DNA of 64,000 bases from Candidatus Kaiserbacteria bacterium (GTDB lineage Bacteria > Patescibacteriota > Minisyncoccia > Phycocordibacterales > Phycocordibacteraceae): positions 10,669 to 74,668 of the forward strand of contig JACQBN010000018.1 of the NCBI GenBank assembly GCA_016194455.1. The letters run 5' to 3'. Within the stretch, counting starts at the first letter, position 1. Every line of letters begins with the position of its first letter. The position numbers were made by a program, and so were the translations under genes. This document shows positions 1 through 64,000 of this stretch, piece by piece. The notes under the pieces were generated by a model. That model ran no database searches and had not been told where the DNA came from. It worked only from the letters and a program-made list of their open reading frames with translations.

Positions 1-591
1 CTGATTCTGGGTCGTGAGCGAGAACCACGCGGCCACTCCGCCCTGCGACCAGTTGCCCGCGAGGAAAGATTGAATATTCGGGGAGGACTGCGAGAGCGTA
101 CACTGATTCTCCGCGAAGAAGCCGGCGAGGCTTGTCTGTTGCAAATAGTTAGTATGAAGGGAGGAGGTGATGGCGGAGGCGAAGGGCGAGTTAGAATTTT
201 TTCCGAACTGCGCAAGGAAAGAGAGAGCCGTCGTATCTCCCGTCTTCTGCAGCGTGACGAGCAGGTTCTGCACGAACTGCGGCTGGCCCGTGCCGTTGCC
301 CTTGCCGTTGACGAAGTTGACGACGCTACCGGTGATGGATTGGAGTGACTTCTGCGAGAGCGCCCATGCAATCGGGTCGAGCACGTACTCCTTGACGTAG
401 AGCGAGTTGACGCCGGAGGCGCTGATGATACTTTGGGCGGCGGTGATTGTATTTTTCAACATTGAGGTAACGCCAGTGAAGGAGGTGTCGCTAATGATCT
501 CTGCGTCAACGGCGTAGGCGGGTCGGGGAACAAGAACGAGCGAAGCGGAGAGAGCCGCGAGTGTGAGCACGACGAGCGAAAGGTTCTTCAT
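1..591 (-). CDS. secreted hypothetical protein, N-terminal part (ORF continues past window start)
   Basis: Not in ORF track (no in-window stop). Reverse-complement translation from ATG at 591 gives MKNLSLVVLTLAALSASLVLVPRPAYA^VDAE..., a classic signal peptide. Reading frame is open to position 1. ATGA overlap with upstream gene stop at 588. Confidence 0.5.
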   Translation of the reverse strand, partial: MKNLSLVVLTLAALSASLVLVPRPAYAVDAEIISDTSFTGVTSMLKNTITAAQSIISASGVNSLYVKEYVLDPIAWALSQKSLQSITGSVVNFVNGKGNGTGQPQFVQNLLVTLQKTGDTTALSFLAQFGKNSNSPFASAITSSLHTNYLQQTSLAGFFAENQCTLSQSSPNIQSFLAGNWSQGGVAAWFSLTTQNQ

Positions 592-1619
592 GGCGCCGGG
601 GTTGCTGCGAGAGCGGAGAAGAAACGCACGAACCCCGCGCCCGGCACGCCGGGCGCGGGGTTCACACCTGCGGCCGCATAGAGCGCGCCGATATTCTGGA
701 ACGCCCTGGTGAGCGCAGTGACCGCCTGGGGATATTGGCCAAGCGCAATCATCGCTGCGATAGGGTCGCTCGTGACGCGGGCGAAGTCGCTCGCGGCGCC
801 CGCGATGCGCGCGAGCGAGTTCACGAGCGCGAGATTGGCGGGAGCGAGCTCTTGCGGGACGGGCAGCGCCGCGATGCCCGCGGCTATCGTGCGATACGCG
901 CCGGCGATTTTTGTAATATTTTCGATTGCCGAGGAGTCGTCGTTCGTCACTGCGTCCTGGAGATACAAAAGCTCGCTCTTCGGGAGCTTCACCGAGGAGG
1001 CTCGGAGGATAGCCTCCGCGGATGCCGCATACGCGAGGAGGGCGTCGGCGCCCGAGTCTGTGGTACGCAGATCAGCGGAGGATTTGAAGTCAGGCGCGGG
1101 CGAGATGCTTGCGCTGAGATTGTTGATCGCCTGGGCAGCGAGTGCAGAGATCTGGCTCTGCGGGAGCGCGGCACCGTTGTTACCCTGCTTCGCCGCGAGA
1201 TAGAGCGCGAAAAAGTTTTTCGCGAAGATATCGGTGAGCGTCCCTTCGGTAGGCGGCGTGAGGCCGAAGGCTGCGTAGTTCACGCCGCTTGTTGAGGGAG
1301 AAGGAGCGGGGGCTGTCGGCACCTCTGCGATTGCCTTGGGTACGATGAGGCCTTTAGCGACCGCGTCGCCATCGGTCATACCGAGACCGCGCGAGTCTGG
1401 GTTGTTTGGATCGGTGCCGTAGAGCGCCTCTTCCCAGTCTGGGAGGCCATCGTTGTCGGAGTCTTTCGCCGCAATAGCTTGGAGGAGGGCGGTCTCGGTG
1501 GACGCTTGAGCAAGGCTTGGAGAACCTAGGCCCCGCGCAAGCTCGTATGCACCGAAGATGAGTGCCGCAGAAAACGCCGTAGCGGCGAAGACGCGCCAGT
1601 TCCCTAGAATCTGGGCCAT
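588..1619 (-). CDS. secreted/membrane-anchored hypothetical protein with thrombospondin-type-3-like Ca-binding motif
   Basis: Track ORF 588..1814 trimmed to internal Met MAQILGNWRVFAATAFSAALIFGAYELARG (N-terminal TM/signal). Contains DSDNDGLPDWEEALYGTDPNNPDS (DxDxDG-type motif). Ala/Pro/Ser-rich. Confidence 0.5.
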   Translation of the reverse strand: MAQILGNWRVFAATAFSAALIFGAYELARGLGSPSLAQASTETALLQAIAAKDSDNDGLPDWEEALYGTDPNNPDSRGLGMTDGDAVAKGLIVPKAIAEVPTAPAPSPSTSGVNYAAFGLTPPTEGTLTDIFAKNFFALYLAAKQGNNGAALPQSQISALAAQAINNLSASISPAPDFKSSADLRTTDSGADALLAYAASAEAILRASSVKLPKSELLYLQDAVTNDDSSAIENITKIAGAYRTIAAGIAALPVPQELAPANLALVNSLARIAGAASDFARVTSDPIAAMIALGQYPQAVTALTRAFQNIGALYAAAGVNPAPGVPGAGFVRFFSALAATPAP

Positions 1620-1683
1620 AGTACAAGACAAGTATAGCAGCCGTCCCGAGGCACGAGGGACGGCTGCTCCTGCTAGGTGTGCA

Positions 1684-2424
1684 TTAGAGAAAGGCGAGCC
1701 AGTTGCTAAGCGGGAGATCCTCGGCGCGAGCCTTGAGAGGGACGAGCGAGGGATCAAAACCAGCTTCTGTGAGGTTGCGCGCCAAAAATTTCCGCTTGTG
1801 CGCGAAGCCGGCATGGAGAAGCGCGAAGAAGCGTCGCTCCGCTTCGGGCGACGGGAAGTTTTTGCGAGAAATGTCTCGGACCGCGAGCGCCGCAGAATCC
1901 ACGTTGGGTGCCGGTTTGAATGCCCCGCGCGGGATAGTGAAGAGATACTCGGGTTCTCCGTACGCCTTCACCGAGAGCGAGAGGATGCTTTCTTTTTCTC
2001 CCCGACAAATCCGCTCGGCGACTTCCTTCTGCACTAAAAGCGTGATCGAGCTCGGCTGATTCGATGAGTCTAGAAATTTTCTGAATATTTCCCCGGTGAG
2101 GTAGTACGGGATGTTCGCGACGAGTGCATAGCCCTGCGGCAAGGTCGCGGCAGCGAACGCGCGGATGTCGCCGTAGATCAATTCCAGCCTCCCGCGCGCA
2201 ATCTCGTCCGCGAATGTTTCTTTAAGTTTGGAAACGAGTTCTCTGTCCGCCTCAACCGCGACCACTCTGCCCGCCCGCGCCAAGAGCGGACGCGTGAGCA
2301 TGCCAGTCCCGGGGCCAATCTCGAGCACGGTGTCGCCTGGCGCAAGTTTTGCGGCATCCGCAATTCGTTCCGCGATCTGCGGATGCATCAAAAAATTCTG
2401 TCCGAGCGATTTTCTTGCCCGCAT
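1684..2424 (-). CDS. rsmA: 16S rRNA (adenine1518/1519-N6)-dimethyltransferase KsgA/RsmA
   Basis: SLGQNFL motif, SAM-binding LEIGPGTG, NIPY motif. Start trimmed to MRARKSLGQNFL (cat at 2422-2424). Confidence 0.85.
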   Translation of the reverse strand: MRARKSLGQNFLMHPQIAERIADAAKLAPGDTVLEIGPGTGMLTRPLLARAGRVVAVEADRELVSKLKETFADEIARGRLELIYGDIRAFAAATLPQGYALVANIPYYLTGEIFRKFLDSSNQPSSITLLVQKEVAERICRGEKESILSLSVKAYGEPEYLFTIPRGAFKPAPNVDSAALAVRDISRKNFPSPEAERRFFALLHAGFAHKRKFLARNLTEAGFDPSLVPLKARAEDLPLSNWLAFL

Positions 2425-2444
2425 GGGTGTAGAATACTGGCTGT

Positions 2445-2822
2445 ATGAACAATCGCAAAATAAGTAGTCGCGGCTTAGAGAACAGCCGCGGAGCAATGTC
2501 TCGAGATTTACAGCACCGGATGAGCCGCGCGTTGCTCACCGAGGCAGGCCGCGGGCGTGTTAACGAGGCTCTGCAAGCCGCAGTTCGACACGTAGAAGAA
2601 ACGCGGGGCTTACAGTATGGGATGCAAGGGCAGCATGTCGACTTGGCACGGCACTTTTTAGAAAAGAAATACAAAGCCAGACACGAGCTACAGCCCAAAG
2701 AAAGGGATCTTATAGAAACGTTAGTGAAAGACCACTTCGGTATTAAGAACGAACCGAACGCTGAGCCTACGCCCGAGCCAAAAAACGAAACGAAACCGGC
2801 GCCCCAACAAGAGGCCCCTTAG
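2445..2822 (+). CDS. hypothetical small basic protein
   Basis: Only ORF in a 320-bp gap between two minus-strand genes. No recognisable motif. Confidence 0.25.
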   Translation: MNNRKISSRGLENSRGAMSRDLQHRMSRALLTEAGRGRVNEALQAAVRHVEETRGLQYGMQGQHVDLARHFLEKKYKARHELQPKERDLIETLVKDHFGIKNEPNAEPTPEPKNETKPAPQQEAP

Positions 2823-4732
2823 GCTTCGATAACCCGCTCGCCGTCGTTCTCGTCGTAGCGGATGAGCGAGCGATCAATATCCGCGAGGAAGGACGAGGGC
2901 TCGGAGAGGAAGTCGGTGCCATAAATCTTGCGGATGCGCGCGAGCGTCAGGTAGAGACGCTGCTTCGCGCGCGTCATCGCGACATAAAAGAGCCGTCGCT
3001 CCTCTTCTTCGTCGCGGTCTTCTTCTTGTGTACCTTGATGCGGGAATAATCCCTCCTCCATCCCGCTCACGAAAACCGTAGAGAACTCGAGCCCCTTCGC
3101 GGCGTGCGCGGTCATCAGCGCAACGCCTGTTTTTGTGGCACGGTCAAGCTCATCCTGGTCGCTCGCGAGCGCAGCCTCGGCGAGGAAGGCCGCGATGCCG
3201 CGTTTCCCGGGCTCGCGGTCGTGGCGCGCGGCCACCGAGGCAATCTCTTCGACATTTTCAAATCGCTCGCGATCGTCATCGCTCCCTTCCTCCACCATTA
3301 TGCGATGCATGCCGCTCTTTTCCACCACAAGCCGCACAAATTCTGAGGGTAGTAATTTTTCGCTCGCTCGTGCGAGCTCCGCGATTACCGCCTCAAATGC
3401 CTCGACTTTCGCCAATTCTCCTGCCCGCAATTCAGTGCGCTTACCCGCGACGAGCTTGCCCAAGGTTGTGGGGCCGATGCCGCGCGGCGGACTCGCCACC
3501 GCGCGGATCCGATCGCTCTCGCGCGAGGGATCGAGCGCGAGGCGCACCCAGGCGAGCACATCCTTCACCTCTTTGCGTTCAAAGAAGCGCGTGCCCACCA
3601 ATGTATACGGCACACCAAGGCGCAAGAGCCCCTCCTCGAGCGCGCGGGATTGGAAGTTGGTGCGGAAAAGCACTGCAATCTCCTCGGGCGCCATGCCCGA
3701 GCGCATCAGCTCGCGGATTTTCCTGCCGATCCAGCACGCCTCATCCTCGGCATTCAATGCGACATGCACCACGATAGGCTCGCCCTCGGGGTTGTCGGTC
3801 ACCGAGCGCTTATCTTTGCGTTTTTTGTTCTCTGCAATGACGCGATTCGCCGCATCAACGATATTTTTGGTGGAGCGATAGTTATGCTCGAGGATAATCG
3901 TCTCCGTCCCAGGATGATCCTCTTCAAAGGTGAGCAGATTTTCAATGGTCGCGCCGCGCCAGGTGTAGATGGTCTGGTCGATGTCGCCGACGACGAAAAG
4001 ATTTTTGTGTTTGGCGGAGAGGAGGTCCGCGAGCCGGGCCTGGAGCAGGTTGGTGTCCTGATACTCATCAATGTGGACGTAGCGCCAGCGCGCCTGCGCG
4101 AGGCCTCGCGCGTCTTCATGCTCCTCAAGAAGCTGGAGCGGCAGCGCGATCAAGTCGTCGAAGTCGAGCGCTCTTTCTTCTTTCAGTTTTTTCTCATACG
4201 CGCGCCAGACTTGGGCAAGGATGCGGCCGTTGAAGGTCCTGCCGCCTGACTTTTCCAAAAATTCCTCAACCCGTAAGCCTTCTCCCTTCGCGCCGCTGAT
4301 GCGCGCGAGCACAGAGCGCGGCGAGAGATCCTTCGCGCCGACGTCGAGCGATTTCAGGATCGCCGCGATCGCTTTCTCCGAATCGGAGCGATCATAAATA
4401 GAGAAGAAGCGCGGCACGCCGATGCGCGTCCCGTAACTCTCGAGGAGCTCGCGCCCAAGACCGTGGAAAGTGGCGACGAGTGGAAGCCCGGGTGACGCGT
4501 CGCCCTCTCCAAGAAGTTTCCGGATCCTCTCGCGCATCTCGCGCGCGGCTTTATTGGTGAAGGTGACGGCGAGGATCTCGCGCGCGGGTACGCCGCTGCG
4601 GATAAGATGGTAGAGCCGTGTGGTCAGCACCCGCGTCTTCCCTGCTCCCGCGCCCGCCAAAACCGCGACGGGGCCCTCGGTCGCGAGTACCGAGCGCCCT
4701 TGCGCATCACTCAGCCCCTTGAGATATTCCAC
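2819..4732 (-). CDS. ATP-dependent DNA helicase, UvrD/PcrA/Rep family
   Basis: Walker A GAGAGKTRVLT, motifs TFTNKAAREM, VDEYQDTN, helicase C-terminal motifs (VTLMTAHAAKGLEF). 637 aa. Confidence 0.9.
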   Translation of the reverse strand: MEYLKGLSDAQGRSVLATEGPVAVLAGAGAGKTRVLTTRLYHLIRSGVPAREILAVTFTNKAAREMRERIRKLLGEGDASPGLPLVATFHGLGRELLESYGTRIGVPRFFSIYDRSDSEKAIAAILKSLDVGAKDLSPRSVLARISGAKGEGLRVEEFLEKSGGRTFNGRILAQVWRAYEKKLKEERALDFDDLIALPLQLLEEHEDARGLAQARWRYVHIDEYQDTNLLQARLADLLSAKHKNLFVVGDIDQTIYTWRGATIENLLTFEEDHPGTETIILEHNYRSTKNIVDAANRVIAENKKRKDKRSVTDNPEGEPIVVHVALNAEDEACWIGRKIRELMRSGMAPEEIAVLFRTNFQSRALEEGLLRLGVPYTLVGTRFFERKEVKDVLAWVRLALDPSRESDRIRAVASPPRGIGPTTLGKLVAGKRTELRAGELAKVEAFEAVIAELARASEKLLPSEFVRLVVEKSGMHRIMVEEGSDDDRERFENVEEIASVAARHDREPGKRGIAAFLAEAALASDQDELDRATKTGVALMTAHAAKGLEFSTVFVSGMEEGLFPHQGTQEEDRDEEEERRLFYVAMTRAKQRLYLTLARIRKIYGTDFLSEPSSFLADIDRSLIRYDENDGERVIEA

Positions 4733-4943
4733 TCGCGCACTCTAGCACGTTGCCTCGAGGTGCCTTGTGCGCTAGACTCCGGAAGTCTACCGTTATGGAA
4801 GTATCCAAGAAACGGCTTAGGTAAGCTGTTTTTGTATTCGGAAGCGCGACCGCCCCCCAACCCACCCTATCGTCTTACTTGCCCTCGCCCTACTTTTCCT
4901 CGCCCCGCAGAGTGCTGCGGCCTTTTGGCCGTTCTCCTCGCCG

Positions 4944-5885
4944 GTGGATGCAGCGATGAACGATCTTATCCCGAGCTCCTCCGCCGCTGCTCTTTCGGCG
5001 CCCACCAACAGCAACGCGAACGCTGCACTACCAGTCGGTGTCACCCTCTCGGGCGGCTCAGCGCTGGTGGCGTACACCGGCCCGGCGGGAACAATCGCGG
5101 ATGTCGCGAGCTCAACGCCCCCAGACCGCATTTCCGTCTATGAGGTGCGCCCAGGCGATACGCTCTCGGGGATCGCTGGGCTCTTCGGCGTCTCGGTCAA
5201 CACGATCGTTTGGGCGAACAGCTTGGGGAGCGCCCGCACTGTGCATCCGGGCGACACGCTCATCATCCTGCCCGTGACCGGCATAGAGCGCACTATCGCG
5301 AAAGGCGACACGCTCAAGTCACTTGCGAAAAAGTATGGTGCGGACGCGATCGAGATCGCGGAGTTCAACGGCATTGATCCCTCCGCGCCGCTCGCAATCG
5401 GCGACACGCTCATCATCCCGGGCGGCGAACTCGCCGCCCCCGCCTCGACGCGCGCGAGCAGTGTCCGCGAACCGTACTTAGGTGGCTCGGGCGCGGAGCT
5501 CGCGGGTTACTTCGCCAATCCGCTCCCCGGCGCGCCCGTCACGCAGGGCATCCACGGTTGGAACGCCGTTGACCTCGGCGCTGCGAAGGGCACACCTATA
5601 CACGCGGCTGCGCCCGGCGTCGTGATCATCGTGCGCAATAACGGCGGTTGGAATGGTGGCTATGGCAACTACGTCGTGATCTCAGACGACAACGGCACGC
5701 AGACTCTCTACGCGCATATGACCCACGCGGCCGTCTCGCCCGGCGAGGGCGTTTCCGCAGGGCAGGTCATCGGCTACGTGGGCGCGACCGGCATGGCGAC
5801 CGGACCCCACCTCCACTTTGAAGTTCGCGGAGCGCGCAACCCCTTCGCCTCCTGTCCACTCCGCGCCATCTGCGAACCGCAGTAG
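4944..5885 (+). CDS. LysM-domain M23 family peptidase (cell-wall endopeptidase)
   Basis: Two LysM repeats (YEVRPGDTLSGIAG..., TIAKGDTLKSLAKKYG...) and an M23 domain (HLHFEV, GYGNYVVI). Annotated GTG start cuts off an in-frame upstream signal peptide (see findings). Confidence 0.85.
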   Translation: MDAAMNDLIPSSSAAALSAPTNSNANAALPVGVTLSGGSALVAYTGPAGTIADVASSTPPDRISVYEVRPGDTLSGIAGLFGVSVNTIVWANSLGSARTVHPGDTLIILPVTGIERTIAKGDTLKSLAKKYGADAIEIAEFNGIDPSAPLAIGDTLIIPGGELAAPASTRASSVREPYLGGSGAELAGYFANPLPGAPVTQGIHGWNAVDLGAAKGTPIHAAAPGVVIIVRNNGGWNGGYGNYVVISDDNGTQTLYAHMTHAAVSPGEGVSAGQVIGYVGATGMATGPHLHFEVRGARNPFASCPLRAICEPQ

Positions 5886-5892
5886 CTTTTGT

Positions 5893-5926
5893 ATAAAATA
5901 AAAAAGGCCGCCATCAGAGCGGCCGC
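5893..5926 (-). terminator. rho-independent terminator between convergent genes (best U-tract on minus strand)
   Basis: GGCCGC-catcaga-GCGGCC hairpin. Preceded on plus strand by aaaataaaaaa, which is a U-run for the minus transcript. Confidence 0.55.
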
Positions 5927-5931
5927 TTACT

Positions 5932-6480
5932 TCAGTCCTTGTAGATGTAGGAGAAGGCGATTGGTGCGAGCGCGTATTTGAGCGCGGCGGTGATGATATC
6001 GACTCTGGAGATTTTGCCGTCGGAGAGACATTTCTGAACATCTTTGTCGTCTCCGCCCGTGAGCTCCTGAACGATCTTGCCGATTTCGGTTCCCCGCTCA
6101 AGCGCCCGCTCTACCATCCAGCGAGGGACTGGGAAGTAAGCGCCGACTGTGCAGGACTTCCAGCCGCGCTTAGTGAGAACGACAATGTAGGGGACATCAA
6201 ACCAGCGCTCCGTAACCTCCACCAGCCCGCTCTCGACGCCGACAGCGAAGTCCGCTTCCGGGCGCTGCCCCATCGCCCTCTCCGCGCGGTTCTCGGCACC
6301 GAGCTGCATTTCCTTGAGACCAATCGGCTGGTCACGGACGCCTGAGGGCACGTCGCACGTTTGCAAGGTCGCGGTAATGCCGAGTTCGCGGAAGGCATTA
6401 CAGACCGCGATGCCTTTCGTCATACTTTTTGACCCGAGGGCAACGATCTTTTGCTGAAACACTGATTTCTCCCTGGACAA
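5932..6480 (-). CDS. YjjX-like non-canonical purine NTP phosphatase (inosine/xanthosine triphosphatase, DUF84)
   Basis: DVPSGVRDQPIG and RAERAMGQRPEADFAVGVESGL align with E. coli YjjX VESGVPEQPFG / [22 protein letters not shown]. Confidence 0.6.
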   Translation of the reverse strand: MSREKSVFQQKIVALGSKSMTKGIAVCNAFRELGITATLQTCDVPSGVRDQPIGLKEMQLGAENRAERAMGQRPEADFAVGVESGLVEVTERWFDVPYIVVLTKRGWKSCTVGAYFPVPRWMVERALERGTEIGKIVQELTGGDDKDVQKCLSDGKISRVDIITAALKYALAPIAFSYIYKD

Positions 6481-6518
6481 GAGCGTATACAGAGCTGCCT
6501 CGTTTGTCCAAGATCACT

Positions 6519-7781
6519 CTAGCGATACGACTCCCTTGCGTCAAGCAGCTCCGCGATCCGCAACAGTCGATTATATTTCGCGGTCCGCTCGCCGCGCGCT
6601 GGTGCACCCGCCTTAATCTGCCCGACGCCAAGTCCTACCGCGAGATCGGCGATAGTCGTGTCCTCGGTCTCGCCGGAGCGATGCGAGACGATGCAGGCAA
6701 ATCCGGCGCGCGTTGCCTCCTGCACCGCCTCAATCGTCTCGGTGACGGTGCCGACTTGGTTCGGCTTGATGAGAATGGCGTTTGCCACATGGAGCTTGAT
6801 ACCGCGGACAAGCCGATCCTTGTTGGTCGCGAAGAGATCATCTCCGACGATTTGAATTTTGCTGCCAAGTTTTTTCGTAAGAAGCTGGAACCCATCCCAG
6901 TCGTCCTCCGCGAGCCCATCTTCTATAGAAAAGATTGGATACTTCGCTGCCCACACTTCATATATCTTCACGAGTTCAGCGCTGCTAAGTATTTTCTTTT
7001 CCGAAGCGAAGTGATAACGGCTATCGCGGTAGAATTCCGTCGCGGCAGCATCGACGCAGAGTGAAACGTCTTTGCCGGGGACGTATCCCGCTTTCTCAAT
7101 CGCCTCCACCAGAAACTCGAGTGCCGCTTCGTTGCTTTGGAGTTCGGGCGCAAAGCCGCCCTCGTCCCCGAGGTTGGTATTTAAATTCCGTTCCTCAAGA
7201 ATTCCTCGCAGCGTGTGCACTATTTCTGCCCCCGTGCGAAGAGCTTCGGCAAATGTCTTCGCGCCGTGGGGCCACAGCATGAATTCTTGGAGGTCGGTGG
7301 AGCGACGCGCGTGCCGCCCGCCATTGAGGACATTTAGCATCGGGATGGGCATCCGCATCCTTTTCTCTGTGCCCGCGAGTCGAGCAAAATATGCAAAAAG
7401 TTCTATCTGTTCGCTGCGCGCTTTAGCATGCGCGAACGCCATTGATACGCCGAGAATCGCGTTGGCGCCTAACTTCTCTTTCGTTTTTGTCCCGTCCAGT
7501 TCGATAAGGGATTTATCGAGCGTGCTCTGATTAAATTCACCGCCGAGAATTTTCTCCCGAATTGCGTCATTCACATTCCCAACCGCTTTTTGCACGCCCC
7601 TGCCTCCGTAGCGCTTCCCGCCGTCGCGGAGCTCGCGCGCCTCATGGCTGCCGGTGGAGGCTCCGGAGGGTACGCTAGCCCTGCCGAATAACTTATCGCC
7701 TAAAACGATCTCGACCTCAACCGTCGGGTTGCCGCGAGAATCAAGAATCTCTCTGCCCCGGAGATTCGCTATCTTTGACAT
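6519..7781 (-). CDS. eno: enolase (phosphopyruvate hydratase)
   Basis: SHRSGETEDTTIADLAV signature, IKPNQVGT, full-length 420 aa. Confidence 0.95.
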   Translation of the reverse strand: MSKIANLRGREILDSRGNPTVEVEIVLGDKLFGRASVPSGASTGSHEARELRDGGKRYGGRGVQKAVGNVNDAIREKILGGEFNQSTLDKSLIELDGTKTKEKLGANAILGVSMAFAHAKARSEQIELFAYFARLAGTEKRMRMPIPMLNVLNGGRHARRSTDLQEFMLWPHGAKTFAEALRTGAEIVHTLRGILEERNLNTNLGDEGGFAPELQSNEAALEFLVEAIEKAGYVPGKDVSLCVDAAATEFYRDSRYHFASEKKILSSAELVKIYEVWAAKYPIFSIEDGLAEDDWDGFQLLTKKLGSKIQIVGDDLFATNKDRLVRGIKLHVANAILIKPNQVGTVTETIEAVQEATRAGFACIVSHRSGETEDTTIADLAVGLGVGQIKAGAPARGERTAKYNRLLRIAELLDARESYR

Positions 7782-7805
7782 TCAAGACCATTCTAGCACC
7801 GGCTC

Positions 7806-9386
7806 TTATTCAAATCCGAACATGCCGCGGGGGCGGTACTGGAGCGCTTCGTGGATATGCGCGGGGGTGACAGAGTCCGCGCCGGCGAGATCCGCGATCG
7901 TGCGCGCGACCCGCATGGTGCGATGGAACGCGCGCGGCGAGAGTTTCATCCGCGCAGCTGCGCTCGTGAGCGTCTCCTTGGCGGTGAGCGTGAAGCCGCT
8001 CTTCTCGTCGAGCTCGCGGCCAGAGAGATGTGCGTTGGTCGCTCCCCTCTTCCCTGTTCGCCGCTCGGCCTGGGCGCGGGCCAAGAGGACGCGGCCGCGT
8101 ACTGCCTCTGATGATTCTCCGGTCGCGAGTTTAGAAAGAGTTTCATGCGGGACGAGTGGCACCTCTATCCAGAGGTCAAGGCGATCAACAATCGGGCGGG
8201 AGATCTTGCGTGCCTGGCGCGCGGTAGCCCGCAGAGCAACAACCGCGTCGTCCGAGAGCGTGTCGGCCGGGTTCATCGCCGCGACGATCATGCAGTCGGC
8301 CGGGAAGGTGATGGTCGCACGAGCGCGCGAGACGGTGACGATCCGGTCCTCCAGGGGCTGGCGCAAGGCCTCAAGCGCGCGAGACTCAAACTCCGGGAAC
8401 TCATCTAAGAAAAGTACGCCCTTGTGTGCAAGCGTGACCTCGCCTGCTTTAGGGAACGCGCCGCCGCCTACAATCGCAACATGTGAGACCGAGTGGTGCG
8501 GGGCTCGAAACGGCGGCCAGTAGACCGCTTCACCCTCCTTCAGGAGCCCGGCGGTGGAGTGGATGGCTGTCACCTCGAGCATCTCGTCGTTGGTCAGGGG
8601 TGGAAGGATGCCGGATAGTGCGCGGGCGAGCATTGTCTTCCCGGTCCCTGGCGGGCCGTAGAAGACGATGTTGTGCCGCCCAGCTGCGGCAATTTCCAAA
8701 GCCCGCTTGGCACTCTCCTGCCCCTTCACATCCTTCAGATCAATCGCGGGCGGGGGCGGCACCAGAGAACGCTCACGCGCGAGGAGCGGCAGTTTCTTTT
8801 CTCCTTTCAGGTGTTGGAGAAGTTCTGCGAGCGACTTGGGCGCATAGACGGCCACTTTCTCGGCGAGCAGGGCCTCGCGGGCATTCCCGGGTGGCACGAA
8901 GACCGTCTTCACTCCGCGGCGCTTCGCGGCGAGGACCTGCGGCAGGACGCCGCGGGTAGCGCGGAGCGTGCCGTCAAGCGCAAGTTCTCCGGCGAAAAGG
9001 ACTTCTTCGGCGAGCGGCTTCAGATCGTCTGCGGCAATAAGATATGCGAGCGCGAGCGGTAGATCATAATGCGAACCTTCCTTTTTCAAATCAGCGGGTG
9101 AGAGCGAGAGGATAATTCTTTTATTCTGCTGTTTGGGCGACTTGTAGCCCGAGTGGCGTATCGCTGCAGAGATCCTGTCGCGTGCTTCCTCCACTGCTTT
9201 GTCCGCGAGGCCGACGACCGCGAAGGAATGGAGCCCGCGAGTGAGGTCCGCCTCCACGCTCACCAGCTCTGCGACTGCGCCGACCGGCTGGGCCGCGAGC
9301 GTCTTCGCGTAGCCATGCTTCAGCAATAGACTCCGCGCCGCCGGAGGCGGCGCGGGGGTCGGCTTCTGATCGGCGACATCAGCCAC
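7806..9386 (-). CDS. comM: YifB/ComM family Mg-chelatase-like AAA+ ATPase (competence protein ComM-like)
   Basis: Lon-like N-domain, Walker [12 protein letters not shown], ChlI-type AAA+ core, C-terminal helical domain. Confidence 0.85.
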
Positions 9387-9753
9387 GGTGCGCAGTGCAG
9401 GTCGCGGCAGCGGGGTCGGCGTCGAGGCGCGCCTTTTCTATTTTCCCCCCACAGACGCTGCAAAGCCCGTACGTGCCCTTTTCTATTCGCGCAAGTGCGG
9501 CGAGCACCGCGTCGTAGCGGGCTTCGAGGTCGCGCAGGATGCCCTCATTATTTTCAAAACTCGTGATCGTGAGCGCCTGATCAATGGTGTCGGCCTCCAC
9601 GCCTGTCTCGCTGCCGACCGGCTCGTAGTCGCCTGGCACGCGCGGATTCTTGCGCCCGACGTTCCCCATGCCCGCTTCCAATTTTGCCTTTTCAGCTTCC
9701 AGCCGTTCCTTATAGTGCGGGATATTCATCCGGCGCATCATAGCAGAAATCAT
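9379..9753 (-). CDS. DksA/TraR-family C4-type zinc-finger protein
   Basis: Coiled-coil N-terminus plus CSVCGG-x17-CTAH zinc ribbon. Overlaps comM start by 8 nt and upstream gene by ATGA. Confidence 0.6.
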
Positions 9754-10826
9754 TGCGAAGAGCGCGACGTCGCGAGTCGCCGCAGAATCTCGGTGAACGC
9801 CGCCTCGTCCCGCGCGATGATGAGGGTTCGCTGATCCCAGTAGCCGTAGACGAGGATCGTGCGCGCGAAGGAGTCGCGATAGATGCGCGTGTCGTGATTC
9901 GCCACTACCACGTCACGAAACCCGCTTGTCCCGAGCGCGGCGGGTGCAGTTGCGGTTGCCGTGGTCGTTGCGACAACTGGCGCAGGATACGGTGGGAAGA
10001 AGAGTCCGAGATCGCGCGGCAGGTGGACCTCCCACGAGAGCATGCCCGCGAAGGTCTCGCCGTAGGAGGCGACCGAGAGAATAAAGAAAGGCGATTGCAT
10101 TCCGGAGACATTCACGATGCCTGCGATGCTGCCCGAGGCATTTATATTCCGCAACAAAACATCAGGCGCAGGCAACTGAAGCGCCGAGAAAACGCTGCGA
10201 TCGGTGGTGGTCGCTCCTGCAAGCGAGAGTAAACGAACAGCGCCCGCGGCCACAGAGCGCGACACGGACTGTACAATACTCTGCGCAAGCGCGGCACCGC
10301 TGCCGTCTACTTCAGCACGTTCGTCGACGAAAATCGGTGCGGCGATCACTGGCGTGAGCGCGACTGGCGCTCCGGAGACCATGTAGTTTGTATAAATATA
10401 GTAGGTGCTCCCGCCGCCAACGACGAGCAGGAGTACCCCTGCAAGCGTGTAGAGCAGGCCGCTACGGCCCCGCGCCGGCGCTTCTTTTGCCGGCGCTTCT
10501 TTTGCCGCGTCCTGTTCGGCCGCGAGCACCGTAGCGGTCGAGGCGCCTGTATCTTTTACTCGTGTAGAAAAATCCGCGGAGTATGTCTCAATCGGGGACG
10601 GGCCCGTAGGCCTCGGGGGCGGTTGCGGCGCAAGCGGCGGCGAAGCGGACTTCGCAAGGGGGGTGGGCGGCGGCACTGGCGAGGCCTCGATAAGCCGCTC
10701 GACGGGCGCGCGCTCCGGGAGCGGCGCAAGGTCAGGCTTGCCTCCCTGCTTCAAGGTCTCGATATCGCCCTCAAGCGTGCGGATATATTTCTTCGGCGCA
10801 TCGCTCGGCATGGGAACTTCTGTCAT
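9750..10826 (-). CDS. hypothetical single-pass membrane protein with Pro-rich N-terminal region
   Basis: Pro-rich region PPPRPTGPSP, TM segment LLYTLAGVLLLVVGG. Contains a 15-nt tandem duplication encoding AKEAPAKEAP. Confidence 0.5.
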   Translation of the reverse strand: MTEVPMPSDAPKKYIRTLEGDIETLKQGGKPDLAPLPERAPVERLIEASPVPPPTPLAKSASPPLAPQPPPRPTGPSPIETYSADFSTRVKDTGASTATVLAAEQDAAKEAPAKEAPARGRSGLLYTLAGVLLLVVGGGSTYYIYTNYMVSGAPVALTPVIAAPIFVDERAEVDGSGAALAQSIVQSVSRSVAAGAVRLLSLAGATTTDRSVFSALQLPAPDVLLRNINASGSIAGIVNVSGMQSPFFILSVASYGETFAGMLSWEVHLPRDLGLFFPPYPAPVVATTTATATAPAALGTSGFRDVVVANHDTRIYRDSFARTILVYGYWDQRTLIIARDEAAFTEILRRLATSRSSQ

Positions 10827-10887
10827 GCGCCTATACTAGCGCACCTCGCGGGAGTGGAGGCGGAGTTGTCCGTCCCGAAGGGACTCC

Positions 10888-11403
10888 TTAGGAGCGCGTA
10901 GCGATAGTGTAGCGCTTCGGGTCCTCGCACATGTCGGTGAAGGCGTGCGCCGCCTCCTTAAGCTTCGCGGAGGAGGATTTGCCAAACGAGATGACCTCCA
11001 CCTGGCAGCCCTCGTTCATGTCAAGATACTGGATCAAGGGAATGAAATCGCCGTCGCCGGTCGCAAGTACGACCGTGTCGAGCTTAGGCGCGAGCTTCAC
11101 CGCGTCGATCGCGAGCCCGACATCCCAGTCCGCTTTCTTGGTGCCGTCGGCGAAGACCTGAAGATCCTTCACTTTGGTCTCGATACCTATCTTGGTGAGC
11201 GCCTCAAAAAAAGCACTTTCTTCGCCGCTCTCTGTTTTGATGACGTAGGCGATTGCACGCACGAGTGTGCGGCCGCCGACCGCCTCTTCAAGGATTTTGG
11301 CGAAGTTGACGCGCGCTTTATAGAGGTGTTTTGCGCTGTGATAGAGGTTTTGCGTGTCGATGAAAACTCCTACGCGTTGCGCTGGATGTTTAATAACTGC
11401 CAT
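10888..11403 (-). CDS. NYN/LabA-like domain protein (predicted RNA-binding/nuclease)
   Basis: VGVFIDTQNLYHS ... VLATGDGDFIPL pattern typical of PF01936. Confidence 0.65.
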   Translation of the reverse strand: MAVIKHPAQRVGVFIDTQNLYHSAKHLYKARVNFAKILEEAVGGRTLVRAIAYVIKTESGEESAFFEALTKIGIETKVKDLQVFADGTKKADWDVGLAIDAVKLAPKLDTVVLATGDGDFIPLIQYLDMNEGCQVEVISFGKSSSAKLKEAAHAFTDMCEDPKRYTIATRS

Positions 11404-11443
11404 AAAATAAGGTTATAGAAAACGAGAATATTAAAACTTTTCT

Positions 11444-11470
11444 GCCCCCGACCCCTCCCGGGGTCGGGGG
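11444..11470 (-). terminator. rho-independent terminator downstream of rpsO
   Basis: CCCCCGACCCC-tcccg-GGGGTCGGGGG hairpin followed (minus strand) by a U-rich tract. Confidence 0.5.
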
Positions 11471-11487
11471 CATTCATAACTATACCA

Positions 11488-11772
11488 CTATTTCTTGAGC
11501 CCCAGCTTCTTGATGACGGCACTGTAGCGGCGTTTGTCATTAGTCTCTAGGTAGCGCAGATGAGTACGGCGGTCAGCGACCATCTGGAGGAGACCCCGGC
11601 GGGAGTGGAAGTCCTTCGGATTTTTCTTCAGGTGTTTGGTGAGATCGGTAATCTGACGCGAAAGGAGCGCGACCTGGACCTCCGGCGAGCCGGTGTCCGC
11701 ATCATGCCGCCCGGAATTCTTAATGATTCCGGCCTTTTTCTTCGTAGTAAGCATTGCCAAATAATCTACCAT
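11488..11772 (-). CDS. rpsO: 30S ribosomal protein S15
   Basis: Conserved S15 core HRRGLLQMVADRRTHLRYLETNDKRRY. True start may be an internal Met. Confidence 0.9.
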   Translation of the reverse strand: MVDYLAMLTTKKKAGIIKNSGRHDADTGSPEVQVALLSRQITDLTKHLKKNPKDFHSRRGLLQMVADRRTHLRYLETNDKRRYSAVIKKLGLKK

Positions 11773-11817
11773 GCCTTGATTATTTCTGCAAGTTCTGCGT
11801 AATCGCCGAGAAATATT

Positions 11818-12756
11818 GTGCGAAACGGATGCTATCCTTATTTTATGAACGCTGAGGCGGCGAAGCGGCAGTTTCTAGAATATATCGAGATCGAGCGCGG
11901 GCGCGCGGTGAAAACGATCGAAAACTACGACCGCTACCTCACGCGCTACTTCGCCCGGATGAAGATTGGGCGCATCGCGGACATCACGGAGGAGAGCGTT
12001 CGCGAGTTCCGGCTCTGGCTCAATCGCCAACCCGGGGCTCGCGCCAACGGTGTCCCTTCGGGAATGAAGCGCCGCACGCAGAACTATTACCTCGTCGCGC
12101 TCCGCGCCTTTCTCAAGTTTCTCCGCAAGCGCGGCGTAGACTGTATCTCCCCCGAGCGCATCGAGCTTGCGAAGGTTCCGGAGCGCTCTCTTGACCTCAT
12201 TACTCCGGCCGAGCTTGGTCGCCTGCTCCGGGCCGCTGACGGGAGCGACCTCAGGTCGCTTCGTGACAAGGCAATTCTTGAGCTTTTCTTCTCCACGGGG
12301 CTCCGCGTCTCAGAGCTCTGTGCACTCAATAGCGATCTCAATCTCTCCCGCGACGAGTTCTCGGTCCGCGGCAAGGGCGAGAAGGTGCGCGTTGTCTTCC
12401 TTTCCCCCGCTGCCAAGAACGCGGTCATTGCGTATCTGAAGGCGCGCAAGGATATGGAAGAGGCGCTCTTCGTCAGCGTCCCGCGGGGCTCCAAGAGCCC
12501 AACCCGTCTCAGTCCCCGACTGATAGAGCTGATGATAAAAAAGTATGCGGCGAAAGCTGGTATCACAAAGAAGGTCACGCCACACGTGCTCCGCCACTCT
12601 TTTGCAACAGACTTGCTCTCAAACGGCGCCGACATCCGCTCGGTCCAACAGCTCCTCGGCCACGCCTCCATCAACACGACCCAAATCTACACCCACGTCA
12701 CCGACACCCACCTCCGCGAAGTCCATAAGAAGTACCACTCTCGTACTCAACACTAA
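11818..12756 (+). CDS. tyrosine recombinase XerC/XerD family
   Basis: Catalytic residues in HVLRHSFAT, LLGHASINTTQIYTHV (R-H-R-Y pattern), N-terminal core-binding domain. Start may be Met at ~11845. Confidence 0.85.
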   Translation: MRNGCYPYFMNAEAAKRQFLEYIEIERGRAVKTIENYDRYLTRYFARMKIGRIADITEESVREFRLWLNRQPGARANGVPSGMKRRTQNYYLVALRAFLKFLRKRGVDCISPERIELAKVPERSLDLITPAELGRLLRAADGSDLRSLRDKAILELFFSTGLRVSELCALNSDLNLSRDEFSVRGKGEKVRVVFLSPAAKNAVIAYLKARKDMEEALFVSVPRGSKSPTRLSPRLIELMIKKYAAKAGITKKVTPHVLRHSFATDLLSNGADIRSVQQLLGHASINTTQIYTHVTDTHLREVHKKYHSRTQH

Positions 12757-12835
12757 GTCCCACTCGATAGGGAATGTTCGGACCTGGATGGGGCAAAGAA
12801 AAGCCGCCTCCAACGACTTTTCGTTGTGGCGGTGA

Positions 12836-13216
12836 TTAAGCTGCGATCGGCACCTCGTAGATTTTGGGAAGAACCCAATCCGGCAGAAGCAAAGAGCGAT
12901 TGAACATCCTCGCTACCCATGCGATGGCGTCGTAGCAACTGCCCATGACTTCGTCGTGGCCATATTGATACGCCACTTCGAACTGATGGGATTCGCATTC
13001 ACCGCAGTCGCAGCGGTAGTTGTCGCTGGCGTTATGGTCCGAGAAACGAATCCTCACAAGTTTGCCGTGGGGTTTGTCCTCCCAGATCTCCAAATACTCT
13101 GACTCAGAGAGTCGGGACGGTTCCCAGCGGGCAATAAGTGCCATGTGCTCACAAACGCGCCGTACGATTTTGGCGCGTCTGCATGCGTGTTCTGGACGAA
13201 GGTCCTCGAAGTACAT
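12836..13216 (-). CDS. hypothetical Cys-rich small protein
   Basis: YRCDCGECESH cluster. No recognisable family. Confidence 0.4.
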   Translation of the reverse strand: MYFEDLRPEHACRRAKIVRRVCEHMALIARWEPSRLSESEYLEIWEDKPHGKLVRIRFSDHNASDNYRCDCGECESHQFEVAYQYGHDEVMGSCYDAIAWVARMFNRSLLLPDWVLPKIYEVPIAA

Positions 13217-13337
13217 CCGCGCCTCCTGCGCTGGCGTTAATCCAAAAGTAAGATACTATAACCATACAAATCTGTCAAGATTAGCGCTCCGCTGGCGTGA
13301 CTCGAACCAACCGACATTTGCGTTATAGAATAAGCGG

Positions 13338-14135
13338 ATGCGGATTATTTCGTGGAACGTGAACGGGATACGGGCGGTGCACCGAAAAGGAGAGTTTTTG
13401 CCCTTTATTAAAAAATATAAGCCCGATATCCTGTGCCTGCAGGAGACCAAGGCCCTTGAACACGAATCCCCCATTGACTTGCCGGAGTACGAAGAATTCT
13501 GGAACTCGGCCAAAAAGAAGAAGGGCTACAGCGGGGTCGCGATTTTTACCAGGCGTACCCCCGAAAACGTCCTTTTCGGCCTCCCCGAGGACTTGGTGAA
13601 GAAGCACAAGCTTGCCGAGGATGGCTACGGCGACCCGAATGAGGAAGGTCGTGTTATCGCGGCTGACGTTGGAGATTTCTACGTCGTGAGCGTCTACACG
13701 CCAAATGCGAAAGACGATCTCTCGCGCCTCGCGCTCCGTCACAAGCGTTGGGATCCTGCTTTTCTTGCCTACATGAAGCGGCTGGAGGAAGAGAGGCCCA
13801 TTATATTCTGCGGCGACCTCAACGTCGCTCACACGCCGGAGGATCTCGCCCATCCCAAGGAAAATGAGGGCTTGGAAGGGTTCACCAAGGAAGAGCGCGA
13901 GGGGGTCGATCAGATAATTTCGGCCGGCTTCCTGGATACTTTCCGCCTTTTCCACTCCGGTAATGACCACTACACTTGGTGGAGCCACTGGGCGAACGCG
14001 CGAGCGCGCAACGTCGGCTGGCGCATCGACTACATCTTCGCGAGCAAGACGCTCAAATCGAAAATAGAAAAAGCGGAGATTCTCCCCGAAGTTATGGGCT
14101 CCGACCACTGCCCCGTTTCGCTCACCATTTCATAA
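13338..14135 (+). CDS. xthA: exodeoxyribonuclease III (AP endonuclease)
   Basis: MRIISWNVNGIRA, LCLQETK, GDLNVAHT, SDHCPV motifs. Confidence 0.9.
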   Translation: MRIISWNVNGIRAVHRKGEFLPFIKKYKPDILCLQETKALEHESPIDLPEYEEFWNSAKKKKGYSGVAIFTRRTPENVLFGLPEDLVKKHKLAEDGYGDPNEEGRVIAADVGDFYVVSVYTPNAKDDLSRLALRHKRWDPAFLAYMKRLEEERPIIFCGDLNVAHTPEDLAHPKENEGLEGFTKEEREGVDQIISAGFLDTFRLFHSGNDHYTWWSHWANARARNVGWRIDYIFASKTLKSKIEKAEILPEVMGSDHCPVSLTIS

Positions 14136-14240
14136 AGGACATTTTCTATCGGACATTTTGACTTCGCTCAGTGCAGACACTTATCCACATCATGTCCTTT
14201 ACAATGTCCTTTAGATTGCTAACATTGTCCTTGAGAGTTC
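14134..14240. repeat. cluster of short GGACAT(TTT)/ATGTCC(TTT) repeats flanking a perfect DnaA-box-like TTATCCACA
   Basis: Two forward copies (14134-14160), three reverse copies (14193-14232), TTATCCACA at 14181-14189. Further AAAGGACAT at ~16165. Confidence 0.35.
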
Positions 14241-14446
14241 TTTCTTGCTCTTTGCCATCAGTGCGTTTCTAGCGTTGGTGCCTGCCTTCGTCGGCGACGT
14301 GTCGCCCTTGACTGCTTGGGCACGGCCTCCTTCTCTGGAGCGCTGTGCGAAAACAAAGATCGCCCACCCTCTATGTGCTGGAGGACCATCAATTTGCCCT
14401 CTCTCCTATTTCACCTCTGGCCGCCACTTGGGCGGTCTTTTTGCAT

Positions 14447-15910
14447 CTAGCAAACGTGGTGTTTTTCCATTATCTTCTGGACTTCTGCGTCCTCCCTTTC
14501 TTCCCTTTTGCTCTTCCCGGACTCGCCGAGTGCCTTGAGATCAGTATCAGATAACGTAAGTAAATGCTTAGCTTTTTCGTCTAAATGCGGCTCCGTATTG
14601 AGTTCCGGCTTCTCCAGGACTTCTTCGAGGAGCGCATTGAGGACCCAGCCGATCCTCGGCCCAGGTTTCACGTGGAACATATCCATGATGCGAGTGCCAT
14701 CAGTCTTGAGCATTCCCACAGAAATCGGGTCTCGAAGCGCCTGGTCCACCATCGCCATATACTTGCGAAGGCGAAAGGGTTGTTCCTTTGGCCTCCCAGT
14801 GCCGATACGGTCGCAGATGCGAAGTTTGAGCAAATCATCTATGTTTTCCTTGCCGACGTTGGTAATCACTCGGCGAACTGCAGAGAGCGTGATCTGCTCT
14901 GGGTCTGAGAAGAACATGTGCCATCGGACAAGCTTTACTGTCTTTTCTATTGTTTCACGTGGAAACTTGAGGTCCTCCAAGGCGGCTTTTGTTACACGTG
15001 AACCAACAACGTCGTGGCCATGGAAGGTCCAGTCTTGTTTTTCATCAGACCACCGACGGGTTTCTGGCTTTGATATATCGTGAAACAGCCCCGCGAGCCT
15101 TATAGCAAGGCTCCAATGCTTATCAGCCGCGTGTTGCATGGTCCGCATCAAGTGGCCGAAGACGTCGTAACTATGAGCCTGATTCTGTTCAACGCCTATG
15201 CCGCGGACGAGATTCGGCGAGATATACTCCAGGATTCGAAGCTGTTGGGCGAGAACGAGCGCCACCATCGGCTGCTCCGACTGAAGTATACGGACAAGCT
15301 CGTCCCGAACCCTTTCACGTGAAACATATTTTAAATTCTTTGCGTTCTCGCTGACTGCCTTCGCTGTCTCTCCGTCTATACCGAAACCGAGCTCGGCGAT
15401 CAAGCGAACGGCGCGCAACATTCGCAGGGCGTCTTCGTTGAAGCGTTCTAAAGGACGTCCGACAGTACGGACTATTTTGTCCTTTATGTCCTTTTGTCCT
15501 TTATATGGGTCTATCAAATGTCCTTTAGATTCTTCGAGAGCAAGCGCGTTGATGGTGAAGTCCCGTCGAGCCAGATCGTTTTCAAGGGAGACACCGAAGG
15601 TTACTTTGTCCGGCCGACGCTTGTCGCTGTAGCTGCTCTCGGCGCGGTAGGGAGTGACCTCTACTATCGCGAGTGTCGAGTCCTTTGAACCGGTCTTGAC
15701 GCCCACGGTGCCGTAATCGTTCTCGTAGAATGAGTCGGGAAACGCTGCCTGAATTTGCTCCGGGGATGCGTTTGTGGTGACGTCCCAATCCCTAGGCACT
15801 CGGCCAACGATTAGATCGCGTACGCAACCTCCCACAAGGTAGGCCTCGTGGCCTTTGTCGCGGAGTACACGGGCGATCTGGGAGACTTCTTCCGGAATGT
15901 GAAAACGCAT
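14447..15910 (-). CDS. cca: CCA-adding tRNA nucleotidyltransferase with HD domain
   Basis: GGCVRDLIVGRVPRDWDVTT polymerase-beta head, HD phosphohydrolase domain (HDISK). Confidence 0.9.
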   Translation of the reverse strand: MRFHIPEEVSQIARVLRDKGHEAYLVGGCVRDLIVGRVPRDWDVTTNASPEQIQAAFPDSFYENDYGTVGVKTGSKDSTLAIVEVTPYRAESSYSDKRRPDKVTFGVSLENDLARRDFTINALALEESKGHLIDPYKGQKDIKDKIVRTVGRPLERFNEDALRMLRAVRLIAELGFGIDGETAKAVSENAKNLKYVSRERVRDELVRILQSEQPMVALVLAQQLRILEYISPNLVRGIGVEQNQAHSYDVFGHLMRTMQHAADKHWSLAIRLAGLFHDISKPETRRWSDEKQDWTFHGHDVVGSRVTKAALEDLKFPRETIEKTVKLVRWHMFFSDPEQITLSAVRRVITNVGKENIDDLLKLRICDRIGTGRPKEQPFRLRKYMAMVDQALRDPISVGMLKTDGTRIMDMFHVKPGPRIGWVLNALLEEVLEKPELNTEPHLDEKAKHLLTLSDTDLKALGESGKSKREEREDAEVQKIMEKHHVC

Positions 15911-15946
15911 GGCGTGATAGTAGCATGTGGCGTAGTATTGGCGTAC

Positions 15947-16021
15947 GCCCCGATGGTGAAATGGATATCACAACTGACTTCGGATCAGTTATTCTGGGTT
16001 CGAATCCTGGTCGGGGCACCA
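15947..16021 (+). tRNA. tRNA-Arg (anticodon TCG), CCA encoded
   Basis: Cloverleaf: acceptor GCCCCGA/TCGGGGC, D-stem GTGA/TCAC, anticodon stem ACTGA/TCAGT with loop CTTCGGA, T-arm CTGGG-TTCGAAT-CCTGG. 75 nt. Confidence 0.75.
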
Positions 16022-16049
16022 GCCAGTATGCTATAGTCGTGCGCGTACT

Positions 16050-16120
16050 GCGGATATGGTTTAGTGGTAGAATGCGTCCTTGCCAAGGACGAGACGGGAG
16101 TTCGATTCTCCCTATCCGCA
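16050..16120 (+). tRNA. tRNA-Gly (anticodon GCC)
   Basis: Acceptor GCGGATA/TATCCGC, anticodon arm CGTCC-TTGCCAA-GGACG, T-arm GGGAG-TTCGATT-CTCCC. 71 nt, CCA not encoded. Confidence 0.85.
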
Positions 16121-16237
16121 CCGCGTTTCTGCTCCAACTCAGCTGTGTATAAACCTGTGGACGAGGGGGATAAAGGACATTCTAGAACTGCCGGAGTCCG
16201 TTAGATACCAAGCAAATGAGCCATATTTCTAAAGGTC

Positions 16238-16633
16238 ATGAATTTGTCTGCTAAAAATAGAAAGGAAATCGGTGCGCTCGGCGAGGCGGTCGCCGCAGAG
16301 TATCTGCAGCGGCATGGCTTCTCCGTGAAGGATAAGAACGTGCTACGGAAAACCGGCGAGCTCGACATTGTCGCGCTTGAGGGCGACACGCTCCACTTTG
16401 TGGAGGTGAAGACGGTGCTGGCGGAAGAATTCCCTGATGAGGAGTTCGCACGCGACGACTACGACCCCTCCTTGAACCTCCACGAGGCGAAGGTGCGCAA
16501 GGTCGCGCGGACGGGAGAGTGGTATGCGCTTGAGAAACGTTGGGAGGGGGAGTGGCAAGTGGACGGTTGTCTGGTTTGGCTCCGGCGGCGAGACGGCCGC
16601 GCGCGCGTCCGCTATCTGCCACAGATCGTTTGA
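16238..16633 (+). CDS. YraN/UPF0102 family predicted endonuclease
   Basis: GEAVAAEYLQRHGF ... GELDIVA ... FVEVKT pattern of UPF0102. Confidence 0.7.
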   Translation: MNLSAKNRKEIGALGEAVAAEYLQRHGFSVKDKNVLRKTGELDIVALEGDTLHFVEVKTVLAEEFPDEEFARDDYDPSLNLHEAKVRKVARTGEWYALEKRWEGEWQVDGCLVWLRRRDGRARVRYLPQIV

Positions 16634-16676
16634 GGTGCTAAAGTGCGTGAAACCCTTCCATCTCGGCCAGGGTAGA

Positions 16677-16747
16677 CGGGGCGTTGTGTAACGGTAGCAC
16701 GCGACCTTTGGGAGGTTGTAGTCCGAGTTCGAATCTCGGCGCCCCGA
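16677..16747 (+). tRNA. tRNA-Pro (anticodon TGG)
   Basis: Acceptor CGGGGCG/CGCCCCG, anticodon arm CGACC-TTTGGGA-GGTTG, T-arm CCGAG-TTCGAAT-CTCGG. 71 nt. Confidence 0.8.
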
Positions 16748-16750
16748 TGA

Positions 16751-17923
16751 CTAGTGGAGACTGGTGGTGATGAGCGCCTCAAGCGCGGGGATTTGCGATG
16801 CGAAGGCAGCCGCAGAACTGACGGGAGATCCGGCGAGAAGCGTCTCGAGTGTGGAGCCGGTCTCTTCGGCATATGCGCGCTGAATATAAGCGGCGGTGAT
16901 GGCGTTGACGTTGCGGGTGTCGGTCGCGCCCTCGACCGTACTCGTGGTGATGGTGGCCGCAAGCTCTCCCGCGGCGTCCGCGACGCCGCCGCCTGAGGAT
17001 CCTTCCTGCGCCGCGGCTGAACCGCCAAGCGCAAGCACGTCAGGGGTGTCGGTCGTGAAGGTGAACACCTGCTTCACACTGCCGAAGACGATAGTGGGGA
17101 AGAGGGTTGATTGTATCTGACTTGGATCAAGAAACTGCGCACCATAGGAGGCGATGGCAACGGGTGAGTCGGGTGCAAGAGCCGCATGGTCAAGCACAAT
17201 CGCAGGGAAATTCGTTGAGAGTACGGTCCCCGGAGTACTGTTACTGGTGGTGAGTGGAGTTGAACCAATAATCGCCAGGAACGCGTAGTCGTGTTCGCCG
17301 TCGCCCGCGGGAGAGGACTCAGTAAGGACGCTCGGGTTTGCGCTCAGCCATGCGCGAGAAATGAACATGAGCGCAGCGCGGTAGCGATCGACTGCTGGGC
17401 TCCCGGTGCGCAGCTCACAAGAGACGCTGTGGTCCGCGAGGAGGAAATACTGCGCGACGTGCGCGTTGGTGAGTACAATGCCGCTTGGCGTAATGATGAC
17501 CCCGCTCGCGGAAATGGACTTGATGGGGGAGCCCGCAGGCGCGTAACAGACGATATTGACGAGCGCGGCGCGGAGCGCCGCGGCAGCAGCATCAAGCGAC
17601 ACGTTGCCCGAAATGGGAGTCACCGGGGGTAGCGCAAGAACTGGAGCGCTCACCGGCTTCAAAGTGGCGGACTTTTTATGCGCAGGGGGAGCTGCACTTG
17701 CGGTTGCTCTGTTTTCCGCGCCTGGCAGGAGCGGGATTGTGCCTGGCAGCAAATTCTCAATCGTGATTGCCGGGCCACCAGTGCCGGAAAGTACGGTCAG
17801 GGTGGAAGAGGCGCTCCTCCCGGCAATGGGCGCCGAGGTGACGGGCGCGATGCGCAGTAGTACGCCGATCAAGAGCACAAAGAAGAGGGCTGCGATGATG
17901 CCCAAATACGGGAAGAGCCGCAT
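16751..17923 (-). CDS. membrane-anchored trypsin-like serine protease (S1 family)
   Basis: N-terminal TM, His motif GVIITPSGIVLTNAHV, Ser motif GSSGGG. No PDZ domain seen. Confidence 0.7.
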   Translation of the reverse strand: MRLFPYLGIIAALFFVLLIGVLLRIAPVTSAPIAGRSASSTLTVLSGTGGPAITIENLLPGTIPLLPGAENRATASAAPPAHKKSATLKPVSAPVLALPPVTPISGNVSLDAAAAALRAALVNIVCYAPAGSPIKSISASGVIITPSGIVLTNAHVAQYFLLADHSVSCELRTGSPAVDRYRAALMFISRAWLSANPSVLTESSPAGDGEHDYAFLAIIGSTPLTTSNSTPGTVLSTNFPAIVLDHAALAPDSPVAIASYGAQFLDPSQIQSTLFPTIVFGSVKQVFTFTTDTPDVLALGGSAAAQEGSSGGGVADAAGELAATITTSTVEGATDTRNVNAITAAYIQRAYAEETGSTLETLLAGSPVSSAAAFASQIPALEALITTSLH

Positions 17924-17962
17924 GGCGCTAACGCTACTCTAAAAATGGTATTCTCGCACTAC

Positions 17963-18033
17963 GCGGGATTAGTTTAATGGTAGAACGTCAGTTTTCCAAA
18001 CTGAGAGCGGGAGTTCGATTCTCCCATCCCGCA
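17963..18033 (+). tRNA. tRNA-Gly (anticodon TCC)
   Basis: Acceptor GCGGGAT/ATCCCGC, anticodon arm TCAGT-TTTCCAA-ACTGA, T-arm GGGAG-TTCGATT-CTCCC. Ends 1 nt before rarA ATG. Confidence 0.85.
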
Positions 18034-18034
18034 C

Positions 18035-19159
18035 ATGGAACCGCTTGCCTCGAGGATACGGCCGACAACCATTGCGGATATGGTGGGGCAAGAGCATCTC
18101 GTCGGAGAAGGGAAGCCCCTCCGGGTCGCTATAGAGAAGAAGCATAAATTCTCATTCATACTCTGGGGGCCGCCGGGCTCGGGCAAGACGACACTCGCGC
18201 GTATTTACGCGCGGGCGTTGGACGCTGAGCTTTTTGAACTCTCCGCTGTCTCGGCGGGCAAGGACGACATCAAGAAGATAGTTGCGGCGAAGACAAAAAA
18301 AGACAAAGTGCTCTTCCTCGATGAGATACATCGCTTCAACAAGGCCCAGCAGGACTTCTTACTACCCTTTGTGGAAAGTGGCGAGCTCACCTTGATCGGC
18401 GCAACGACCGAGAACCCTTCTTTTGAAGTCATCGCGCCTCTCCTGTCGCGCTGCCGCGTCTTCGTGCTCGAGCCACTTTCGGAGGAGGCGCTTCGCGCTA
18501 TCGTAAAACGCACGAAGCTGAAAGTGGACGAGAAAGCGTTTGACTGGTTACTCGGCTACAGCAACGGCGACGCCCGGAAGGCACTTGGGATGCTCGAGGG
18601 CGCAGAGAGTTTGTATGGCAAAGTCACAGTTGCGACGCTAAACAGCGCGCTTGAGTCGCCGCACCTGCGCTACGACAAGAAAGGTGAGGAGCATTACGAC
18701 ACCATCAGTGCGTTTATTAAGAGCATGCGCGCGTCGCAGGCGGACGCTGCGCTCTACTATCTCGCGCGGATGGTCGCAGCAGGGGAAGATCCGCTTTTCA
18801 TCGCGCGCAGAATGGTCGTCTTCGCTTCCGAAGACATCGGACTCGCCCAACCCACCGCCCTCGTGGTCGCGAATGCCGTCTTCAGAGCGTGCGAGACGAT
18901 TGGCTACCCCGAGTGTGCTATCAACCTCGCGCACGGCGTCGCGTACCTTGCGCAAGCGAAAAAGAACCGCTCCGCCTACGACGCTCTGCGCGCCGCGCAG
19001 GCAGACGTGCAGGCGTCGGGCAATCTCCCCGTCCCGAAAAAACTCCGTAACCCAGAGACAAAACTCATGAAAGACCTCGGCTACGGTACCGGCTATCAAA
19101 AATATGACCAAGAATCCTATTTGCCCGACAAGCTCACAAAGAAAAAATACTTGAAATAA
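18035..19159 (+). CDS. rarA: replication-associated recombination protein A (RarA/MgsA AAA+ ATPase)
   Basis: Walker A WGPPGSGKTTLA, Walker B LFLDEIHRFNK, MgsA C-terminal helical domain. Confidence 0.85.
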   Translation: MEPLASRIRPTTIADMVGQEHLVGEGKPLRVAIEKKHKFSFILWGPPGSGKTTLARIYARALDAELFELSAVSAGKDDIKKIVAAKTKKDKVLFLDEIHRFNKAQQDFLLPFVESGELTLIGATTENPSFEVIAPLLSRCRVFVLEPLSEEALRAIVKRTKLKVDEKAFDWLLGYSNGDARKALGMLEGAESLYGKVTVATLNSALESPHLRYDKKGEEHYDTISAFIKSMRASQADAALYYLARMVAAGEDPLFIARRMVVFASEDIGLAQPTALVVANAVFRACETIGYPECAINLAHGVAYLAQAKKNRSAYDALRAAQADVQASGNLPVPKKLRNPETKLMKDLGYGTGYQKYDQESYLPDKLTKKKYLK

Positions 19160-19672
19160 CTAACGAGCGGCAAGGCGCTCGAGAATCGCGGACTCGTCCA
19201 CGTCGTCGCGGGCGAAGCGCTCCCGCTGCGTCTTCATAATCGGAATCAAGAAGTCAGCGCTCTGCCACTCAAGAATACTCTGGCCCTCCGCGTCGCTCAT
19301 ATCGCGTCTGACACCGGCGTCCTTCTCGTAGGTGCAGAGGAAGTAGAGCGTCGTTTTTTCAAAAGGGAAGCGTTCGCCGGGCGTCCGTTCGTCGTAGGGC
19401 GTGGAAATGATAGCGCCGAGGTAGTCGTCGAGGGTGGCCACAGCGTTGAACTCCTCAGCGAGCCCGCGCGCGAGCGCGGCTTCGAGCGTTTCGTTCGGCT
19501 CCAGCGTCTCGCGCATAAGAATATATAAGTCGGTAACACCGATGCTCTTCCAGAAGCCCTTCGTGACGTCCTTGGGGAAGTGGTGGACCCTGATGAGGCT
19601 ATCGGCGTTCCTCATCACGGCGCCTACCGAGATATGCTGCGGGTGTTCCTTGCCGCCCTGGAAGTAGTTCAT
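19160..19672 (-). CDS. NUDIX hydrolase
   Basis: Nudix box E-x7-RGLAEEFN. Confidence 0.65.
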   Translation of the reverse strand: MNYFQGGKEHPQHISVGAVMRNADSLIRVHHFPKDVTKGFWKSIGVTDLYILMRETLEPNETLEAALARGLAEEFNAVATLDDYLGAIISTPYDERTPGERFPFEKTTLYFLCTYEKDAGVRRDMSDAEGQSILEWQSADFLIPIMKTQRERFARDDVDESAILERLAAR

Positions 19673-19731
19673 ACGGTAATCATAGCAAACAGCGCGGCGC
19701 CCCTGGCGCCGCGCTGTTTTTGAGCACCAAA

Positions 19732-20004
19732 TTACTTGACTGCGTCTTTGAGCGCTTTGGCCGCGCGGAACTTGGCCGTGCGGCTTGCTGCGATGTGGAT
19801 CGTCTCGCCGGTGCGGGGGTTCCTGCCCTCGCGCGCAGGGCGCGCCTTGGTAACGAAGATGCCGAGGCCGGCGATCGAGACCTCGTCGCCTGACTTGAGC
19901 CCCTTCGTGATGCTCTCGATCATCGTCTCGACTGCGCGCTCCGCGTCGGCCTTGGTGGAGCCGAGCACTTCCTGCACCTTCCCCGCGATATCTGCTTTGT
20001 TCAT
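19732..20004 (-). CDS. hup: DNA-binding protein HU
   Basis: MNKADIAGKV...GLGIF..RPAREGRNPRTGE...AKFRA, 90 aa. Confidence 0.9.
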   Translation of the reverse strand: MNKADIAGKVQEVLGSTKADAERAVETMIESITKGLKSGDEVSIAGLGIFVTKARPAREGRNPRTGETIHIAASRTAKFRAAKALKDAVK

Positions 20005-20107
20005 GAATATCGGCTAATTGCTAATCCCGCGGCCTGTGCGGAGCGGGGCAACAGAAAGTATAGGAAATGCGCCGTTTTACGCAATGGGGGTGTGGATAAC
20101 GCAAAAA

Positions 20108-21616
20108 TCAGCGCGCAAACTCAACGACGCGGTTCTCGCGAATGATATTTACCTTGATTTCTCCTGGGTACTTAAGCTCTTGCTGGATCCGCTCGGCAAT
20201 CGCCCGCGCCATCTTGTGCATCGCGAGATCGGAGACCTTGCCGGGGTTCACGAAGATCCGCAGCTCGCGCCCGGCCGAAATGGCGTAGACCTTCTCCACC
20301 CCCTCGAAGGCTTTCGCGAGGCGTTCAAGGTCCCCGAGGCGCTCTAGATAGCGCTCAACGGTATCGCGCCGGGCACCCGGTCTTCCAGCTGAGATGGCGT
20401 CCGCGACCTGGACGATGACCGACTCTGGCGTTTCATAGGGATACTCCTCGTGATGCGACTGCATCGCCTGGATGATCCGCTTGTCGACGCCGAACTTCTC
20501 CAAAATGCGCCGCCCTATTTCCACATGCGTGCCCTGGACCTCGTGATCCACCGCCTTGCCGATGTCGTGGAGGAGGGCGCCGGTGCGCGCGACGAGCGGG
20601 TCGGCTCCCAGCTCGGTCGCGAGCATGCCGGCGAGGTGTGCCATTTCGATCGAGTGCTGGAGCACGTTCTGGCCGTAGCTGGTGCGGAAGTGGAGACGGC
20701 CGAGAAGCGCGATTAACTTCGGGTCAAGCCCAACGACGCCGGCCTCGTACGCGGCGGCTTCACCCTTCTGCCGCACGATCTCAGCGACATCGGCACGCGT
20801 CTTCTCCACGACTTCTTCAATCCGTGCGGGCTGGATGCGGCCGTCGAGGATGAGCTGCTCGAGCGCAAGTTTTGCAATGTGGCGGCGCAAGGGATCAAAA
20901 GAGGAGAGTGTGATCTTGTCCGGCGAATCATCAATGAGGACATCCACGCCGGTGACGCGCTCAAAGGCTTTGATATTGCGGCCCTCCTTGCCGATAATCT
21001 TTCCTTTCATCTCTTCCGAGGGGATGGCGACTGCAAGCGACAGTGTCTCGGCGTTGACCGGATTCCCCAACCGATGGATCGCGCTCGTGAGAATGCTGCG
21101 GGCCTTTTCCTCGAGCCGCTCGCGGCCGTGGGCCTCGAGCTTCTGGAGCCGCGACAGAATTGCCTCTTCGTGGGCGATCTCGACCTCCTTCATCAGCTCT
21201 CCATACGCCTTGTCTGCCGAGATATTCGCAATCTTCCCGAGCTCCTTGGTGCGCTCTTCAATGAGTCGCGAGGCGCGGGCCTCACGCGTTTTGATCTCAT
21301 TTTCCTTGGCGTCGAGATCCCGCTGGCGCGCGTCCAGATATTCCTCACGCGAAGCGAGGCGCTCCTCGGTCTTACTCACCTTCTCTTCCCGTTCCTCGAG
21401 AGGCGCGAGGCGCTCGGTCTCGATGACTTCCCCACGATACGTTGCCTCGGCGACAATTTTATTCGCCGCCTCCTTGGCCTGGAGCAGCTTTTGTTTGATC
21501 TCCAACTCCAAAGAGCCTCGCTGGGCGAGGCCGATCAAAACGCGCAGCACATACCCAAGCGCGATGCCGCCGGCGCCCGAGAGCGCAAGCAGTATGAGAA
21601 CGATTTTGAGTGACAT
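20108..21616 (-). CDS. rny: ribonuclease Y
   Basis: N-terminal TM, coiled-coil, KH domain, HD domain (LLHDIGKAVDHE). Confidence 0.9.
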   Translation of the reverse strand: MSLKIVLILLALSGAGGIALGYVLRVLIGLAQRGSLELEIKQKLLQAKEAANKIVAEATYRGEVIETERLAPLEEREEKVSKTEERLASREEYLDARQRDLDAKENEIKTREARASRLIEERTKELGKIANISADKAYGELMKEVEIAHEEAILSRLQKLEAHGRERLEEKARSILTSAIHRLGNPVNAETLSLAVAIPSEEMKGKIIGKEGRNIKAFERVTGVDVLIDDSPDKITLSSFDPLRRHIAKLALEQLILDGRIQPARIEEVVEKTRADVAEIVRQKGEAAAYEAGVVGLDPKLIALLGRLHFRTSYGQNVLQHSIEMAHLAGMLATELGADPLVARTGALLHDIGKAVDHEVQGTHVEIGRRILEKFGVDKRIIQAMQSHHEEYPYETPESVIVQVADAISAGRPGARRDTVERYLERLGDLERLAKAFEGVEKVYAISAGRELRIFVNPGKVSDLAMHKMARAIAERIQQELKYPGEIKVNIIRENRVVEFAR

Positions 21617-21744
21617 ACGCCCGTTTCGTTAGCCCGCTCCGAGCTATCGGGAGCGAGAACAAGGTCTAAAAGAAAGGAAGAGTGGTGGGGCGATCGTGTC
21701 AGCCAATCAGTGGAGCGGTATGAAGGAAATGTACCACAAACAGA

Positions 21745-22347
21745 CTACTTATACACCTGGTCGACGATGCCGTATTTCTTGGCGTCCTCGGCCGTCATGA
21801 AATAGTCGCGATCCACGTCCTTAGCGATCTTCTCGAGCGGCTGGCCCGTCGTCTTGGCGAGAATACGGTTGGTGCGGTCGCGCTGCGCAAGGATGTGTTT
21901 GGCACTTATTTCAATGTCGGAGGCCTGGCCCTCTGCGCCGCCGTGGGGCTGATGAATCATGACCTCCGCGTGGGGGAGCGCGAAGCGCTTCCCCTTCGCG
22001 CCCGACGCAAGAATGACGGAACCCATCGAGGCCGCCATACCCACACAGACCGTTACAATGTCCGGTTTCACGTGGTTCATGCTGTCGACAATTGCGAGCC
22101 CGGAATGGATGTAGCCACCGGGAGAGTTGATGTAGAGCGAAATATCTTTCTTCGGGTCTTCGGACTCGAGGAAGAGGAGCTGGGCAATAACGAGGTTCGC
22201 GACGCCGTCGTCGATCGGGCCGCCCAGAAATATGACGCGATCCTTCAGGAGGCGAGAATAAATGTCGTACGCGCGCTCGCCGAACTGGCTCTTTTCAAGC
22301 ACCATCGGGATGAGCATGTTGGCACGGGGTTCTGTTTTCGTATTCAT
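21745..22347 (-). CDS. clpP: ATP-dependent Clp protease proteolytic subunit
   Basis: Track ORF trimmed to [16 protein letters not shown]... Catalytic Ser in GMAASMG, His in MIHQPHGG. Confidence 0.9.
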
Positions 22348-22420
22348 AGATGCGAAGAGTGTAGCAAAGAAATCCGCGGAGTCAAAGAAAACGCGGCGCA
22401 AAGCGCCGCAGTTCGTTGTA

Positions 22421-22717
22421 TCAACAGTGCGCGTGGGGGGCGAGGCGTTCCTTGAGTTTCTTTTGGGCACGGCGGCGCTCGTATCCCCGGCCGAGCTCGA
22501 AAGATTTTTTGGCAATCGCATTCAGCTCGCGAGCCAAATCATCATTGCCGAATAGCTTCCAGATTGCTTCAAAATATTCCACATCCACGGGGATTTTCGT
22601 CATCCGGGCCACAGGACCCCCATTGTATTCCTTGGGAGGATACGGGAACACGATAATTCTAGCGATGCCTCCCTCGTGCTCTCGGTCTTCAGTGAGAACG
22701 ACTGTCCACTTCGGCAT
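22421..22717 (-). CDS. hypothetical protein
   Basis: ORF in the clpP-nusA spacer. No motif. Confidence 0.3.
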
Positions 22718-22784
22718 TGGTTTCTCCCTTGTGCCGTTCCAGAGACACCCTACGCCCGCGCGTGCCGCGAGTCAAATATTCAAA

Positions 22785-22967
22785 CTAATACGTCGTGGTG
22801 GTTGCGGAGGGAAGCGGAGTGATTGCACGCTCTTGCGCAATCCGCTTGCCCCAGGCATAAAAGGCGCCGATCGTGATCATCAAAACGATGATCACGATAG
22901 AAATGATGACTCCCCAGGACTGTTGCTTGGAGGTGGGCATCGGCGGCAAGGGGAGCGGAGCATCCAT
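22785..22967 (-). CDS. hypothetical small TM protein
   Basis: 60 aa with one hydrophobic helix, lies just downstream of nusA. Confidence 0.25.
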   Translation of the reverse strand: MDAPLPLPPMPTSKQQSWGVIISIVIIVLMITIGAFYAWGKRIAQERAITPLPSATTTTY

Positions 22968-22978
22968 GGGGGCTTATT

Positions 22979-24361
22979 TTACTCGTCTTCTGCGGACTTG
23001 TCGCGCGACTCTTCCTTATCAACGATGGAGTTGTCTTCGCTCGCGGTGAGCTCCTCCTCGGCGGAGAGTTCGGTGATCTCTTTGGGCGCCTCGGCTGGGA
23101 CGGTGTCCTCACTCTCGGCGGGCATCACGCCCGCCTCCTTCGCGAGCGCATCGGGATCGGCGGCCTCGGCAACCGCGGCGGGTTCGTCGGGTACGGTGAC
23201 TGCTTCCCCGTCGCTCTCGGCGATCTCGCTGCCGCCGGTGGAAACGATGTCGATGTTCCAGCCCGTGAGCTTCGCGGCAAGGCGGACGTTCTGCCCGCCC
23301 CGCCCGATCGCGAGCGATTGCTCGTCCTCCGAAACGGTCACTACTGCGAGATGATCCTTCTCATTGAGCTCCACCGAGAGCGGGGTCGCGGGCGAGAGTG
23401 CTTCTTTAATAAAGTCCTTCTGGTCCTCGGACCACTCAATAATATCAATGCGCTCGCCGCCGAGCTCGCTCATCACGGTGGAGACCCGCACGCCGCGCTG
23501 GCCCACCAGGGAGCCGACCGGATCCACATGCGGATCGAGCGAGGCGACCGTTATCTTGGTGCGGCTGCCGGGCTCGCGCGCGATGCCCTTGACCTCGAGA
23601 CTTCCTGCGGCGAGCTCGGGTGCCTCCTGTTCAAAAAGCTTCACGACGAACTTCGGGTGCGCACGCGAGAGTCGCAGGTAGACCCCGCGGAACCCTTCTT
23701 CAACATTGTAGAGATATGCCCGGATGCGCTCGCCGGGCCGGTAGCGCTCGCCGGGGATCTGCTCCTCGTAGGGGATGAGGCCAGTCGCCCTCCCAAGGTC
23801 GACAAAGATCGCGCCGCGCTCCATGCGCTGCACGATGCCGCTCACGATCTGCCCTTTCTTCTCGCCGAACTCTTCGAGCATCGAGAGTTTCTCTGCCTCG
23901 CGGACTTTCTGGATCACCGTCTGCTTCGCGGTCTGCGCCGCGATACGGCCGAAGTCCTCCTGCGGCTCCAGGGGAAAGACGATTTCGTCACCTAAGGCGG
24001 CGCCGCGCTTCATCAGCTTGGCATCAGCGAGGAGAATGTGCTTCTCCGGGTCAAAGCGCGGGAGCTGTCCTTCCTCTACGACCTCCTCTTCGTGGAAGTG
24101 GTGTGGGTGCGTATCGGGAACTTCCTCGCCCTCCTCGGGGAAACGCACAGTGGTCTCGTCGACGACGGTCTTCACCTGTTCGAAGGAGACGGTGCCGGTG
24201 TTGAGGTCAAGCTTGGAGCGAATAATCTGTCCGCGCTTGCCGTACTCCCTCTTGTACGCGCTCGCCATCGCGCTCTCGATGGCGCTCACCATGGTGATGC
24301 GGCTGATGCCGCGGTCCTCAAACTCTCCGAGCACTGCGTTGATGGTCTTGAGGTCTAACAT
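22979..24361 (-). CDS. nusA: transcription termination/antitermination factor NusA (acidic C-terminal tail)
   Basis: Start trimmed to MLDLKTINAVLGEFEDRGI. NusA N-domain, S1 and two KH domains. Asp/Glu-rich C-terminus. Confidence 0.9.
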   Translation of the reverse strand: MLDLKTINAVLGEFEDRGISRITMVSAIESAMASAYKREYGKRGQIIRSKLDLNTGTVSFEQVKTVVDETTVRFPEEGEEVPDTHPHHFHEEEVVEEGQLPRFDPEKHILLADAKLMKRGAALGDEIVFPLEPQEDFGRIAAQTAKQTVIQKVREAEKLSMLEEFGEKKGQIVSGIVQRMERGAIFVDLGRATGLIPYEEQIPGERYRPGERIRAYLYNVEEGFRGVYLRLSRAHPKFVVKLFEQEAPELAAGSLEVKGIAREPGSRTKITVASLDPHVDPVGSLVGQRGVRVSTVMSELGGERIDIIEWSEDQKDFIKEALSPATPLSVELNEKDHLAVVTVSEDEQSLAIGRGGQNVRLAAKLTGWNIDIVSTGGSEIAESDGEAVTVPDEPAAVAEAADPDALAKEAGVMPAESEDTVPAEAPKEITELSAEEELTASEDNSIVDKEESRDKSAEDE

Positions 24362-24502
24362 ATGGATTGTGTATGTCGCACTTTGGTAAAAAGAAAACCC
24401 TAGAGGGGCATTCGATAGAGGCATCGTAGCAGATGCAAGTAGTTGCGTCAAGCAGAGCCTTGGAGTAGAGTGCTCCGCGGAGCAAATAAGAAAGGGCTCG
24501 GC

Positions 24503-24970
24503 ATGGACCGCAGCAAAAGCTTTGACTATCTCAAGGTCGCAACGTATCCGTTCTGGGACGTGTATCTAAGCCGTAACCAGAACCCGTCCATCGGCACGCT
24601 CTACGCCTGGCTGAAGAGACCGGGCGACCTGCAGTACGCTACGGAGCTTGGCAAAGACGAGCTTGCAGAATTCTTCGAGTCCGTTCTTCCCAGCTGCGAG
24701 TCGGCGATTGCCGAATGTTGGAACTTCCAACGGTTGCAGCTCGCGTTACCCGAGGATCCGCGCTACCACGCGCATGCCTATTGGGTCATGGTTCCGCGCC
24801 GGGGGCGTTCGGTGAGGGTCGCCGGCTTCCTGTTCGACGAACAAGCGGTTTTCCCGCAAGGCGTCACTTATTGCCCGCGCGGTGAGCGTGTCCCGAAACA
24901 CCTTCTGCTCAAAATCCGCGATGCGTTATCGGGGAAATTTCCTCAAGAGCGGCGAATCATTCGCGGCTAA
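24503..24970 (+). CDS. HIT-like superfamily protein, paralog 1 (degenerate triad HAHAYWV)
   Basis: Shares YAWLKRPG block and overall alignment with the downstream paralog. Third His of the triad replaced by Tyr. Confidence 0.5.
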   Translation: MDRSKSFDYLKVATYPFWDVYLSRNQNPSIGTLYAWLKRPGDLQYATELGKDELAEFFESVLPSCESAIAECWNFQRLQLALPEDPRYHAHAYWVMVPRRGRSVRVAGFLFDEQAVFPQGVTYCPRGERVPKHLLLKIRDALSGKFPQERRIIRG

Positions 24971-25058
24971 GATACCTGCGGCGAGCTCACACTCGCCGCT
25001 TTTTGTTTGCGCATCTGGACCGCGGGGAGTAGACTACAGAGAGAAAGGAAGGTGTCGA

Positions 25059-25490
25059 GTGGCAACCTACGATCAGCTGAAGCTAAAGGAATATGAATAT
25101 TGGATGCTGTACCTACACGCGAATCAGGGTTATCTCGGCCGCGCCTACGCCTGGCTGAAACGCCCGGGCGCCATGCAACGGTTTGGTGGCCTCAAGTTCA
25201 AGGAACGGGACGAGCTCTGGGACCAGGTTCTCCATGAGTATGAAAACTCGGTCGGTCGGTTGTGGACACCGGAGCATATGAACTACGCATGGCTCGGGAA
25301 CGAGTTCAACACCCACTTGGGACACGGGCACTTGCATCTCATTCCTCGGTATCGCCGTGTGGTCTCCTTCGCCGGGGTTGAGTTCTCCGACGGGCAGTGG
25401 GGACATAACTACGCCCCTTATCCGAAGATCAAACTGCCAGAAGCGATCCTCTTCGCGGTTCGCGACGCGCTGAAGAAAGAGCTGAGATGA
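25059..25490 (+). CDS. HIT-like superfamily protein, paralog 2 (intact HGHLHLI triad)
   Basis: HxHxHxx motif HLGHGHLHLIP. GTG start preceded by AAGGAAGG RBS. Confidence 0.55.
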   Translation: MATYDQLKLKEYEYWMLYLHANQGYLGRAYAWLKRPGAMQRFGGLKFKERDELWDQVLHEYENSVGRLWTPEHMNYAWLGNEFNTHLGHGHLHLIPRYRRVVSFAGVEFSDGQWGHNYAPYPKIKLPEAILFAVRDALKKELR

Positions 25491-25504
25491 AACTCATGCA
25501 CACC

Positions 25505-25535
25505 GGGCGCCCTGAAGGGGCGCCCGTTTTCTTTT
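25505..25535 (+). terminator. rho-independent terminator
   Basis: GGGCGCCC-tgaa-GGGGCGCCC hairpin followed by gttttctttt. Confidence 0.5.
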
Positions 25536-25553
25536 CCGCGTTATACTCTAGCG

Positions 25554-27299
25554 ATGCATGTGTCTGAAGCAGAACTGAAAGAATTTATTATCGATTCGGG
25601 CCTGGTCGCCAAAAAAGAGATTGACGAGGCGGAGGCGCAGGCGAGGAAGAATAAGCAGCCTCTCGGCAATACACTCGTCGCGCGCGGTGCCCTGTCCGAG
25701 GACGCGCTTCGGCGGATCCAGGCCTATGTGCTTGGCATTCCCTTTGTCGACTTGAAGGAGTACCGCGTGCCTATCGACGTGCTCGCACTCATCCCGGAGC
25801 CCATCGCGCGGACGCACAATATTATTGCGTTCAAAAAGGAGAACGACTCGCTCGAGGTCGCGATGCTTGACGTGGAAGACCTCGCCTCGATTGATTCAGT
25901 ACGCAAGAAGACCGGGCTCAAGATCCTGCCACGCCTCACCGACACGGAGAGCATAAGGCATGCGCTCCTCGAATACCAGAAGTCGCTCAAGGACGAGTTT
26001 GGCGACATCATCTCTGCCGAGGCGGGGAAGATCCGCGTCGTGAATGCGGGCGGCGAGCTCTCCGGTGACGAGCTCAAGAAGATGGCGGAGGATCTGCCGA
26101 TTGTACGCATCGTGGATACGCTCCTGCGGCACGCAATTGTGCAGGGCGCTTCGGATGTTCATATGGAGCCGATGGAGACCGAGGTCCTGATCCGCTACCG
26201 CATTGACGGCATCCTCCATGATGCGATGACGCTGCCGAAGGCCGCTGCGGCGGGCATCGTCGCGCGTATCAAGGTGCTCTCCAATTTGAAACTCGACGAG
26301 AAGCGTCTGCCGCAGGACGGCCGCTTCAAGATGGAGACCGAGGCGGACAGAGTCTCCTTCCGCGTCTCGATACTCCCGACCTTCTACGGCGAGAAGGTGG
26401 TCATGCGACTCTTGCGCGAGACGGGCGAGGGCTTCACGCTCGATGCGCTCGGCTTCCATGGCGAAGGCCTTGAACGCATCCACCGTGCGCTTAAGCAGAC
26501 GACCGGCATCATTCTTATCTCGGGCCCGACCGGGAGCGGCAAGACAACGACGCTCTACACGATGCTCGATATCCTCAATACGCCTGACGTGAATATTTCT
26601 ACAATTGAAGACCCGATTGAATACCAAATGAAGCGCATCAATCAGACGCAGGTGAATCCGCAGATCGGCTTCACCTTTGCGAACGGACTCCGCTCCCTCG
26701 TGCGCCAGGATCCGGACATCGTCATGGTCGGCGAGATCCGCGATGGCGAGACGGCTTCGCTCGCGATCAATGCCGCACTCACCGGCCACCTCGTGCTCTC
26801 CACCATCCACACCAACTCGGCGGCGGGCGCGATCCCGCGCCTCATCGATATGGGTGTTGAGCCCTTCCTCCTCGTCTCTACCGTCCGGGTGGTCGTCGGC
26901 CAACGCCTGGTGCGGAAGCTCACGGAAAGCAAGAAACAGTACACGCTCTCCAAGACCGAGCGCGCAAAGGTCGCAGACGACGCAGAGTTCTCAACCGCGC
27001 TCGCGGAGCTCAAGGCCGAGAAGCTGGTGAGGGAGAACGTCGGTATCGATGCGCTGCCGTTTTATAAGCCAGCGCCCTCCGCAGACTCCGAGGACGGCTA
27101 CAAGAGTCGCATCGGCATCCACGAGATTCTCGGCGTCTCCCCCGCGATTCGCGACATCATCCTACACTCAAGCACGAGTGATGCCTTGGAGACGCAGGCG
27201 AAGAAGGAGGGCATGCTCACGATGCTCGAAGACGGCATCTACAAGGCAGCGCGCGGCATCACCTCGCTTGAGGAGGTTCTCCGCGCCGTGACGGAATAA
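25554..27299 (+). CDS. pilB: type IV pilus assembly ATPase PilB / GspE family
   Basis: GspE N-terminal domain, Walker A SGPTGSGKTTT, Asp and His boxes, Walker B IVMVGEIRD. Confidence 0.9.
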   Translation: MHVSEAELKEFIIDSGLVAKKEIDEAEAQARKNKQPLGNTLVARGALSEDALRRIQAYVLGIPFVDLKEYRVPIDVLALIPEPIARTHNIIAFKKENDSLEVAMLDVEDLASIDSVRKKTGLKILPRLTDTESIRHALLEYQKSLKDEFGDIISAEAGKIRVVNAGGELSGDELKKMAEDLPIVRIVDTLLRHAIVQGASDVHMEPMETEVLIRYRIDGILHDAMTLPKAAAAGIVARIKVLSNLKLDEKRLPQDGRFKMETEADRVSFRVSILPTFYGEKVVMRLLRETGEGFTLDALGFHGEGLERIHRALKQTTGIILISGPTGSGKTTTLYTMLDILNTPDVNISTIEDPIEYQMKRINQTQVNPQIGFTFANGLRSLVRQDPDIVMVGEIRDGETASLAINAALTGHLVLSTIHTNSAAGAIPRLIDMGVEPFLLVSTVRVVVGQRLVRKLTESKKQYTLSKTERAKVADDAEFSTALAELKAEKLVRENVGIDALPFYKPAPSADSEDGYKSRIGIHEILGVSPAIRDIILHSSTSDALETQAKKEGMLTMLEDGIYKAARGITSLEEVLRAVTE

Positions 27300-27325
27300 T
27301 TGACACGAAAAAAATTCGCAGTAGA

Positions 27326-27682
27326 GTGGTGGCGGAACACAAGTGGGAGGATGGCATGGGCATGCAGCTTGGGATCATTTACTTGCTTTTGGTGTGGCTT
27401 GTGATCGGTGACTGGCTGGGGCCCGTGAATGCATTCACGATTCTCGCCATCGGCATCGCGCTCCTCACGGCGCTCTGCGGCGGGAAGCGACTCGTCCGCA
27501 AGTTCCTCTGCTTCGTCGCGGGGGAACTGCTCGGGATCGCGCTGTGCGTCTCTTTCTATGCCGCGGTCATCGCGCGCGGGGCGGGAGCGCGCGGGGCGTT
27601 TGACGCGGCCCTCGCGCTCGCCGCGGCCGCGTGTATCATCGCACTCCCGGTCGCGTACCGGATCAAGACGCAGCCGCGGTAG
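27326..27682 (+). CDS. hypothetical small polytopic membrane protein
   Basis: 3 predicted TM helices. Sits between pilB and pilC, immediately followed by a strong terminator. Confidence 0.4.
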   Translation: MVAEHKWEDGMGMQLGIIYLLLVWLVIGDWLGPVNAFTILAIGIALLTALCGGKRLVRKFLCFVAGELLGIALCVSFYAAVIARGAGARGAFDAALALAAAACIIALPVAYRIKTQPR

Positions 27683-27720
27683 CCGCGTCCGCCAGCTGGC
27701 GGACGCGGGCTTTCTTTTTT
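27683..27720 (+). terminator. strong rho-independent terminator between pilB unit and pilC
   Basis: Perfect 11-bp stem CCGCGTCCGCC-agct-GGCGGACGCGG followed by gctttctttttt. Confidence 0.7.
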
Positions 27721-27739
27721 GCATGCTAAAATTATATCG

Positions 27740-28951
27740 ATGAAGTTCCGTGTCGTCGTGGGGGGGGAGGGCGAGGGAGAGGAGATGCGCGTTATCGAGG
27801 CGCCCTCGCGCTTCGTCGTGTACGAACAGATACAAAAAGAGGGCAGGACGGTGCTGCAAATCAAAGAAAAAAGTTCTTTCGCGCTTCCTCCGTGGCTTAC
27901 TATGAGCATCGGTTCGGGGGTAAAGAAGCGGGCGATCGTAACGATGGCGAAGAACCTCTCTGCGATGCTCTCCGCCGGACTCTCGCTCTCCCGCGCACTC
28001 TCGGTCATTGAACGACAGTCACCCTCCAAGCGTCTTAAAACGATCTCTGCTGGACTTGGAGAGGCGGTCAAGAGAGGATCGTCGCTCCATGATGCCCTCT
28101 CCGCCTACCCGGCTGTCTTCTCCGGTCTCTTCGTCGCAATGGCGAAGGCGGGCGAGGAATCCGGGACGCTTGCAAACGCACTCTCGGTAGTCGGTCTCCA
28201 GATGGAGCGCTCCGAGGAGCTCCGCCGGAAGATTAAGGGCGCGATGATTTACCCCTCCATCGTGGTCACTGCGATTGTCATCGTCGGCATCCTTATGCTC
28301 GTCTATGTGGTGCCGACCTTGACCAAAACCTTTACCGAACTCGGGGTTGCCGTGCCGCTCACGACCCAGCTCATCGTTGCCGCTTCAAATTTTATGGTTG
28401 CGAACGCGCTCTTTGTGCTCACCGGACTCGTATTCCTTATCCTTGGCGGAGCGATTTTCTTCCGCTCGCGGACGGGGAGCGCGCTGGTGCTCTGGTCTGC
28501 GCTCCGGCTGCCGGTCATCGGAGAACTTGTGCGCGAGACGTATACCGCGCGCGCCGCGCGCACGCTCTCCTCGCTCCTCTCCTCGGGCGTGCCGGTCCTC
28601 GAGGCGCTCGGGATCACGCGCGAGGTGGTCCGGGCGGGCTCCTTCGCTCGCGTTATTGAAGAGGCCCAGGCGCGCGTGAAGAAGGGTGAGCCGCTCTCCG
28701 CGGCGTTTATGGAGCACCCGAAGCTCTATCCTCTCCTTATGAGTGACATGCTCGCGGTAGGCGAGGAAACCGGAAAGCTCGCCGAGATGCTGAAGCAAAT
28801 TGCCGAGTTCTACGAGGGTGACGTGGCAGAGAAAACGAAAGACCTTTCTACGGTTATCGAACCAGTTTTGATGCTCCTCATCGGCGCGGTGGTGGGCGTC
28901 TTCGCCGTCTCCATGATCGCGCCGATTTACTCGCTCTCGTCCGCGATTTAA
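27740..28951 (+). CDS. pilC: type IV pilus inner-membrane platform protein PilC / GspF family
   Basis: Two T2SS-F domains. Start set at ATG (MKFRVVV); the track starts at an upstream TTG. Confidence 0.85.
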   Translation: MKFRVVVGGEGEGEEMRVIEAPSRFVVYEQIQKEGRTVLQIKEKSSFALPPWLTMSIGSGVKKRAIVTMAKNLSAMLSAGLSLSRALSVIERQSPSKRLKTISAGLGEAVKRGSSLHDALSAYPAVFSGLFVAMAKAGEESGTLANALSVVGLQMERSEELRRKIKGAMIYPSIVVTAIVIVGILMLVYVVPTLTKTFTELGVAVPLTTQLIVAASNFMVANALFVLTGLVFLILGGAIFFRSRTGSALVLWSALRLPVIGELVRETYTARAARTLSSLLSSGVPVLEALGITREVVRAGSFARVIEEAQARVKKGEPLSAAFMEHPKLYPLLMSDMLAVGEETGKLAEMLKQIAEFYEGDVAEKTKDLSTVIEPVLMLLIGAVVGVFAVSMIAPIYSLSSAI

Positions 28952-28952
28952 T

Positions 28953-29438
28953 ATGCGCTTCGCGCGTCAGCCACAAGGATTCTCGCTCATTGAGATCGTT
29001 ATCACGCTTTTCATCGTCGGCGTTACGCTCGTCCTGCTACAAACCGTGCCGCGCAATCTCACGCTTGTGCGCCTCGCGAAAGATCAGGACATCGCGCTCC
29101 GAATTGTGGATTCGGAACTGGAGGTGCTGCGCGCCGGCGGCTACGCCGCATTACCCGCGAGCGGCTCCTTCTCGGCTTCCCAGCTCGCCTTGCTGCCGTC
29201 GGGTTCCGGGTCGCTCGCCGTTTCTGACTTCAACACAAAGACGAAGCAAGTGGTGGCCACTGTTTCCTGGCAGGAGCCCAGCCGCAGCACTCTTTCTTCG
29301 GTATCGCTCACCACGCTTATCACGCAGGTCGGTGGGCTCTCTGCGAATGGCGGTTCCGGCGCCTCCGGCTCCGGCGGGAGCGGATCCGGAAGCGGGTCGA
29401 ATCCTCCGTCCGGCAGCGGCAACTTAAATCAATTCTGA
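28953..29438 (+). CDS. prepilin-type (class III signal peptide) pseudopilin, Gly/Ser-rich C-terminus
   Basis: QG^FSLIEIVITLFIVGV cleavage/methylation motif. Confidence 0.75.
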   Translation: MRFARQPQGFSLIEIVITLFIVGVTLVLLQTVPRNLTLVRLAKDQDIALRIVDSELEVLRAGGYAALPASGSFSASQLALLPSGSGSLAVSDFNTKTKQVVATVSWQEPSRSTLSSVSLTTLITQVGGLSANGGSGASGSGGSGSGSGSNPPSGSGNLNQF

Positions 29439-29441
29439 AAA

Positions 29442-29993
29442 ATGCAAAACTTTGGTTTTACCTTGCTCGAGACCGTGATCACCATCGCTCTTTCCACCGT
29501 GATGATCCTCATTCTCGCGGGGCTCGCCTACAACTTCTCCTTCGTCTTTTCCTATCAGCAGAATGCGACGCAGGTGGCGGGCGGAGCGGGCCGCGTCGCG
29601 AGCGAGACGGATGCGCTCATCCGCGGCGCGAGCCAAGTCCTCTCTTCGCACACCATCGCGGGCACGACCTACACCTCCGGCGCGGGGGCGCTCGTGCTCG
29701 CGCTGCCCTCCATCGACAGCTCCGGCGCTGTGATCGCGGGCAAGAGTGATTACGCGGTTGTCTACGCGAGCAGCACGAGCGCGTATCGGCTCGTGGCGGC
29801 GGACGCCGCGAGCAGCCGCGTCTCCGGCACAAAACTGCTGACGAACAATCTTCTAGCGCTCGCTTTCGCCTTCGACAACACCGACTTCACCCAGGTGAAA
29901 GGCGTCGGAGTCGACATAAAGACCGAAACGAAGACTAAGCAGCAGACTCTCGATGAGCACCGCTACCAGGTTACCTATCTGCGCAACCACTAA
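29442..29993 (+). CDS. prepilin-type pseudopilin
   Basis: N-terminus MQNFG^FTLLETVITIAL. Confidence 0.7.
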   Translation: MQNFGFTLLETVITIALSTVMILILAGLAYNFSFVFSYQQNATQVAGGAGRVASETDALIRGASQVLSSHTIAGTTYTSGAGALVLALPSIDSSGAVIAGKSDYAVVYASSTSAYRLVAADAASSRVSGTKLLTNNLLALAFAFDNTDFTQVKGVGVDIKTETKTKQQTLDEHRYQVTYLRNH

Positions 29994-29996
29994 TCT

Positions 29997-31325
29997 ATGA
30001 CTCCCCGCGCACCACTCCGAGCACGCGGTCAGATTCTCATCCTCGCGCTGGTTTTCCTCGCGATATTCCTCTCGGTCGCGATTTCGCTCGTCGGCTATCT
30101 CACGGACTATGCGCGGAGCGAGCGCGTCTCGATTGCGAGCGCGCAGGCGCTTGCGCTCGCCGAGGCCGGTCTCGACGAGGCGGCGTACCAGCTGAACCAA
30201 AACGTGAGCTACGCGGGAGAGAGCGGGACCGCGCTCGGGGCCGGAACCTTCAGCGTAACCGTCGCGAGCGTTGATTCTTCCACAAAGAGGGTTACCGCGA
30301 CCGGCTTCGTGCCGTCAAGCCAGCATCCGACGGCGATCAAAACTATCACGGCTGAGGTGGGGTTGAACGCATCAAGCATCTCGTTCCACTACGGCATCCA
30401 GGCGGGGAACGGCGGCTTCAGTTTGAGCAACAGCTCGCAGATTATCGGCAATGTCTTCTCGGGCGGCCCGGTCGTCGGGAGCGGCAATGTGATCTACGGT
30501 GACGTCGTCTCTTCGGGCACGAACGGGCTCGTCTACGGAGTGCACGCAACGAGCAGCGTCTATGCGCACACCATCGGCTCCGCGAGCGCGGCCACGACCG
30601 TCGATGGCAACGCATACTACGTGAACAAGACTAATGCAACCGTCGCCGGGACCCTCTACACGAACAGCCCCGACCAGGGCACGGCGGCCTTGCCAATCTC
30701 CGACGCGCAGATAAGCCAGTGGGAGTCGTACGCCGAGGCGGGTGGCACTATCAGCTCCTGCGATTTCAGCGGCAACTATACGATCTCATCGAGCATGTCG
30801 CTCGGGCCGAAGAAGATCGCCTGCAACCTTGTGATCAAGAGCTCCTCGGGGGTGTTGACCGTTACTGGCCCGCTCTGGGTCACCGGCAACATCACCACCC
30901 AGACTGGCCCGACGATTAAGATGGACTCCGCGCTCGGCAGCACCAACGTCGCTATCATCGCGGACAAACCGACGAATACGACCGGGAGCGGGGTTATCAC
31001 GGTCGGGCAGAGCACGGTATTCCAAGGCTCGGGAGCGCAGGGTTCGTTCGTCTTCCTTATTTCGCAGAACAACAGTGCGGAGGCGGGCGGAGCGGTAGTC
31101 GCGCTTTCGCTCAACCAGGGAGCCTCCGCGCTCGTGGCCTACGCGAGCCATGGCCTCGCGAGCTTGAGCCAGAGCGTGAACGTCAAGGAAGTTACTGCCT
31201 ACAAAATAGCCCTGACCCAATCCGCGAGCGTCACCTATGATACCGGGCTGCCGAACACTATATTCCAGTCCGGACCGGGCGGCTCCTGGGACTTCGTCCC
31301 CGGAACCTACGCGATTGCGCGCTAA
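29997..31325 (+). CDS. large pilus-associated protein (PilX/minor-pilin-like N-terminal hydrophobic segment)
   Basis: N-terminal RARGQILILALVFLAIFLSVAISLVGYL followed by a long Ser/Thr/Gly-rich beta-type region. Same operon as the pseudopilins. Confidence 0.5.
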   Translation: MTPRAPLRARGQILILALVFLAIFLSVAISLVGYLTDYARSERVSIASAQALALAEAGLDEAAYQLNQNVSYAGESGTALGAGTFSVTVASVDSSTKRVTATGFVPSSQHPTAIKTITAEVGLNASSISFHYGIQAGNGGFSLSNSSQIIGNVFSGGPVVGSGNVIYGDVVSSGTNGLVYGVHATSSVYAHTIGSASAATTVDGNAYYVNKTNATVAGTLYTNSPDQGTAALPISDAQISQWESYAEAGGTISSCDFSGNYTISSSMSLGPKKIACNLVIKSSSGVLTVTGPLWVTGNITTQTGPTIKMDSALGSTNVAIIADKPTNTTGSGVITVGQSTVFQGSGAQGSFVFLISQNNSAEAGGAVVALSLNQGASALVAYASHGLASLSQSVNVKEVTAYKIALTQSASVTYDTGLPNTIFQSGPGGSWDFVPGTYAIAR

Positions 31326-31359
31326 GCGGCGGAGAGAGTCCGGCTGCTATACTTCTCCT

Positions 31360-32103
31360 ATGTTTATCGTCGCCAACTGGAAGGCCTATGTGGAGAGCCT
31401 GGCCGAGGCGAAAAAGCTCGCGGAGCTCGCGAAGCGGCTTGCCGCGAAGACCCGGGTCTCTCTCGTGATCGCGCCGCCCGCGCCCCTCCTCGCGTTCTTG
31501 GCAGCGCGCAACCGCTCGAGCATCGGCTTTGCCGCTCAGGACGTCTCGGCGGAGACGGGCGGGGCCGAAACGGGCGAAGTGTTGGCACAAATTTCCGCAT
31601 CGGCGGGTGCGACCTATGCGATTATCGGGCACTCGGAACGCAGAGCCCGCGGAGAGAGTGACGAGGTCGTCGCGCGTAAGCTTGCGCACGCGCTCGCACA
31701 GGGGCTTATCCCAATTCTCTGTGTGGGGGAGCACGAGCGTGATGCTGAGGGCGGATATCTCACTTTCGTCCGCGAGCAGGTGAGCTCAGCGCTCGAGCCT
31801 CTCGAGCCGAAGGAACGCTCACGCGTCATCCTCGCCTACGAGCCTGTCTGGGCGATCGGGAAGACGTCCGCGGACGCGATCGTCCCAGCGGATCTGGGCG
31901 AGATGGTTCTCTATTTACGAAAATTGCTTGCAGAACTCCTGCCGGGGAAGTCCTCAGCGCGTTCGCAGGTCCTCTACGGCGGTTCAGTGGAACCCTCCGA
32001 TATCCGCGCGCTTGCGGGTGGGACACAGGTAGACGGCTTCCTTGTCGGACACGCGTCAGTTGAGCCCTCCACCTTCGCCGCGCTGGTGAAGGCCGTTGCA
32101 TGA
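31360..32103 (+). CDS. tpiA: triosephosphate isomerase
   Basis: Start trimmed to MFIVANWKA. AYEPVWAIGKT and GGSV motifs. Confidence 0.9.
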   Translation: MFIVANWKAYVESLAEAKKLAELAKRLAAKTRVSLVIAPPAPLLAFLAARNRSSIGFAAQDVSAETGGAETGEVLAQISASAGATYAIIGHSERRARGESDEVVARKLAHALAQGLIPILCVGEHERDAEGGYLTFVREQVSSALEPLEPKERSRVILAYEPVWAIGKTSADAIVPADLGEMVLYLRKLLAELLPGKSSARSQVLYGGSVEPSDIRALAGGTQVDGFLVGHASVEPSTFAALVKAVA

Positions 32104-33248
32104 GAAGTGTCCGGGACATTCCTGTTTTTGAAAATATCCCCATCCTAGTGCGCGCGGCGCTCAATGAGCCACTCCAAAACGGCGTTGTTGTCGACAGCTT
32201 CCGGCTTTCTCGTGCGCAAGCGACGCTGCGTTTCCTTGCGGAGCGACATGCACGTGTCGTCGTCGCGAGTCACATCGGCGATCTTGGGACCGAGAGCCTG
32301 AAGCCGGTCGCTGAGGCACTTGGGCGGGCGCTCCGGGGTGTCTCCTTCTGCTCCTCGACTATTGGCGAGGAGGCGCGCGCTGCTATACGTGCGCTTTCAC
32401 CCGGTGGCATCCTCGTACTCGAAAATCTGCGCCGCAACCACGGAGAGACAGCGAACGATCCCGTCTTCGCCAAGGAGCTCGCGGCCTTGGCGGACGTTTT
32501 TGTAGAGGATTCCTTTGATACCTGCCACCGCGCGCACGCCTCCATCGTAGGCGTTCCGACTCTTTTGCCCTCCTACGCCGGCCTTCTGCTTGAGGAGGAG
32601 ATCGCGGCGCTTAGCGGAGCTCTCGCACCAAAAACACCTGCACTCGCCGTCATCGGCGGCGCGAAGTTTGGTACGAAAGAAGCGGTGCTTGAGACACTGC
32701 TCAGCGTCTACACCCACGTCTTCGTCGGCGGGGCACTCGCGAACGACTTCCTCAAGGCCGCGGGACAGGAGGTGGGCCAGTCGCTCGTCTCCGGCGCCGA
32801 CCCGGCTCACATTAAAAAATTGCTGGCGAACAAAAAGCTTATTCTCCCGATTGACTCGTTGGTGGTGCCGAGGGCAGCGATGGGCTCGATGGACCTACGA
32901 GGACGGGCGCGCATCGCGGGCTTCCGCGAGGTAAGGAACGACGAAGTTATTCTTGACCACGGGCCCGGGACCGAGGCGCTCCTCGCCGGGCTCGCGAAGA
33001 AGATGCACACCATTCTCTGGAACGGCCCCTTGGGGAATTACGAGAACGGCTTCACCGATGCGACCGATGGCTTCGCGCGCGCGGTCGCGGCCTCGGGCGC
33101 GCGCTCCATCGTGGGCGGCGGCGACACCGTCGCCTCAATAGAGAACTTGGGGCTCCTGCCCCGCTTCTCTTTCGTCTCGACCGGCGGGGGCGCGATGCTG
33201 GAATTTTTGGCAAAAGGTACTCTTCCAGGCATCCAGGTTCTTGGTTAA
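32100..33248 (+). CDS. pgk: phosphoglycerate kinase
   Basis: ASHIGDLG, FDTCHRAHAS, GGGD hinge motifs. ATGA overlap with tpiA. Confidence 0.9.
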   Translation: MRSVRDIPVFENIPILVRAALNEPLQNGVVVDSFRLSRAQATLRFLAERHARVVVASHIGDLGTESLKPVAEALGRALRGVSFCSSTIGEEARAAIRALSPGGILVLENLRRNHGETANDPVFAKELAALADVFVEDSFDTCHRAHASIVGVPTLLPSYAGLLLEEEIAALSGALAPKTPALAVIGGAKFGTKEAVLETLLSVYTHVFVGGALANDFLKAAGQEVGQSLVSGADPAHIKKLLANKKLILPIDSLVVPRAAMGSMDLRGRARIAGFREVRNDEVILDHGPGTEALLAGLAKKMHTILWNGPLGNYENGFTDATDGFARAVAASGARSIVGGGDTVASIENLGLLPRFSFVSTGGGAMLEFLAKGTLPGIQVLG

Positions 33249-33664
33249 CCCAGTTTTGCTCTGATTTTTTCTGCAATCTTTGCCGCTTCGCCCTCTGGAT
33301 AATTTTTACCGTGCCAGAGCTCATAGCCATCGTTCAGGAAGCGCGGCATCACATGCACATGCGCGTAGAAGACGACTTGCCCGGCCGCAGGAGAATTGTT
33401 CATTCCGATGTTGATGCCGTCCGCGCCAACCGCGTCCTTTATAACAGGCGCGAGCTTGTGGGCGGCGCGCATAAGGGCGGCGAAAGCGTTTGCATCGATG
33501 TCGAAAATGCTTTTCGCAAATTTCTTCGGCACCACGAGCGTGTGGCCGGGGTTCATGGGCTGGATATCGAGGAACGCGAGCGTCTCCGCATCCTCGTAGA
33601 TGATCTCGGCCGGGATCTCGCGGCGAATAATTTTATGAAAAACTGTCTCCTCCATGCCGGCCAT
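33245..33664 (-). CDS. HIT family hydrolase (canonical histidine triad)
   Basis: HVHVHVMPR motif. Confidence 0.85.
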   Translation of the reverse strand: MAGMEETVFHKIIRREIPAEIIYEDAETLAFLDIQPMNPGHTLVVPKKFAKSIFDIDANAFAALMRAAHKLAPVIKDAVGADGINIGMNNSPAAGQVVFYAHVHVMPRFLNDGYELWHGKNYPEGEAAKIAEKIRAKLG

Positions 33665-33692
33665 ACTACCATTTCGCTGTTATACTCCGCGC

Positions 33693-34112
33693 ATGCAATT
33701 CACCATCCATGCCGACGGAGGCGCGCGCGGCAATCCGGGGCCCGCGGGCGCCGGCGCAGTCATTCGCGACGAGCTTGGCACCATCATCGGCTCGGTTTCT
33801 AAATTTCTTGGGCATCAGACCAACAACTTTGCAGAATACGAAGCGGTAATCGCCGCGCTTGAAGAACTTTTTACTCTCGTGCCCGCAGGGAAACGCGCAG
33901 CGACGCAAGTGGTGGTGAAGATGGACAGCGAGCTTGTGGTGAAGCAGATGAATCGGGAATATAAAGTCAAACATCCGAACCTCAAGGCGCAGCACGCGCG
34001 GCTTATACAGCTGGCAGGCGCCTTCACCTCCGTCTCCTTCGTCCACGTCCCGCGCGAACAGAACAGCGACGCCGACCAGCTCGCGAACGACGCGATGGAT
34101 AGGGGAGCATGA
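33693..34112 (+). CDS. rnhA: ribonuclease HI
   Basis: MQFTIHADGGARGNPGPAG ... NNFAEYEA ... DADQLAN catalytic DEDD pattern. Start trimmed to MQFT. Confidence 0.8.
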   Translation: MQFTIHADGGARGNPGPAGAGAVIRDELGTIIGSVSKFLGHQTNNFAEYEAVIAALEELFTLVPAGKRAATQVVVKMDSELVVKQMNREYKVKHPNLKAQHARLIQLAGAFTSVSFVHVPREQNSDADQLANDAMDRGA

Positions 34113-35608
34113 GCGGGTTCGTCGCGGTGCTCGGCGGGTTCGCGAGCGGAGTGTTGCTCCGCTCACTTTTCGTACTGGGCTGGCCGGTCATTGTGTTTGT
34201 TTTGCTGTTGGCAGCGCTCTGCGGCGCTGCGGCGTTCCTCCAGCCGCGCCGAGCGAGTACGCTCGGCGCGGTATTTTTTATATTCCTTGCACTCGGGATA
34301 GTGCGCGCATCGCTTGCCGACACGCCGCTCCCCACGCCCTTCGCGGCGAGCGTCAAGGAACGCGTTTCCTATGAGGGCATCGTTGTCGCCGATCCGGACC
34401 TGCGCGACGCGAACCAGAGTGTTGAAGTCCGCGTGCGGCAGGGCGACGCTTCAACAATCATGTTGGCGATTGCTTCGCGCACCCCGATCGTGCGCGTGGG
34501 CGAGCGCGTGCGCGTCTCCGGCACGCTTGAGGCGCCCGAGGCGTTCGCGGATGATAACGGCCGCGTATTTCATTATGATAAATATCTGGAGCGCGAGGGA
34601 GTACGCTTTATACTCAACTTTTCTTTCATCCGCGTGGAGGCGCCCGCGCCCTGGTACTCGCTGCCGGCTGCGCTTGCACGGGTAAAGCACACATTCCTCA
34701 ACGGCATTGCGGCGACTCTGCCCGAGCCCGATGCGTCCTTGGCCGGCGGCGTTGTGATTGGCGGGAAGTCGGGGCTCGGGAGCGATTTGCAGAGGGCATT
34801 TGCACGCTCTGGCCTCGTGCAGATCATTGTGCTCTCCGGCTACAACGTGATGGTCGTCGCCGAGTGGGTGATGTACGGCGTTGGCCTGTTCGCTCTACCG
34901 CGCCGATGGTCGGCGGCTGCGGGGGTTCTCGCCCTGCTTCTCTTCGTCGGGGTCGCGGGTGCGTCCGCTACCACGCTTCGCGCCGGGCTTATGGCGCTCA
35001 TCGCGCTCTACGCTCGGGCGACCGGCCGCTCCTACGCGGCCGGTCGCGCGCTCCTCGCCGTCGTCCTCCTCATGCTGCTTTATAATCCGCTCCTGCTTGC
35101 GTTTGATCCTGGCTTCGGGCTGTCGGTGGCGGCGACTGCGGGTCTCATTTGGCTTGCCCCGCGCATCGAGCCTTTATTTTCATTCGTGAAAAATCTTTTC
35201 TGGAAAAACGCGATTGCGACGACGCTTGCCGCACAAGTTGCCGTGCTCCCGCTCCTTCTTTACGACACCGGCACTCTCTCCTTGGTAGCTATCCCCGCCA
35301 ACCTGCTTGCCATGCCGCTCGTGCCTGCGGCAATGGCGTTCTCCGCGCTCGCAGGCCTCGCGGGAATTCTTTTCAGCGCCATCGCGCCCTTGCTCGGCAT
35401 CGTTATTGCGTTCCCCGCGTATCTCGCCATGCGATTCCTCGTCCTCCTTGCAACCGGGAGCACGGCACTCCCGTTTGCCGCGTTCATCCTTCCCGCATTC
35501 CCTTTTGTGCTCGTGCTTGCCGCCTACGCCGCACTTATTTTCTTAGCTTCGTCAAAACGTTTCTCCACGACGCTCCAGTTGAGGTTCGCGAAGAATGCGT
35601 CTACGTAA
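34109..35608 (+). CDS. comEC: ComEC/Rec2 DNA-uptake channel protein (no C-terminal beta-lactamase domain)
   Basis: DUF4131-like N-terminus plus polytopic competence domain. ORF ends before any metallo-beta-lactamase domain. Confidence 0.8.
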   Translation: MSGFVAVLGGFASGVLLRSLFVLGWPVIVFVLLLAALCGAAAFLQPRRASTLGAVFFIFLALGIVRASLADTPLPTPFAASVKERVSYEGIVVADPDLRDANQSVEVRVRQGDASTIMLAIASRTPIVRVGERVRVSGTLEAPEAFADDNGRVFHYDKYLEREGVRFILNFSFIRVEAPAPWYSLPAALARVKHTFLNGIAATLPEPDASLAGGVVIGGKSGLGSDLQRAFARSGLVQIIVLSGYNVMVVAEWVMYGVGLFALPRRWSAAAGVLALLLFVGVAGASATTLRAGLMALIALYARATGRSYAAGRALLAVVLLMLLYNPLLLAFDPGFGLSVAATAGLIWLAPRIEPLFSFVKNLFWKNAIATTLAAQVAVLPLLLYDTGTLSLVAIPANLLAMPLVPAAMAFSALAGLAGILFSAIAPLLGIVIAFPAYLAMRFLVLLATGSTALPFAAFILPAFPFVLVLAAYAALIFLASSKRFSTTLQLRFAKNAST

Positions 35609-36141
35609 CTCTTCTTGTCTGCGGGGACGTAATCAACCATATACGCGTGCTCCCACAGGTCGAGCGCGAGCAGGATCGGGAGCCCCGCGAGCTGGCCGAG
35701 TTCGTGATCGGCGACGAAACTCGTATGCAGAGTCACAGCAACTGGGTCGTAGTAGACGACGACCCACCCAATGCCGCGCGTAAGGGCAACTTCCTTAATA
35801 TGCGCAATAAAGTTCTTGCCGCTGCCATACTTCTCTACCGCCGCCTCCGCGAGCGCAGACTGCGAATCTCCACCCTTCCCTCCCTCAAACTGCGCAAAGT
35901 AATATTCGTGCATGCGCATCCCATCAAACTCAAACGCGAGCCGGCGACGCAGCTCTGCGACGACATAGGGCTCCACGCCGCTCTCCTTCAACTTCTGGAT
36001 CTGCTCCATAATCAAATTCACGTGCTTGACGTACCCCTCATAAAGCGCGAGGTGCACCTTAATCTGTTTCTCCGATAATCCAGTGAGCGTCGGCAGATTG
36101 AACTTTCTTGCAATGTAGGTCATATCCGTAGAATCTAACAT
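35524..36141 (-). CDS. Fe/Mn superoxide dismutase
   Basis: HHxKHH-type N-terminus (VHLALYEGYVKH), DLWEHAYMVDY motif. Confidence 0.9.
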   Translation of the reverse strand: MLDSTDMTYIARKFNLPTLTGLSEKQIKVHLALYEGYVKHVNLIMEQIQKLKESGVEPYVVAELRRRLAFEFDGMRMHEYYFAQFEGGKGGDSQSALAEAAVEKYGSGKNFIAHIKEVALTRGIGWVVVYYDPVAVTLHTSFVADHELGQLAGLPILLALDLWEHAYMVDYVPADKKSYVDAFFANLNWSVVEKRFDEAKKISAA

Positions 36142-36257
36142 GTTTAGGATTAGGCCGTGCGCGGCTACTTGACTTTATAAACCGCATGTGCTATGTTCGA
36201 CAGCAGAGTGTGCTGGTCCTTGCCGAAGGCGAGGAGGCCCTCTCGAGGGAGGACAAA

Positions 36258-36470
36258 ATGGAAAGAGAAAGAACTGAAGCGGAGGTCGCCAGGATCAGGC
36301 GGGAAGCGGCGGCGGCGGCTGAGCGGAATTTCCGCCTCGTTCCAGACAGCGAGGGAGTTGTCTTCCGCCACACATCGGCAACAGAAACGGCAGAAATTCT
36401 CGCCGGGGGACCGAGGGGGACCGAACACTTCGAAGTGTCCCCATATGAGCGAAACTTTCCACACAATTGA
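36258..36470 (+). CDS. candidate small protein (MERERTEAEVARIRRE...); alternatively non-coding
   Basis: Only plus-frame ORF that ends just before the hairpin/T-tract at 36481. Region has overlapping ORFs in several frames. Confidence 0.2.
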   Translation: MERERTEAEVARIRREAAAAAERNFRLVPDSEGVVFRHTSATETAEILAGGPRGTEHFEVSPYERNFPHN

Positions 36471-36480
36471 ACAAGGGACT

Positions 36481-36513
36481 GGGCGGGCGCAACAAGCGCC
36501 CGCCTTTTACTTT
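36481..36513 (+). terminator. rho-independent terminator (possibly bidirectional; best U-tract on plus strand)
   Basis: GGGCGGGCGC-aacaa-GCGCCCGCC followed by TTTTACTTTAAAT. Confidence 0.5.
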
Positions 36514-36520
36514 AAATAAA

Positions 36521-37444
36521 CTACTCCGTGGGTCGTTGGTAGCCGATCTCTTGGGCAAGCTGCGCCTCAAGAACATTGGTCACGGTGCTCTGGCGCGCGA
36601 ACTCGCGCACCTTCGCGTGGTCAAGCTTCATCGTTTGAAATATTCCCTCTATATCCTTCAACGCCTCCTTATAGCAGGCGATCGTCTCCTCTACATGCGG
36701 CTTGGCGGCTCTATCCACCTGCGTCTCTGAGTACCACAGATACGCCTTGAGCTGCTTGCTGATCTGATAGAGGACTGTGAGACCGGTCACCCAGTCGCGC
36801 TGCTTTTCTTCGGTGCCCTCGTGCTCGGCCTCCCGCAGGCGTCCCATTGCTTCGATCGCTCGTTCGCGTTCAACGCCAATCACGACCTTCGGGAGCGCAA
36901 GCATATCGCGCGGCTCGGGCGCTGCCTCCGGGTTGAGCGGTTTGTAATAGGAAAGCTGCGCGAGGCGACCGCCCGTAAGGAGCTTTTCCTTTAAGTCGCG
37001 GATTTTGCCACCGATGTTCTGCGGGTCGGTCGAGAAGGTGATATCGATCGAGAGCCCGATCGGGCGCCCGCCGCGCTGTTCCACGTCCTCGACGTAGAGG
37101 TCAATGCCGTTGCGATAGTCGTCAAAGGGTGTAGTGAGTTGCGCCTTCACCCGTTCGCCGAGCCAGTGCGAGGGGCCATTGAGGCGCTGCTGGAGTACAT
37201 ACTCAAACGCACTCGCGAGAAGCGACTCGTCGTCGTGAACAAATTTTGCTTCAAGGCGTTTTACTTCGGAGCGGTCAGCCGCGAGGCGCTCCGAGCTTTT
37301 TACCTTCGCGAAGTACGAATCTTCCATTGAGAGCCGCTCCTCGTCTCGTCGCAGAGCATAGCTCTCGGCGAGCGCACGCTCGTCCAGGGAAAGTGGCTCC
37401 CGGATAGGCGGCTGCGGCGACTGGCGTAGGGATTCGGGGCGCAT
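36521..37444 (-). CDS. conserved-looking hypothetical protein (307 aa, no recognisable domain)
   Basis: Long intact ORF with normal codon usage. Charged, helical. No motif recognised. Confidence 0.5.
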   Translation of the reverse strand: MRPESLRQSPQPPIREPLSLDERALAESYALRRDEERLSMEDSYFAKVKSSERLAADRSEVKRLEAKFVHDDESLLASAFEYVLQQRLNGPSHWLGERVKAQLTTPFDDYRNGIDLYVEDVEQRGGRPIGLSIDITFSTDPQNIGGKIRDLKEKLLTGGRLAQLSYYKPLNPEAAPEPRDMLALPKVVIGVERERAIEAMGRLREAEHEGTEEKQRDWVTGLTVLYQISKQLKAYLWYSETQVDRAAKPHVEETIACYKEALKDIEGIFQTMKLDHAKVREFARQSTVTNVLEAQLAQEIGYQRPTE

Positions 37445-37467
37445 ACGGGATACTATAGAGCGATAGT

Positions 37468-38178
37468 ATGGCCGAATCGGAGCAGAAAGTGAAGCGGCTC
37501 CTCTTACTCGCGGCTGCGCTCCTTATAGCAGCAAGCTTTTTTATGTACCGAGCGATAGTGGCGCCACGCGAGCTTCGAGTCTTTGTGCCGAACGTCGGGG
37601 CAAAAGGAGATTCTGTTGTAGTAGAAACGCCGAGCGGCAAAACGCTTTTGATCGACGCCGGTCCCGACGCGAGCGTGCTGCGGGCGCTCGGCAGTACGCT
37701 GCCCGAGTGGCGGCGGCGCATCGATGCTGTGGTGCTCACAAGCCCGATCGCTATGGCGAGTGGAGGATTACCGGAGATATTTTATCGTTATCACGTCGAC
37801 GTGCTGTTTCGCTCTGGCGTGCGGGGCTCAAAAAGCACTGAAGCTACTCTCGCCGCGGCGGCAGGTGCGGAGCCTGGGCTCCAACAAGTAGAGCTATCCC
37901 GCGGAGCGCGTCTTACGCTTGGCGATGGTGTTATCGTCGACGTCCTCTGGCCTGGCGCAGATATCGGCGCGATGAAACCGGCGAACTCTGCGCTCGTGCT
38001 CCGTTTCTCCTACGGCACCACTGCTTTTATTATTGAAGAAAATTTATCGCCAGGCGCCGCCGCTTGGCTCGCGACGCTCGATCCGGGCGCGGTTCCCTCG
38101 CCGACTAGTTTATTTATCTCCTCAAGCACACCCGCAGGTGTCTACACATCAAACGGCCGCGAGATTTTAAAAAAGTGA
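37468..38178 (+). CDS. ComEC-type metallo-beta-lactamase-fold protein with degenerate metal-binding motif
   Basis: N-terminal TM, then VGAKGDSVVVETPSGKTLLIDAGPD, which is like the ComEC MBL domain. The expected HxHxDH is replaced by SPIAMASGG. Confidence 0.5.
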   Translation: MAESEQKVKRLLLLAAALLIAASFFMYRAIVAPRELRVFVPNVGAKGDSVVVETPSGKTLLIDAGPDASVLRALGSTLPEWRRRIDAVVLTSPIAMASGGLPEIFYRYHVDVLFRSGVRGSKSTEATLAAAAGAEPGLQQVELSRGARLTLGDGVIVDVLWPGADIGAMKPANSALVLRFSYGTTAFIIEENLSPGAAAWLATLDPGAVPSPTSLFISSSTPAGVYTSNGREILKK

Positions 38179-38179
38179 T

Positions 38180-38422
38180 TTAGAGAACGCCAGCTCGCTT
38201 CAGCGCAGTGTAGGCGCCGTTCTTTTTGATCGTCTTCAAGCCCTTGACCGAGACGTCCACGATGATCGTCTTGCCGATCTCGGGCACATAAATGCGGCGG
38301 CGCTGAAGGTTAGACTTTCGGCGGGTCTTCCCGACCGGGTTAAATTGCGTCGCGCGGGTACGGTTAGAGTACCGCCCGCCTACCTGCGTGCTCTTCCCCG
38401 TGATGTCGCAGCTCCTCGCCAT
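38180..38422 (-). CDS. rpmB: 50S ribosomal protein L28
   Basis: Start trimmed to MARSCDITGKSTQVGG. Matches L28 MSRVCQVTGKRP.. Confidence 0.85.
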   Translation of the reverse strand: MARSCDITGKSTQVGGRYSNRTRATQFNPVGKTRRKSNLQRRRIYVPEIGKTIIVDVSVKGLKTIKKNGAYTALKRAGVL

Positions 38423-38459
38423 AGTCGCCGCATGGTAGCATACGCCGTACCCTACGCCA

Positions 38460-39104
38460 ATGCTGATCGCTCTCACCATCGTCGTGCTCATCTTCTCGAT
38501 TATCGCGCACGAGGTCGCGCACGGCTACGCCGCTGATGCGCTCGGGGACCCGACCGCGCGGCTTGCGGGGCGTCTCACCCTCAACCCGCTGCCGCACCTC
38601 GACTTGATGGGCTCTATCCTTATCCCCGCGCTTCTCATCTTCTCGGGCTCGCCGATCCTCTTCGGCTGGGCGAAGCCGGTGCCCTACAATCCGTTTAATC
38701 TGCGTGGCCCTTGGGGCTTGCCTGCGCAGGCAGGCGAATTCCTCGTCGCGATCGCGGGCGCCGCGACTAACATCGTGCTGGCGATTATTTTCGGCCTCAT
38801 CGCCCGCTGGGCCGGCGGGGCGGGGCTCCCCGCAAGCGCCGTAGCGCTCGCAGGCACCATCGCGTTCGTGAATCTCTTCTTGGGGATGTTCAACCTCATT
38901 CCGTTCCCTCCCTTGGACGGCTTCACCGCACTCCGCTCCGCGCTCCCCTGGGATATCTCCGCCCGCTTCGTCCGCTTTGAAGCCCGGGTCCGCGCTTCGG
39001 GCTCCCTCGCGCTCATCCTCTTCCTGCTCGTCTTCTCCTACGTCCTTGCCAACCCCTTTTTTAATTTGGTCTCCTGGACCTTCCGCCTCATCGTGGGCAG
39101 CTAA
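38460..39104 (+). CDS. site-2 protease family (peptidase M50) membrane metalloprotease
   Basis: HEVAHGYAA HExxH in first TM, polytopic, LDG motif. Confidence 0.7.
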   Translation: MLIALTIVVLIFSIIAHEVAHGYAADALGDPTARLAGRLTLNPLPHLDLMGSILIPALLIFSGSPILFGWAKPVPYNPFNLRGPWGLPAQAGEFLVAIAGAATNIVLAIIFGLIARWAGGAGLPASAVALAGTIAFVNLFLGMFNLIPFPPLDGFTALRSALPWDISARFVRFEARVRASGSLALILFLLVFSYVLANPFFNLVSWTFRLIVGS

Positions 39105-39127
39105 CCTAGAAAAACGATTCGGCAGAT

Positions 39128-39553
39128 CTAGCCGGTGCGTTTGGGGGCGAAGCGGCCGCCGAGGACGATGGCGAGCGTGACGACGCTGTAGATGATGCCG
39201 AGGAGGCGCGCGGCGCCCTCGCGCGAGAGCTCGGTGCCCACCGGCATCGGGATCGGGAAGACGAAGACGAGGAGGGCGGCGGCAATCGGGACGAAGTAAT
39301 AGCTAAACTTAAGCCACCTCTTGAACTCTGTTTCGCTTGCGAAAAAGAGGACAGCCGCGACCAGCGCGAGCCACTCGCCAATGGAGAGAAGAGGCAGGCC
39401 AACATTCACACCAGTATCAACTTGGCAGATCCAAGAGACATTGTCCGCGCCACGACAAAGTCCATATGGTAAGGGGTTGGCGAAAAAAGTGCCGACAAAA
39501 TAAAAAACTGCGGCGATAAGAAGGAGTGAGAGTTTTAGATAGATATTCTTCAT
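39128..39553 (-). CDS. hypothetical polytopic membrane protein
   Basis: 4 hydrophobic segments. No motif. Confidence 0.45.
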   Translation of the reverse strand: MKNIYLKLSLLLIAAVFYFVGTFFANPLPYGLCRGADNVSWICQVDTGVNVGLPLLSIGEWLALVAAVLFFASETEFKRWLKFSYYFVPIAAALLVFVFPIPMPVGTELSREGAARLLGIIYSVVTLAIVLGGRFAPKRTG

Positions 39554-42450
39554 GGGCTGAGCAGACCCACTAGTTGTAGCATGAAGAGGGCCTGCGCTTG
39601 TGTGATCTGCTTGCCCGACTGTGCGTTAATCAAGCTCTGCAGATTGCTCAAGGCGCCCCGGAGCACTTCCTTTTTGCTGCCAAGATTCGCCTCCACTTTG
39701 TCGAGCGCCTTGCTGAGATCGGTTTTGACCCCCTGCGCTGCGCCTAGCGTATTGATATACGAGCGCAGGTAGGCAATCAGCTGGGTCGGCGAGAGTACGG
39801 GAGCTCCTGGGGTGTAGGTGAAGTCGCTTGAACCGTTGCCGTCTTCGTCTACCGAAACCGCACCCACGGTGCCGTTACTGACCGAGAACGTAGCGGTGGT
39901 GGAGGCGATAAGCGGAATATTGCGGAAGGAGACGGTCGTGCTCGCCGAGCCGTCGGCCTGTTCCGCGCCAACGTTCAAGGTCGCGTAGCCGCCGGCGTAG
40001 GCCTGCATCGAGATCGTGTAGCTCCCGCCGGCGGGCAGATAGAGATACTCCTCGTCGCCGAAGGTCTGCACCGAGCTGCCCGGTACGTCCTCAAGGAGAC
40101 CGGTAAAGTCGGTCCCGGGCATCGGTAGAATCCCCGTTCTGTTCCCGCTCGCGTCAGTTGCGACAATGTTCACGGGCGAGCGGGTACTGATTATGGTAAT
40201 TGGATTTAATCCGCCTGGCGGTCTAGTCGATGAAATAAATGACCCGAGAGAATTTTTGCCTTCAAGAATAGATTCGACGATGTTTTGAATTGGAGAGGCA
40301 GCGGTCAAGTTTTGATGAACAATATTTTTTCTAGTCGCGTGGAAAAACGCTGAAGTGTCAAAATAAGCTTTACCTGCAGTATCCCCAAGCGCGCTGGCGT
40401 CGATGACGGTGTCGTCGCCGTCCTGCGTGTTGACCGGGGCGTGCTCGAGCACTTGCCTCACGCCGCACGAGAAGACGCCGGAGACCGAATCGCAGGAATA
40501 TTTCGTGCCGGTGGTGTAGGCGAGGGTCTTGAGCGTCTTCTGCCCCCAACCGGCGATGGCGGTCACCGCGATGCCTGACGGCGGCGTCCAGGCGTCGAGC
40601 TGCGCGTGGGTCGCCTGGGCCTTTTGCAGCAGCGTGGGCGAGAGAGCGAGAGGCGTCGTGAGCGCGCCCGGATCGCCCACCGTTGCATCAAGATGAGCGG
40701 GGTCGCTTAAGAAGTTCGCGAGCGCGCTGTAGTTGGTGGTTGTTGCGCCGTAACTCTCCGCGTACTTCCCCGCGAGCGAGGTCGCGTCGAAGGTGGCGAC
40801 CGGGTCGGCAATGCGAGCGAAGTACGCGGGCGCCGGTAAGAGGCCGAAGGCGCCCGGCATCGTGCTCGCGACGGCGCGCGCAGCCGTTTGATTGATAATG
40901 AGACTCGGAATATCGGCGAAGTTGTCGGCGTGGAGGAGCGCGCCAATGCTCGAAGGCGTGCCGTATTGCGGCGTGCCGATCATGATGATGCGGTCGATAT
41001 ACTTGGGCGCGTCCGCCCCGAGCGTGATTGCAAGCGCCTTGGCGAGGAGGCCGCCGTTACTGTGCGCGACGATAGTCACCTTGCCGGTGGCCGAGTTGGA
41101 CGCCATCTGCTTCAAGACATCCGCGAGATAGACGCGCGTTATCGAGCCGTCGGGCTGTTCCGTCAGCGTGCCGTTCTGCACAATGTCGAAGACGTCGTAG
41201 CGCCAGTCGTAGGGGTACGCGCGCCACTCCTTGATCGTGCCGGTGGCGACAAGGCCGTCCATAAACTGCTCGAAGGTGCCGTACACCTCGAGCGTGTCGA
41301 AGAGGCCGGCAATGGTACTCGCGCTCCGGTTATGCGCCTGGATTGAGTCCACGATATCTTTTGTGTAAATCTGGGCCTTGCTCGAGCCGTCGGCGTTGAG
41401 CGCAAGCGGCGGGAGATCGGTGGAGAGCGTGGGCTCCCAGAGCTGGTGCTCATTGCCAAGCAAGGTATCACGCGTGTATAAACGGCTTCCTTCAATCCCA
41501 GGCAGGAAGAGGACGCTGGAAACCTTTGGCGCTCCACAGCCGCTCGCGAAGGAGTCGCAGGCGAGGAAGGGAAGGACCGACACCATCGTTGGTTCGTTGA
41601 AGCCGACATTCACAAGGCCGTTCGGGTTCAGCGCCGCCCAATACGGGCCCGACGCGTCGCCCCACCAGTTGTTCTCCATATGGACGGAGAAGGTGCCGAG
41701 ATAGTAATCGAGCGCCGCACCGCGCAGGCCGTCTATGCTGCTTTGGTGCATGAGCAGTGTTGTGGGGGAGGGGCTGCTGCTCGTCCACAAGCGGGCTATG
41801 TAGTTCTCGCCTTGGAAGAGATCGTTCTCGAGATCGAGGAGGCCTTGTGAGCCCATATAGACCTGATAGCCAGGAACGTTTTCAAAAACGCTGTCGGCTA
41901 TAAGCACCCGTGCGCCCGTGAGTACATAGACATTGCCGACATATCCGCCAGAGCTTTGTACTGAAAGGAGGGTGGAGTTTGCATCGCCGGCCACTCCCGC
42001 GTAGCGGAAGCGGATATGCTCGAGCGTGCTCGTGGCGTCCGTACCGGCAAACTGGATTGCGCCCCAGCGATTCTGCTCTGGATCCGTGGCAGTGCCGTCG
42101 CCGTTCGTGTCGCCGCCCACGCTGTCGTCGGCGATGGAGGTGAAGACGACGGTGCTTGAATCGGAGGTGCTCCCGGCATTGAGAGTGCCGTTTACTTCAA
42201 TGGCAGCCTCGCCGAAGGGGTTGTTAAAAAACTTGACGACCACGCCCGGATCAATGGTGAGCGTAGCGCCCGGACTAATCGTAAGCGGCTCCAACACCTC
42301 AATCGGACTCCCGGCAGTCGTCCACTCGGTGTCGGCACTGACGACGACCGGGGCGACGGTCGCCGCCTCCGCGCTCTGCGCGGAGGCGGCGACACCAACG
42401 CACAAAATGGAGCACAAAAGAAAAAGCGTGCGAGCGCGCATCGGGCACAT
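39550..42450 (-). CDS. giant secreted protein: N-terminal beta-helix-like domain + alpha/beta-hydrolase (lipase/esterase, GHSxG) domain
   Basis: Track ORF 39550..42738 trimmed to signal peptide M(CP)MRARTLFLLCSILCVGVAASAQSAEA. Gly/Thr/Asp-rich repeats typical of right-handed beta-helix. VLFLPGIEGSRLY plus nucleophile elbow GHSNGGLLAKA. Confidence 0.7.
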   Translation of the reverse strand: MCPMRARTLFLLCSILCVGVAASAQSAEAATVAPVVVSADTEWTTAGSPIEVLEPLTISPGATLTIDPGVVVKFFNNPFGEAAIEVNGTLNAGSTSDSSTVVFTSIADDSVGGDTNGDGTATDPEQNRWGAIQFAGTDATSTLEHIRFRYAGVAGDANSTLLSVQSSGGYVGNVYVLTGARVLIADSVFENVPGYQVYMGSQGLLDLENDLFQGENYIARLWTSSSPSPTTLLMHQSSIDGLRGAALDYYLGTFSVHMENNWWGDASGPYWAALNPNGLVNVGFNEPTMVSVLPFLACDSFASGCGAPKVSSVLFLPGIEGSRLYTRDTLLGNEHQLWEPTLSTDLPPLALNADGSSKAQIYTKDIVDSIQAHNRSASTIAGLFDTLEVYGTFEQFMDGLVATGTIKEWRAYPYDWRYDVFDIVQNGTLTEQPDGSITRVYLADVLKQMASNSATGKVTIVAHSNGGLLAKALAITLGADAPKYIDRIIMIGTPQYGTPSSIGALLHADNFADIPSLIINQTAARAVASTMPGAFGLLPAPAYFARIADPVATFDATSLAGKYAESYGATTTNYSALANFLSDPAHLDATVGDPGALTTPLALSPTLLQKAQATHAQLDAWTPPSGIAVTAIAGWGQKTLKTLAYTTGTKYSCDSVSGVFSCGVRQVLEHAPVNTQDGDDTVIDASALGDTAGKAYFDTSAFFHATRKNIVHQNLTAASPIQNIVESILEGKNSLGSFISSTRPPGGLNPITIISTRSPVNIVATDASGNRTGILPMPGTDFTGLLEDVPGSSVQTFGDEEYLYLPAGGSYTISMQAYAGGYATLNVGAEQADGSASTTVSFRNIPLIASTTATFSVSNGTVGAVSVDEDGNGSSDFTYTPGAPVLSPTQLIAYLRSYINTLGAAQGVKTDLSKALDKVEANLGSKKEVLRGALSNLQSLINAQSGKQITQAQALFMLQLVGLLSP

Positions 42451-42456
42451 GATACT

Positions 42457-42885
42457 ATGATGCTGATGGAATACCAGGTTCCGCAGTTCATCGAGGTCGA
42501 GGACAAGATCGTCGGCCCACTTACCCTGCGGCAGTTCATCTACCTCGCGGGCGCGGGCGGGCTCTGCGTCATTTTCTTCTTCCTCCTGCCCCTTATTTTC
42601 GCTCTTATCCTCTCGGTTCCAGTCGCTGCGCTCGGGGCTGCGCTTGCCTTCTATCGGGTGAATAGCAAACCATTCATCGAGGTGCTCGAGTCGGCCTTTG
42701 GCTACTACACCTCCTCGCATCTCTTCCTCTGGAAGCATCAGGAGCCGAAGGCCGGCGCCGCAGCGGCGCCGGCCCCAACCACCGCTCCCTTGCCCGCGCG
42801 CGGTACGCCGCGGCTCACGCGCGGCAAGCTCTCGGAGCTCTCCTGGTCGCTCGATGTCAAGAAACCAGAGTCGCTCAAGCCCTGA
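42457..42885 (+). CDS. PrgI-family (VirB3-like) T4SS membrane protein
   Basis: N-terminus MEYQVPQFIEVEDKIVGPLTLRQFIYLAG followed by TM helices is the PrgI family signature. Pro/Ala-rich C-terminus. Confidence 0.6.
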   Translation: MMLMEYQVPQFIEVEDKIVGPLTLRQFIYLAGAGGLCVIFFFLLPLIFALILSVPVAALGAALAFYRVNSKPFIEVLESAFGYYTSSHLFLWKHQEPKAGAAAAPAPTTAPLPARGTPRLTRGKLSELSWSLDVKKPESLKP

Positions 42886-42887
42886 CC

Positions 42888-43544
42888 ATGGCCACCAAAC
42901 CCGCTGGCGCGACGCAGAACTTTGTTCCGATCAAGGAGATCCGGAACGGCATTGTCGTGCTGAAAGACGCCGGCTATCGGGGGATTCTCATTTGTTCTTC
43001 TATCAACTTTGGCCTTAAATCCGCGGATGAGCAGCGCGCGATTACGCTTGGATTCCAGAACTTCCTCAACACGATAGACTTCTCGATCCAGATCGTCGTC
43101 AACTCGCGCCGCATGGATCTGCGGCCCTATCTCGCCCTCCTCGCCGAGAAGGCGCCCGAGCAGCGCACCGAGCTCATGCGCATCCAGCTGCGGGAGTACC
43201 AGGAGTTCATCCGCTCCTTCGCCGAGCAGTCCAACATCATGACGAAATCTTTCTATATCGTCGTACCGTACGCGCCGCGCGTCGAGCTCGGAAAGACCGC
43301 AGCGGGGCTCCTCGGCCGGCGCCAGAACGCATCGGGCGCCGCTGCGGTGGCCGAGAGCTCCTTCGAGGAAGATCGTGCGCAGCTCGAGCAGCGTCTCGCG
43401 CTCGTCTCTGGCGCGCTCTCGGGGACGGGGGTGCGCGCAATCCCGCTTGGGACCGAGGAGATCATCGAGCTCCTCTATCGCTCCTTCAATCCGGGTGAGC
43501 TCGAGAATCCGATCCGCCTTGAATCCTACTATGGCACTTCTTGA
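42888..43544 (+). CDS. VirB4/TraC/PrgJ-like T4SS ATPase, N-terminal domain fragment
   Basis: FVPIKEIRNGIVVLKDAGYRGILICSSINFGLKSADEQ matches VirB4 family N-terminus. Ends 14 nt into the next ORF in another frame. Confidence 0.6.
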   Translation: MATKPAGATQNFVPIKEIRNGIVVLKDAGYRGILICSSINFGLKSADEQRAITLGFQNFLNTIDFSIQIVVNSRRMDLRPYLALLAEKAPEQRTELMRIQLREYQEFIRSFAEQSNIMTKSFYIVVPYAPRVELGKTAAGLLGRRQNASGAAAVAESSFEEDRAQLEQRLALVSGALSGTGVRAIPLGTEEIIELLYRSFNPGELENPIRLESYYGTS

Positions 43545-45348
43545 TTTCATCAACCGCAGGAAGCAAGAGGAGCCGAAGGTCGTTCCGGTCTTGCCGAGAG
43601 ACATTTACAAACAAGGCGCGCTCGACCTCGTCGACACCATCGCGCCCTCCGCGCTTAAGATCGGTGCGCGCGAAATAGAGCTCGGCGAGAAGTTCGTCCG
43701 CTCTTTCTATACTATCTCGTATCCGCGCTTCCTCGCTGACGGCTGGTTCTCGCCCATTGTCAACTTGGACCAAGTGCTTGATATCGCGATCTTCATCCAT
43801 CCCGTCGAGACCGCCTCCGCGCTGCGCGACTTCCAAAAGAAGGTGGCGGAGGTGCAGAGCCAGATCAATGAACGAGAAGCGCGCGGGCTTGTGCGCGATC
43901 CTTTGCTCGATACGGCGTACCAGGATCTCGAGAGCCTGCGCGACAACTTGCAACAGGCGCAGGAGAAACTCTTTGAGGTTGGGCTCTACCTCTCGCTGTA
44001 TGGCGATTCTAAAGAGGCGATAGACAAAATAGAGGGTGACATCCGCGGCATCCTCGATGCGAAGCTCGTCTACACCAAGCCCGCGCTTTTCCAACAAGAA
44101 CAAGGATTCCGTTCCTGTCTCGCGCTCGGCACCGACGAGCTCCTCGTCAATTCAAAGCTGAACTCTTCGCCGCTCTCCTCGATCTTCCCTTTTGTCTCGT
44201 TTGACTTGACCTCCGACCGAGGAATTCTGTACGGGATAAACAGACACAACTCTTCGCTCATCCTCTTCGACCGCTTCTCCCTCGAGAACTATAATTCTGT
44301 CGTCTTCGCGAAGTCGGGCTCGGGGAAGTCCTACGCGACCAAGCTTGAGATCTTGCGCTCGCTGATGTTCGGCACGGATGTCATCGTGATTGACCCTGAG
44401 CGCGAGTACGAGCAGCTCGCGGAGGCGACCGGCGGCCGCTCCTTCCATATCTCGCTCTCAAGCGAGCACCACATCAATCCGTTTGATCTGCCCCCGGTCA
44501 AAGAAGACGAGGACCCGAAGGACATTCTCCGGAGCAACATCATCAATCTCGTCGGTCTCTTCCGCATCATGCTGGGCGGTCTCTCGCCGGAAGAAGACGC
44601 GATTATCGACCGCGCCATCAGCGAGACCTACGCGCTCAAGGACATCACCGGCGACGCCGACTTCACCGGCGCAGAGGTACCTTTGCTCGCCGACTTTGAA
44701 CAAGTGCTCTCGGGGATGGAGGGGAGTGAATCCTTGGTCCAGCGTCTTTCCAAATACACGCAGGGGACGTGGGCGGGCTTTATGAATCAGCCGACCAATA
44801 TTGATATCAACCAGCAGTTCGTCGTCTTCTCCGTGCGCGACATGGAGGATGAGTTGAAGCCGGTCGCGATGTATGTGGTCACGCACTACATCTGGAACGC
44901 CATACGCCATGAGCTCAAGAAGCGTCTCCTCGTGATCGACGAGGCGTGGTGGATGATGAAGAGCGAAGACACCGCTTCCTTCCTCTATTCCGTCGCGAAG
45001 CGCGGAAGAAAGTATTATCTCGGAGTCGCGACCATCACCCAGGACGTTGAAGACTTCCTTAAGAGCCCCTACGGCCGGCCGATCCTCACGAACTCCTCCA
45101 TCCAACTGCTCCTCAAACAGTCGCCGACGACCATTGATCTCCTGCAGCAGACCTTCAATCTCACGGAAGAAGAAAAATACCTGCTGCTTGAGGCAGGAGT
45201 CGGCGAGGGGCTCTTCTTCGCGGGCCTCAAGCACGTCGCGATAAAGATCGAGGCGAGCTACACCGAGGATCAAATCATCACCTCCGACCCGTCCCAGCTC
45301 TTGGCGATAAAGGCGGAGAAGGAGCGCTATGCCTCTCAACAAAAGTAG
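43531..45348 (+). CDS. VirB4/TraC/PrgJ-like T4SS ATPase, C-terminal ATPase domain (frame-shifted relative to N-terminal fragment)
   Basis: Walker A VFAKSGSGKSYATK, Walker B LLVIDEAWWMM, C-terminal ITSDPSQL. Start set at MALLDF overlapping the upstream fragment; the track ORF starts at 43375. Confidence 0.75.
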   Translation: MALLDFINRRKQEEPKVVPVLPRDIYKQGALDLVDTIAPSALKIGAREIELGEKFVRSFYTISYPRFLADGWFSPIVNLDQVLDIAIFIHPVETASALRDFQKKVAEVQSQINEREARGLVRDPLLDTAYQDLESLRDNLQQAQEKLFEVGLYLSLYGDSKEAIDKIEGDIRGILDAKLVYTKPALFQQEQGFRSCLALGTDELLVNSKLNSSPLSSIFPFVSFDLTSDRGILYGINRHNSSLILFDRFSLENYNSVVFAKSGSGKSYATKLEILRSLMFGTDVIVIDPEREYEQLAEATGGRSFHISLSSEHHINPFDLPPVKEDEDPKDILRSNIINLVGLFRIMLGGLSPEEDAIIDRAISETYALKDITGDADFTGAEVPLLADFEQVLSGMEGSESLVQRLSKYTQGTWAGFMNQPTNIDINQQFVVFSVRDMEDELKPVAMYVVTHYIWNAIRHELKKRLLVIDEAWWMMKSEDTASFLYSVAKRGRKYYLGVATITQDVEDFLKSPYGRPILTNSSIQLLLKQSPTTIDLLQQTFNLTEEEKYLLLEAGVGEGLFFAGLKHVAIKIEASYTEDQIITSDPSQLLAIKAEKERYASQQK

Positions 45349-45907
45349 CCCGCGCCCCAAGGTAATGACCTGGAAGAAGGCACTGCCCATTCTTGCTCTC
45401 GCGGGGATTTTCGATGCGATCCGCTTCGCATTTGAACAATTTTGGCTCTTCGGGCCCATTCTCGTCGGCACTGCCACAAACAGTTTCTTTGGTGGTGGGG
45501 CGATCGGAGGTGTGGCGGGAAGCATTGCTGGCAAAACATCTTTTCTCGCGGGCCCCGAGCTTGAGGTTTTCGGCATCGTGATGGCAGCCGTGGTCGGACT
45601 CGCGGGGTGGGGAACAATCGGCTTTTTACTTCTTGTATTCAATCAGCGCTTTTTTAAAGCGAACGCATCAAATACCCTCTGGTTCCTCTCTAGTCTGGTC
45701 GTGAGCGAGATACCGATCGTCGGGAGCGTCCCCGCACTTTTCGCTGCGACCTTCAAGGGCTATCATTCGCAAATAAAAAGAGAAAAAGCGGCGCTGAAGC
45801 GCTGGGAGAAAGAGCGAACCGAGATGCAAAAGAGAAATCGGGACGCGCGGCTCGCCGAGCAGTATGCAGCGGCAGAACAAAATGAGCTGGCAGAGGCGAT
45901 ATACTAG
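45329..45907 (+). CDS. polytopic membrane protein in T4SS-like operon (VirB6/TrbL-role candidate)
   Basis: ~4 TM helices with Gly-rich loop, charged coiled C-terminus. Likely real start MTWKK at ~45365. Confidence 0.45.
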   Translation: MPLNKSSPRPKVMTWKKALPILALAGIFDAIRFAFEQFWLFGPILVGTATNSFFGGGAIGGVAGSIAGKTSFLAGPELEVFGIVMAAVVGLAGWGTIGFLLLVFNQRFFKANASNTLWFLSSLVVSEIPIVGSVPALFAATFKGYHSQIKREKAALKRWEKERTEMQKRNRDARLAEQYAAAEQNELAEAIY

Positions 45908-45911
45908 AAGC

Positions 45912-46907
45912 ATGAGTCTTTGCGCGCAGCTAGCGTTCTTCGCGGCAATTACCGCGGCTCTGCTCCTGCCCGCAAGCGCGCTCGCGCAATCTCTTGTAGT
46001 CCCGTCGGGGCTTACTCTGACAGTCTCCCCGCAGTACCCGACGCCCTACGGGGAAGTCCTTATTACTCCGCTCTCGACGACTTTTGATCTCGTCAACGCC
46101 TCGTACACGCTCTCGGCCAACGGGAACGTCGTTTATCGCGGCAACGCGAAGCCCTTCGCGGTGGCCCTCGGCGCGGCAGGCAGCGTCACGAGCGTGAAGG
46201 CAATGGTCACGGGCAGCGGTGGCAGCGTGAGCCAGAGCATCTCAATCCGCCCGCAGGATGTTGCGCTCGTCGCCGAACCACTCTCGTCAGTCCCGCCGCT
46301 CTACCCGGGCAAGGCGCTCGTTCCGCTTGAGGGGAGCGTGCGGGTCGTCGCGGTTGCGAATTTGCGCTCGAAGGCCGGCAAGCAGGTTGATCCTTCGGCG
46401 CTCTCCTACGACTGGACGCTCGACGGCACCGAGCTCGCGGGCTCCTCCGGCATCGGCAAGAGCTCGATCACCGTCGCTTCGCCGCTCCAGTATCGCGCGG
46501 GCAGAGTCTCGGTCGTCGTGAAGAGCCAGGATGGTGCGCTCGCGAGCGGCGACTTGCTCTCGCTCACGCCCGTAGAGCCCTCGGTGCGTGTCTACGAGGA
46601 CGATCCTCTGCTCGGCGTGCGCTTCGAGCGGGCGCTTGCGGGCTCCTACGCGCTTGCAGGAGCAGAGACCACCCTCTATGCGGTCCCGTACTCCTTCCCG
46701 CTTGCGCTCGGCGCGCCCGTCCTCCACTGGTTCCTCAACGGCAGCGCAGCGCAGACCGGCGACTTCGTTACGCTGCGGCCCACGGGGAGCGGAGGAGGGA
46801 GCGCAAATGTCTCCCTGACCGCTACTGCGGGGGACTTCGCGCGCGCGAGCGCTGTGCTCTCGCTTACCTTCAACGCAAACGCGAGCGCTACTCTCTTCGG
46901 ACTATGA
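45912..46907 (+). CDS. secreted protein in T4SS-like operon
   Basis: Signal peptide MSLCAQLAFFAAITAALLLPASALA^QS. Beta-rich. Start placed after the upstream stop. Confidence 0.45.
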   Translation: MSLCAQLAFFAAITAALLLPASALAQSLVVPSGLTLTVSPQYPTPYGEVLITPLSTTFDLVNASYTLSANGNVVYRGNAKPFAVALGAAGSVTSVKAMVTGSGGSVSQSISIRPQDVALVAEPLSSVPPLYPGKALVPLEGSVRVVAVANLRSKAGKQVDPSALSYDWTLDGTELAGSSGIGKSSITVASPLQYRAGRVSVVVKSQDGALASGDLLSLTPVEPSVRVYEDDPLLGVRFERALAGSYALAGAETTLYAVPYSFPLALGAPVLHWFLNGSAAQTGDFVTLRPTGSGGGSANVSLTATAGDFARASAVLSLTFNANASATLFGL

Positions 46908-48004
46908 AAAAGATAATTTTCGCGGCCGGATTTATTCTAAGCTTCACGGCATTCGCTCCAGCGGCATTCGCCGAGGGCGATATTGGCCAGGCGGATTGGC
47001 CCTGCTTCGACGCCATCGACCCGACCCAGCCGACAACCTGCGATACTGCAAACGGGTATCACTTCGTTCCGCTTGCGCCCATCCCCGGCCTCACCGCAGA
47101 CCAGAACGGCACCCCATTTATTGGTACGCCGGATCTCCCGAGCTTCTTGAACAACCTGTATCAGTACCTGATCGGGTTTGCGGCTGCGCTCGCGGTGATT
47201 TATGTCATCTGGGGAGGACTAGAAATTTCCACCCAGGACAGCGTGAGCAAGCAGAGCGATGGCCGCAAGCGCATTGAGGGCGCACTCTTCGGCCTCGCGC
47301 TTGTGCTCGCTCCCTATCTCGTCTTCTACGTCATCAACCCCGCGATCGTGAATCTCTCGCTCAATCTCCCCGCGCTCCAGACCCAAGGCGGCACGTTTGG
47401 GACGGGTGTGAACTCCCCGACGCAGTCAACGACAGCGGCAAACGGAGTGACTACGACGGTAACAGGCACGTACCTCCAGACCGCGCACTTCGCCTCAAAC
47501 GACCAAACCAACAACAATAACGCCCGAGACGCCTGGGTAAGCAGCTGTAACTCCTCCGGCGGAGTCGGGTACGCCGCGCAAGACAGTGGGTGCGGATCGA
47601 ACGTTGTCCCTGCCGGAGGAAAAACGACCTGCGTCTCCACAAGCGACGCCATTGCTAAATGCGCAACGTTTTCAAAGTCCGCATATAACTTCGTCAACAT
47701 TGGTGCGGCCTGCAGTGGTGTTATCAGCTGTTTTGCGTCAATCGATTTACAGCCCTTAAACACTGACGCTTCTGCTGTCTCGGGCTTCGTGGGGGCGTGT
47801 TCCTCGGATGGAGGATACGCGTGTATAGCAGCGGGTACTGGTTTAAGCATACCCCACGGTTTGGGCCTCCGAGAGCTGAGCGCGTGCCCGGAGGCAATAA
47901 CGGGGCTAGCAGGAAACGCTAGTGGAAAATGTTACCAAGCCGGTCTCTTCTGCGCCCGGACTCAGGGGGCTAGTCAGTGCGCGGCCAACACTACGTTGCA
48001 TTAA
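46904..48004 (+). CDS. VirB2/TrbC-like pilin-type protein with Cys-rich C-terminal domain
   Basis: Signal peptide, then two hydrophobic helices (LYQYLIGFAAALAVIYVIWGGLEI ... GALFGLALVLAPYLVFYVINP), then ~170-aa domain with ~14 Cys. ATGA overlap upstream. Confidence 0.45.
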   Translation: MKKIIFAAGFILSFTAFAPAAFAEGDIGQADWPCFDAIDPTQPTTCDTANGYHFVPLAPIPGLTADQNGTPFIGTPDLPSFLNNLYQYLIGFAAALAVIYVIWGGLEISTQDSVSKQSDGRKRIEGALFGLALVLAPYLVFYVINPAIVNLSLNLPALQTQGGTFGTGVNSPTQSTTAANGVTTTVTGTYLQTAHFASNDQTNNNNARDAWVSSCNSSGGVGYAAQDSGCGSNVVPAGGKTTCVSTSDAIAKCATFSKSAYNFVNIGAACSGVISCFASIDLQPLNTDASAVSGFVGACSSDGGYACIAAGTGLSIPHGLGLRELSACPEAITGLAGNASGKCYQAGLFCARTQGASQCAANTTLH

Positions 48005-48007
48005 ATT

Positions 48008-49213
48008 ATGCGCCGGACTTTAATCATCATCGCGACAGTGGTAGTCCTCGCTGGGGTTGGGGCGTGGGTGTACTTCTCCTTCTTCGCGGGCTCTGCCGGA
48101 GTCGCGGTCGCTCCGGCGGGGAATGCTGGTTTGCCGATCGCGGGGCAGGGAACTCAAAACGGTTCTGCCCCTTCGGGCGCAACTGCTGGAGCGCCTTCGG
48201 CGCCCGCTGCGCCAGTGAAAGTCTCTCCGCGCCTGGTACAGATTGATAAAGGTCCGGTCGTCCCGGGCGAAGTCGCACGAGATATTAAAATTTCTTCCAC
48301 AACGAATGACGTTGTGGTTTCTTATGTCGAGCGCCAGAGCGGCAACGTCTTCTCCTACTTCGTGAACGCGGGCACGCTCACCCGGACCAGCAACCGCACG
48401 CTTCCGGGCATCGAGGAAGCCTCGTGGCTTCCCGATGCCTCGCTTGCCTTCGTACGCTACCTCTCGGGGACAAACTTCAGCATCACCAACACGTACGCGC
48501 TCCGAGCCGATGGCTCAAGCGGGTTCTTCCTGCCGCAGAATCTCGCCGGAGTCTCGGTCTCTTCAACAACGATTCTCGCGCTTGCCTCGGGCGGTAACGG
48601 CTCCGTAGTCTCTCTGGTAAAGAGCGACGGTACCCGCGCGACCCAGGTCTTCACGACGCCCCTCTCCTCGATCCGTATTTCGTTTGCGGGCAAGAACCAG
48701 TACCTCGTCGTCACCAAGCCCTCCGCGACACTGCCGGGTGATGCGTATCTTGTGGACAGCGCAGGACACTTCTCGCGCGTCGCGGGGCCGCTCTCGGGCC
48801 TCGTCGCGCTCGCGAGTCCTTCAGGCACATGGGCGCTCGTGAGCTCGGCTGCAAACGGCACCATGCGTCTTGAGCTGGTGAACGCTTTGACCGGCTCGGC
48901 GCTGCCGCTCCCGGTCGCGACCATCGCGGATAAGTGCGCTTGGGCTCTTGATGAATCCGCGGTCTACTGCGGCGTGCCAATCTCGCCGAGTGCGGCATAC
49001 TCCTACCCCGACGACTGGTATCAGGGCGCTGCGCATTTCTCTGATCGGATCTGGAAAATAGAAGTCACTGGGCGCTATGCCGAGCTCGTGCTTGATTTCA
49101 ATAAAGAAACGAAAGGGCTCTTGGACGCAGAGGCGCTCGCGCTTGACCCGCAGCGCTCCGCGCTCGCGTTTCTCAACAAAAACGACGGCTCGCTCTGGTC
49201 GTATCAGCTCTGA
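48008..49213 (+). CDS. N-terminally TM-anchored extracytoplasmic protein in T4SS-like operon
   Basis: MRRTLIIIATVVVLAGVGAWVYFSFF anchor, then Ser/Thr/Gly-rich beta region. Confidence 0.45.
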   Translation: MRRTLIIIATVVVLAGVGAWVYFSFFAGSAGVAVAPAGNAGLPIAGQGTQNGSAPSGATAGAPSAPAAPVKVSPRLVQIDKGPVVPGEVARDIKISSTTNDVVVSYVERQSGNVFSYFVNAGTLTRTSNRTLPGIEEASWLPDASLAFVRYLSGTNFSITNTYALRADGSSGFFLPQNLAGVSVSSTTILALASGGNGSVVSLVKSDGTRATQVFTTPLSSIRISFAGKNQYLVVTKPSATLPGDAYLVDSAGHFSRVAGPLSGLVALASPSGTWALVSSAANGTMRLELVNALTGSALPLPVATIADKCAWALDESAVYCGVPISPSAAYSYPDDWYQGAAHFSDRIWKIEVTGRYAELVLDFNKETKGLLDAEALALDPQRSALAFLNKNDGSLWSYQL

Positions 49214-49929
49214 GGCCGAAGTGCGCGGCGCACATACCATTCCTGCAAGGCACCGGCGAGGTTCGTGGTAATGAAGTAGAGCGCGATGGCGCTCGAGGTC
49301 GTGTAGGAGATCACACCGATAAGAACAGGGAAGACGAACCGCATCTGCATCCCCATCACTCTCTGGACATCGCCTTGCATGCCAGTCCCGAGAGCGGGCT
49401 TCATCGTGCCCGAGAGCGCGAGGTGCGCCTGGAGAAATTGAGAGGCTCCGGAGAGTGCGGCCAGTACGATTGACTTACCGGCGACCGAGATGAGTCCCAG
49501 AAAGAGGAGAGAGATGTGCTGTGGCACGGGCGTGAAGGCGTAGAGCCGCGCGGTATCAATCGAAGAAAACGGCTCGTAGCGAAAGACCCAGTAGAGCGCG
49601 AGGAGCACCGGAATCTGGATGAAGACGGTCAGGATGCTCGCGAAAGGATTCACCCGCCGCTCGCGATAGAGTGCGAGCGTCTCAAGCGCTTCTTTTTCTT
49701 TGTCGCCCTTATGTTTCTCTTTGAGTTCCTTCACGTGCGGCTCAAGGTCTTTCATCGCGCGCTGGGTCCGCGCTGCCGAAAGCGAAAAAGGAAGGAGGAG
49801 GAGGCGAATGGCAACGGTGAGGAGGATGACCGCGACGCCGACGTCCCCGCCCGGGACGAGGGCGACGAGGGCGACGAGCGCGTTATAGAGCGGATTGTAG
49901 AACGCCGCGTGGAAGAGGGTACTGATCAC
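49204..49929 (-). CDS. yidC: membrane protein insertase YidC (short form)
   Basis: 5-TM 60-kDa-IMP core. Conserved synteny rpmH-rnpA-yidC. Confidence 0.8.
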   Translation of the reverse strand: MISTLFHAAFYNPLYNALVALVALVPGGDVGVAVILLTVAIRLLLLPFSLSAARTQRAMKDLEPHVKELKEKHKGDKEKEALETLALYRERRVNPFASILTVFIQIPVLLALYWVFRYEPFSSIDTARLYAFTPVPQHISLLFLGLISVAGKSIVLAALSGASQFLQAHLALSGTMKPALGTGMQGDVQRVMGMQMRFVFPVLIGVISYTTSSAIALYFITTNLAGALQEWYVRRALRPQS

Positions 49930-49938
49930 GGCTACAGT

Positions 49939-50262
49939 CTACGATTTTCCGATGATTTTAGAAAGAAGGCTCGCCAGCTCCGCTTTGATTTCCTCGGACG
50001 AGAGTGCGAGGGTAGAAACTTTTGGGAAAACAATGAGCGCGGGCGGCAGAGGGAGCGCGCGAAGCACCGAAAGAACGCGACGCTTGAGGCGGTGGCGCGT
50101 GACCGAGAACCGTGCGACCTTTTTAGGGATGACTACTGCATAGCCGTGGAGATTGCCGGCCGGAACAACGAGTGAGAAGTGCGCCGAGGATGCTCGACGG
50201 CCGCTCGCGGCTATTGCAGAGGAAAAACCGCTTCTCGCAAGGCGCTGAGAGCGCGGAAACAT
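49939..50262 (-). CDS. rnpA: ribonuclease P protein component
   Basis: RLKRRVLSVLR-type basic RnpA motif, 107 aa, immediately downstream of rpmH. Confidence 0.75.
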   Translation of the reverse strand: MFPRSQRLARSGFSSAIAASGRRASSAHFSLVVPAGNLHGYAVVIPKKVARFSVTRHRLKRRVLSVLRALPLPPALIVFPKVSTLALSSEEIKAELASLLSKIIGKS

Positions 50263-50399
50263 CAGTGCGAGAGGCGGGCGCGCCCGACGCGACGGCGCCC
50301 GCGCATGATCTTACGGCCTGAGCTTGTCGACGAGCGCTTGCGGAAGCCATGGGTGCGGGCGCGCTTGCGACGTTTCGGTTGATAGGTTCGTTTTGCCAT
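50262..50399 (-). CDS. rpmH: 50S ribosomal protein L34
   Basis: Not in ORF track. Reverse-complement translation gives [45 protein letters not shown] (45 aa), a textbook L34. Confidence 0.8.
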
Positions 50400-50489
50400 G
50401 GTAAAAAGTTATGCACACCATACTAACAGGTTCTCCCCGAAGCGCCAGGATTTGCAGAATCGGCCCGACGCGTATAATCCCCTCTATCT
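50400..50489 (+). promoter_or_regulatory. rpmH/dnaA divergent promoter region with DnaA-box-like TTATGCACA and TATAAT -10 element
   Basis: TTATGCACA at ~50409-50417 (1 mismatch to TTATCCACA). TTGCAG-N15-TATAAT at ~50452-50478, 11 nt before the dnaA ATG. Confidence 0.3.
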
Positions 50490-51839
50490 ATGGAGAAAGA
50501 GAATCCTCGCGAACTGTGGGAGTACGTGCTCAGCCAGGTGGAACTCTCGATATCCCCCGCGAACTTCAACACCTGGTTTCGCGATAGCCACATCGTCAAG
50601 GTAGAGGAGGGGATCGTGTACGTGGGCGTCCCGAGCCAGTTCTTCAAGGATTGGTACTTGAAGAAGTTCCATACGCTTCTGCTCAAGATCGTCCGCGACG
50701 TTTCCTACGAATTCCGCACCGTGGAATACCTCATCGTGAAGGACGAGCGCCGGAAACCCGCCAAAGAACCTCGGCACGACCGCAACGCTCCGGAATTGCC
50801 GCTCGCGGACTTCTATATCAACAAGAGCGACAATCTGAATCCGCGCTACACCTTCGAGAACTTCGTTATCGGCGCCTTTAACAACCTCGCATGCGTTGCC
50901 GCGCGCGCTGCCCTGGAGCGTCCTGGCATCACCTACAACCCGCTCTTCATCTACGGAGAGACGGGCCGTGGCAAGACGCATCTCATCCAAGCAATCGGCA
51001 ATCAATACAAGAAGCAGTACCCGGGGCGGAAGGTTTTCTATCTCACGTCTGAAAAGTTTGTTGTTGACTATACCGATTCGCTGCAGACGGGGAGCGCCAA
51101 CCGCTTCAAGGACAAGTATCGGCAATACGATTTGTTGATTATGGACGACGTGCAGTTCCTCTCCAAGAAGGAAAAGAGTGAGGAAGAACTCTTTCACCTC
51201 TTCAACACGCTCCACGACACGAACAAACAAATTGTTTTTTCTTCCGATCGGTCCCCTGTGGCGATTCCCGACATCGCAGAGCGGCTGAAGGGTCGCCTCG
51301 CGAGCGGTATGACGGTGGACATCGGGGAGCCTGACCCGGAATCGCGCATGGAGATTATACGTCGCAAAGCGTCGCTTCACGGCATCATCCTCTCGGACGA
51401 GGTTGTGGAGTATGTCGCAGCGAACACGACCGGCTCCATCCGCGAACTCGAGGGAATGGTGAACAGTATTGTTTGTCACGCGCAGGTGAAGGGGGCGGCG
51501 CCCGATATTGCAGAAGTGCGACAGTCGCTCCGCTCTTTCGCGCGACCGCAGAAGACAATCTCGGTGAAGAACGTGGTGGGGAAAGTCGCGGAGTTCTACG
51601 GGATTGAAGAGGAAAGCATCTACGAGAAGACGCGGCGGCGAGAGGTCGTGCGCCCGCGCCAGATCATCATGTATATCCTGCGCGAAGACTTCAGTATTTC
51701 GTATCCGACGATTGGAACGAAGCTCGGAGGGAGAGATCACACAACTGTTATCCACTCTTGTGAGAAGATAAAGCGTGAAGTGGTTGTGGATAACGACTTG
51801 GCGAAGGACATCCAGAGTATCCGCACTTTGTTGGTATAA
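50490..51839 (+). CDS. dnaA: chromosomal replication initiator DnaA
   Basis: GETGRGKTHL Walker A, LIMDDVQFL, C-terminal GGRDHTTVIHSCEKI DNA-binding domain. Confidence 0.95.
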   Translation: MEKENPRELWEYVLSQVELSISPANFNTWFRDSHIVKVEEGIVYVGVPSQFFKDWYLKKFHTLLLKIVRDVSYEFRTVEYLIVKDERRKPAKEPRHDRNAPELPLADFYINKSDNLNPRYTFENFVIGAFNNLACVAARAALERPGITYNPLFIYGETGRGKTHLIQAIGNQYKKQYPGRKVFYLTSEKFVVDYTDSLQTGSANRFKDKYRQYDLLIMDDVQFLSKKEKSEEELFHLFNTLHDTNKQIVFSSDRSPVAIPDIAERLKGRLASGMTVDIGEPDPESRMEIIRRKASLHGIILSDEVVEYVAANTTGSIRELEGMVNSIVCHAQVKGAAPDIAEVRQSLRSFARPQKTISVKNVVGKVAEFYGIEEESIYEKTRRREVVRPRQIIMYILREDFSISYPTIGTKLGGRDHTTVIHSCEKIKREVVVDNDLAKDIQSIRTLLV

Positions 51840-51948
51840 AAAATATGAAATTTTTTCAACATATTTATCAACGAGTAAGAGCTAAAAACCTTAACATTTA
51901 CGTACTTTTTTGCTTTTCCCCACTATCAACCCCTATAATAAGTACTTC
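51840..51948 (+). promoter_or_regulatory. AT-rich dnaA-dnaN spacer (candidate oriC / DNA unwinding element)
   Basis: ~70% AT in a ~62% GC genome. TTATCAAC and CTATCAAC DnaA-box-like repeats. TATAAT 11 nt before the dnaN ATG. Confidence 0.35.
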
Positions 51949-53049
51949 ATGTTTGTTTCTATAAACAGAAAGGTATTTTCTGATGCGGTGTTAATAGCAG
52001 CACGTTTTGCTGAACGTCGGGCGGCAACCCTTCCCGTTCTCTCTTGTCTTCTTTTTGTTGCAAGCGACGAGGGAATCAAGCTCCGCGCGACCAATCTAGA
52101 GACCGCCGTGGACCTTAAGGTTAAGGGGGTGTGTAAAAGTAAGGGAGTCGTCGCAGTTCCCGCCACTGTCCTCCAACAAATCGCCTCGTCGCTTACGGGG
52201 GAAGGAGACATCACTCTCGAACACACTGGGGACACTCTCACTCTTAAAAGCGGGTCAAGTAAAAGTTCACTCAAGACACTCCCTTATGACGATTTTCCTT
52301 CCATCCCGTTCCCCGAGAGTTCTAAGAGCCGCCTTCTACTCTCGGGAATGGTTTTGAAATCCCTTCTCTCCTCTCTTGTGTCGTGTTCCTCTCCCTCTAC
52401 TGTCCGTCCGGAGCTCGCGAGCGTGTATCTTTCTGCTGAGGGAGGGGTATTGACCGCAGTTGCGACCGACTCCTTTCGTCTCGCAGAGAAAAAAATTCCA
52501 CTCCCCGGTCGCGGCACACAAGGGAAGTTGCTGATACCAGCGAAAAATGCTGCCGAGATCGCTCAAGTACTTCCTGACGAGGAAGTTATCGTTTCGTTTG
52601 ATGAACACCAGTGTGCGTTTGTCGGTAGTTACGGTATGTTCGTTACTCGCCTTACTAACGCGACCTTCCCGGACTACCGTCAAATCATCCCGAAGGAGTC
52701 GGTCGCCGAAGCCATCGTACTCCGCAAGGACTTTGAAACCGCACTCCGGAGGACAACCATCTTCGCCGACTCGTTTCAGAAGGTAAAAATCGGCTTTGAG
52801 CCCAAGACAAAGAAACTCTCTCTCTACGCCCGGAACATCGACCTCGGCGAATCCTCCGAGTCCATTCCCGCGCAGGTCTCGGGTAATGCTCTCGAGCTCT
52901 CGTTTAACCACCGCTACCTCTCTGCTTCTCTCTCTCTCGCCCAATCAGAGAGCATCTCGCTCACCGCCGCAGGGGCCGGACGGCCCGTCCTCGTCCGGGG
53001 TGTCGGGGACTCTTCGCTCCTCTATTTGGTCTCACCGATGAACCAGTAG
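51949..53049 (+). CDS. dnaN: DNA polymerase III beta sliding clamp
   Basis: Start trimmed to MFVSINRKVFSDAV. Three-domain beta clamp, directly after dnaA. Confidence 0.9.
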   Translation: MFVSINRKVFSDAVLIAARFAERRAATLPVLSCLLFVASDEGIKLRATNLETAVDLKVKGVCKSKGVVAVPATVLQQIASSLTGEGDITLEHTGDTLTLKSGSSKSSLKTLPYDDFPSIPFPESSKSRLLLSGMVLKSLLSSLVSCSSPSTVRPELASVYLSAEGGVLTAVATDSFRLAEKKIPLPGRGTQGKLLIPAKNAAEIAQVLPDEEVIVSFDEHQCAFVGSYGMFVTRLTNATFPDYRQIIPKESVAEAIVLRKDFETALRRTTIFADSFQKVKIGFEPKTKKLSLYARNIDLGESSESIPAQVSGNALELSFNHRYLSASLSLAQSESISLTAAGAGRPVLVRGVGDSSLLYLVSPMNQ

Positions 53050-53052
53050 CTA

Positions 53053-55200
53053 CTAACTTTCCGAAAGCGGCACGGGGAGCATCACACCACCCGAGAAGAG
53101 CTGCGGGTGCGACGCGTAGAAAGCGCCGAGCGCGTACTCCCAGTACGCGAACTGGGCATCACTCGACGGATTTGTCGGCTGCGGACCCTGCGGATTATTC
53201 TTGTCGGTCCAGTAGAGCAAGTCGTGCGGCACAGCAGCGCCCGAGAGATCGGGGACCCTCCAGTTACCCTGCAGGAGCGGCGGGACCGAGGCAGGGATTG
53301 GATCTGGTTCGCCGAAGTACGTCTTCGGATATTTGGAAAGCGCGTAGGACATGATCTCGTGCCACATTGGTGCGGCGATAAAGCCGGCGATTGATTTGAC
53401 CATCGGAGTGTTGTCGTTGTTGCCGGCCCACACCCCGAGCGCGAGCGAGGGCGTGTAGCCGATCACCCATGCGTCGCGGGTATCGTTGGTGGTGCCCGTC
53501 TTGACCGCGACATCGTAGCCCGGGATGGAGAGCGGGGAGTTGAGCGGATACTCCGGGATGCGCGCCGGGGCATCCGAGAGCATCGCAGACATGTCGCGCG
53601 CGATGTTCGCCGGGATGACTTGCTGCTGATCCGGCGCGTACTTCTCGAGGACGTTTCCTGCCGCGTCATCCACTTCAAGGAGGCCGGTCTTCGCGTTTTT
53701 CACCCCGTCATTGCCGAAGGCGGCGTAGGCGTTGGTGAGATCCAAGAGCCGGACTTCGCCGCCGCCAAGCACGAGGGTAAGACCGTACTGGTTCGCGTCC
53801 CCGAGCGAGGCGAGGCCGAAGGACTCCGCGAGATTGATTGCGTTCTGGATTCCCACGAGATACAAAACTTTTATGGCGGGAATGTTGATGGACTGTGCAA
53901 GCGCGGTCTCAAATGTCATCGGACCGCGATAGGTGCTGTCGAAATCCTGCGGCGCGTAGCAGGGTGGGGTATCGCTCGCGACGTCCATGGGGGAACAGGC
54001 GGTAGAGAACTGCGTCGGAACGTCGAAGACAACGGTGTCGCGCGTGTAGCCGCGCATAAGCGCGAGCGAATAGATGAAAGGCTTCATCGCTGACCCCGGC
54101 TGGCGGAGCGCCAAGGCGGCGTTGTACTGACCGTCAATCGCCGGATCAAAGAAATCGCGCGATCCAACCATCGCAAGGATCTGCCCCGTCGCAGGGTCTA
54201 CCGCGACAAGCGCGGCATTCGAGGCCTTGAAGAGTTTCTCGTTCTTGAGGGCGTAGGTGTTCACCAGGGCCTCGGCTTTCGCCTCGAGGTCAGCGTCGAG
54301 CGTGGTGGTAACTTTAAGCCCCGAGGCAAGTACGGTCTGCCCATACTTTTGCTGGAGCTGGTCAAGAATATAAAAGACGAAGTGCGGCGCGATGATGGAA
54401 TTCTGCCCCGAGGGGACGAAGGAGATGCGAGCCGCCCTCGCGTTCGCATATTCCGCATCCGTGATAAAGCCGAGGGCGTGCATCCGATCGAGCACCAAAT
54501 CTTTTCGCAGGTCGAGCGCAACGCGGTTCGGCCCGTAGGGCGAGTAATGCGAGGGCGCCTGGATCATCGCGGCAAGATAGGCCGCCTGGGGAATGGAGAG
54601 GTCCTCCGCTGAGATTCCGAAATACGCCTCGCTTGCTGCTTCGATGCCGTAGAGCGTTCCGCCGTAGGGAATATCATTGAAGTACGCCTCCAAGATCTGG
54701 TCTTTTGAATATTTTTGTTCCAATCGTATCGCGAGGATCCATTCGTGCACCTTGCGCGTGATGCTGCGCGCGTTGGTGAGGATCGCGTTCTTCACCACTT
54801 GCTGGGTGATGGTGGAGCCGCCCTGGGTCGCGCCGCCGGGGACTACGTCCGCAAGCGCCGCGCGGATGATGGAAGTGAAGCGGATGCCGCCGTGCTGGTA
54901 GAAGCTGGAGTCCTCAATCGCGATGGTCGCATTGATCGCAGATGGCGCGATGTTGGAGAGCGAAACGACATCGCGCCTGGCGTCGCGGTTGTAGTCATAG
55001 AGCAGCACCTGGCCGGTGCGGTCATAAATTCTCGTTGATTGGTTAATCTGACGCGCGCCGAAGGAGGCGATATCGGGCGTCGGCGTGAGCGCGACGACGA
55101 TAAGGGCGAGTCCGACAACAAAAAACGCAATTCCCGCGCCGACGAAGAAGATAAGCAGGAGCACATGACGAAGCGAAGAGCGACGAAGCGGCCCGTTCAT
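53053..55200 (-). CDS. class A penicillin-binding protein (PBP1A: glycosyltransferase + transpeptidase)
   Basis: N-terminal TM, GT51 motif EDSSFYQHGGI, TP motifs SAMKP, KTGTT. Confidence 0.9.
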   Translation of the reverse strand: MNGPLRRSSLRHVLLLIFFVGAGIAFFVVGLALIVVALTPTPDIASFGARQINQSTRIYDRTGQVLLYDYNRDARRDVVSLSNIAPSAINATIAIEDSSFYQHGGIRFTSIIRAALADVVPGGATQGGSTITQQVVKNAILTNARSITRKVHEWILAIRLEQKYSKDQILEAYFNDIPYGGTLYGIEAASEAYFGISAEDLSIPQAAYLAAMIQAPSHYSPYGPNRVALDLRKDLVLDRMHALGFITDAEYANARAARISFVPSGQNSIIAPHFVFYILDQLQQKYGQTVLASGLKVTTTLDADLEAKAEALVNTYALKNEKLFKASNAALVAVDPATGQILAMVGSRDFFDPAIDGQYNAALALRQPGSAMKPFIYSLALMRGYTRDTVVFDVPTQFSTACSPMDVASDTPPCYAPQDFDSTYRGPMTFETALAQSINIPAIKVLYLVGIQNAINLAESFGLASLGDANQYGLTLVLGGGEVRLLDLTNAYAAFGNDGVKNAKTGLLEVDDAAGNVLEKYAPDQQQVIPANIARDMSAMLSDAPARIPEYPLNSPLSIPGYDVAVKTGTTNDTRDAWVIGYTPSLALGVWAGNNDNTPMVKSIAGFIAAPMWHEIMSYALSKYPKTYFGEPDPIPASVPPLLQGNWRVPDLSGAAVPHDLLYWTDKNNPQGPQPTNPSSDAQFAYWEYALGAFYASHPQLFSGGVMLPVPLSES

Positions 55201-55385
55201 GGAGAGATGCTAGCACGAGCGGACACCAACGCGCGGCTCTTGCCGCGCGTTGGTGTCCCGACAGCCAAATTAGATACCTTCTTCGGGTTCCTCTCCGGTT
55301 TCAACCGGATTGAGCTCCTCGTCCTCCTCCGTCTCCTCTCTTTTTTCGAGATCGTACGCGTTGATCATGCTGTTTCGAAGTAAGC

Positions 55386-55910
55386 CTAACCCCGAGGCGT
55401 AATGTGCCGGGGCGACTCTATTTGAGCAAAGATATTTTTTTGTGCAAGGGCCGCAATCCCCAGAGCGATTGCATCAAGTTCGTCATCAAGCCGCTTCTGC
55501 CCCGCGGGCCGTGGCGGCAGGGCAATGAGGCGGGGAATCATCCGCGCCACCGCCGCCTTGTCCGCTCGCCCCTCTCCCGTGACTGCGATCTTCACCTGCT
55601 GTGGCGAACGCTCCAGCACCTGGAGCCCCGCTGTCCCAGCGGCTGCGAGCGCCACCCCGCGCGCCCCGGCGACCCCGAGCGCCGTCTTCTTATTGACGCC
55701 GAAGAAGAGCGTCTCGAGAGCGACTAGGTCCGGCTTATATTTTTGTATCGCGTCCTCAATCGCCCCCTTCACTTCCGCGAGTCGATTGGCGCGCGTCCCC
55801 TTCGCAGGCGTGATACATGCACTCCAGACCAGCGTCGGCTGGGAAACGTCGCCCTCAAGGACTGCGATGCCAAGCCGATCGTAGCCAGGATCAATCGCGA
55901 GTACTCTCAT
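55386..55910 (-). CDS. ruvC: Holliday junction resolvase RuvC
   Basis: Start trimmed to MRVLAIDPGYDRLGIAV. Catalytic D/E residues. Confidence 0.85.
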   Translation of the reverse strand: MRVLAIDPGYDRLGIAVLEGDVSQPTLVWSACITPAKGTRANRLAEVKGAIEDAIQKYKPDLVALETLFFGVNKKTALGVAGARGVALAAAGTAGLQVLERSPQQVKIAVTGEGRADKAAVARMIPRLIALPPRPAGQKRLDDELDAIALGIAALAQKNIFAQIESPRHITPRG

Positions 55911-56445
55911 AGCCACGCGCGTTAGTGAAAATAGTTTGTACGTCCTCGTGCTCATCAAGCGCTTCAAGAAGCGTCGAGAGTTTCTCCTCGTCCTGTCCGG
56001 AGATTTCGACCAGCGGCTCACTCGCGATGTATCCGCCTGGAGACTTTGTGAATGCCCAGCTCGCGGCACCGGGCCCCGCGAGCTCGATACCGTTTTGGGC
56101 GAGCAGATGTTTTAGCTCCTGCGTCGTTCTGTTTTTGTTATCGGTGAGAGCGTCGATGATAAGCGCCGCGCCGCTCGGGCCATACGCCTCGTAGATCACT
56201 TGTTCAAGAGCGGTCGCGTCTTTAGAAATACCTTTTGCAATCGCACGCTCGATGTTGTCTTTGGGCATGTTCGCCGCTTTCGCGCGCGCGATCACCGCGG
56301 CAAGCCCGGGCGCCGAAACGTCCCCCGCCGACTTCTTGGATTCCAGCGCGACGAGCCGCGCAAATCTCGAGAACACGCGGCTTTTCGCGGCGTCCGTTAC
56401 CGCTTTGCCCCGCTTTATCTGCGCCCACTTGGAGTGCCCGGCCAT
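55891..56445 (-). CDS. yebC: YebC/PmpR family DNA-binding regulator (short form)
   Basis: Start trimmed to MAGHSKWAQIKRGK, the universal YebC N-terminus. Confidence 0.8.
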   Translation of the reverse strand: MAGHSKWAQIKRGKAVTDAAKSRVFSRFARLVALESKKSAGDVSAPGLAAVIARAKAANMPKDNIERAIAKGISKDATALEQVIYEAYGPSGAALIIDALTDNKNRTTQELKHLLAQNGIELAGPGAASWAFTKSPGGYIASEPLVEISGQDEEKLSTLLEALDEHEDVQTIFTNARGYESTRD

Positions 56446-56461
56446 ATTATTATAGAAAATT

Positions 56462-57466
56462 TCACAGCAGACTTTCACCCCCGAGGTAGTTCCGGCCCCG
56501 CGGCGTGAGCATGCGCCCGCGCGGGGACCGCTCGATGAGGCCAAGCCGCAAGAGGTAGGGCTCGTACACATGTTCCATTGTGTCGGCCTCCTCGTGCAAG
56601 CTCGCCGCGAGCGCGCGCACCCCTGCGGGCCCGCCGCGGAAGCTCTTGTGCAATGCCTCAAGATAGCGCCGGTCGTCCTTGGTGAGGCCGAGCGCGTCGA
56701 TGCCGAAGAGCTCAAAAGCTCTCTCTAAAAGCCCGGTCGAAAGCGGAAGCTCGTGTACCTCGGAGAAGTCGCGTACCCGCTTGAGGAGCGCGTTCGCCAC
56801 TCTTGGAGTCGCGCGGCTCCGGGCCGCGACCCGCTCTATGACCTCCTCGGGCGTCGAGAGTCCGAGCAATCTCGCCGAGCGGCGGATGATGTCGCGCAGA
56901 TCTTCCTCGCTGTAGAAATCAAGCTGGTAGGTACCGCCCCCGAAGCGGGAGCGTAGGGGGCCGGAGAGCTCCGCCACCCGCGTCGTCGCGCCCACGAGTG
57001 TGAAGGGCGGGAGCGCGAGCTCCACCGTGCGCGCCGAAGGGCCCTTGCCGAGCACGATATCGAGATGTCCGGACTCAAGCGCCGGGTAAAGGAGTTCTTC
57101 GATTTTGCGCGAGAGGCGGTGGATCTCGTCAATAAAAAGAACGGTACCAGGCTCAAGATTGGTCAGAATCGCGGCAAGGTCGGCCGCGCGCTCGATCGCC
57201 ACTCCGGAGGTACTCTTCAGCTGTGCGCCGAGAGTCAGGGCGACCAGGTGTGCAAGCGTCGTCTTGCCGACCCCGGGCGGGCCGTAGAAGAGCAGGTGCT
57301 CGGGCATGCCCCCGCGTTTCTTGGCGGCATCGATCGCGATGCGGACGTTCGCTTTGACCTGCTTCTGGCCGACGTATTCCTCCCAGCGCGCGGGGCGGAG
57401 CGTCGCGTCGAGTGCCTCAAACGGCTCTTGGCGACGGGACCCTTGGGCCTTGCGAGGGGTTGACAT
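56462..57466 (-). CDS. ruvB: Holliday junction branch-migration helicase RuvB
   Basis: Walker A GPPGVGKTTLA, FIDEIHRL, C-terminal winged-helix domain. Confidence 0.95.
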   Translation of the reverse strand: MSTPRKAQGSRRQEPFEALDATLRPARWEEYVGQKQVKANVRIAIDAAKKRGGMPEHLLFYGPPGVGKTTLAHLVALTLGAQLKSTSGVAIERAADLAAILTNLEPGTVLFIDEIHRLSRKIEELLYPALESGHLDIVLGKGPSARTVELALPPFTLVGATTRVAELSGPLRSRFGGGTYQLDFYSEEDLRDIIRRSARLLGLSTPEEVIERVAARSRATPRVANALLKRVRDFSEVHELPLSTGLLERAFELFGIDALGLTKDDRRYLEALHKSFRGGPAGVRALAASLHEEADTMEHVYEPYLLRLGLIERSPRGRMLTPRGRNYLGGESLL

Positions 57467-57664
57467 AAAAATGATGCAGTGCTAACATCTTATCACAGAT
57501 TTTTGATCCTGTTCATACTCCTCTAGGCAAGGCTTGACGGCTTCGGGCGTTTCCCCAAGGATTTTCTGGTACGCAACTTCGGTTGCGCTTGCTGGAATGT
57601 TCCTCAGGTGTCTCGTCCACGCACTGCTTCGGCAGGGTGATCGCCTGGAGGATTATGGACGGGA

Positions 57665-58183
57665 TTAGTGTTTTAAAACAATCGCCGCCGCTTTCTTGTA
57701 TACCTCATCCGCATTTAGTTTTTCGGCGTCGATAACCACAGCGCGCGGCCTATTCGGGATTAGTCTCTGCGTACTATGCCAAAACTCCTCAACCCGTTTT
57801 GGAGTCAGCAAACCGCCCTCTCGGAATCCCCGTTCGTGGGCGCGTTGCGTGACCGTTTCTTTGGTTGCGTTGAGAATAAATTCGTAGACCGTTGCGCCGC
57901 ATTCCTCTCCAACCCTTTCCAATGCGTCGAGCTTGTCTCCCGTGTCGAGAATTATCTTATCGATAATGACATCATGCCCGGCCTCTAAATAAGTTCTCGT
58001 AGCTGCGAAACAAAATGCAAAGGAAAGCTCATAACTTTTCTTCCGATGTTCACGGTATCCGCTTATGAGTCGCCGCTGCGCGTCGATGTCGAGGAGCAGC
58101 GAAAGAGGCATCGCCTTGTATAAACGCTCGGCGAGCGTCGACTTGCCGATCCCCGACGGCCCGTTGATGATGACCAGTTTCAT
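57665..58183 (-). CDS. P-loop kinase (AAA_33/zeta-toxin-like nucleotide or small-molecule kinase fold)
   Basis: MKLVIINGPSGIGKSTLAERL Walker A, DID lid region. Substrate unknown. Confidence 0.5.
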   Translation of the reverse strand: MKLVIINGPSGIGKSTLAERLYKAMPLSLLLDIDAQRRLISGYREHRKKSYELSFAFCFAATRTYLEAGHDVIIDKIILDTGDKLDALERVGEECGATVYEFILNATKETVTQRAHERGFREGGLLTPKRVEEFWHSTQRLIPNRPRAVVIDAEKLNADEVYKKAAAIVLKH

Positions 58184-59863
58184 TTATACCCGCGGGAGAT
58201 CGACGGTTGCGGCGACTTCGGCAAGCGAGGTGATGCCCGCGAGCGCTTTGACGATTCCGTCTTGCGCCATCGTAAGGTAGCCCTGCTTCGCTGCCGCTTT
58301 CACGATTTCGCCCGAGGGAGGATTATCGCGGAGGAACTGCGCGAGCTCGTCGTCCATGAATATCGCTTCGTAAAGCCCGATACGCCCTTTGTAGCCAGTC
58401 TCCCCGCTTTCGGGGGAGTCGGGGCCGGGCTCCCAGACGGTTTCTCTTTTTTCGGGTATCAGTGTTTTATCGGCAAGTGAGGAGAACACTTTTTCAATCA
58501 TCTTTTTCTCCCCCGTGGTGAGCGGACGCTCTTTCCGTTTGTTCGGGTCGAGCTTGCGCACCAGCCGCTGCGCCATCGAGACGGTGATCGCGGAGCCGAA
58601 TGACTTCGGATCCGCGCCGAGATCAACGAGGCGGGGGAAGGTCCCCGCGGCGTCGTTGGTGTGGAGGGTGGAGAAGACGAAGTGCCCGGTCAAGGCCGCT
58701 TGGATCGCGATGTTGGCGGTGTCGCCGTCGCGGATCTCGCCCACCATAATCACGTCCGGGTCCTGCCGGACGATGGAGCGCAGCCCTTCGGCGAACGTAT
58801 ATTTTTTCCCTTCCACCTGCGTCTGCACAATACCCTCAAGGTGGTACTCCACCGGGTCTTCAATGGTGATCACTTTTATCTCGGGGGTATGGATCTCGCG
58901 GAGAAATGAGTAGAGCGTCGTTGTCTTGCCGCTCCCCGTCGGGCCGGTGGTGAGGAGCATCCCGTTTGCCCTCCTGATCTCGGCCTCGAGCCGCGCGAGG
59001 AGCTTCGCGGGGATGCCAAGCTCGCGGAATGAAATCTTCGTCGTCTCAGGGTCGAGGATCCGGAGCACGATCGACTCGCCGTAGTTGCCGGGGATGAAAG
59101 AGGCACGGATCTCCACCTGCATCTCTCCGCGGGTGACGCTGAAGCGCCCGTCCTGCGCGCGGTCTGCGATATTCAGCTTCACGCCCGCAAGGAGCTTGAT
59201 GCGCGAGTTGAGGAGACGGTAGGTCGCGGGGTCGAAGAAGTAAGCGTCGGTCAAGAGGCCGTCGATCCGGAGCCGCAGTTTGGTCCGCGCCTCCTCGGGT
59301 TCAAAATGGATGTCGGAGGCGCGAAGCCCTGCCGAGCTTGCAAAGAGCGCTTCTAGGATGCGCGAGATTCGGTCGAGTGATTTCTCCGCGGCCGCGGCGT
59401 CGAGCGCGCTCCGGAGCGCCGAGAGTTTGGTCGTCGCGCTCGCAAGCGCGGTGTAGGCCTCTTGCGGAATTTCAAAAACGCCGGCCCTCGATTCTGTTGC
59501 GAGCGAGAGGTCATGGTAGCGCCCGAGTGCCTTCTCCAAACTTTTCTTTGATACCAGAAATTGCTTCACGACAAAACCGCCCTGCTCCAGCTCTTTGAGG
59601 AGCGGCGCAAGCGCCGCGTTCCCCGGGTTATGCACCGCGAGCGAGAGATGCTTCGCGGTCCGGTCGAAGGGGACTGCCTCAGCCCTCTTCGCCTTCGCCT
59701 CATTCGTTGCCCGGAGCGCCTCGGCATCTATTTGCTTCAGCGAGAGGTCGGCATAGGGCATGCCATATTTCTCCGAGAGGATGCGCGCGACATCCTCCTC
59801 CTCACGCTCGCGCACGCCCGCGAGCGCCGCTTCCTCAGTTCTTGGGTCAAACGGGAGATCCAT
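58184..59863 (-). CDS. second GspE/PilB-family secretion ATPase (with N-terminal GspE_N-like domain)
   Basis: Walker A TGPTGSGKTTT, Asp/His boxes, MVGEIRD. Confidence 0.85.
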   Translation of the reverse strand: MDLPFDPRTEEAALAGVREREEEDVARILSEKYGMPYADLSLKQIDAEALRATNEAKAKRAEAVPFDRTAKHLSLAVHNPGNAALAPLLKELEQGGFVVKQFLVSKKSLEKALGRYHDLSLATESRAGVFEIPQEAYTALASATTKLSALRSALDAAAAEKSLDRISRILEALFASSAGLRASDIHFEPEEARTKLRLRIDGLLTDAYFFDPATYRLLNSRIKLLAGVKLNIADRAQDGRFSVTRGEMQVEIRASFIPGNYGESIVLRILDPETTKISFRELGIPAKLLARLEAEIRRANGMLLTTGPTGSGKTTTLYSFLREIHTPEIKVITIEDPVEYHLEGIVQTQVEGKKYTFAEGLRSIVRQDPDVIMVGEIRDGDTANIAIQAALTGHFVFSTLHTNDAAGTFPRLVDLGADPKSFGSAITVSMAQRLVRKLDPNKRKERPLTTGEKKMIEKVFSSLADKTLIPEKRETVWEPGPDSPESGETGYKGRIGLYEAIFMDDELAQFLRDNPPSGEIVKAAAKQGYLTMAQDGIVKALAGITSLAEVAATVDLPRV

Positions 59864-59878
59864 AGAGTTGCTGCCGCT

Positions 59879-59908
59879 TATGATAGCACCGTGATGTGGG
59901 GATAACGC
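59879..59908 (+). promoter_or_regulatory. putative sigma70-type promoter (perfect TTGACA -35)
   Basis: TTGACA, 17-18 nt spacer, TACGCT, about 60 nt before an AAGGAGGG RBS and the ATG at 59972. Confidence 0.3.
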
Positions 59909-59971
59909 CGATTGACAGCCTAAGCTACAGGAGTACGCTTCTGGGCAGACAGAGAAAGGAGGGTCCGCCCC

Positions 59972-60436
59972 ATGAAGAATCTGTTTGTGGCAGCCATCGC
60001 TGCCCTCACCCTAGCCTTCGCAGCTCTTTTCGCCCCGACTTCGGCCGCTGCCCAAGGCTACGGGTCCTACGGATACGGATACGGGTACGGACAAGATCCG
60101 TATAGCTACGGCTATTCGTACCACCGCTCGCCTGAGTACCGCTATCCCGTCTGGGTCTGCGTCTACGATTATCGTCTTTGGACCCAGCGCCTGCAGCCGG
60201 AGCTCCGCTTCTACGATCGGCCTCTCGACTCGCAGTCCTGTTACGGGAACAACTATTACGACCCGTGGTTCTTCCGTTTCGATTTCGATCGCGATGATTT
60301 CGACCGCGACCGGGACCGTGACCACGACAACGATCGCGGCCATCACGATCGTGACGATCACGGCAATTGGGGCAATCGCAATCCCGGCAGCCATGACAAT
60401 CACGGCGACCACGACCGGCACCCCGGACATCCCTAA
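59972..60436 (+). CDS. secreted low-complexity protein: Tyr/Gly-rich region + Asp/Arg/His-rich (DRDRDHD) C-terminus
   Basis: Strong RBS AAGGAGGG. Signal peptide MKNLFVAAIAALTLAFAALFAPTSAAA^QG. GYGYGYG repeats. C-terminus DRDRDHDNDRGHHDRDDHG...HDNHGDHDRHPGHP. Confidence 0.55.
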   Translation: MKNLFVAAIAALTLAFAALFAPTSAAAQGYGSYGYGYGYGQDPYSYGYSYHRSPEYRYPVWVCVYDYRLWTQRLQPELRFYDRPLDSQSCYGNNYYDPWFFRFDFDRDDFDRDRDRDHDNDRGHHDRDDHGNWGNRNPGSHDNHGDHDRHPGHP

Positions 60437-60447
60437 GCACCGCTTGC

Positions 60448-60479
60448 GCGCCCCCTCCTCCGAGGGGGCGTTTTCTTTT
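60448..60479 (+). terminator. rho-independent terminator
   Basis: GCGCCCCC-tcctccga-GGGGGCG followed by TTTTCTTTT. Confidence 0.6.
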
Positions 60480-60496
60480 ACGCTACACTCCGTTAT

Positions 60497-60940
60497 ATGC
60501 AGAAGGTGGTGAAGGATCTGACAGAGCTTGAGAGCGAGGCGAAGCACCTGCTCGCGCGCCTCGCGCTGCGAGCCGACGGAGCAACCCTGATCACGCTCTC
60601 GGGTGAACTCGGAGCGGGGAAAACAGCGCTCGCGAAGGCCCTTGCGCGAGCCCTCGGGATTACCGAGGTAGTGAGTAGTCCGACGTTTGTCTTAGAAAAA
60701 ATCTACCGCTTGCCCGCGGGCTCACCCTTCGCCCGCCTCGTACACATCGATGCATATCGGCTTGAATCCGGCGCCGAGCTCGCACCACTCGGGTTTGATG
60801 AAATCATGCAAGACCCCCACAGTCTCGTCATTCTTGAATGGCCGGAGCGCGTCGCGGACGCCCTCCCGCCTCCCGCACTCGCCATCTCACTTGTCGCCCT
60901 CCCCGACCACTCCCGCCAGGTTGAAATAGTGGCCGCTTGA
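60497..60940 (+). CDS. tsaE: tRNA threonylcarbamoyladenosine biosynthesis protein TsaE
   Basis: P-loop LSGELGAGKTALAK, SPTFVLEKIY motif. 147 aa. Confidence 0.75.
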   Translation: MQKVVKDLTELESEAKHLLARLALRADGATLITLSGELGAGKTALAKALARALGITEVVSSPTFVLEKIYRLPAGSPFARLVHIDAYRLESGAELAPLGFDEIMQDPHSLVILEWPERVADALPPPALAISLVALPDHSRQVEIVAA

Positions 60941-60992
60941 CAGAAAACACAGCGTCTGTTAGGTTACTGACGAATGTTCCGAGCGGCCGGAT

Positions 60993-61433
60993 ATGCCGCG
61001 TTCAAAAAAGGAAACATCGGCCATGCCGATCTATGGGATTCTAGTCGTGGCTCTCGCCCTTTCCGGCGCATTTCTCGCATTCCTTAGCGGCCGCCGATCA
61101 ACAAGGACTGATAGTGATGGGAAGGAGCTAGGGACAGTGTCGTTAGTATTCAGCGCAGGCAGTCTCGCTACCGGGCTCTTCATGACTGTCATGGTTGGGG
61201 CCGGTCTGCCAGCGCCGGTAGACAGAAACTTCGGGATGTTTACCGCAGAAGTCGTCTACAAGATCGAAGCGACCACTCCGGTACCAGACGGCTTCGCCTA
61301 TCTCATCAAGAAGGCGAACGACCCGGCAAGCAACGTCGTGCTCTACGAGTCAAGCACTCTGATCCCGGGCTGCTTCATGTACACTCCGGACGCTGACGTG
61401 CGCTTCACGCCGTCGTCCTTGTGCAAGCCCTGA
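60993..61433 (+). CDS. hypothetical membrane protein
   Basis: Two hydrophobic helices. Likely start MPIYGILVV. Confidence 0.4.
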   Translation: MPRSKKETSAMPIYGILVVALALSGAFLAFLSGRRSTRTDSDGKELGTVSLVFSAGSLATGLFMTVMVGAGLPAPVDRNFGMFTAEVVYKIEATTPVPDGFAYLIKKANDPASNVVLYESSTLIPGCFMYTPDADVRFTPSSLCKP

Positions 61434-61452
61434 CAAACTCCTCTCGATGAAC

Positions 61453-61481
61453 GCCGCGGAGGCAACTCCGCGGCTTTTTCT
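61453..61481 (+). terminator. rho-independent terminator
   Basis: GCCGCGGAG-gcaa-CTCCGCGGC followed by TTTTTCT. Confidence 0.6.
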
Positions 61482-61510
61482 ATATTTAAGAAGGCAGGTA
61501 CAATAGGGGA

Positions 61511-63907
61511 GTGGAGAGGAAACGGCTGGTGCTTTTAGACGCGCACGCGATCATCCATCGCGCGTATCACGCGCTCCCGGAGTTCACCGGGCCCGAGGGG
61601 CAGCCCACCGGCGCTCTCTACGGCCTCGTCTCAATGTTACTTGGGATTATCACCGAGCTTAAGCCCGATTATCTCGCCGCCTGCTACGACCTCCCCGGCC
61701 CCACCATTCGCCACGAGGCGTACGAAGCCTACAAGGGCACGCGCGCCAAGACCGAGGACGCGCTCGTCGCACAATTAAAGAGTTCGCGCAAAGTCTTTGA
61801 AGCGTTTGCCATCCCCTGTTACGAGCGTGCCGGCTTCGAGGCCGATGACCTGCTCGGCACCATCGCCCTGAAGATGCGGAGCGAGAAAAATATAGACGTC
61901 GTCATCGCCTCGGGCGACATGGACACCCTCCAACTCGTGGCCGACCGCCGCGTGATGGTCTATACGCTGAAGCGGGGCTTGAGCGAGACTATTCTCTACG
62001 ACGAGAAGGCGGTGGAGAAGCGCTTCGGCTTCCTGCCCGCCCTCATTCCCGACTACAAGGGGCTCCGCGGTGACCCTTCCGACAACATCAAGGGCGTGCC
62101 CGGAGTCGGCGAGAAGACCGCGAGCCAACTCGTCCAGAAGTTTGGCGCACTGGAGGGAATGTTTAAAAAATTAAAGAAGAGCGAGGAGCCGTTCGTCGCC
62201 GCTGGCATTAAGCCGCGGATGATCGCGCTCCTGAAGAAGCACGAGGAGGACGCGATTTTTTCGAAAATGCTCGCGACGATACGTACCGATGCGCCGATCG
62301 CGTTCGCGCTCCCCACGGAGCCCTGGCGCGCGGGCGTGGATGTGGAAAAGGTCGTGGCTTTGTGCGACGAGTTCGGGTTTCGTTCGTTACGAGCGCGAGT
62401 TCGGAATGTGCTCGGTGCAGGGGCGCAATTTGGTGGTTCCTCGGGTCCGCATGCCACAGAAGACCCAGACGAGGGCGCTGCGCCAAGGCAACCACACATT
62501 GCGCCCGCCCGCCTCGCTGAGGCAGCTGTGATGCTCTGGCTTATCTCATCAGAGTTCACCAATCCCTCGCTCGACGACATTCTTGCCTTCACCAGGCGCC
62601 GCACCTTCGACGAGGCATACGCAGAGCTCGCGATGCAGGTGAGCAAGCTCGGCCGCCTTCAAGACGTCTACGAGAAAATAGAGAAACCGCTCATTCCCGT
62701 CGTCCGCGCCATGGAACAGCATGGCGTGCTTATTGATCCCGCCGTGCTCGCGAAGCTTGCAAAGAATTACCGCACCGAGCTCGCCCTGCTTGAAAAGAAA
62801 ATCTATACAGCCGCGGGGCACGAATTCAACGTCGGTTCGCCCAAGCAGCTCGCGACCGTGCTTTTTGATGAAATGCGCCTGACGCCGCAGAAGCAGAAGA
62901 AGACACCGGGCGGCGAGCGCTCTACGCGCGAGAGCGAACTCGTGAAGATTCGCGAGCTCCACCCCATCATCGCTGCGATTCTTGACTATCGCGAGTTGAA
63001 AAAGCTTCTCTCTACGTATATTGAAACCATCCCGCCCCTTCTTGACTCTGAGCATCGGCTGCATGCCGAGTTCCTCCAGACGGGCACCACCACCGGCCGC
63101 ATGGCCTCCCAGAATCCAAACCTACAGAATATCCCGCTCCACTCCGAGCGCGGCAAGGCCATCCGCCACGCCTTCGTCGCGCCGCCCCACTTCACGCTCC
63201 TTGCGCTCGACTACTCGCAGATAGAACTGCGGCTCGCCGCGATTCTTTCGGGCGACGAGAAACTCTGCGAGATATTCCGCCACGGGCGCGACGTCCACAC
63301 GGAGGTCGCGGCAATGGTCTTCGGCGTTTCTCACGAAAAAGTGGATGCCGATATGCGGCGCAAGGCGAAAGTGATCAACTTCGGCATCCTCTACGGCATG
63401 GGCGCGAACGCGCTCCGCGCTCAGCTCGGCTCCACTACCGCAGAGGCCCATCAATTTCTTGAAGACTATTTCAAAACCTTCAAGACACTCGCGGAGTATC
63501 TGGAGACAACACGCGGCTTCGCGCGTAAACACGGCTACACCGAAACCCTATTTGGCCGCCGCCGCCAGTTCCCCGAGATGAAATCGCCGCTCCCGTATGT
63601 GCGGGCGCAGGCGGAGCGAATGGCGATCAACGCACCCTTGCAGGGCACCCAAGCAGATATCATCAAGCTCGCAATGGTGCAGGTGGACAAAATGCTCGAG
63701 CGAGAAAACGCGTCGGCAGATGCACATCTTTTGCTTCAAGTGCACGACGAGCTTGTCTACGAGATCCACACCGCGCGCATCGCTGAGCTTAGCGCGCACA
63801 TAAAAAAGATTATGGAGTCCGCGCTCAGGGCGGCTGAGACGCGCGGCGTGCTGATCCTTGCGGTGGGGAAGACAGGCCCCAACTGGGGCGACATGCAACC
63901 TCTATGA
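61511..63907 (+). CDS. polA: DNA polymerase I (5'-3' exonuclease + polymerase domains; no recognisable 3'-5' exonuclease domain)
   Basis: N-terminal FEN/5'-nuclease domain, low-complexity linker, family A polymerase motifs (DYSQIELR, RRKAKVINFG, HDELVYE). 798 aa. Confidence 0.9.
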   Translation: MERKRLVLLDAHAIIHRAYHALPEFTGPEGQPTGALYGLVSMLLGIITELKPDYLAACYDLPGPTIRHEAYEAYKGTRAKTEDALVAQLKSSRKVFEAFAIPCYERAGFEADDLLGTIALKMRSEKNIDVVIASGDMDTLQLVADRRVMVYTLKRGLSETILYDEKAVEKRFGFLPALIPDYKGLRGDPSDNIKGVPGVGEKTASQLVQKFGALEGMFKKLKKSEEPFVAAGIKPRMIALLKKHEEDAIFSKMLATIRTDAPIAFALPTEPWRAGVDVEKVVALCDEFGFRSLRARVRNVLGAGAQFGGSSGPHATEDPDEGAAPRQPHIAPARLAEAAVMLWLISSEFTNPSLDDILAFTRRRTFDEAYAELAMQVSKLGRLQDVYEKIEKPLIPVVRAMEQHGVLIDPAVLAKLAKNYRTELALLEKKIYTAAGHEFNVGSPKQLATVLFDEMRLTPQKQKKTPGGERSTRESELVKIRELHPIIAAILDYRELKKLLSTYIETIPPLLDSEHRLHAEFLQTGTTTGRMASQNPNLQNIPLHSERGKAIRHAFVAPPHFTLLALDYSQIELRLAAILSGDEKLCEIFRHGRDVHTEVAAMVFGVSHEKVDADMRRKAKVINFGILYGMGANALRAQLGSTTAEAHQFLEDYFKTFKTLAEYLETTRGFARKHGYTETLFGRRRQFPEMKSPLPYVRAQAERMAINAPLQGTQADIIKLAMVQVDKMLERENASADAHLLLQVHDELVYEIHTARIAELSAHIKKIMESALRAAETRGVLILAVGKTGPNWGDMQPL

Positions 63908-64000
63908 TCTACCTTTTTTATGGCAGCGATAGCGAGAAAACGCGCCGGAAGGCATTTGAATGGGTGGAGAAGGCGAAAGCCAAGGAGCCCGACCTCGTGT
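63904..64000 (+). CDS. DNA polymerase III delta subunit-like protein, N-terminal fragment (runs off window)
   Basis: MIYLFYGSDSEKTRRKAFEW resembles HolA N-terminus. ATGA overlap with polA stop. Confidence 0.4.
   Translation, partial: MIYLFYGSDSEKTRRKAFEWVEKAKAKEPDLV

What the first reader, a model, noticed from the sequence alone, without database searches (positions are those of the whole stretch)
43375..43560. VirB4 ATPase is split into two overlapping reading frames (N-terminal domain and ATPase domain)
ORF 42888-43544 encodes a typical VirB4 N-terminal domain and ends YYGTS*. The ATPase domain continues in the +2 frame from MALLDF at 43531, a 14-nt overlap. No homopolymer or obvious slippery site sits at the junction. 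Possible explanations are a genuine two-gene split with translational coupling, programmed frameshifting, a recent inactivating frameshift, or an assembly indel. Which of these applies determines whether the T4SS-like system is functional.
Basis: seen in the sequence. Interest (0 to 1): 0.6.

Follow-up and report, generated by a model that had tools for sequence, protein, structure and literature searches.

The report
Ordinary two-gene TrsD-like/VirB4 pair
[quoted passage not shown] It is not a frameshift or an assembly error.

Summary
ORF1 (42888-43544, 218 aa) and ORF2 (ATG 43531-45348, 605 aa) overlap by 14 nt in different frames. Together they cover a VirB4-like ATPase: ORF1 matches the N-terminal ~120-180 positions of single-chain VirB4 profiles and ORF2 matches the rest. 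It is not a lesion. In all 79 distinct related loci (GTDB species-representative genomes) where the junction can be read, the gene is divided at the same residue (…ENPIRLDx* / MALLD…). The spacers run from 1 to 885 nt, fall in all three relative frames, and in five loci contain whole inserted genes. Both genes are under strong purifying selection (dN/dS 0.11 and 0.05). The 14-nt overlap is unique to this genome. The ancestral stop position reads TAC instead of TAA, which adds five codons (YYGTS). The same division exists in Firmicutes plasmids, including staphylococcal pSK41 TrsD/TrsE. A 2025 paper describes TrsD homologues next to virB4 as the most abundant T4SS component of Patescibacteria, usually near dnaA, as here. 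Verdict: a genuine, functional two-gene system that is already known. Interest is low.

The parts
42457..42885 (+). PrgI / VirB3-like small membrane protein (142 aa)
   Evidence: Pfam PF12666 PrgI, E 1.8e-12. The same gene sits directly upstream in relatives and in Firmicutes plasmids.
42888..43544 (+). ORF1: free-standing VirB4 N-terminal module (TrsD-like / Pfam 'TraC-like'), 218 aa. The last 5 codons (YYGTS) are a genome-specific extension.
   Evidence: NCBIfam matches the N-terminal part of VirB4 profiles (E 1.5e-8 and 9e-6). There are 5146 homologues and the best 120 are all 209-225 aa and carry PF26593. The AF2 model has pLDDT 89.4 and its top 14 Foldseek PDB hits are all TrwK/VirB4 chains. 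dN/dS is 0.106.
43527..43529 (+). TAC codon at the position where relatives have the ORF1 stop codon (TAA/TGA/TAG)
   Evidence: Junction alignment of 80 relatives' junction rows (79 distinct loci). 117 of the 119 other closest protein clusters end at ...NPIRL[DEN]x.
43531..43544 (+). 14-nt overlap of ORF1's end and ORF2's start (ATGGCACTTCTTGA)
   Evidence: It is unique to the window among the 81 junction rows.
43531..45348 (+). ORF2: VirB4-like ATPase (605 aa), second half of the N-terminal region plus the P-loop ATPase domain. Walker A is AKSGSGKSY and Walker B is LLVIDEAW.
   Evidence: NF045971 conju_CD1110, 373 bits against a cutoff of 325, E 3e-111. PF19044, E 2e-25. 4AG5, E 2.3e-45. Collinear with pSK41 TrsE from residue 2-3. 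About 90% identical across species and dN/dS 0.049.
45329..49213 (+). Rest of the tightly packed T4SS-like operon: 192-aa, 347-aa, 366-aa (T4SS pilin-like) and 401-aa ORFs
   Evidence: PF18895 T4SS_pilin, E 1.1e-5, for 46904-48004. Same gene order in relative L001. Gene gaps are 2, -14, -20, -44, -4 and 3 nt.
49204..53049 (.). yidC (-), dnaA (+) and dnaN (+): replication-origin neighbourhood
   Evidence: Pfam 60KD_IMP 3e-39, Bac_DnaA 5.8e-62, DNA_pol3_beta 7e-26.

Best explanation
This is a genuine, ancient two-gene organisation of the VirB4 motor of a monoderm-type (MPF-FATA-like) type IV secretion system, on the chromosome of a Candidatus Kaiserbacteria (Patescibacteria) bacterium next to dnaA. 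ORF1 is a free-standing copy of the first ~200 residues of VirB4, called TrsD-like in the conjugation literature and 'TraC-like' in Pfam. ORF2 is the rest of VirB4. Shown: the two are made as separate polypeptides from adjacent cistrons of one compact operon (PrgI/VirB3-like, then ORF1, then ORF2, then membrane proteins and pilin-like genes). Inferred: the two proteins associate non-covalently to rebuild a VirB4-like protomer, and the ORF1 module sits at the membrane-proximal face, where the N-terminal region of single-chain VirB4 contacts VirB3 in the R388 structures. The cut falls in a variable linker. The 14-nt overlap is a trivial local variant: a single-base change (TAA to TAC) at the ancestral stop lets ORF1 run five codons into ORF2. 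Inferred: translation of ORF2 is probably coupled to termination of ORF1, as for the other overlapping or abutting genes of this operon, most of which lack a Shine-Dalgarno sequence.
For: ORF1 and ORF2 match consecutive parts of single-chain VirB4 profiles. The best 120 of 5146 ORF1 homologues are all 209-225 aa stand-alone proteins. Among representatives of 50%-identity clusters, 148 of the best 150 are under 450 aa. In 79 distinct loci from GTDB species-representative genomes the stop of ORF1 and the ATG of ORF2 (M[AS]LLD) lie at the same residues. Spacers are 1-8 nt in 61 junction rows (60 distinct loci), 24-50 nt in 14, and 552-885 nt with inserted genes in 5; relative frames are +1/0/+2 = 33/27/21 rows including the window. 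dN/dS is 0.106 for ORF1 and 0.049 for ORF2, with dS about 1.7. Relative L001 has the same operon. The ORF1 AF2 model is confident (pLDDT 89.4) and its top 14 PDB fold matches are all TrwK/VirB4 chains (probability 1.0, TM 0.41-0.58). The ORF1-family profile matches residues 63-236 of a fused 866-aa Clostridium protein (98.3% probability, E 2e-14). It also matches pSK41 TrsD collinearly (E 1.4e-4). ORF2 aligns with pSK41 TrsE from its very first residues, so the cut point is the same as in the staphylococcal TrsD/TrsE pair. Firmicutes plasmids show PrgI, a stand-alone module and VirB4 with overlaps of 11-14 nt. The literature reports TrsD as remotely homologous to the VirB4 N-terminus, with 2,272 homologues in Patescibacteria, 1,664 of them next to virB4. 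The TrsD homologue is listed as essential in Ca. Southlakia epibionticum, and the clusters often lie near dnaA/dnaN (PMC12102498). The window has dnaA 1.3 kb downstream.
Against: No direct evidence here that the two proteins bind each other or that both are expressed. Sequence similarity of ORF1 to the narrow NCBIfam TrsD/TraD model is insignificant (12.8 bits, E 0.077, cutoff 200). Its sequence similarity to TrwK is also insignificant (hhalign probability 1.3%), so the link to diderm VirB4 rests on fold only. The direction of evolution (fission of a long VirB4, or an ancestral separate module later fused) is not resolved. A sequencing error at the TAC codon cannot be excluded, but it would only restore the usual 1-nt spacer.
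Confidence: 0.93

Rival explanations
1. Recent inactivating frameshift: a single-chain ~820-aa virB4 was broken in this genome, so the T4SS is non-functional.
For: The two ORFs overlap out of frame, and a 1-nt deletion or a 2-nt insertion would join them. Rare fused homologues exist: P0216, 797 aa, and a C. sporogenes 866-aa gene.
Against: Every one of the 79 distinct related loci has the same two genes, cut at the same residue, in all three relative frames and with spacers up to 885 nt. Both genes show strong purifying selection. ORF2 has its own conserved ATG and N-terminus, which is absent from the fused homologue. Walker motifs are intact.
Confidence: 0.01
2. Assembly or sequencing indel at about 43520-43550 that artificially splits one gene.
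For: The source is a metagenome-assembled genome. The overlap and the YYGTS tail are unique to this genome.
Against: An indel cannot explain the split, because relatives from dozens of independent assemblies are split at the same place. The difference from relatives is a base substitution at the stop codon (TAA to TAC) with the frame relation unchanged. At most, that single base could be an error, and it would have no consequence for gene content.
Confidence: 0.02
3. Programmed ribosomal frameshifting, or stop read-through, produces a fused full-length VirB4 from the two frames.
For: The junction is an out-of-frame overlap here. In 27 relatives the two ORFs are in the same frame.
Against: There is no slippery heptamer or homopolymer. 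The frame relation is not conserved (33/27/21). Spacer length and sequence are not conserved, and longer spacers contain further stops or whole genes. The N-terminus of ORF2 (MALLDF.., with its ATG) is conserved in all junction rows.
Confidence: 0.01
4. ORF1 is an unrelated accessory protein that merely sits upstream of a naturally short VirB4. On this reading there is no 'split' at all.
For: The Pfam-A copy used here gives no hit for ORF1. No PDB sequence hit was found. Gram-positive VirB4 proteins of ~600-670 aa such as TrsE are regarded as complete proteins.
Against: ORF1 matches the N-terminal parts of two single-chain VirB4 NCBIfam models (E 1.5e-8 and 9e-6). It matches the N-terminus of a fused Clostridium protein (98.3% probability). 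Its predicted fold hits only TrwK/VirB4 chains above noise. A 25-nt deletion is enough to fuse the two genes in frame in a Clostridium plasmid. The published view is that TrsD is remotely homologous to the VirB4 N-terminus.
Confidence: 0.03

Closest known systems
TrsD + VirB4 of the Patescibacteria (CPR) chromosomal T4SS (Quinonero-Coronel et al. 2025, Microb Genom, PMC12102498; essentiality data of Wang et al. 2023 cited there)
   Same: Same phylum and the same gene set: PrgI/VirB3-like, TrsD-like, VirB4, VirB2-like pilin. The cluster lies next to dnaA/dnaN. TrsD is described as a remote homologue of the VirB4 N-terminal portion and is found next to virB4 in 1,664 cases.
   Different: Nothing substantive. 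This genome has a 14-nt overlap caused by loss of the usual stop codon. All 79 distinct relatives examined have a 1-885-nt spacer instead.
TrsD / TrsE of Staphylococcus aureus pSK41 and pGO1 (MPF-FATA, pGO1 subclass)
   Same: A small protein (227 aa) lies directly upstream of a ~670-aa VirB4-like ATPase. ORF2 aligns with TrsE from residue 2-3 to the end (E 3e-39). The ORF1-family profile aligns collinearly with TrsD over 163 columns.
   Different: Very divergent. ORF1 scores only 12.8 bits against the NCBIfam TrsD/TraD model (cutoff 200). pSK41 is a conjugative plasmid, annotated with MobA/MobL- and MobV-family relaxases and a VirD4-like coupling protein; this locus is chromosomal, near the origin, and I saw no relaxase among the ORFs I annotated.
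PrgI, 'TraC family protein' and VirB4 in Bacillus, Clostridium and Pontibacillus plasmids
   Same: Same three-gene order. The stand-alone module is 24-30% identical to ORF1. Short out-of-frame overlaps (11-14 nt) occur between the two genes.
   Different: The stand-alone proteins are longer (257-328 aa). In pCBG a clear Shine-Dalgarno sequence precedes the ATPase start. They are plasmid-borne.
Single-chain VirB4 (TrwK of R388; CD1110 and Mbov_0397 families; P0216; C. sporogenes AM553 866-aa gene)
   Same: ORF1 plus ORF2 together are collinear with these proteins. The ORF1 fold matches TrwK chains.
   Different: They are one polypeptide. In P0216 the linker is shorter and lacks the first ~28 residues of ORF2. 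The Clostridium fusion arose by a 25-nt deletion that removed the stop, the SD and the ATG.

Membership tests
VirB4-like T4SS ATPase (NCBIfam NF045971, CD1110 family): ORF2 | Whole-protein HMM score above the curated cutoff (325 bits) | tested here: met
   373 bits, E 3e-111, profile positions 183-734 of 752.
VirB4-like T4SS ATPase: ORF2 | P-loop ATPase C-terminal domain with Walker A and Walker B, homologous to a solved VirB4 C-terminal domain | tested here: met
   4AG5, E 2.3e-45, over ORF2 residues 230-585. GSGKS and VIDEAW are visible in the translation. PF19044, E 2e-25.
VirB4-like T4SS ATPase: ORF2 | N-terminal ~180 residues of the family profile present in the same polypeptide | tested here: not met
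   Profile positions 2-121 are matched by ORF1, a separate cistron.
VirB4-like T4SS ATPase: ORF2 | Encoded with other T4SS components (VirB3/PrgI, pilin, membrane proteins) | tested here: met
   PrgI is upstream and a T4SS_pilin-like gene is downstream. Same order in L001.
TrsD/TraD family (NCBIfam NF041427): ORF1 | HMM score above the curated cutoff (200 bits) | tested here: not met
   12.8 bits, E 0.077, collinear 14-126 / 20-142. pSK41 TrsD itself scores 227.6 bits.
TrsD in the broad sense (CONJScan MPF-FATA TrsD profile, as used in PMC12102498): ORF1 | Match to the CONJScan TrsD HMM profile | not testable with these tools
   That profile is not available here. The paper reports 2,272 Patescibacteria homologues found with it. 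As a surrogate, the ORF1-family profile against pSK41 TrsD gave hhalign E 1.4e-4 and probability 52.6%.
TrsD in the broad sense: ORF1 | ~200-230-aa protein encoded immediately upstream of virB4 and after the VirB3/PrgI-like gene, with remote homology to the VirB4 N-terminus | tested here: met
Pfam PF26593 'TraC-like': ORF1 | Match to the Pfam model | tested here: inconclusive
   Precomputed tables assign PF26593 to the identical protein P0001 and to all of the best 120 homologues. My own hmmscan against the Pfam-A copy held here returned nothing, even at E<=1. The model seems to be absent from that copy.
Programmed -1/+1 ribosomal frameshift site | Slippery sequence, with a frame relation and junction sequence conserved among relatives | tested here: not met
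   No slippery site. Frames are 33/27/21 and spacers 1-885 nt.
Pseudogene (frameshifted virB4) | Relaxed selection, and an intact single ORF in close relatives | tested here: not met
   dN/dS is 0.106 and 0.049. No related locus has a single ORF.

The most novel reading that the evidence does not exclude
The free-standing N-terminal module may be more than a passive piece of VirB4. It could be a separately dosed, exchangeable adaptor whose docking to PrgI/VirB3 controls when the ATPase hexamer engages the membrane channel of this essential, probably non-conjugative Patescibacterial T4SS. That would explain why the two-gene state is kept so strictly, and why ORF1 evolves about twice as fast as ORF2. 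[quoted passage not shown]
Probability: 0.15. Interest if true: 0.4.

Novelty: already known. Interest (0 to 1): 0.08.

Why it matters
The T4SS-like system of this genome is intact, so annotation pipelines and readers should not flag this junction as a frameshift or pseudogene. The TrsD-like/VirB4 pair is a core, origin-proximal and strongly conserved feature of Patescibacteria. It is reported essential for epibiotic growth in the one species tested (PMC12102498). The only open biology is what the separate N-terminal module does, and that question is already posed in the literature.

Tried and rejected
I considered and rejected three readings by comparing junctions in relatives: frameshift pseudogene, assembly indel, and programmed frameshifting or read-through.

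Several searches led nowhere.
- Sequence searches of ORF1, and of its family profile, against PDB sequences found nothing meaningful.
- hhalign of the ORF1-family profile against TrwK was insignificant (probability 1.3%), although the best alignment fell at TrwK residues 14-140.
- The Pfam-A copy held here gave no hit for ORF1, nor for pSK41 TrsD.
- The main text of Guglielmini et al. 2014 (PMC4027160) does not contain the word TrsD. I therefore cite the homology statement only from PMC12102498.
- Accession BR000038 was not in the collections. NC_028464 was used for R388 instead.
- P0230 (4223 aa, 23 matched stretches) is a repetitive eukaryote-like protein and a spurious hit.
- The promoter and terminator scan showed nothing above the shuffled expectation inside the operon.

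Full report
**Observation**

- ORF1 runs 42888-43544 (218 aa, ending …NPIRLESYYGTS, stop TGA 43542-43544).
- The ATPase ORF begins with ATG at 43531 (MALLDFINRRK…) and ends at 45348 (605 aa).
- The overlap is 14 nt, and ORF2 is in the +1 frame relative to ORF1.
- No homopolymer or slippery heptamer lies at the junction.
- The finding's start coordinate, 43375, is only the first GTG of the open frame. That upstream extension is closed by stops at varying positions in relatives.

**What the two ORFs are**

NCBIfam places ORF2 in the CD1110 family of VirB4-like conjugal-transfer ATPases. It scores 373 bits against a cutoff of 325 (E 3e-111), but covers only profile positions 183-734 of 752. ORF1 matches positions 2-121 of the same profile (E 9e-6) and positions 102-236 of the Mbov_0397 VirB4 profile (E 1.5e-8). 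The two ORFs are therefore consecutive pieces of what is one chain in other bacteria.

The cut is not at the boundary with the ATPase domain. The crystallised C-terminal domain of a Gram-positive VirB4 (4AG5) aligns with ORF2 residues 230-585 only (E 2.3e-45). ORF2 thus keeps the second half of the N-terminal region.

An AlphaFold model of ORF1, built on a 92-sequence alignment, is confident (pLDDT 89.4, pTM 0.80). Only the last four residues, which are part of the extra tail, fall below pLDDT 50. Its 14 best Foldseek matches in the PDB are all TrwK/VirB4 chains of the R388 T4SS (probability 1.0, TM 0.41-0.58). The next hits are noise. At sequence level the link to TrwK is not significant.

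**Context**

- Upstream is a PrgI/VirB3-like gene (42457-42885, PF12666).
- Downstream are small membrane proteins and a T4SS-pilin-like gene.
- The seven genes are packed with gaps of 2, -14, -20, -44, -4 and 3 nt, and mostly lack a Shine-Dalgarno sequence. The overlap is therefore in keeping with the rest of the operon.
- Immediately after the cluster come yidC, dnaA and dnaN.
- The identical ORF1 protein is on record from a Candidatus Kaiserbacteria MAG.

**Is the split a lesion?**

ORF1 has 5146 homologues. The best 120 (75-83% identical) are all 209-225 aa. Among representatives of 50%-identity clusters, 148 of the best 150 are stand-alone proteins under 450 aa. One is a fused 797-aa protein and one is a spurious repeat protein.

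I fetched 80 loci from GTDB species-representative genomes and located both genes in each. The junction could be read in 79 distinct relatives.
- ORF1 always ends at the same residue (…ENPIRL[D/E]x, then a stop).
- ORF2 always starts with ATG, M[A/S]LLD.
- The spacer is 1 nt in 24 junction rows (23 distinct loci), 2-8 nt in 37, 24-50 nt in 14, and 552-885 nt with whole inserted genes in 5.
- Counting the window, the relative frames are +1/0/+2 = 33/27/21.

A frameshift mutation, an assembly indel or programmed frameshifting cannot produce this pattern.

Both genes are under strong purifying selection against the window's copy. Median dN/dS is 0.106 for ORF1 and 0.049 for ORF2, with dS near saturation at about 1.7.

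**Why there is an overlap here**

Relatives read …CGT CTC GAC AAT TAA T ATG GCA…. The window reads …CGC CTT GAA TCC TAC T ATG GCA CTT CTT GA. The frame relation is the same as in the commonest relatives. The stop position, however, is TAC, so ORF1 runs five codons further to a TGA inside ORF2. Of the 119 other closest protein clusters, only two run past the usual end (by one and by four residues). The overlap is a one-base idiosyncrasy. A base-call error there cannot be excluded, but it would be inconsequential.

**Breadth, and what is already known**

tblastn of ORF1 against plasmids finds 415 records, mostly Bacillus and Clostridium. In Pontibacillus, C. botulinum pCBG and B. thuringiensis Bt407 the order is PrgI, a stand-alone 257-328-aa protein, then a 620-661-aa VirB4, with overlaps of 11-14 nt.

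In a C. sporogenes plasmid closely related to pCBG, a 25-nt deletion removes the stop, the Shine-Dalgarno sequence and the ATG. This fuses the two genes into one 866-aa gene. The ORF1-family profile matches residues 63-236 of that fused protein (98.3% probability). In the fused CPR-like homologue P0216, the junction maps to a short variable linker, and the first ~28 residues of ORF2 are missing. The cut therefore sits in a linker that tolerates both states.

In S. aureus pSK41, TrsE aligns with ORF2 from residue 2-3 to the end (E 3e-39). TrsD, encoded just upstream, aligns collinearly with the ORF1-family profile (E 1.4e-4, probability 52.6%). ORF1 is nevertheless far below the cutoff of the narrow NCBIfam TrsD/TraD model.

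The literature already covers this. Quinonero-Coronel et al. 2025 (PMC12102498) report the following.
- It was the most abundant T4SS component recovered from Patescibacteria: 2,272 homologues, of which 1,664 are next to virB4.
- The TrsD homologue is listed as essential in Ca. Southlakia epibionticum.
- These clusters often lie near dnaA/dnaN.

The window is a textbook example of that description.

**Mechanism**

Shown: there are two separate, conserved cistrons, and together they are homologous to one VirB4.

Inferred:
- The two proteins associate to form a VirB4-like protomer.
- The ORF1 module sits at the membrane-proximal, VirB3/PrgI-facing side, as in single-chain VirB4.
- ORF2 translation is coupled to ORF1 termination.

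I could not test binding or expression.

**Verdict**

The arrangement is already known. Interest is low.

Noticed in passing
L046 4625-5494; also L017, L027, L056, L079 (and probably L016) between the trsD-like and virB4 genes: In five or six related species the spacer between the two genes holds a 550-885-nt cassette. It encodes a 23S_rRNA_IVP four-helix-bundle protein (PF05635, E 7e-37), with or without a DUF5680 protein (PF18931, E 8e-30). In L046 and L027 (repeat scan) the cassette is bracketed by 17-21-nt inverted repeats (perfect in L046, 90% complementary in L027) built of TAGGCNC heptads; the same heptad motif was found on both sides in L079. It looks like an IVS-like mobile cassette sitting in a protein operon. 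It is absent from the window.
   Followed up: partly
L015, L048, L052, L055, L057-L059, L062, L063, L069, L072, L075, L078, L080 junctions: Fourteen relatives have 24-50-nt AT-rich spacers between the two genes, with repeated TTTAAATATTTAAATATT-like motifs. The rest of these genomes is GC-richer. The role of the spacers is unknown; an internal promoter or a remnant of an insertion are possibilities.
   Followed up: no
L083 5578-5588 versus L085 (~4065): Two closely related Clostridium plasmids differ by a 25-nt deletion. The deletion converts the separate TraC-family and VirB4 genes into one 866-aa gene, a natural example of gene fusion at this linker.
   Followed up: yes
window 39550-42738 (-): A 1062-aa ORF with an LCAT/PGAP1-like alpha/beta-hydrolase (lipase) core (PF02450, E 7.5e-10) lies upstream and divergent from the T4SS operon. 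Its mechanical ATG start overlaps the PrgI gene in antisense. The real start is probably near 42420, where a signal-peptide-like MCPMRARTLFLLCSILCVGVAASA begins.
   Followed up: no
window 42888-43544 (database annotation): Precomputed tables assign Pfam PF26593 'TraC-like' to this protein family. The Pfam-A copy available for hmmscan returns no hit even at E<=1, so the model appears to be missing from that copy.
   Followed up: partly
L063, L069, L080 (same MAG, WY3.bin61); L019 and L029 (same MAG, SO_2017_GW1_48): Some MAGs contain two or three contigs, each with its own trsD-like/virB4 pair and a different spacer type. This points either to several copies per genome or to mixed strains in one bin.
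   Followed up: no
window 15947-18034: Four tRNA genes (Arg-TCG, Gly-GCC, Pro-TGG, Gly-TCC). No other Rfam family reaches its gathering score in the window.
   Followed up: yes

Follow-up and report, generated by a model that had tools for sequence, protein, structure and literature searches.

The analyzed stretch of DNA (64 kb, hereafter the window) carries an operon encoding a type IV secretion system (T4SS) in the order prgI-trsD-virB4-orf192-orf347-pilin-orf401, the genes of which overlap or abut. The first gene, prgI (VirB3-like; 42457-42885, + strand), matched PF12666 (E = 1.8e-12) and is syntenic in relatives. The following gene (42888-43544, +) was assigned as TrsD/TraC-like by synteny; its own product had no Pfam match, and its orthologs at loci L001 and L003-L006, which are 74-77% identical to it, are TraC-like proteins of PF26593. 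The VirB4-like ATPase (43531-45348, +) matched NCBIfam NF045971 conju_CD1110 (372.6 bits, cut-off 325) as well as PF19044, and its start is likely the ATG at 43531 rather than the GTG at 43375 given in the ORF list, because inspection of start codons and the lengths of orthologs (588-608 aa) both point to the former. Downstream lie orf192 (45329-45907, +), encoding a conserved 192-aa membrane protein without a family match, orf347 (45864-46907, +), encoding a conserved secreted or anchored protein of 347 aa with faint beta-sandwich hints, the pilin gene (46904-48004, +) and, as the last gene, orf401 (48008-49213, +), encoding a conserved protein of 401 aa that carries a membrane anchor at its N-terminus and has no family match. 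A 288-aa ORF at 42738-43604 (-), antisense to prgI, trsD and virB4, was taken as spurious.

The identical gene order was found beside yidC/dnaA/dnaN in five relatives, in agreement with the published description of the Patescibacteria T4SS (PMC12102498). The T4SS is chromosomal, replication-origin-proximal and of the monoderm type. No relaxase or coupling protein was present in the T4SS cluster, no VirB5 homolog was detected, and the operon showed no dedicated TraF-type maturation peptidase. Neither the window nor the syntenic loci of relatives contain a second pilin gene. Separate type IV pilus genes occur in the window at 25.5-29 kb.

The pilin gene is a single ORF with an ATG start that encodes 366 aa followed by a stop codon, and its start codon overlaps the stop of orf347 (ATGA). 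The product is identical to NCBI HY091_01800, a "hypothetical protein" of Candidatus Kaiserbacteria bacterium, and the ORF is a real gene. Hydropathy peaks at residues 1-23, ~86-107 and ~124-150. The first peak corresponds to a Sec-type signal peptide (residues 1-23; 46904-46972, +) with a putative cleavage site at MKKIIFAAGFILSFTAFAPAAFA/EGD; in an alignment of 34 homologs, the signal peptides of relatives end in ...VFA/QGF. It is followed by a variable N-terminal extracytoplasmic insert (residues 24-52; 46973-47059, +), delimited from the sequence and alignments and missing from most relatives, in which C34 and C46 probably form a disulfide loop. The conserved VirB2-like pilin core (residues 53-155; 47060-47368, +), delimited by Pfam, invariant columns and AF2 helices, comprises an FVPLAPIPGLT motif, TM helix 1 (~86-107), a basic loop, TM helix 2 (~124-150) and an invariant NLSLN. 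The basic loop (residues 108-123, KQSDGRKRIE) lies between the two hydrophobic helices, which AF2 places at residues 77-110 and 117-144. At the end of TM2, directly ahead of the linker, the 34 homologs share a conserved motif of ~17 residues, INPxIxNLSLNLPxL. The linker (residues 156-173; 47369-47422, +) is rich in Gly, Thr, Ser and Gln, is predicted to be disordered (pLDDT <50 at residues 154-170) and differs in both length and sequence among the aligned relatives. The rest of the protein is a Cys-rich alpha/beta C-terminal domain with 12 Cys (residues 174-366; 47423-48001, +), defined by the AF2 model, conservation and Cys covariation.

Within the core, residues 81-137 matched PF18895 (T4SS_pilin; E = 1.1e-5) with a score of 25.8 bits, 0.8 bits below the gathering threshold of 26.6. 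The same family was matched by all 34 full-length homologs (best E = 6e-11), 22 of which also matched TrbC/VirB2 (PF04956). Judged from these profile scores, membership in PF18895 is secure for the family and marginal for the single sequence. These data support the assignment of the protein as a VirB2/TrbC-type T4SS pilin, one that is not limited to the hairpin of PF18895/VirB2-TrbC pilins and carries a C-terminal extension of 211 aa.

A sequence-only reading of this DNA had described an N-terminal pilin layout of ~150 aa fused to a Cys-rich C-terminal domain, in an architecture that it did not recognize. The signal peptide, the two hydrophobic helices with their basic loop and the PF18895 match bear out the pilin layout, and the fusion within one gene also proved genuine. 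Indeed, the frame contains neither an internal Met nor a second gene, and the pilin and the domain are contiguous in 141 collected proteins. An exhaustive search of 1.84 billion representative proteins with a profile of the domain gave 106 matches, in which every non-fragment has a pilin core N-terminal to the domain and the domain-only matches are all short fragments. One homolog, P0002, can be aligned along the full length (100%) at 47% identity, and the identical fusion occurs in 29 independent species genomes. The fusion is family-wide: far from being an oddity, it is the usual architecture of a large pilin clade in Paceibacteria/Kaiserbacteria. At 50% identity, the domain family falls into ~100 clusters; it is absent from Pfam and would merit a family definition. 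We found no description of a fusion between a pilin and a Cys-rich domain in the searchable literature.

The domain modeled alone by AF2 (pLDDT 83, pTM 0.77) is confidently predicted to adopt an alpha/beta fold of ~190 aa, somewhat larger than the ~170 aa first suggested, and is joined to the core by the ~20-aa linker. No known family matched it. In the Pfam scan of the protein (E ≤ 1), the pilin family and a spurious FtsK_4TM match were the sole results, with no family on residues 156-366; NCBIfam had no match to the same residues, no Pfam family covered the tail in any of the 34 homologs, and sequence and profile searches of the PDB with the tail gave 0 matches at E ≤ 10. In Foldseek searches, the best E-values of the domain-only model were 1.4 (PDB) and 0.27 (BFVD), and the full-length model found nothing at E < 0.1. 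The weak top matches (ribosomal protein S6, PII proteins, YbjN, T3SS chaperones and phage tail terminators), none at E < 0.1, shared only a generic alpha/beta sandwich and were discarded. These data indicate that the C-terminal domain has no recognizable fold and no relative in Pfam, NCBIfam, the PDB or BFVD. The secondary structure of the domain model resembles two similar beta-beta-alpha-beta units. Alignment of one half of the domain against the other with hhalign (29% probability), in which ...W...C..GG was aligned with ...F...C..DGG, is suggestive of an internal duplication.

The protein contains 14 Cys, about the number that the sequence-only reading had assigned to the C-terminal part as a whole; only 12 of them lie there (residues 215, 230, 243, 253, 270, 276, 299, 307, 328, 343, 350 and 359), C34 and C46 being located in the segment that follows the signal peptide and precedes the pilin core. 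The motifs quoted in that reading (CNSSGGVGY, CGSN and CVSTSDAIAKC) are all found in the protein, and the Gly/Ser/Ala-rich context that it noted is evident in the composition of residues 151-366 (A 14.8%, G 13.0%, S 11.6%, T 10.6%). Given that Cys makes up 0.71% of the predicted proteins of the window, the occurrence of 12 Cys in 211 aa has a binomial P of ~5e-8. C215, C253, C299, C328, C343 and C350 are invariant across the 34 homologs. Moreover, the Cys count is even in 117 of 120 pilin tails (P ~2e-31) and in 77 of 78 tails when the loci are limited to one genome per species, and Cys are gained and lost in pairs (covariation r = 0.92, 0.83, 0.70 and 0.50). The tails are likely to contain extracytoplasmic disulfides because their Cys counts are almost always even, and the domain is probably held by six disulfides, with pairings taken from covariation alone. 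The pairs proposed on this basis are 230-243, 307-359, 343-350 and 270-276, and probably 215-253 and 299-328. The proposed disulfides are therefore backed by the near-universal even counts; the "knot" is doubtful for an alpha/beta fold of ~190 aa, which is not a small knottin. Screening for CxxC and scanning the Cys-containing ORFs against Pfam revealed no disulfide oxidoreductase in the 64-kb window. Another Cys-rich ORF in the window (148 aa; 2252-2698, -) overlaps real genes and was rejected as an off-frame artifact.

No other part of the locus varies nearly as much as the tail, the alignment of which has no stretch conserved enough to retrieve related loci. Identity to five relatives is 87-90% for VirB4, 82-85% for DnaA and 64-72% for the pilin core, compared with 25-29% for the tail. 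At the orthologous position, the tail of P0051 is 111 aa long and contains 4 Cys; that of P0089 is of a different kind and spans ~195 aa. Among the 78 species representatives, only 29 have a domain of this type; tail lengths range from 7 to 265 aa, and some pilins are almost bare, with tails of 7-58 aa. In P0170 the domain is present as a tandem duplicate, and in P0091 it is combined with other modules. Thus, different Cys-rich modules alternate at one position in the Paceibacteria/Kaiserbacteria pilin clade.

Taken together, we lean, with modest confidence, toward a surface-displayed, hypervariable host-recognition head carried by the sole VirB2-like pilin of the origin-proximal T4SS. The protein would be exported by Sec, after which the signal peptide is probably removed. 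The two hydrophobic helices would then reside in the membrane, leaving the basic loop on the cytoplasmic side and both termini outside the cell, a predicted topology that agrees with the extracellular placement in the sequence-only reading. From the C-terminus, the flexible linker of ~20 residues would lead to the ~190-aa alpha/beta domain with its probable six disulfides. If the VirB4 machine polymerizes the core, each subunit would present the domain on the outside of the filament; if the pilin remains in the membrane, the domain would be on the cell surface. A rough packing estimate based on the dimensions of a five-start pilus (74-87 Å; PMC9905601) speaks for the feasibility of such display, with ~870-1400 Å2 per subunit at 20-30 Å above the pilus surface for a ~190-aa globule with an estimated cross-section of ~1040 Å2; at the surface itself, with only ~560-820 Å2 per subunit, full decoration would be crowded. 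Since the locus has a single pilin gene, any pilus would carry the domain on each subunit, and the suggestion of a "tip" module is not supported. The head is likely the part in contact with the host because the core is conserved, the head evolves fast and the module differs between species. Most likely, its role is to recognize or adhere to the surface of the host cell and to determine the partner specificity of a presumed epibiont. What we infer from these features is that disulfides form, that the pilin polymerizes, that the head is exposed on the pilus and that it acts in adhesion or specificity. To our knowledge, no experiment has shown pilus formation by any Patescibacteria VirB2-like protein.

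The main competing explanation, which we regard as rather unlikely, is that the protein is a membrane-anchored surface receptor or adhesin. Its pilin-like hairpin would remain in the cytoplasmic membrane, in or beside a monoderm T4SS channel, and the linker and head would extend across the thin envelope, so that the head contacts the host with no pilus involved. The VirB4 belongs to the Gram-positive CD1110/MPF-FATA type, and such systems normally lack pili (PMC12102498, PMC12857230). The bulk of the head is also in its favor, leaving dense helical packing tight. In addition, no such VirB2-type pilus has been imaged in Patescibacteria, and the sole solved CPR filaments are Ig-like and belong to a different system (10.64898/2026.03.03.709456). 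However, the core retains all the sequence hallmarks of polymerizing VirB2-type pilins, including the basic loop, with its 64-72% identity among relatives, and the nearly bare pilins of some relatives are what would be expected of a filament subunit. Moreover, the pilin genes of the Saccharibacteria T4SS are essential.

Alternatively, the domain might be a C-terminal propeptide, serving as an assembly chaperone or an anti-polymerization cap and being cut off near NLSLN-LPxL before assembly. Canonical conjugative pilins undergo C-terminal processing or cyclization, as in RP4 TrbC. The head could be lost in maturation because canonical VirB2, TrbC and TraA are often trimmed or cyclized at the C-terminus, and the striking conservation of INPxIxNLSLNLPxL right before the variable linker would fit such TrbC/TraA-like processing. 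In contrast, the fastest diversification in the locus, combined with six invariant Cys and a confidently predicted fold, would be unexpected of a discarded propeptide, as would the tandem duplication in P0170 and the module combination in P0091, and the operon has no visible TraF-type maturation peptidase. We therefore consider this explanation improbable.

The way in which a conserved N-terminal part gives way sharply to a replaceable C-terminal module recalls the logic of CdiA-CT/Rhs, in which the N-terminus would deliver a variable effector, and DGRs, which are abundant in CPR genomes, would offer a retroelement to mutagenize the tail. A polymorphic-toxin-like or DGR-diversified cassette is nevertheless very improbable: orf401 downstream is 59-68% identical across relatives whatever the tail type, which speaks against a co-varying immunity gene, and a domain with six disulfides would be atypical for a toxin acting in the cytoplasm. 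For a DGR, the 64-kb window has no tandem repeats and no direct repeats involving 46904-48004, hence no template/variable repeat pair touching the gene, and no reverse transcriptase was found among the ORFs scanned. Finally, an annotation artifact, in which two genes or a frameshift had joined a pilin to a downstream Cys-rich protein, has nothing for it except a length unusual for a VirB2-type pilin and is refuted by the continuous frame and the contiguous homologs described above.

Patescibacteria account for a large part of bacterial diversity, and most of them are thought to be host-attached. In the one species tested, epibiotic growth requires the T4SS and its pilins (PMC10633639, PMC12857230). 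The head carried by the single pilin gene, being fast-evolving, modular, probably disulfide-bonded and without a known structural relative, is a concrete candidate for the element that sets host recognition. The family also shows that VirB2-type pilins can tolerate large C-terminal passengers, which bears on pilus-display engineering and on pilus assembly by monoderm T4SSs.

Patescibacteria VirB2-like T4SS pilins resemble the protein analyzed here in belonging to PF18895, in their PrgI/TrsD/VirB4 context of the monoderm type, in their location near dnaA and in a cluster without relaxase or coupling protein. Quinonero-Coronel et al. 2025 (PMC12102498) and Wang et al. 2023 (PMC10633639) describe the presence of these pilins, their arrays and their sequence variability, and the passages searched make no mention of a globular Cys-rich C-terminal domain. 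Instead of an array, there is here one pilin gene with variability concentrated in the appended head. Likewise, the Trw pilins (TrwL, TrwJ) and VirB5 tip adhesins of Bartonella are T4SS surface parts diversified for host-specific adhesion, an analogy already raised in PMC12102498. Bartonella, however, gains diversity from tandem copies of small pilins and VirB5-like genes instead of a single gene with a replaceable head. The Pam pili of CPR are also CPR-specific extracellular filaments in which paired Cys have been proposed to provide stability and host contact; the Pam pilins, found in Saccharimonadia and Microgenomatia, have Ig-like folds and rely on donor-strand exchange and chaperone-usher-like factors (10.64898/2026.03.03.709456). 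Kinship with them was rejected, as fold and assembly differ from the helical-hairpin core and the alpha/beta head.

With canonical VirB2/TrbC/TraA (PF04956), the protein shares the signal peptide, the hairpin of two helices joined by a basic loop and the linkage to virB3/virB4. The mature canonical conjugative pilins are ~70-120 aa, have no extra domain and are often cyclized or trimmed. In contrast, the protein analyzed here adds a linker of ~20 aa and a disulfide-rich domain of ~190 aa, and its machine is of the Gram-positive type, which normally lacks a pilin. Type IV pilins (T4P/T2SS) are an unrelated family with one membrane helix and assembly by PilB, as opposed to two helices and VirB4 here. 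A class III signal peptide with a prepilin-peptidase site (G/F or M-xxxE) is absent, MKKIIFAAGFILSFTAFAPAAFA followed by EGD being an ordinary AxA Sec signal, and identity as a type IV pilin was rejected on account of this signal and the two further hydrophobic helices. The design is nonetheless shared, a conserved hydrophobic polymerization module being joined to a variable, disulfide-stabilized, exposed globular head. We tentatively suggest that the VirB2-type pilins of Paceibacteria/Kaiserbacteria may have converged on the type IV pilin design, with a polymerizing stem and an exchangeable disulfide-bonded head of an unseen fold forming a hypervariable receptor-binding coat on a T4SS pilus. 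If so, the coat would decide which host can be attached to and fed on, making it a swappable determinant of host range in a largely uncultured phylum.

The pilin gene (46904..48004, + strand) encodes a 366-aa protein. Its ATG start shares bases with the stop codon that closes the ORF upstream (CTATGAAAA), and the downstream ORF opens 4 nt past the pilin stop. The same protein, at 100% identity, is annotated in a Candidatus Kaiserbacteria bacterium as a "hypothetical protein" (NCBI HY091_01800). The sequence-only reading had assigned this ORF a pilin-like N-terminus. Indeed, hydropathy analysis revealed a signal peptide-like stretch at residues 1-23 (…AFAPAAFA, followed by EGD) and two strongly hydrophobic helices (residues ~86-107 and 124-150) with the basic loop KQSDGRKRIE between them. 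In Pfam, residues 81-137 scored 25.8 bits against PF18895 (T4SS_pilin), slightly below the gathering score of 26.6; the family was matched by all 34 aligned full-length homologues, 22 of which additionally matched TrbC/VirB2 (PF04956). AlphaFold2, with the 34-homologue alignment as input, predicted hairpin helices at residues 77-110 and 117-144, disorder at 154-170 and a C-terminal domain that is well ordered, with pLDDT mostly > 90. Searching with the pilin-core profile detected no second pilin in the window.

The pilin gene sits within a compact plus-strand operon, whose gene starts were set by start-codon inspection. Upstream lie prgI (VirB3-like, PF12666, 42457-42885), a TrsD/TraC-like gene recognized by synteny (42888-43544), virB4 (probably 43531-45348; NCBIfam conju_CD1110, 372.6 bits against a cut-off of 325; PF19044) and genes for a 192-aa membrane protein (orf192, 45329-45907) and a 347-aa secreted protein (orf347, 45864-46907), and downstream lies that for a 401-aa anchored protein (orf401, 48008-49213), all on the plus strand. 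The mechanically called virB4 ORF starts at a GTG at 43375 and shares 170 nt with trsD; from the ATG at 43531 (MALLDFINRRK...) the product is 605 aa long, in line with the 588-608-aa orthologs. A 288-aa ORF (42738-43604, - strand), antisense to prgI, trsD and virB4, is probably spurious. The operon is followed by yidC (- strand), dnaA, dnaN and a class A PBP gene, and the gene order is identical in five related loci (L001, L003, L004, L005 and L006). No Pfam or NCBIfam family was found for orf192, orf347 and orf401, which are conserved, membrane-anchored or secreted, and syntenic in all relatives examined; orf347 gave faint cadherin-like/BiPBP_C beta-sandwich matches. These three proteins may be unrecognized VirB6/VirB8-like or envelope-spanning T4SS parts. 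The operon is the T4SS that Quinonero-Coronel et al. 2025 (PMC12102498) describe for Patescibacteria: a VirB4 of the monoderm MPF-FATA-like kind accompanied by TrsD, PrgI and VirB2-like pilins, usually lacking a relaxase and often adjoining dnaA. Southlakia epibionticum requires this T4SS and its pilins to grow as an epibiont (PMC10633639; PMC12857230).

Between an M50 protease gene and prgI, the interval 39128-42738 (- strand) carries a 141-aa ORF and the gene of a 1062-aa protein, one region of which matches an LCAT/PGAP1-like alpha/beta-hydrolase (lipase) family (PF02450, E 7.5e-10). In the five otherwise syntenic relatives the equivalent interval is empty, contains a small DUF3467 gene, or has both DUF3467 and G6PD, suggesting that the genes found there in the window are a lineage-specific insertion next to the T4SS operon. 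Separate type IV pilus/competence genes, at 25554-29993 (+), 58184-59863 (-) and 34109-35608 (+), encode a PilB-like ATPase (T2SSE plus MshEN), PilC (T2SSF), a second T2SSE ATPase and ComEC, so the cell has both type IV pili and a T4SS pilin. Small ORFs among these genes are possible type IV pilins.

The Cys-rich region following the pilin core is a real, conserved, fused domain. The ORF is a single gene rather than two, as it contains no internal Met and the homologous pilin P0002 aligns with it end to end at 47% identity; a gene-fusion artefact is excluded. The folded part (residues 174-366) is ~190 aa long instead of the ~170 aa first proposed. Across the 34-sequence alignment, C215, C253, C299, C328, C343 and C350 are invariant and C359 nearly so, and F295, G188 and P284 are among the conserved residues other than Cys. 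A tail-only profile built from 26 sequences, run exhaustively over 1.84 billion representative proteins (E<=1e-3), matched just 106 proteins. In every non-fragment match with a confirmed domain, the pilin core lies directly N-terminal of it, and the five domain-only matches are all short fragments (105-208 aa). Thus, the domain seems to occur solely as a pilin appendage. Neither of the two outcomes named beforehand as speaking against the fusion, an internal start after the pilin core or a Cys-rich region not conserved in relatives, was seen.

The pilin has 14 Cys. The count of about 14 in the earlier reading thus holds for the whole protein; the C-terminal part has 12, at positions 215-359, and the other two are C34 and C46. 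Ala, Gly, Ser and Thr are abundant in residues 151-366, where Cys reaches 5.6%, compared with 0.71% across the window's 65 longest ORFs that do not overlap; 12 Cys per 211 tail residues is ~8x expectation (P ~5e-8). A 148-aa ORF with 14 Cys (9.5%; 2252-2698, - strand) was rejected as a second Cys-rich protein, being an Arg/Cys-rich off-frame artefact that overlaps the longer, genuine-looking ORFs 1684-2496 (-) and 2445-2822 (+). The number of post-core Cys is even in 117/120 homologues retrieved with the whole protein (P ~2e-31 under random parity) and, in an independent sampling with a single genome for each GTDB species, in 77 of 78 complete pilin ORFs. Moreover, Cys are gained and lost pairwise over 130 aligned domains: the columns at T184/F196 covary (r = 0.92), a pair found in ~83% of the family and lost from the window pilin, as do C307/C359 (r = 0.83), C343/C350 (r = 0.70) and C230/C243 (r = 0.50). 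C270 and C276 form an additional pair that is specific to the lineage and absent from the homologues P0002 and P0003. The predicted topology, a signal peptide, an out-in helix, a basic cytoplasmic loop and an in-out helix, would put the N-terminal insert (C34/C46) and the entire tail outside the cell. Taken together, even parity, pairwise gain and loss, and extracellular topology provide strong indirect evidence for disulfide formation, with six putative bonds in the head and one in the insert. No Dsb-type enzyme was found within the window. The invariant NLSLN motif at the end of TM2 contains an N-x-S sequon (N150-L151-S152, 47351-47359), further sequons occur in the tail (NSS at 216, NAS at 338 and NTT at 362), and the linker is Thr/Ser-rich; glycosylation of the exposed part is conceivable from these motifs.

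The domain-only AF2 model (pLDDT 83, pTM 0.77) is an alpha/beta fold in which a Cys-rich beta-hairpin region comes after two similar beta-beta-alpha-beta units. An hhalign probability of 29% gives a hint, though no proof, of an internal duplication. Foldseek with this model returned no significant relatives in the PDB (best E 1.4) or BFVD (best E 0.27), and the full-length model gave a best E of 0.18. PDB profile searches with the domain yielded zero matches at E<=10, and neither Pfam nor NCBIfam had a family for the tail.

Comparison of the window proteins with those of the five relatives gave identities of 87-90% for VirB4, 82-85% for DnaA, 74-78% for YidC, 74-77% for TrsD, 64-72% for the pilin core, 59-68% for orf401, 51-58% for orf347, 42-47% for orf192 and 25-29% for the pilin tail, which evolves faster than any other segment of the locus. 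At the orthologous position, P0051 carries a different tail (111 aa, 4 Cys), and P0089 carries a ~195-aa tail that was missed by the tail profile and is only a remote relative of the window-type domain (hhalign probability 90%). Among 78 species representatives, tails range from 7 to 265 aa with 0-16 Cys, and 29 have the window domain type. Tandem head copies (P0170; 636 aa, 30 Cys), duplication of the N-terminal sub-domain (P0125, P0128 and P0198) and a mixture of two Cys-rich modules (P0091, in which a short 'DPNGRTD'-type module is joined to part of the window-type domain) indicate that modules are shuffled within pilin tails. In this architecture the conserved core and the invariant NLSLN motif are joined through a flexible linker to a Cys-rich head that can be exchanged, and such headed pilins are a general feature of a Paceibacteria/Kaiserbacteria clade, not one confined to the window genome.

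We lean towards the head being a host-recognition or adhesion module, because a conserved scaffold bears a hypervariable surface, and the head is modular, predicted to be extracellular and attached to a machine needed for an epibiotic lifestyle. A membrane-anchored surface protein that does not polymerize is a less probable reading, and a cleaved pro-domain is improbable. Polymorphic-toxin or DGR mechanisms are very improbable, since orf401 downstream is conserved and no repeat in the 64-kb window involves the pilin gene. Direct repeats of 40 nt or more form a single family in the window, with four 40-nt copies, within an Mg-chelatase-like AAA gene (8626-8665 in 7806-9386), a T2SSE ATPase gene (58914-58953 in 58184-59863) and the unannotated minus-strand ORFs 56462-57466 (57252-57291) and 57665-58183 (58131-58170). 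These copies are presumed to encode a conserved P-loop-ATPase motif and not to be mobile or DGR repeats.

In the F-pilus and T-pilus structures the inter-helix loop is directed toward the lumen and the termini outward, so the linker and head at the C-terminus would lie on the filament exterior. Solved conjugative pili consist of helical hairpins in five-start helices with an outer diameter of 74-87 Å (PMC9905601). By rough estimate, the head cross-section is ~1040 Å^2, and the area per subunit is ~560-820 Å^2 at the pilus surface and ~870-1400 Å^2 at 20-30 Å above it; decoration of every subunit is tight but feasible given the ~20-residue linker. The pilin family and its locus are already known. 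The relevant Patescibacteria T4SS and pilin literature, in the available text of open-access papers and preprints, makes no mention of Cys-rich pilin heads, and a related search there returned only an unrelated CPR pilus system. The apparently new element is a VirB2-type pilin whose head is hypervariable, probably rich in disulfides and of unrecognized fold.
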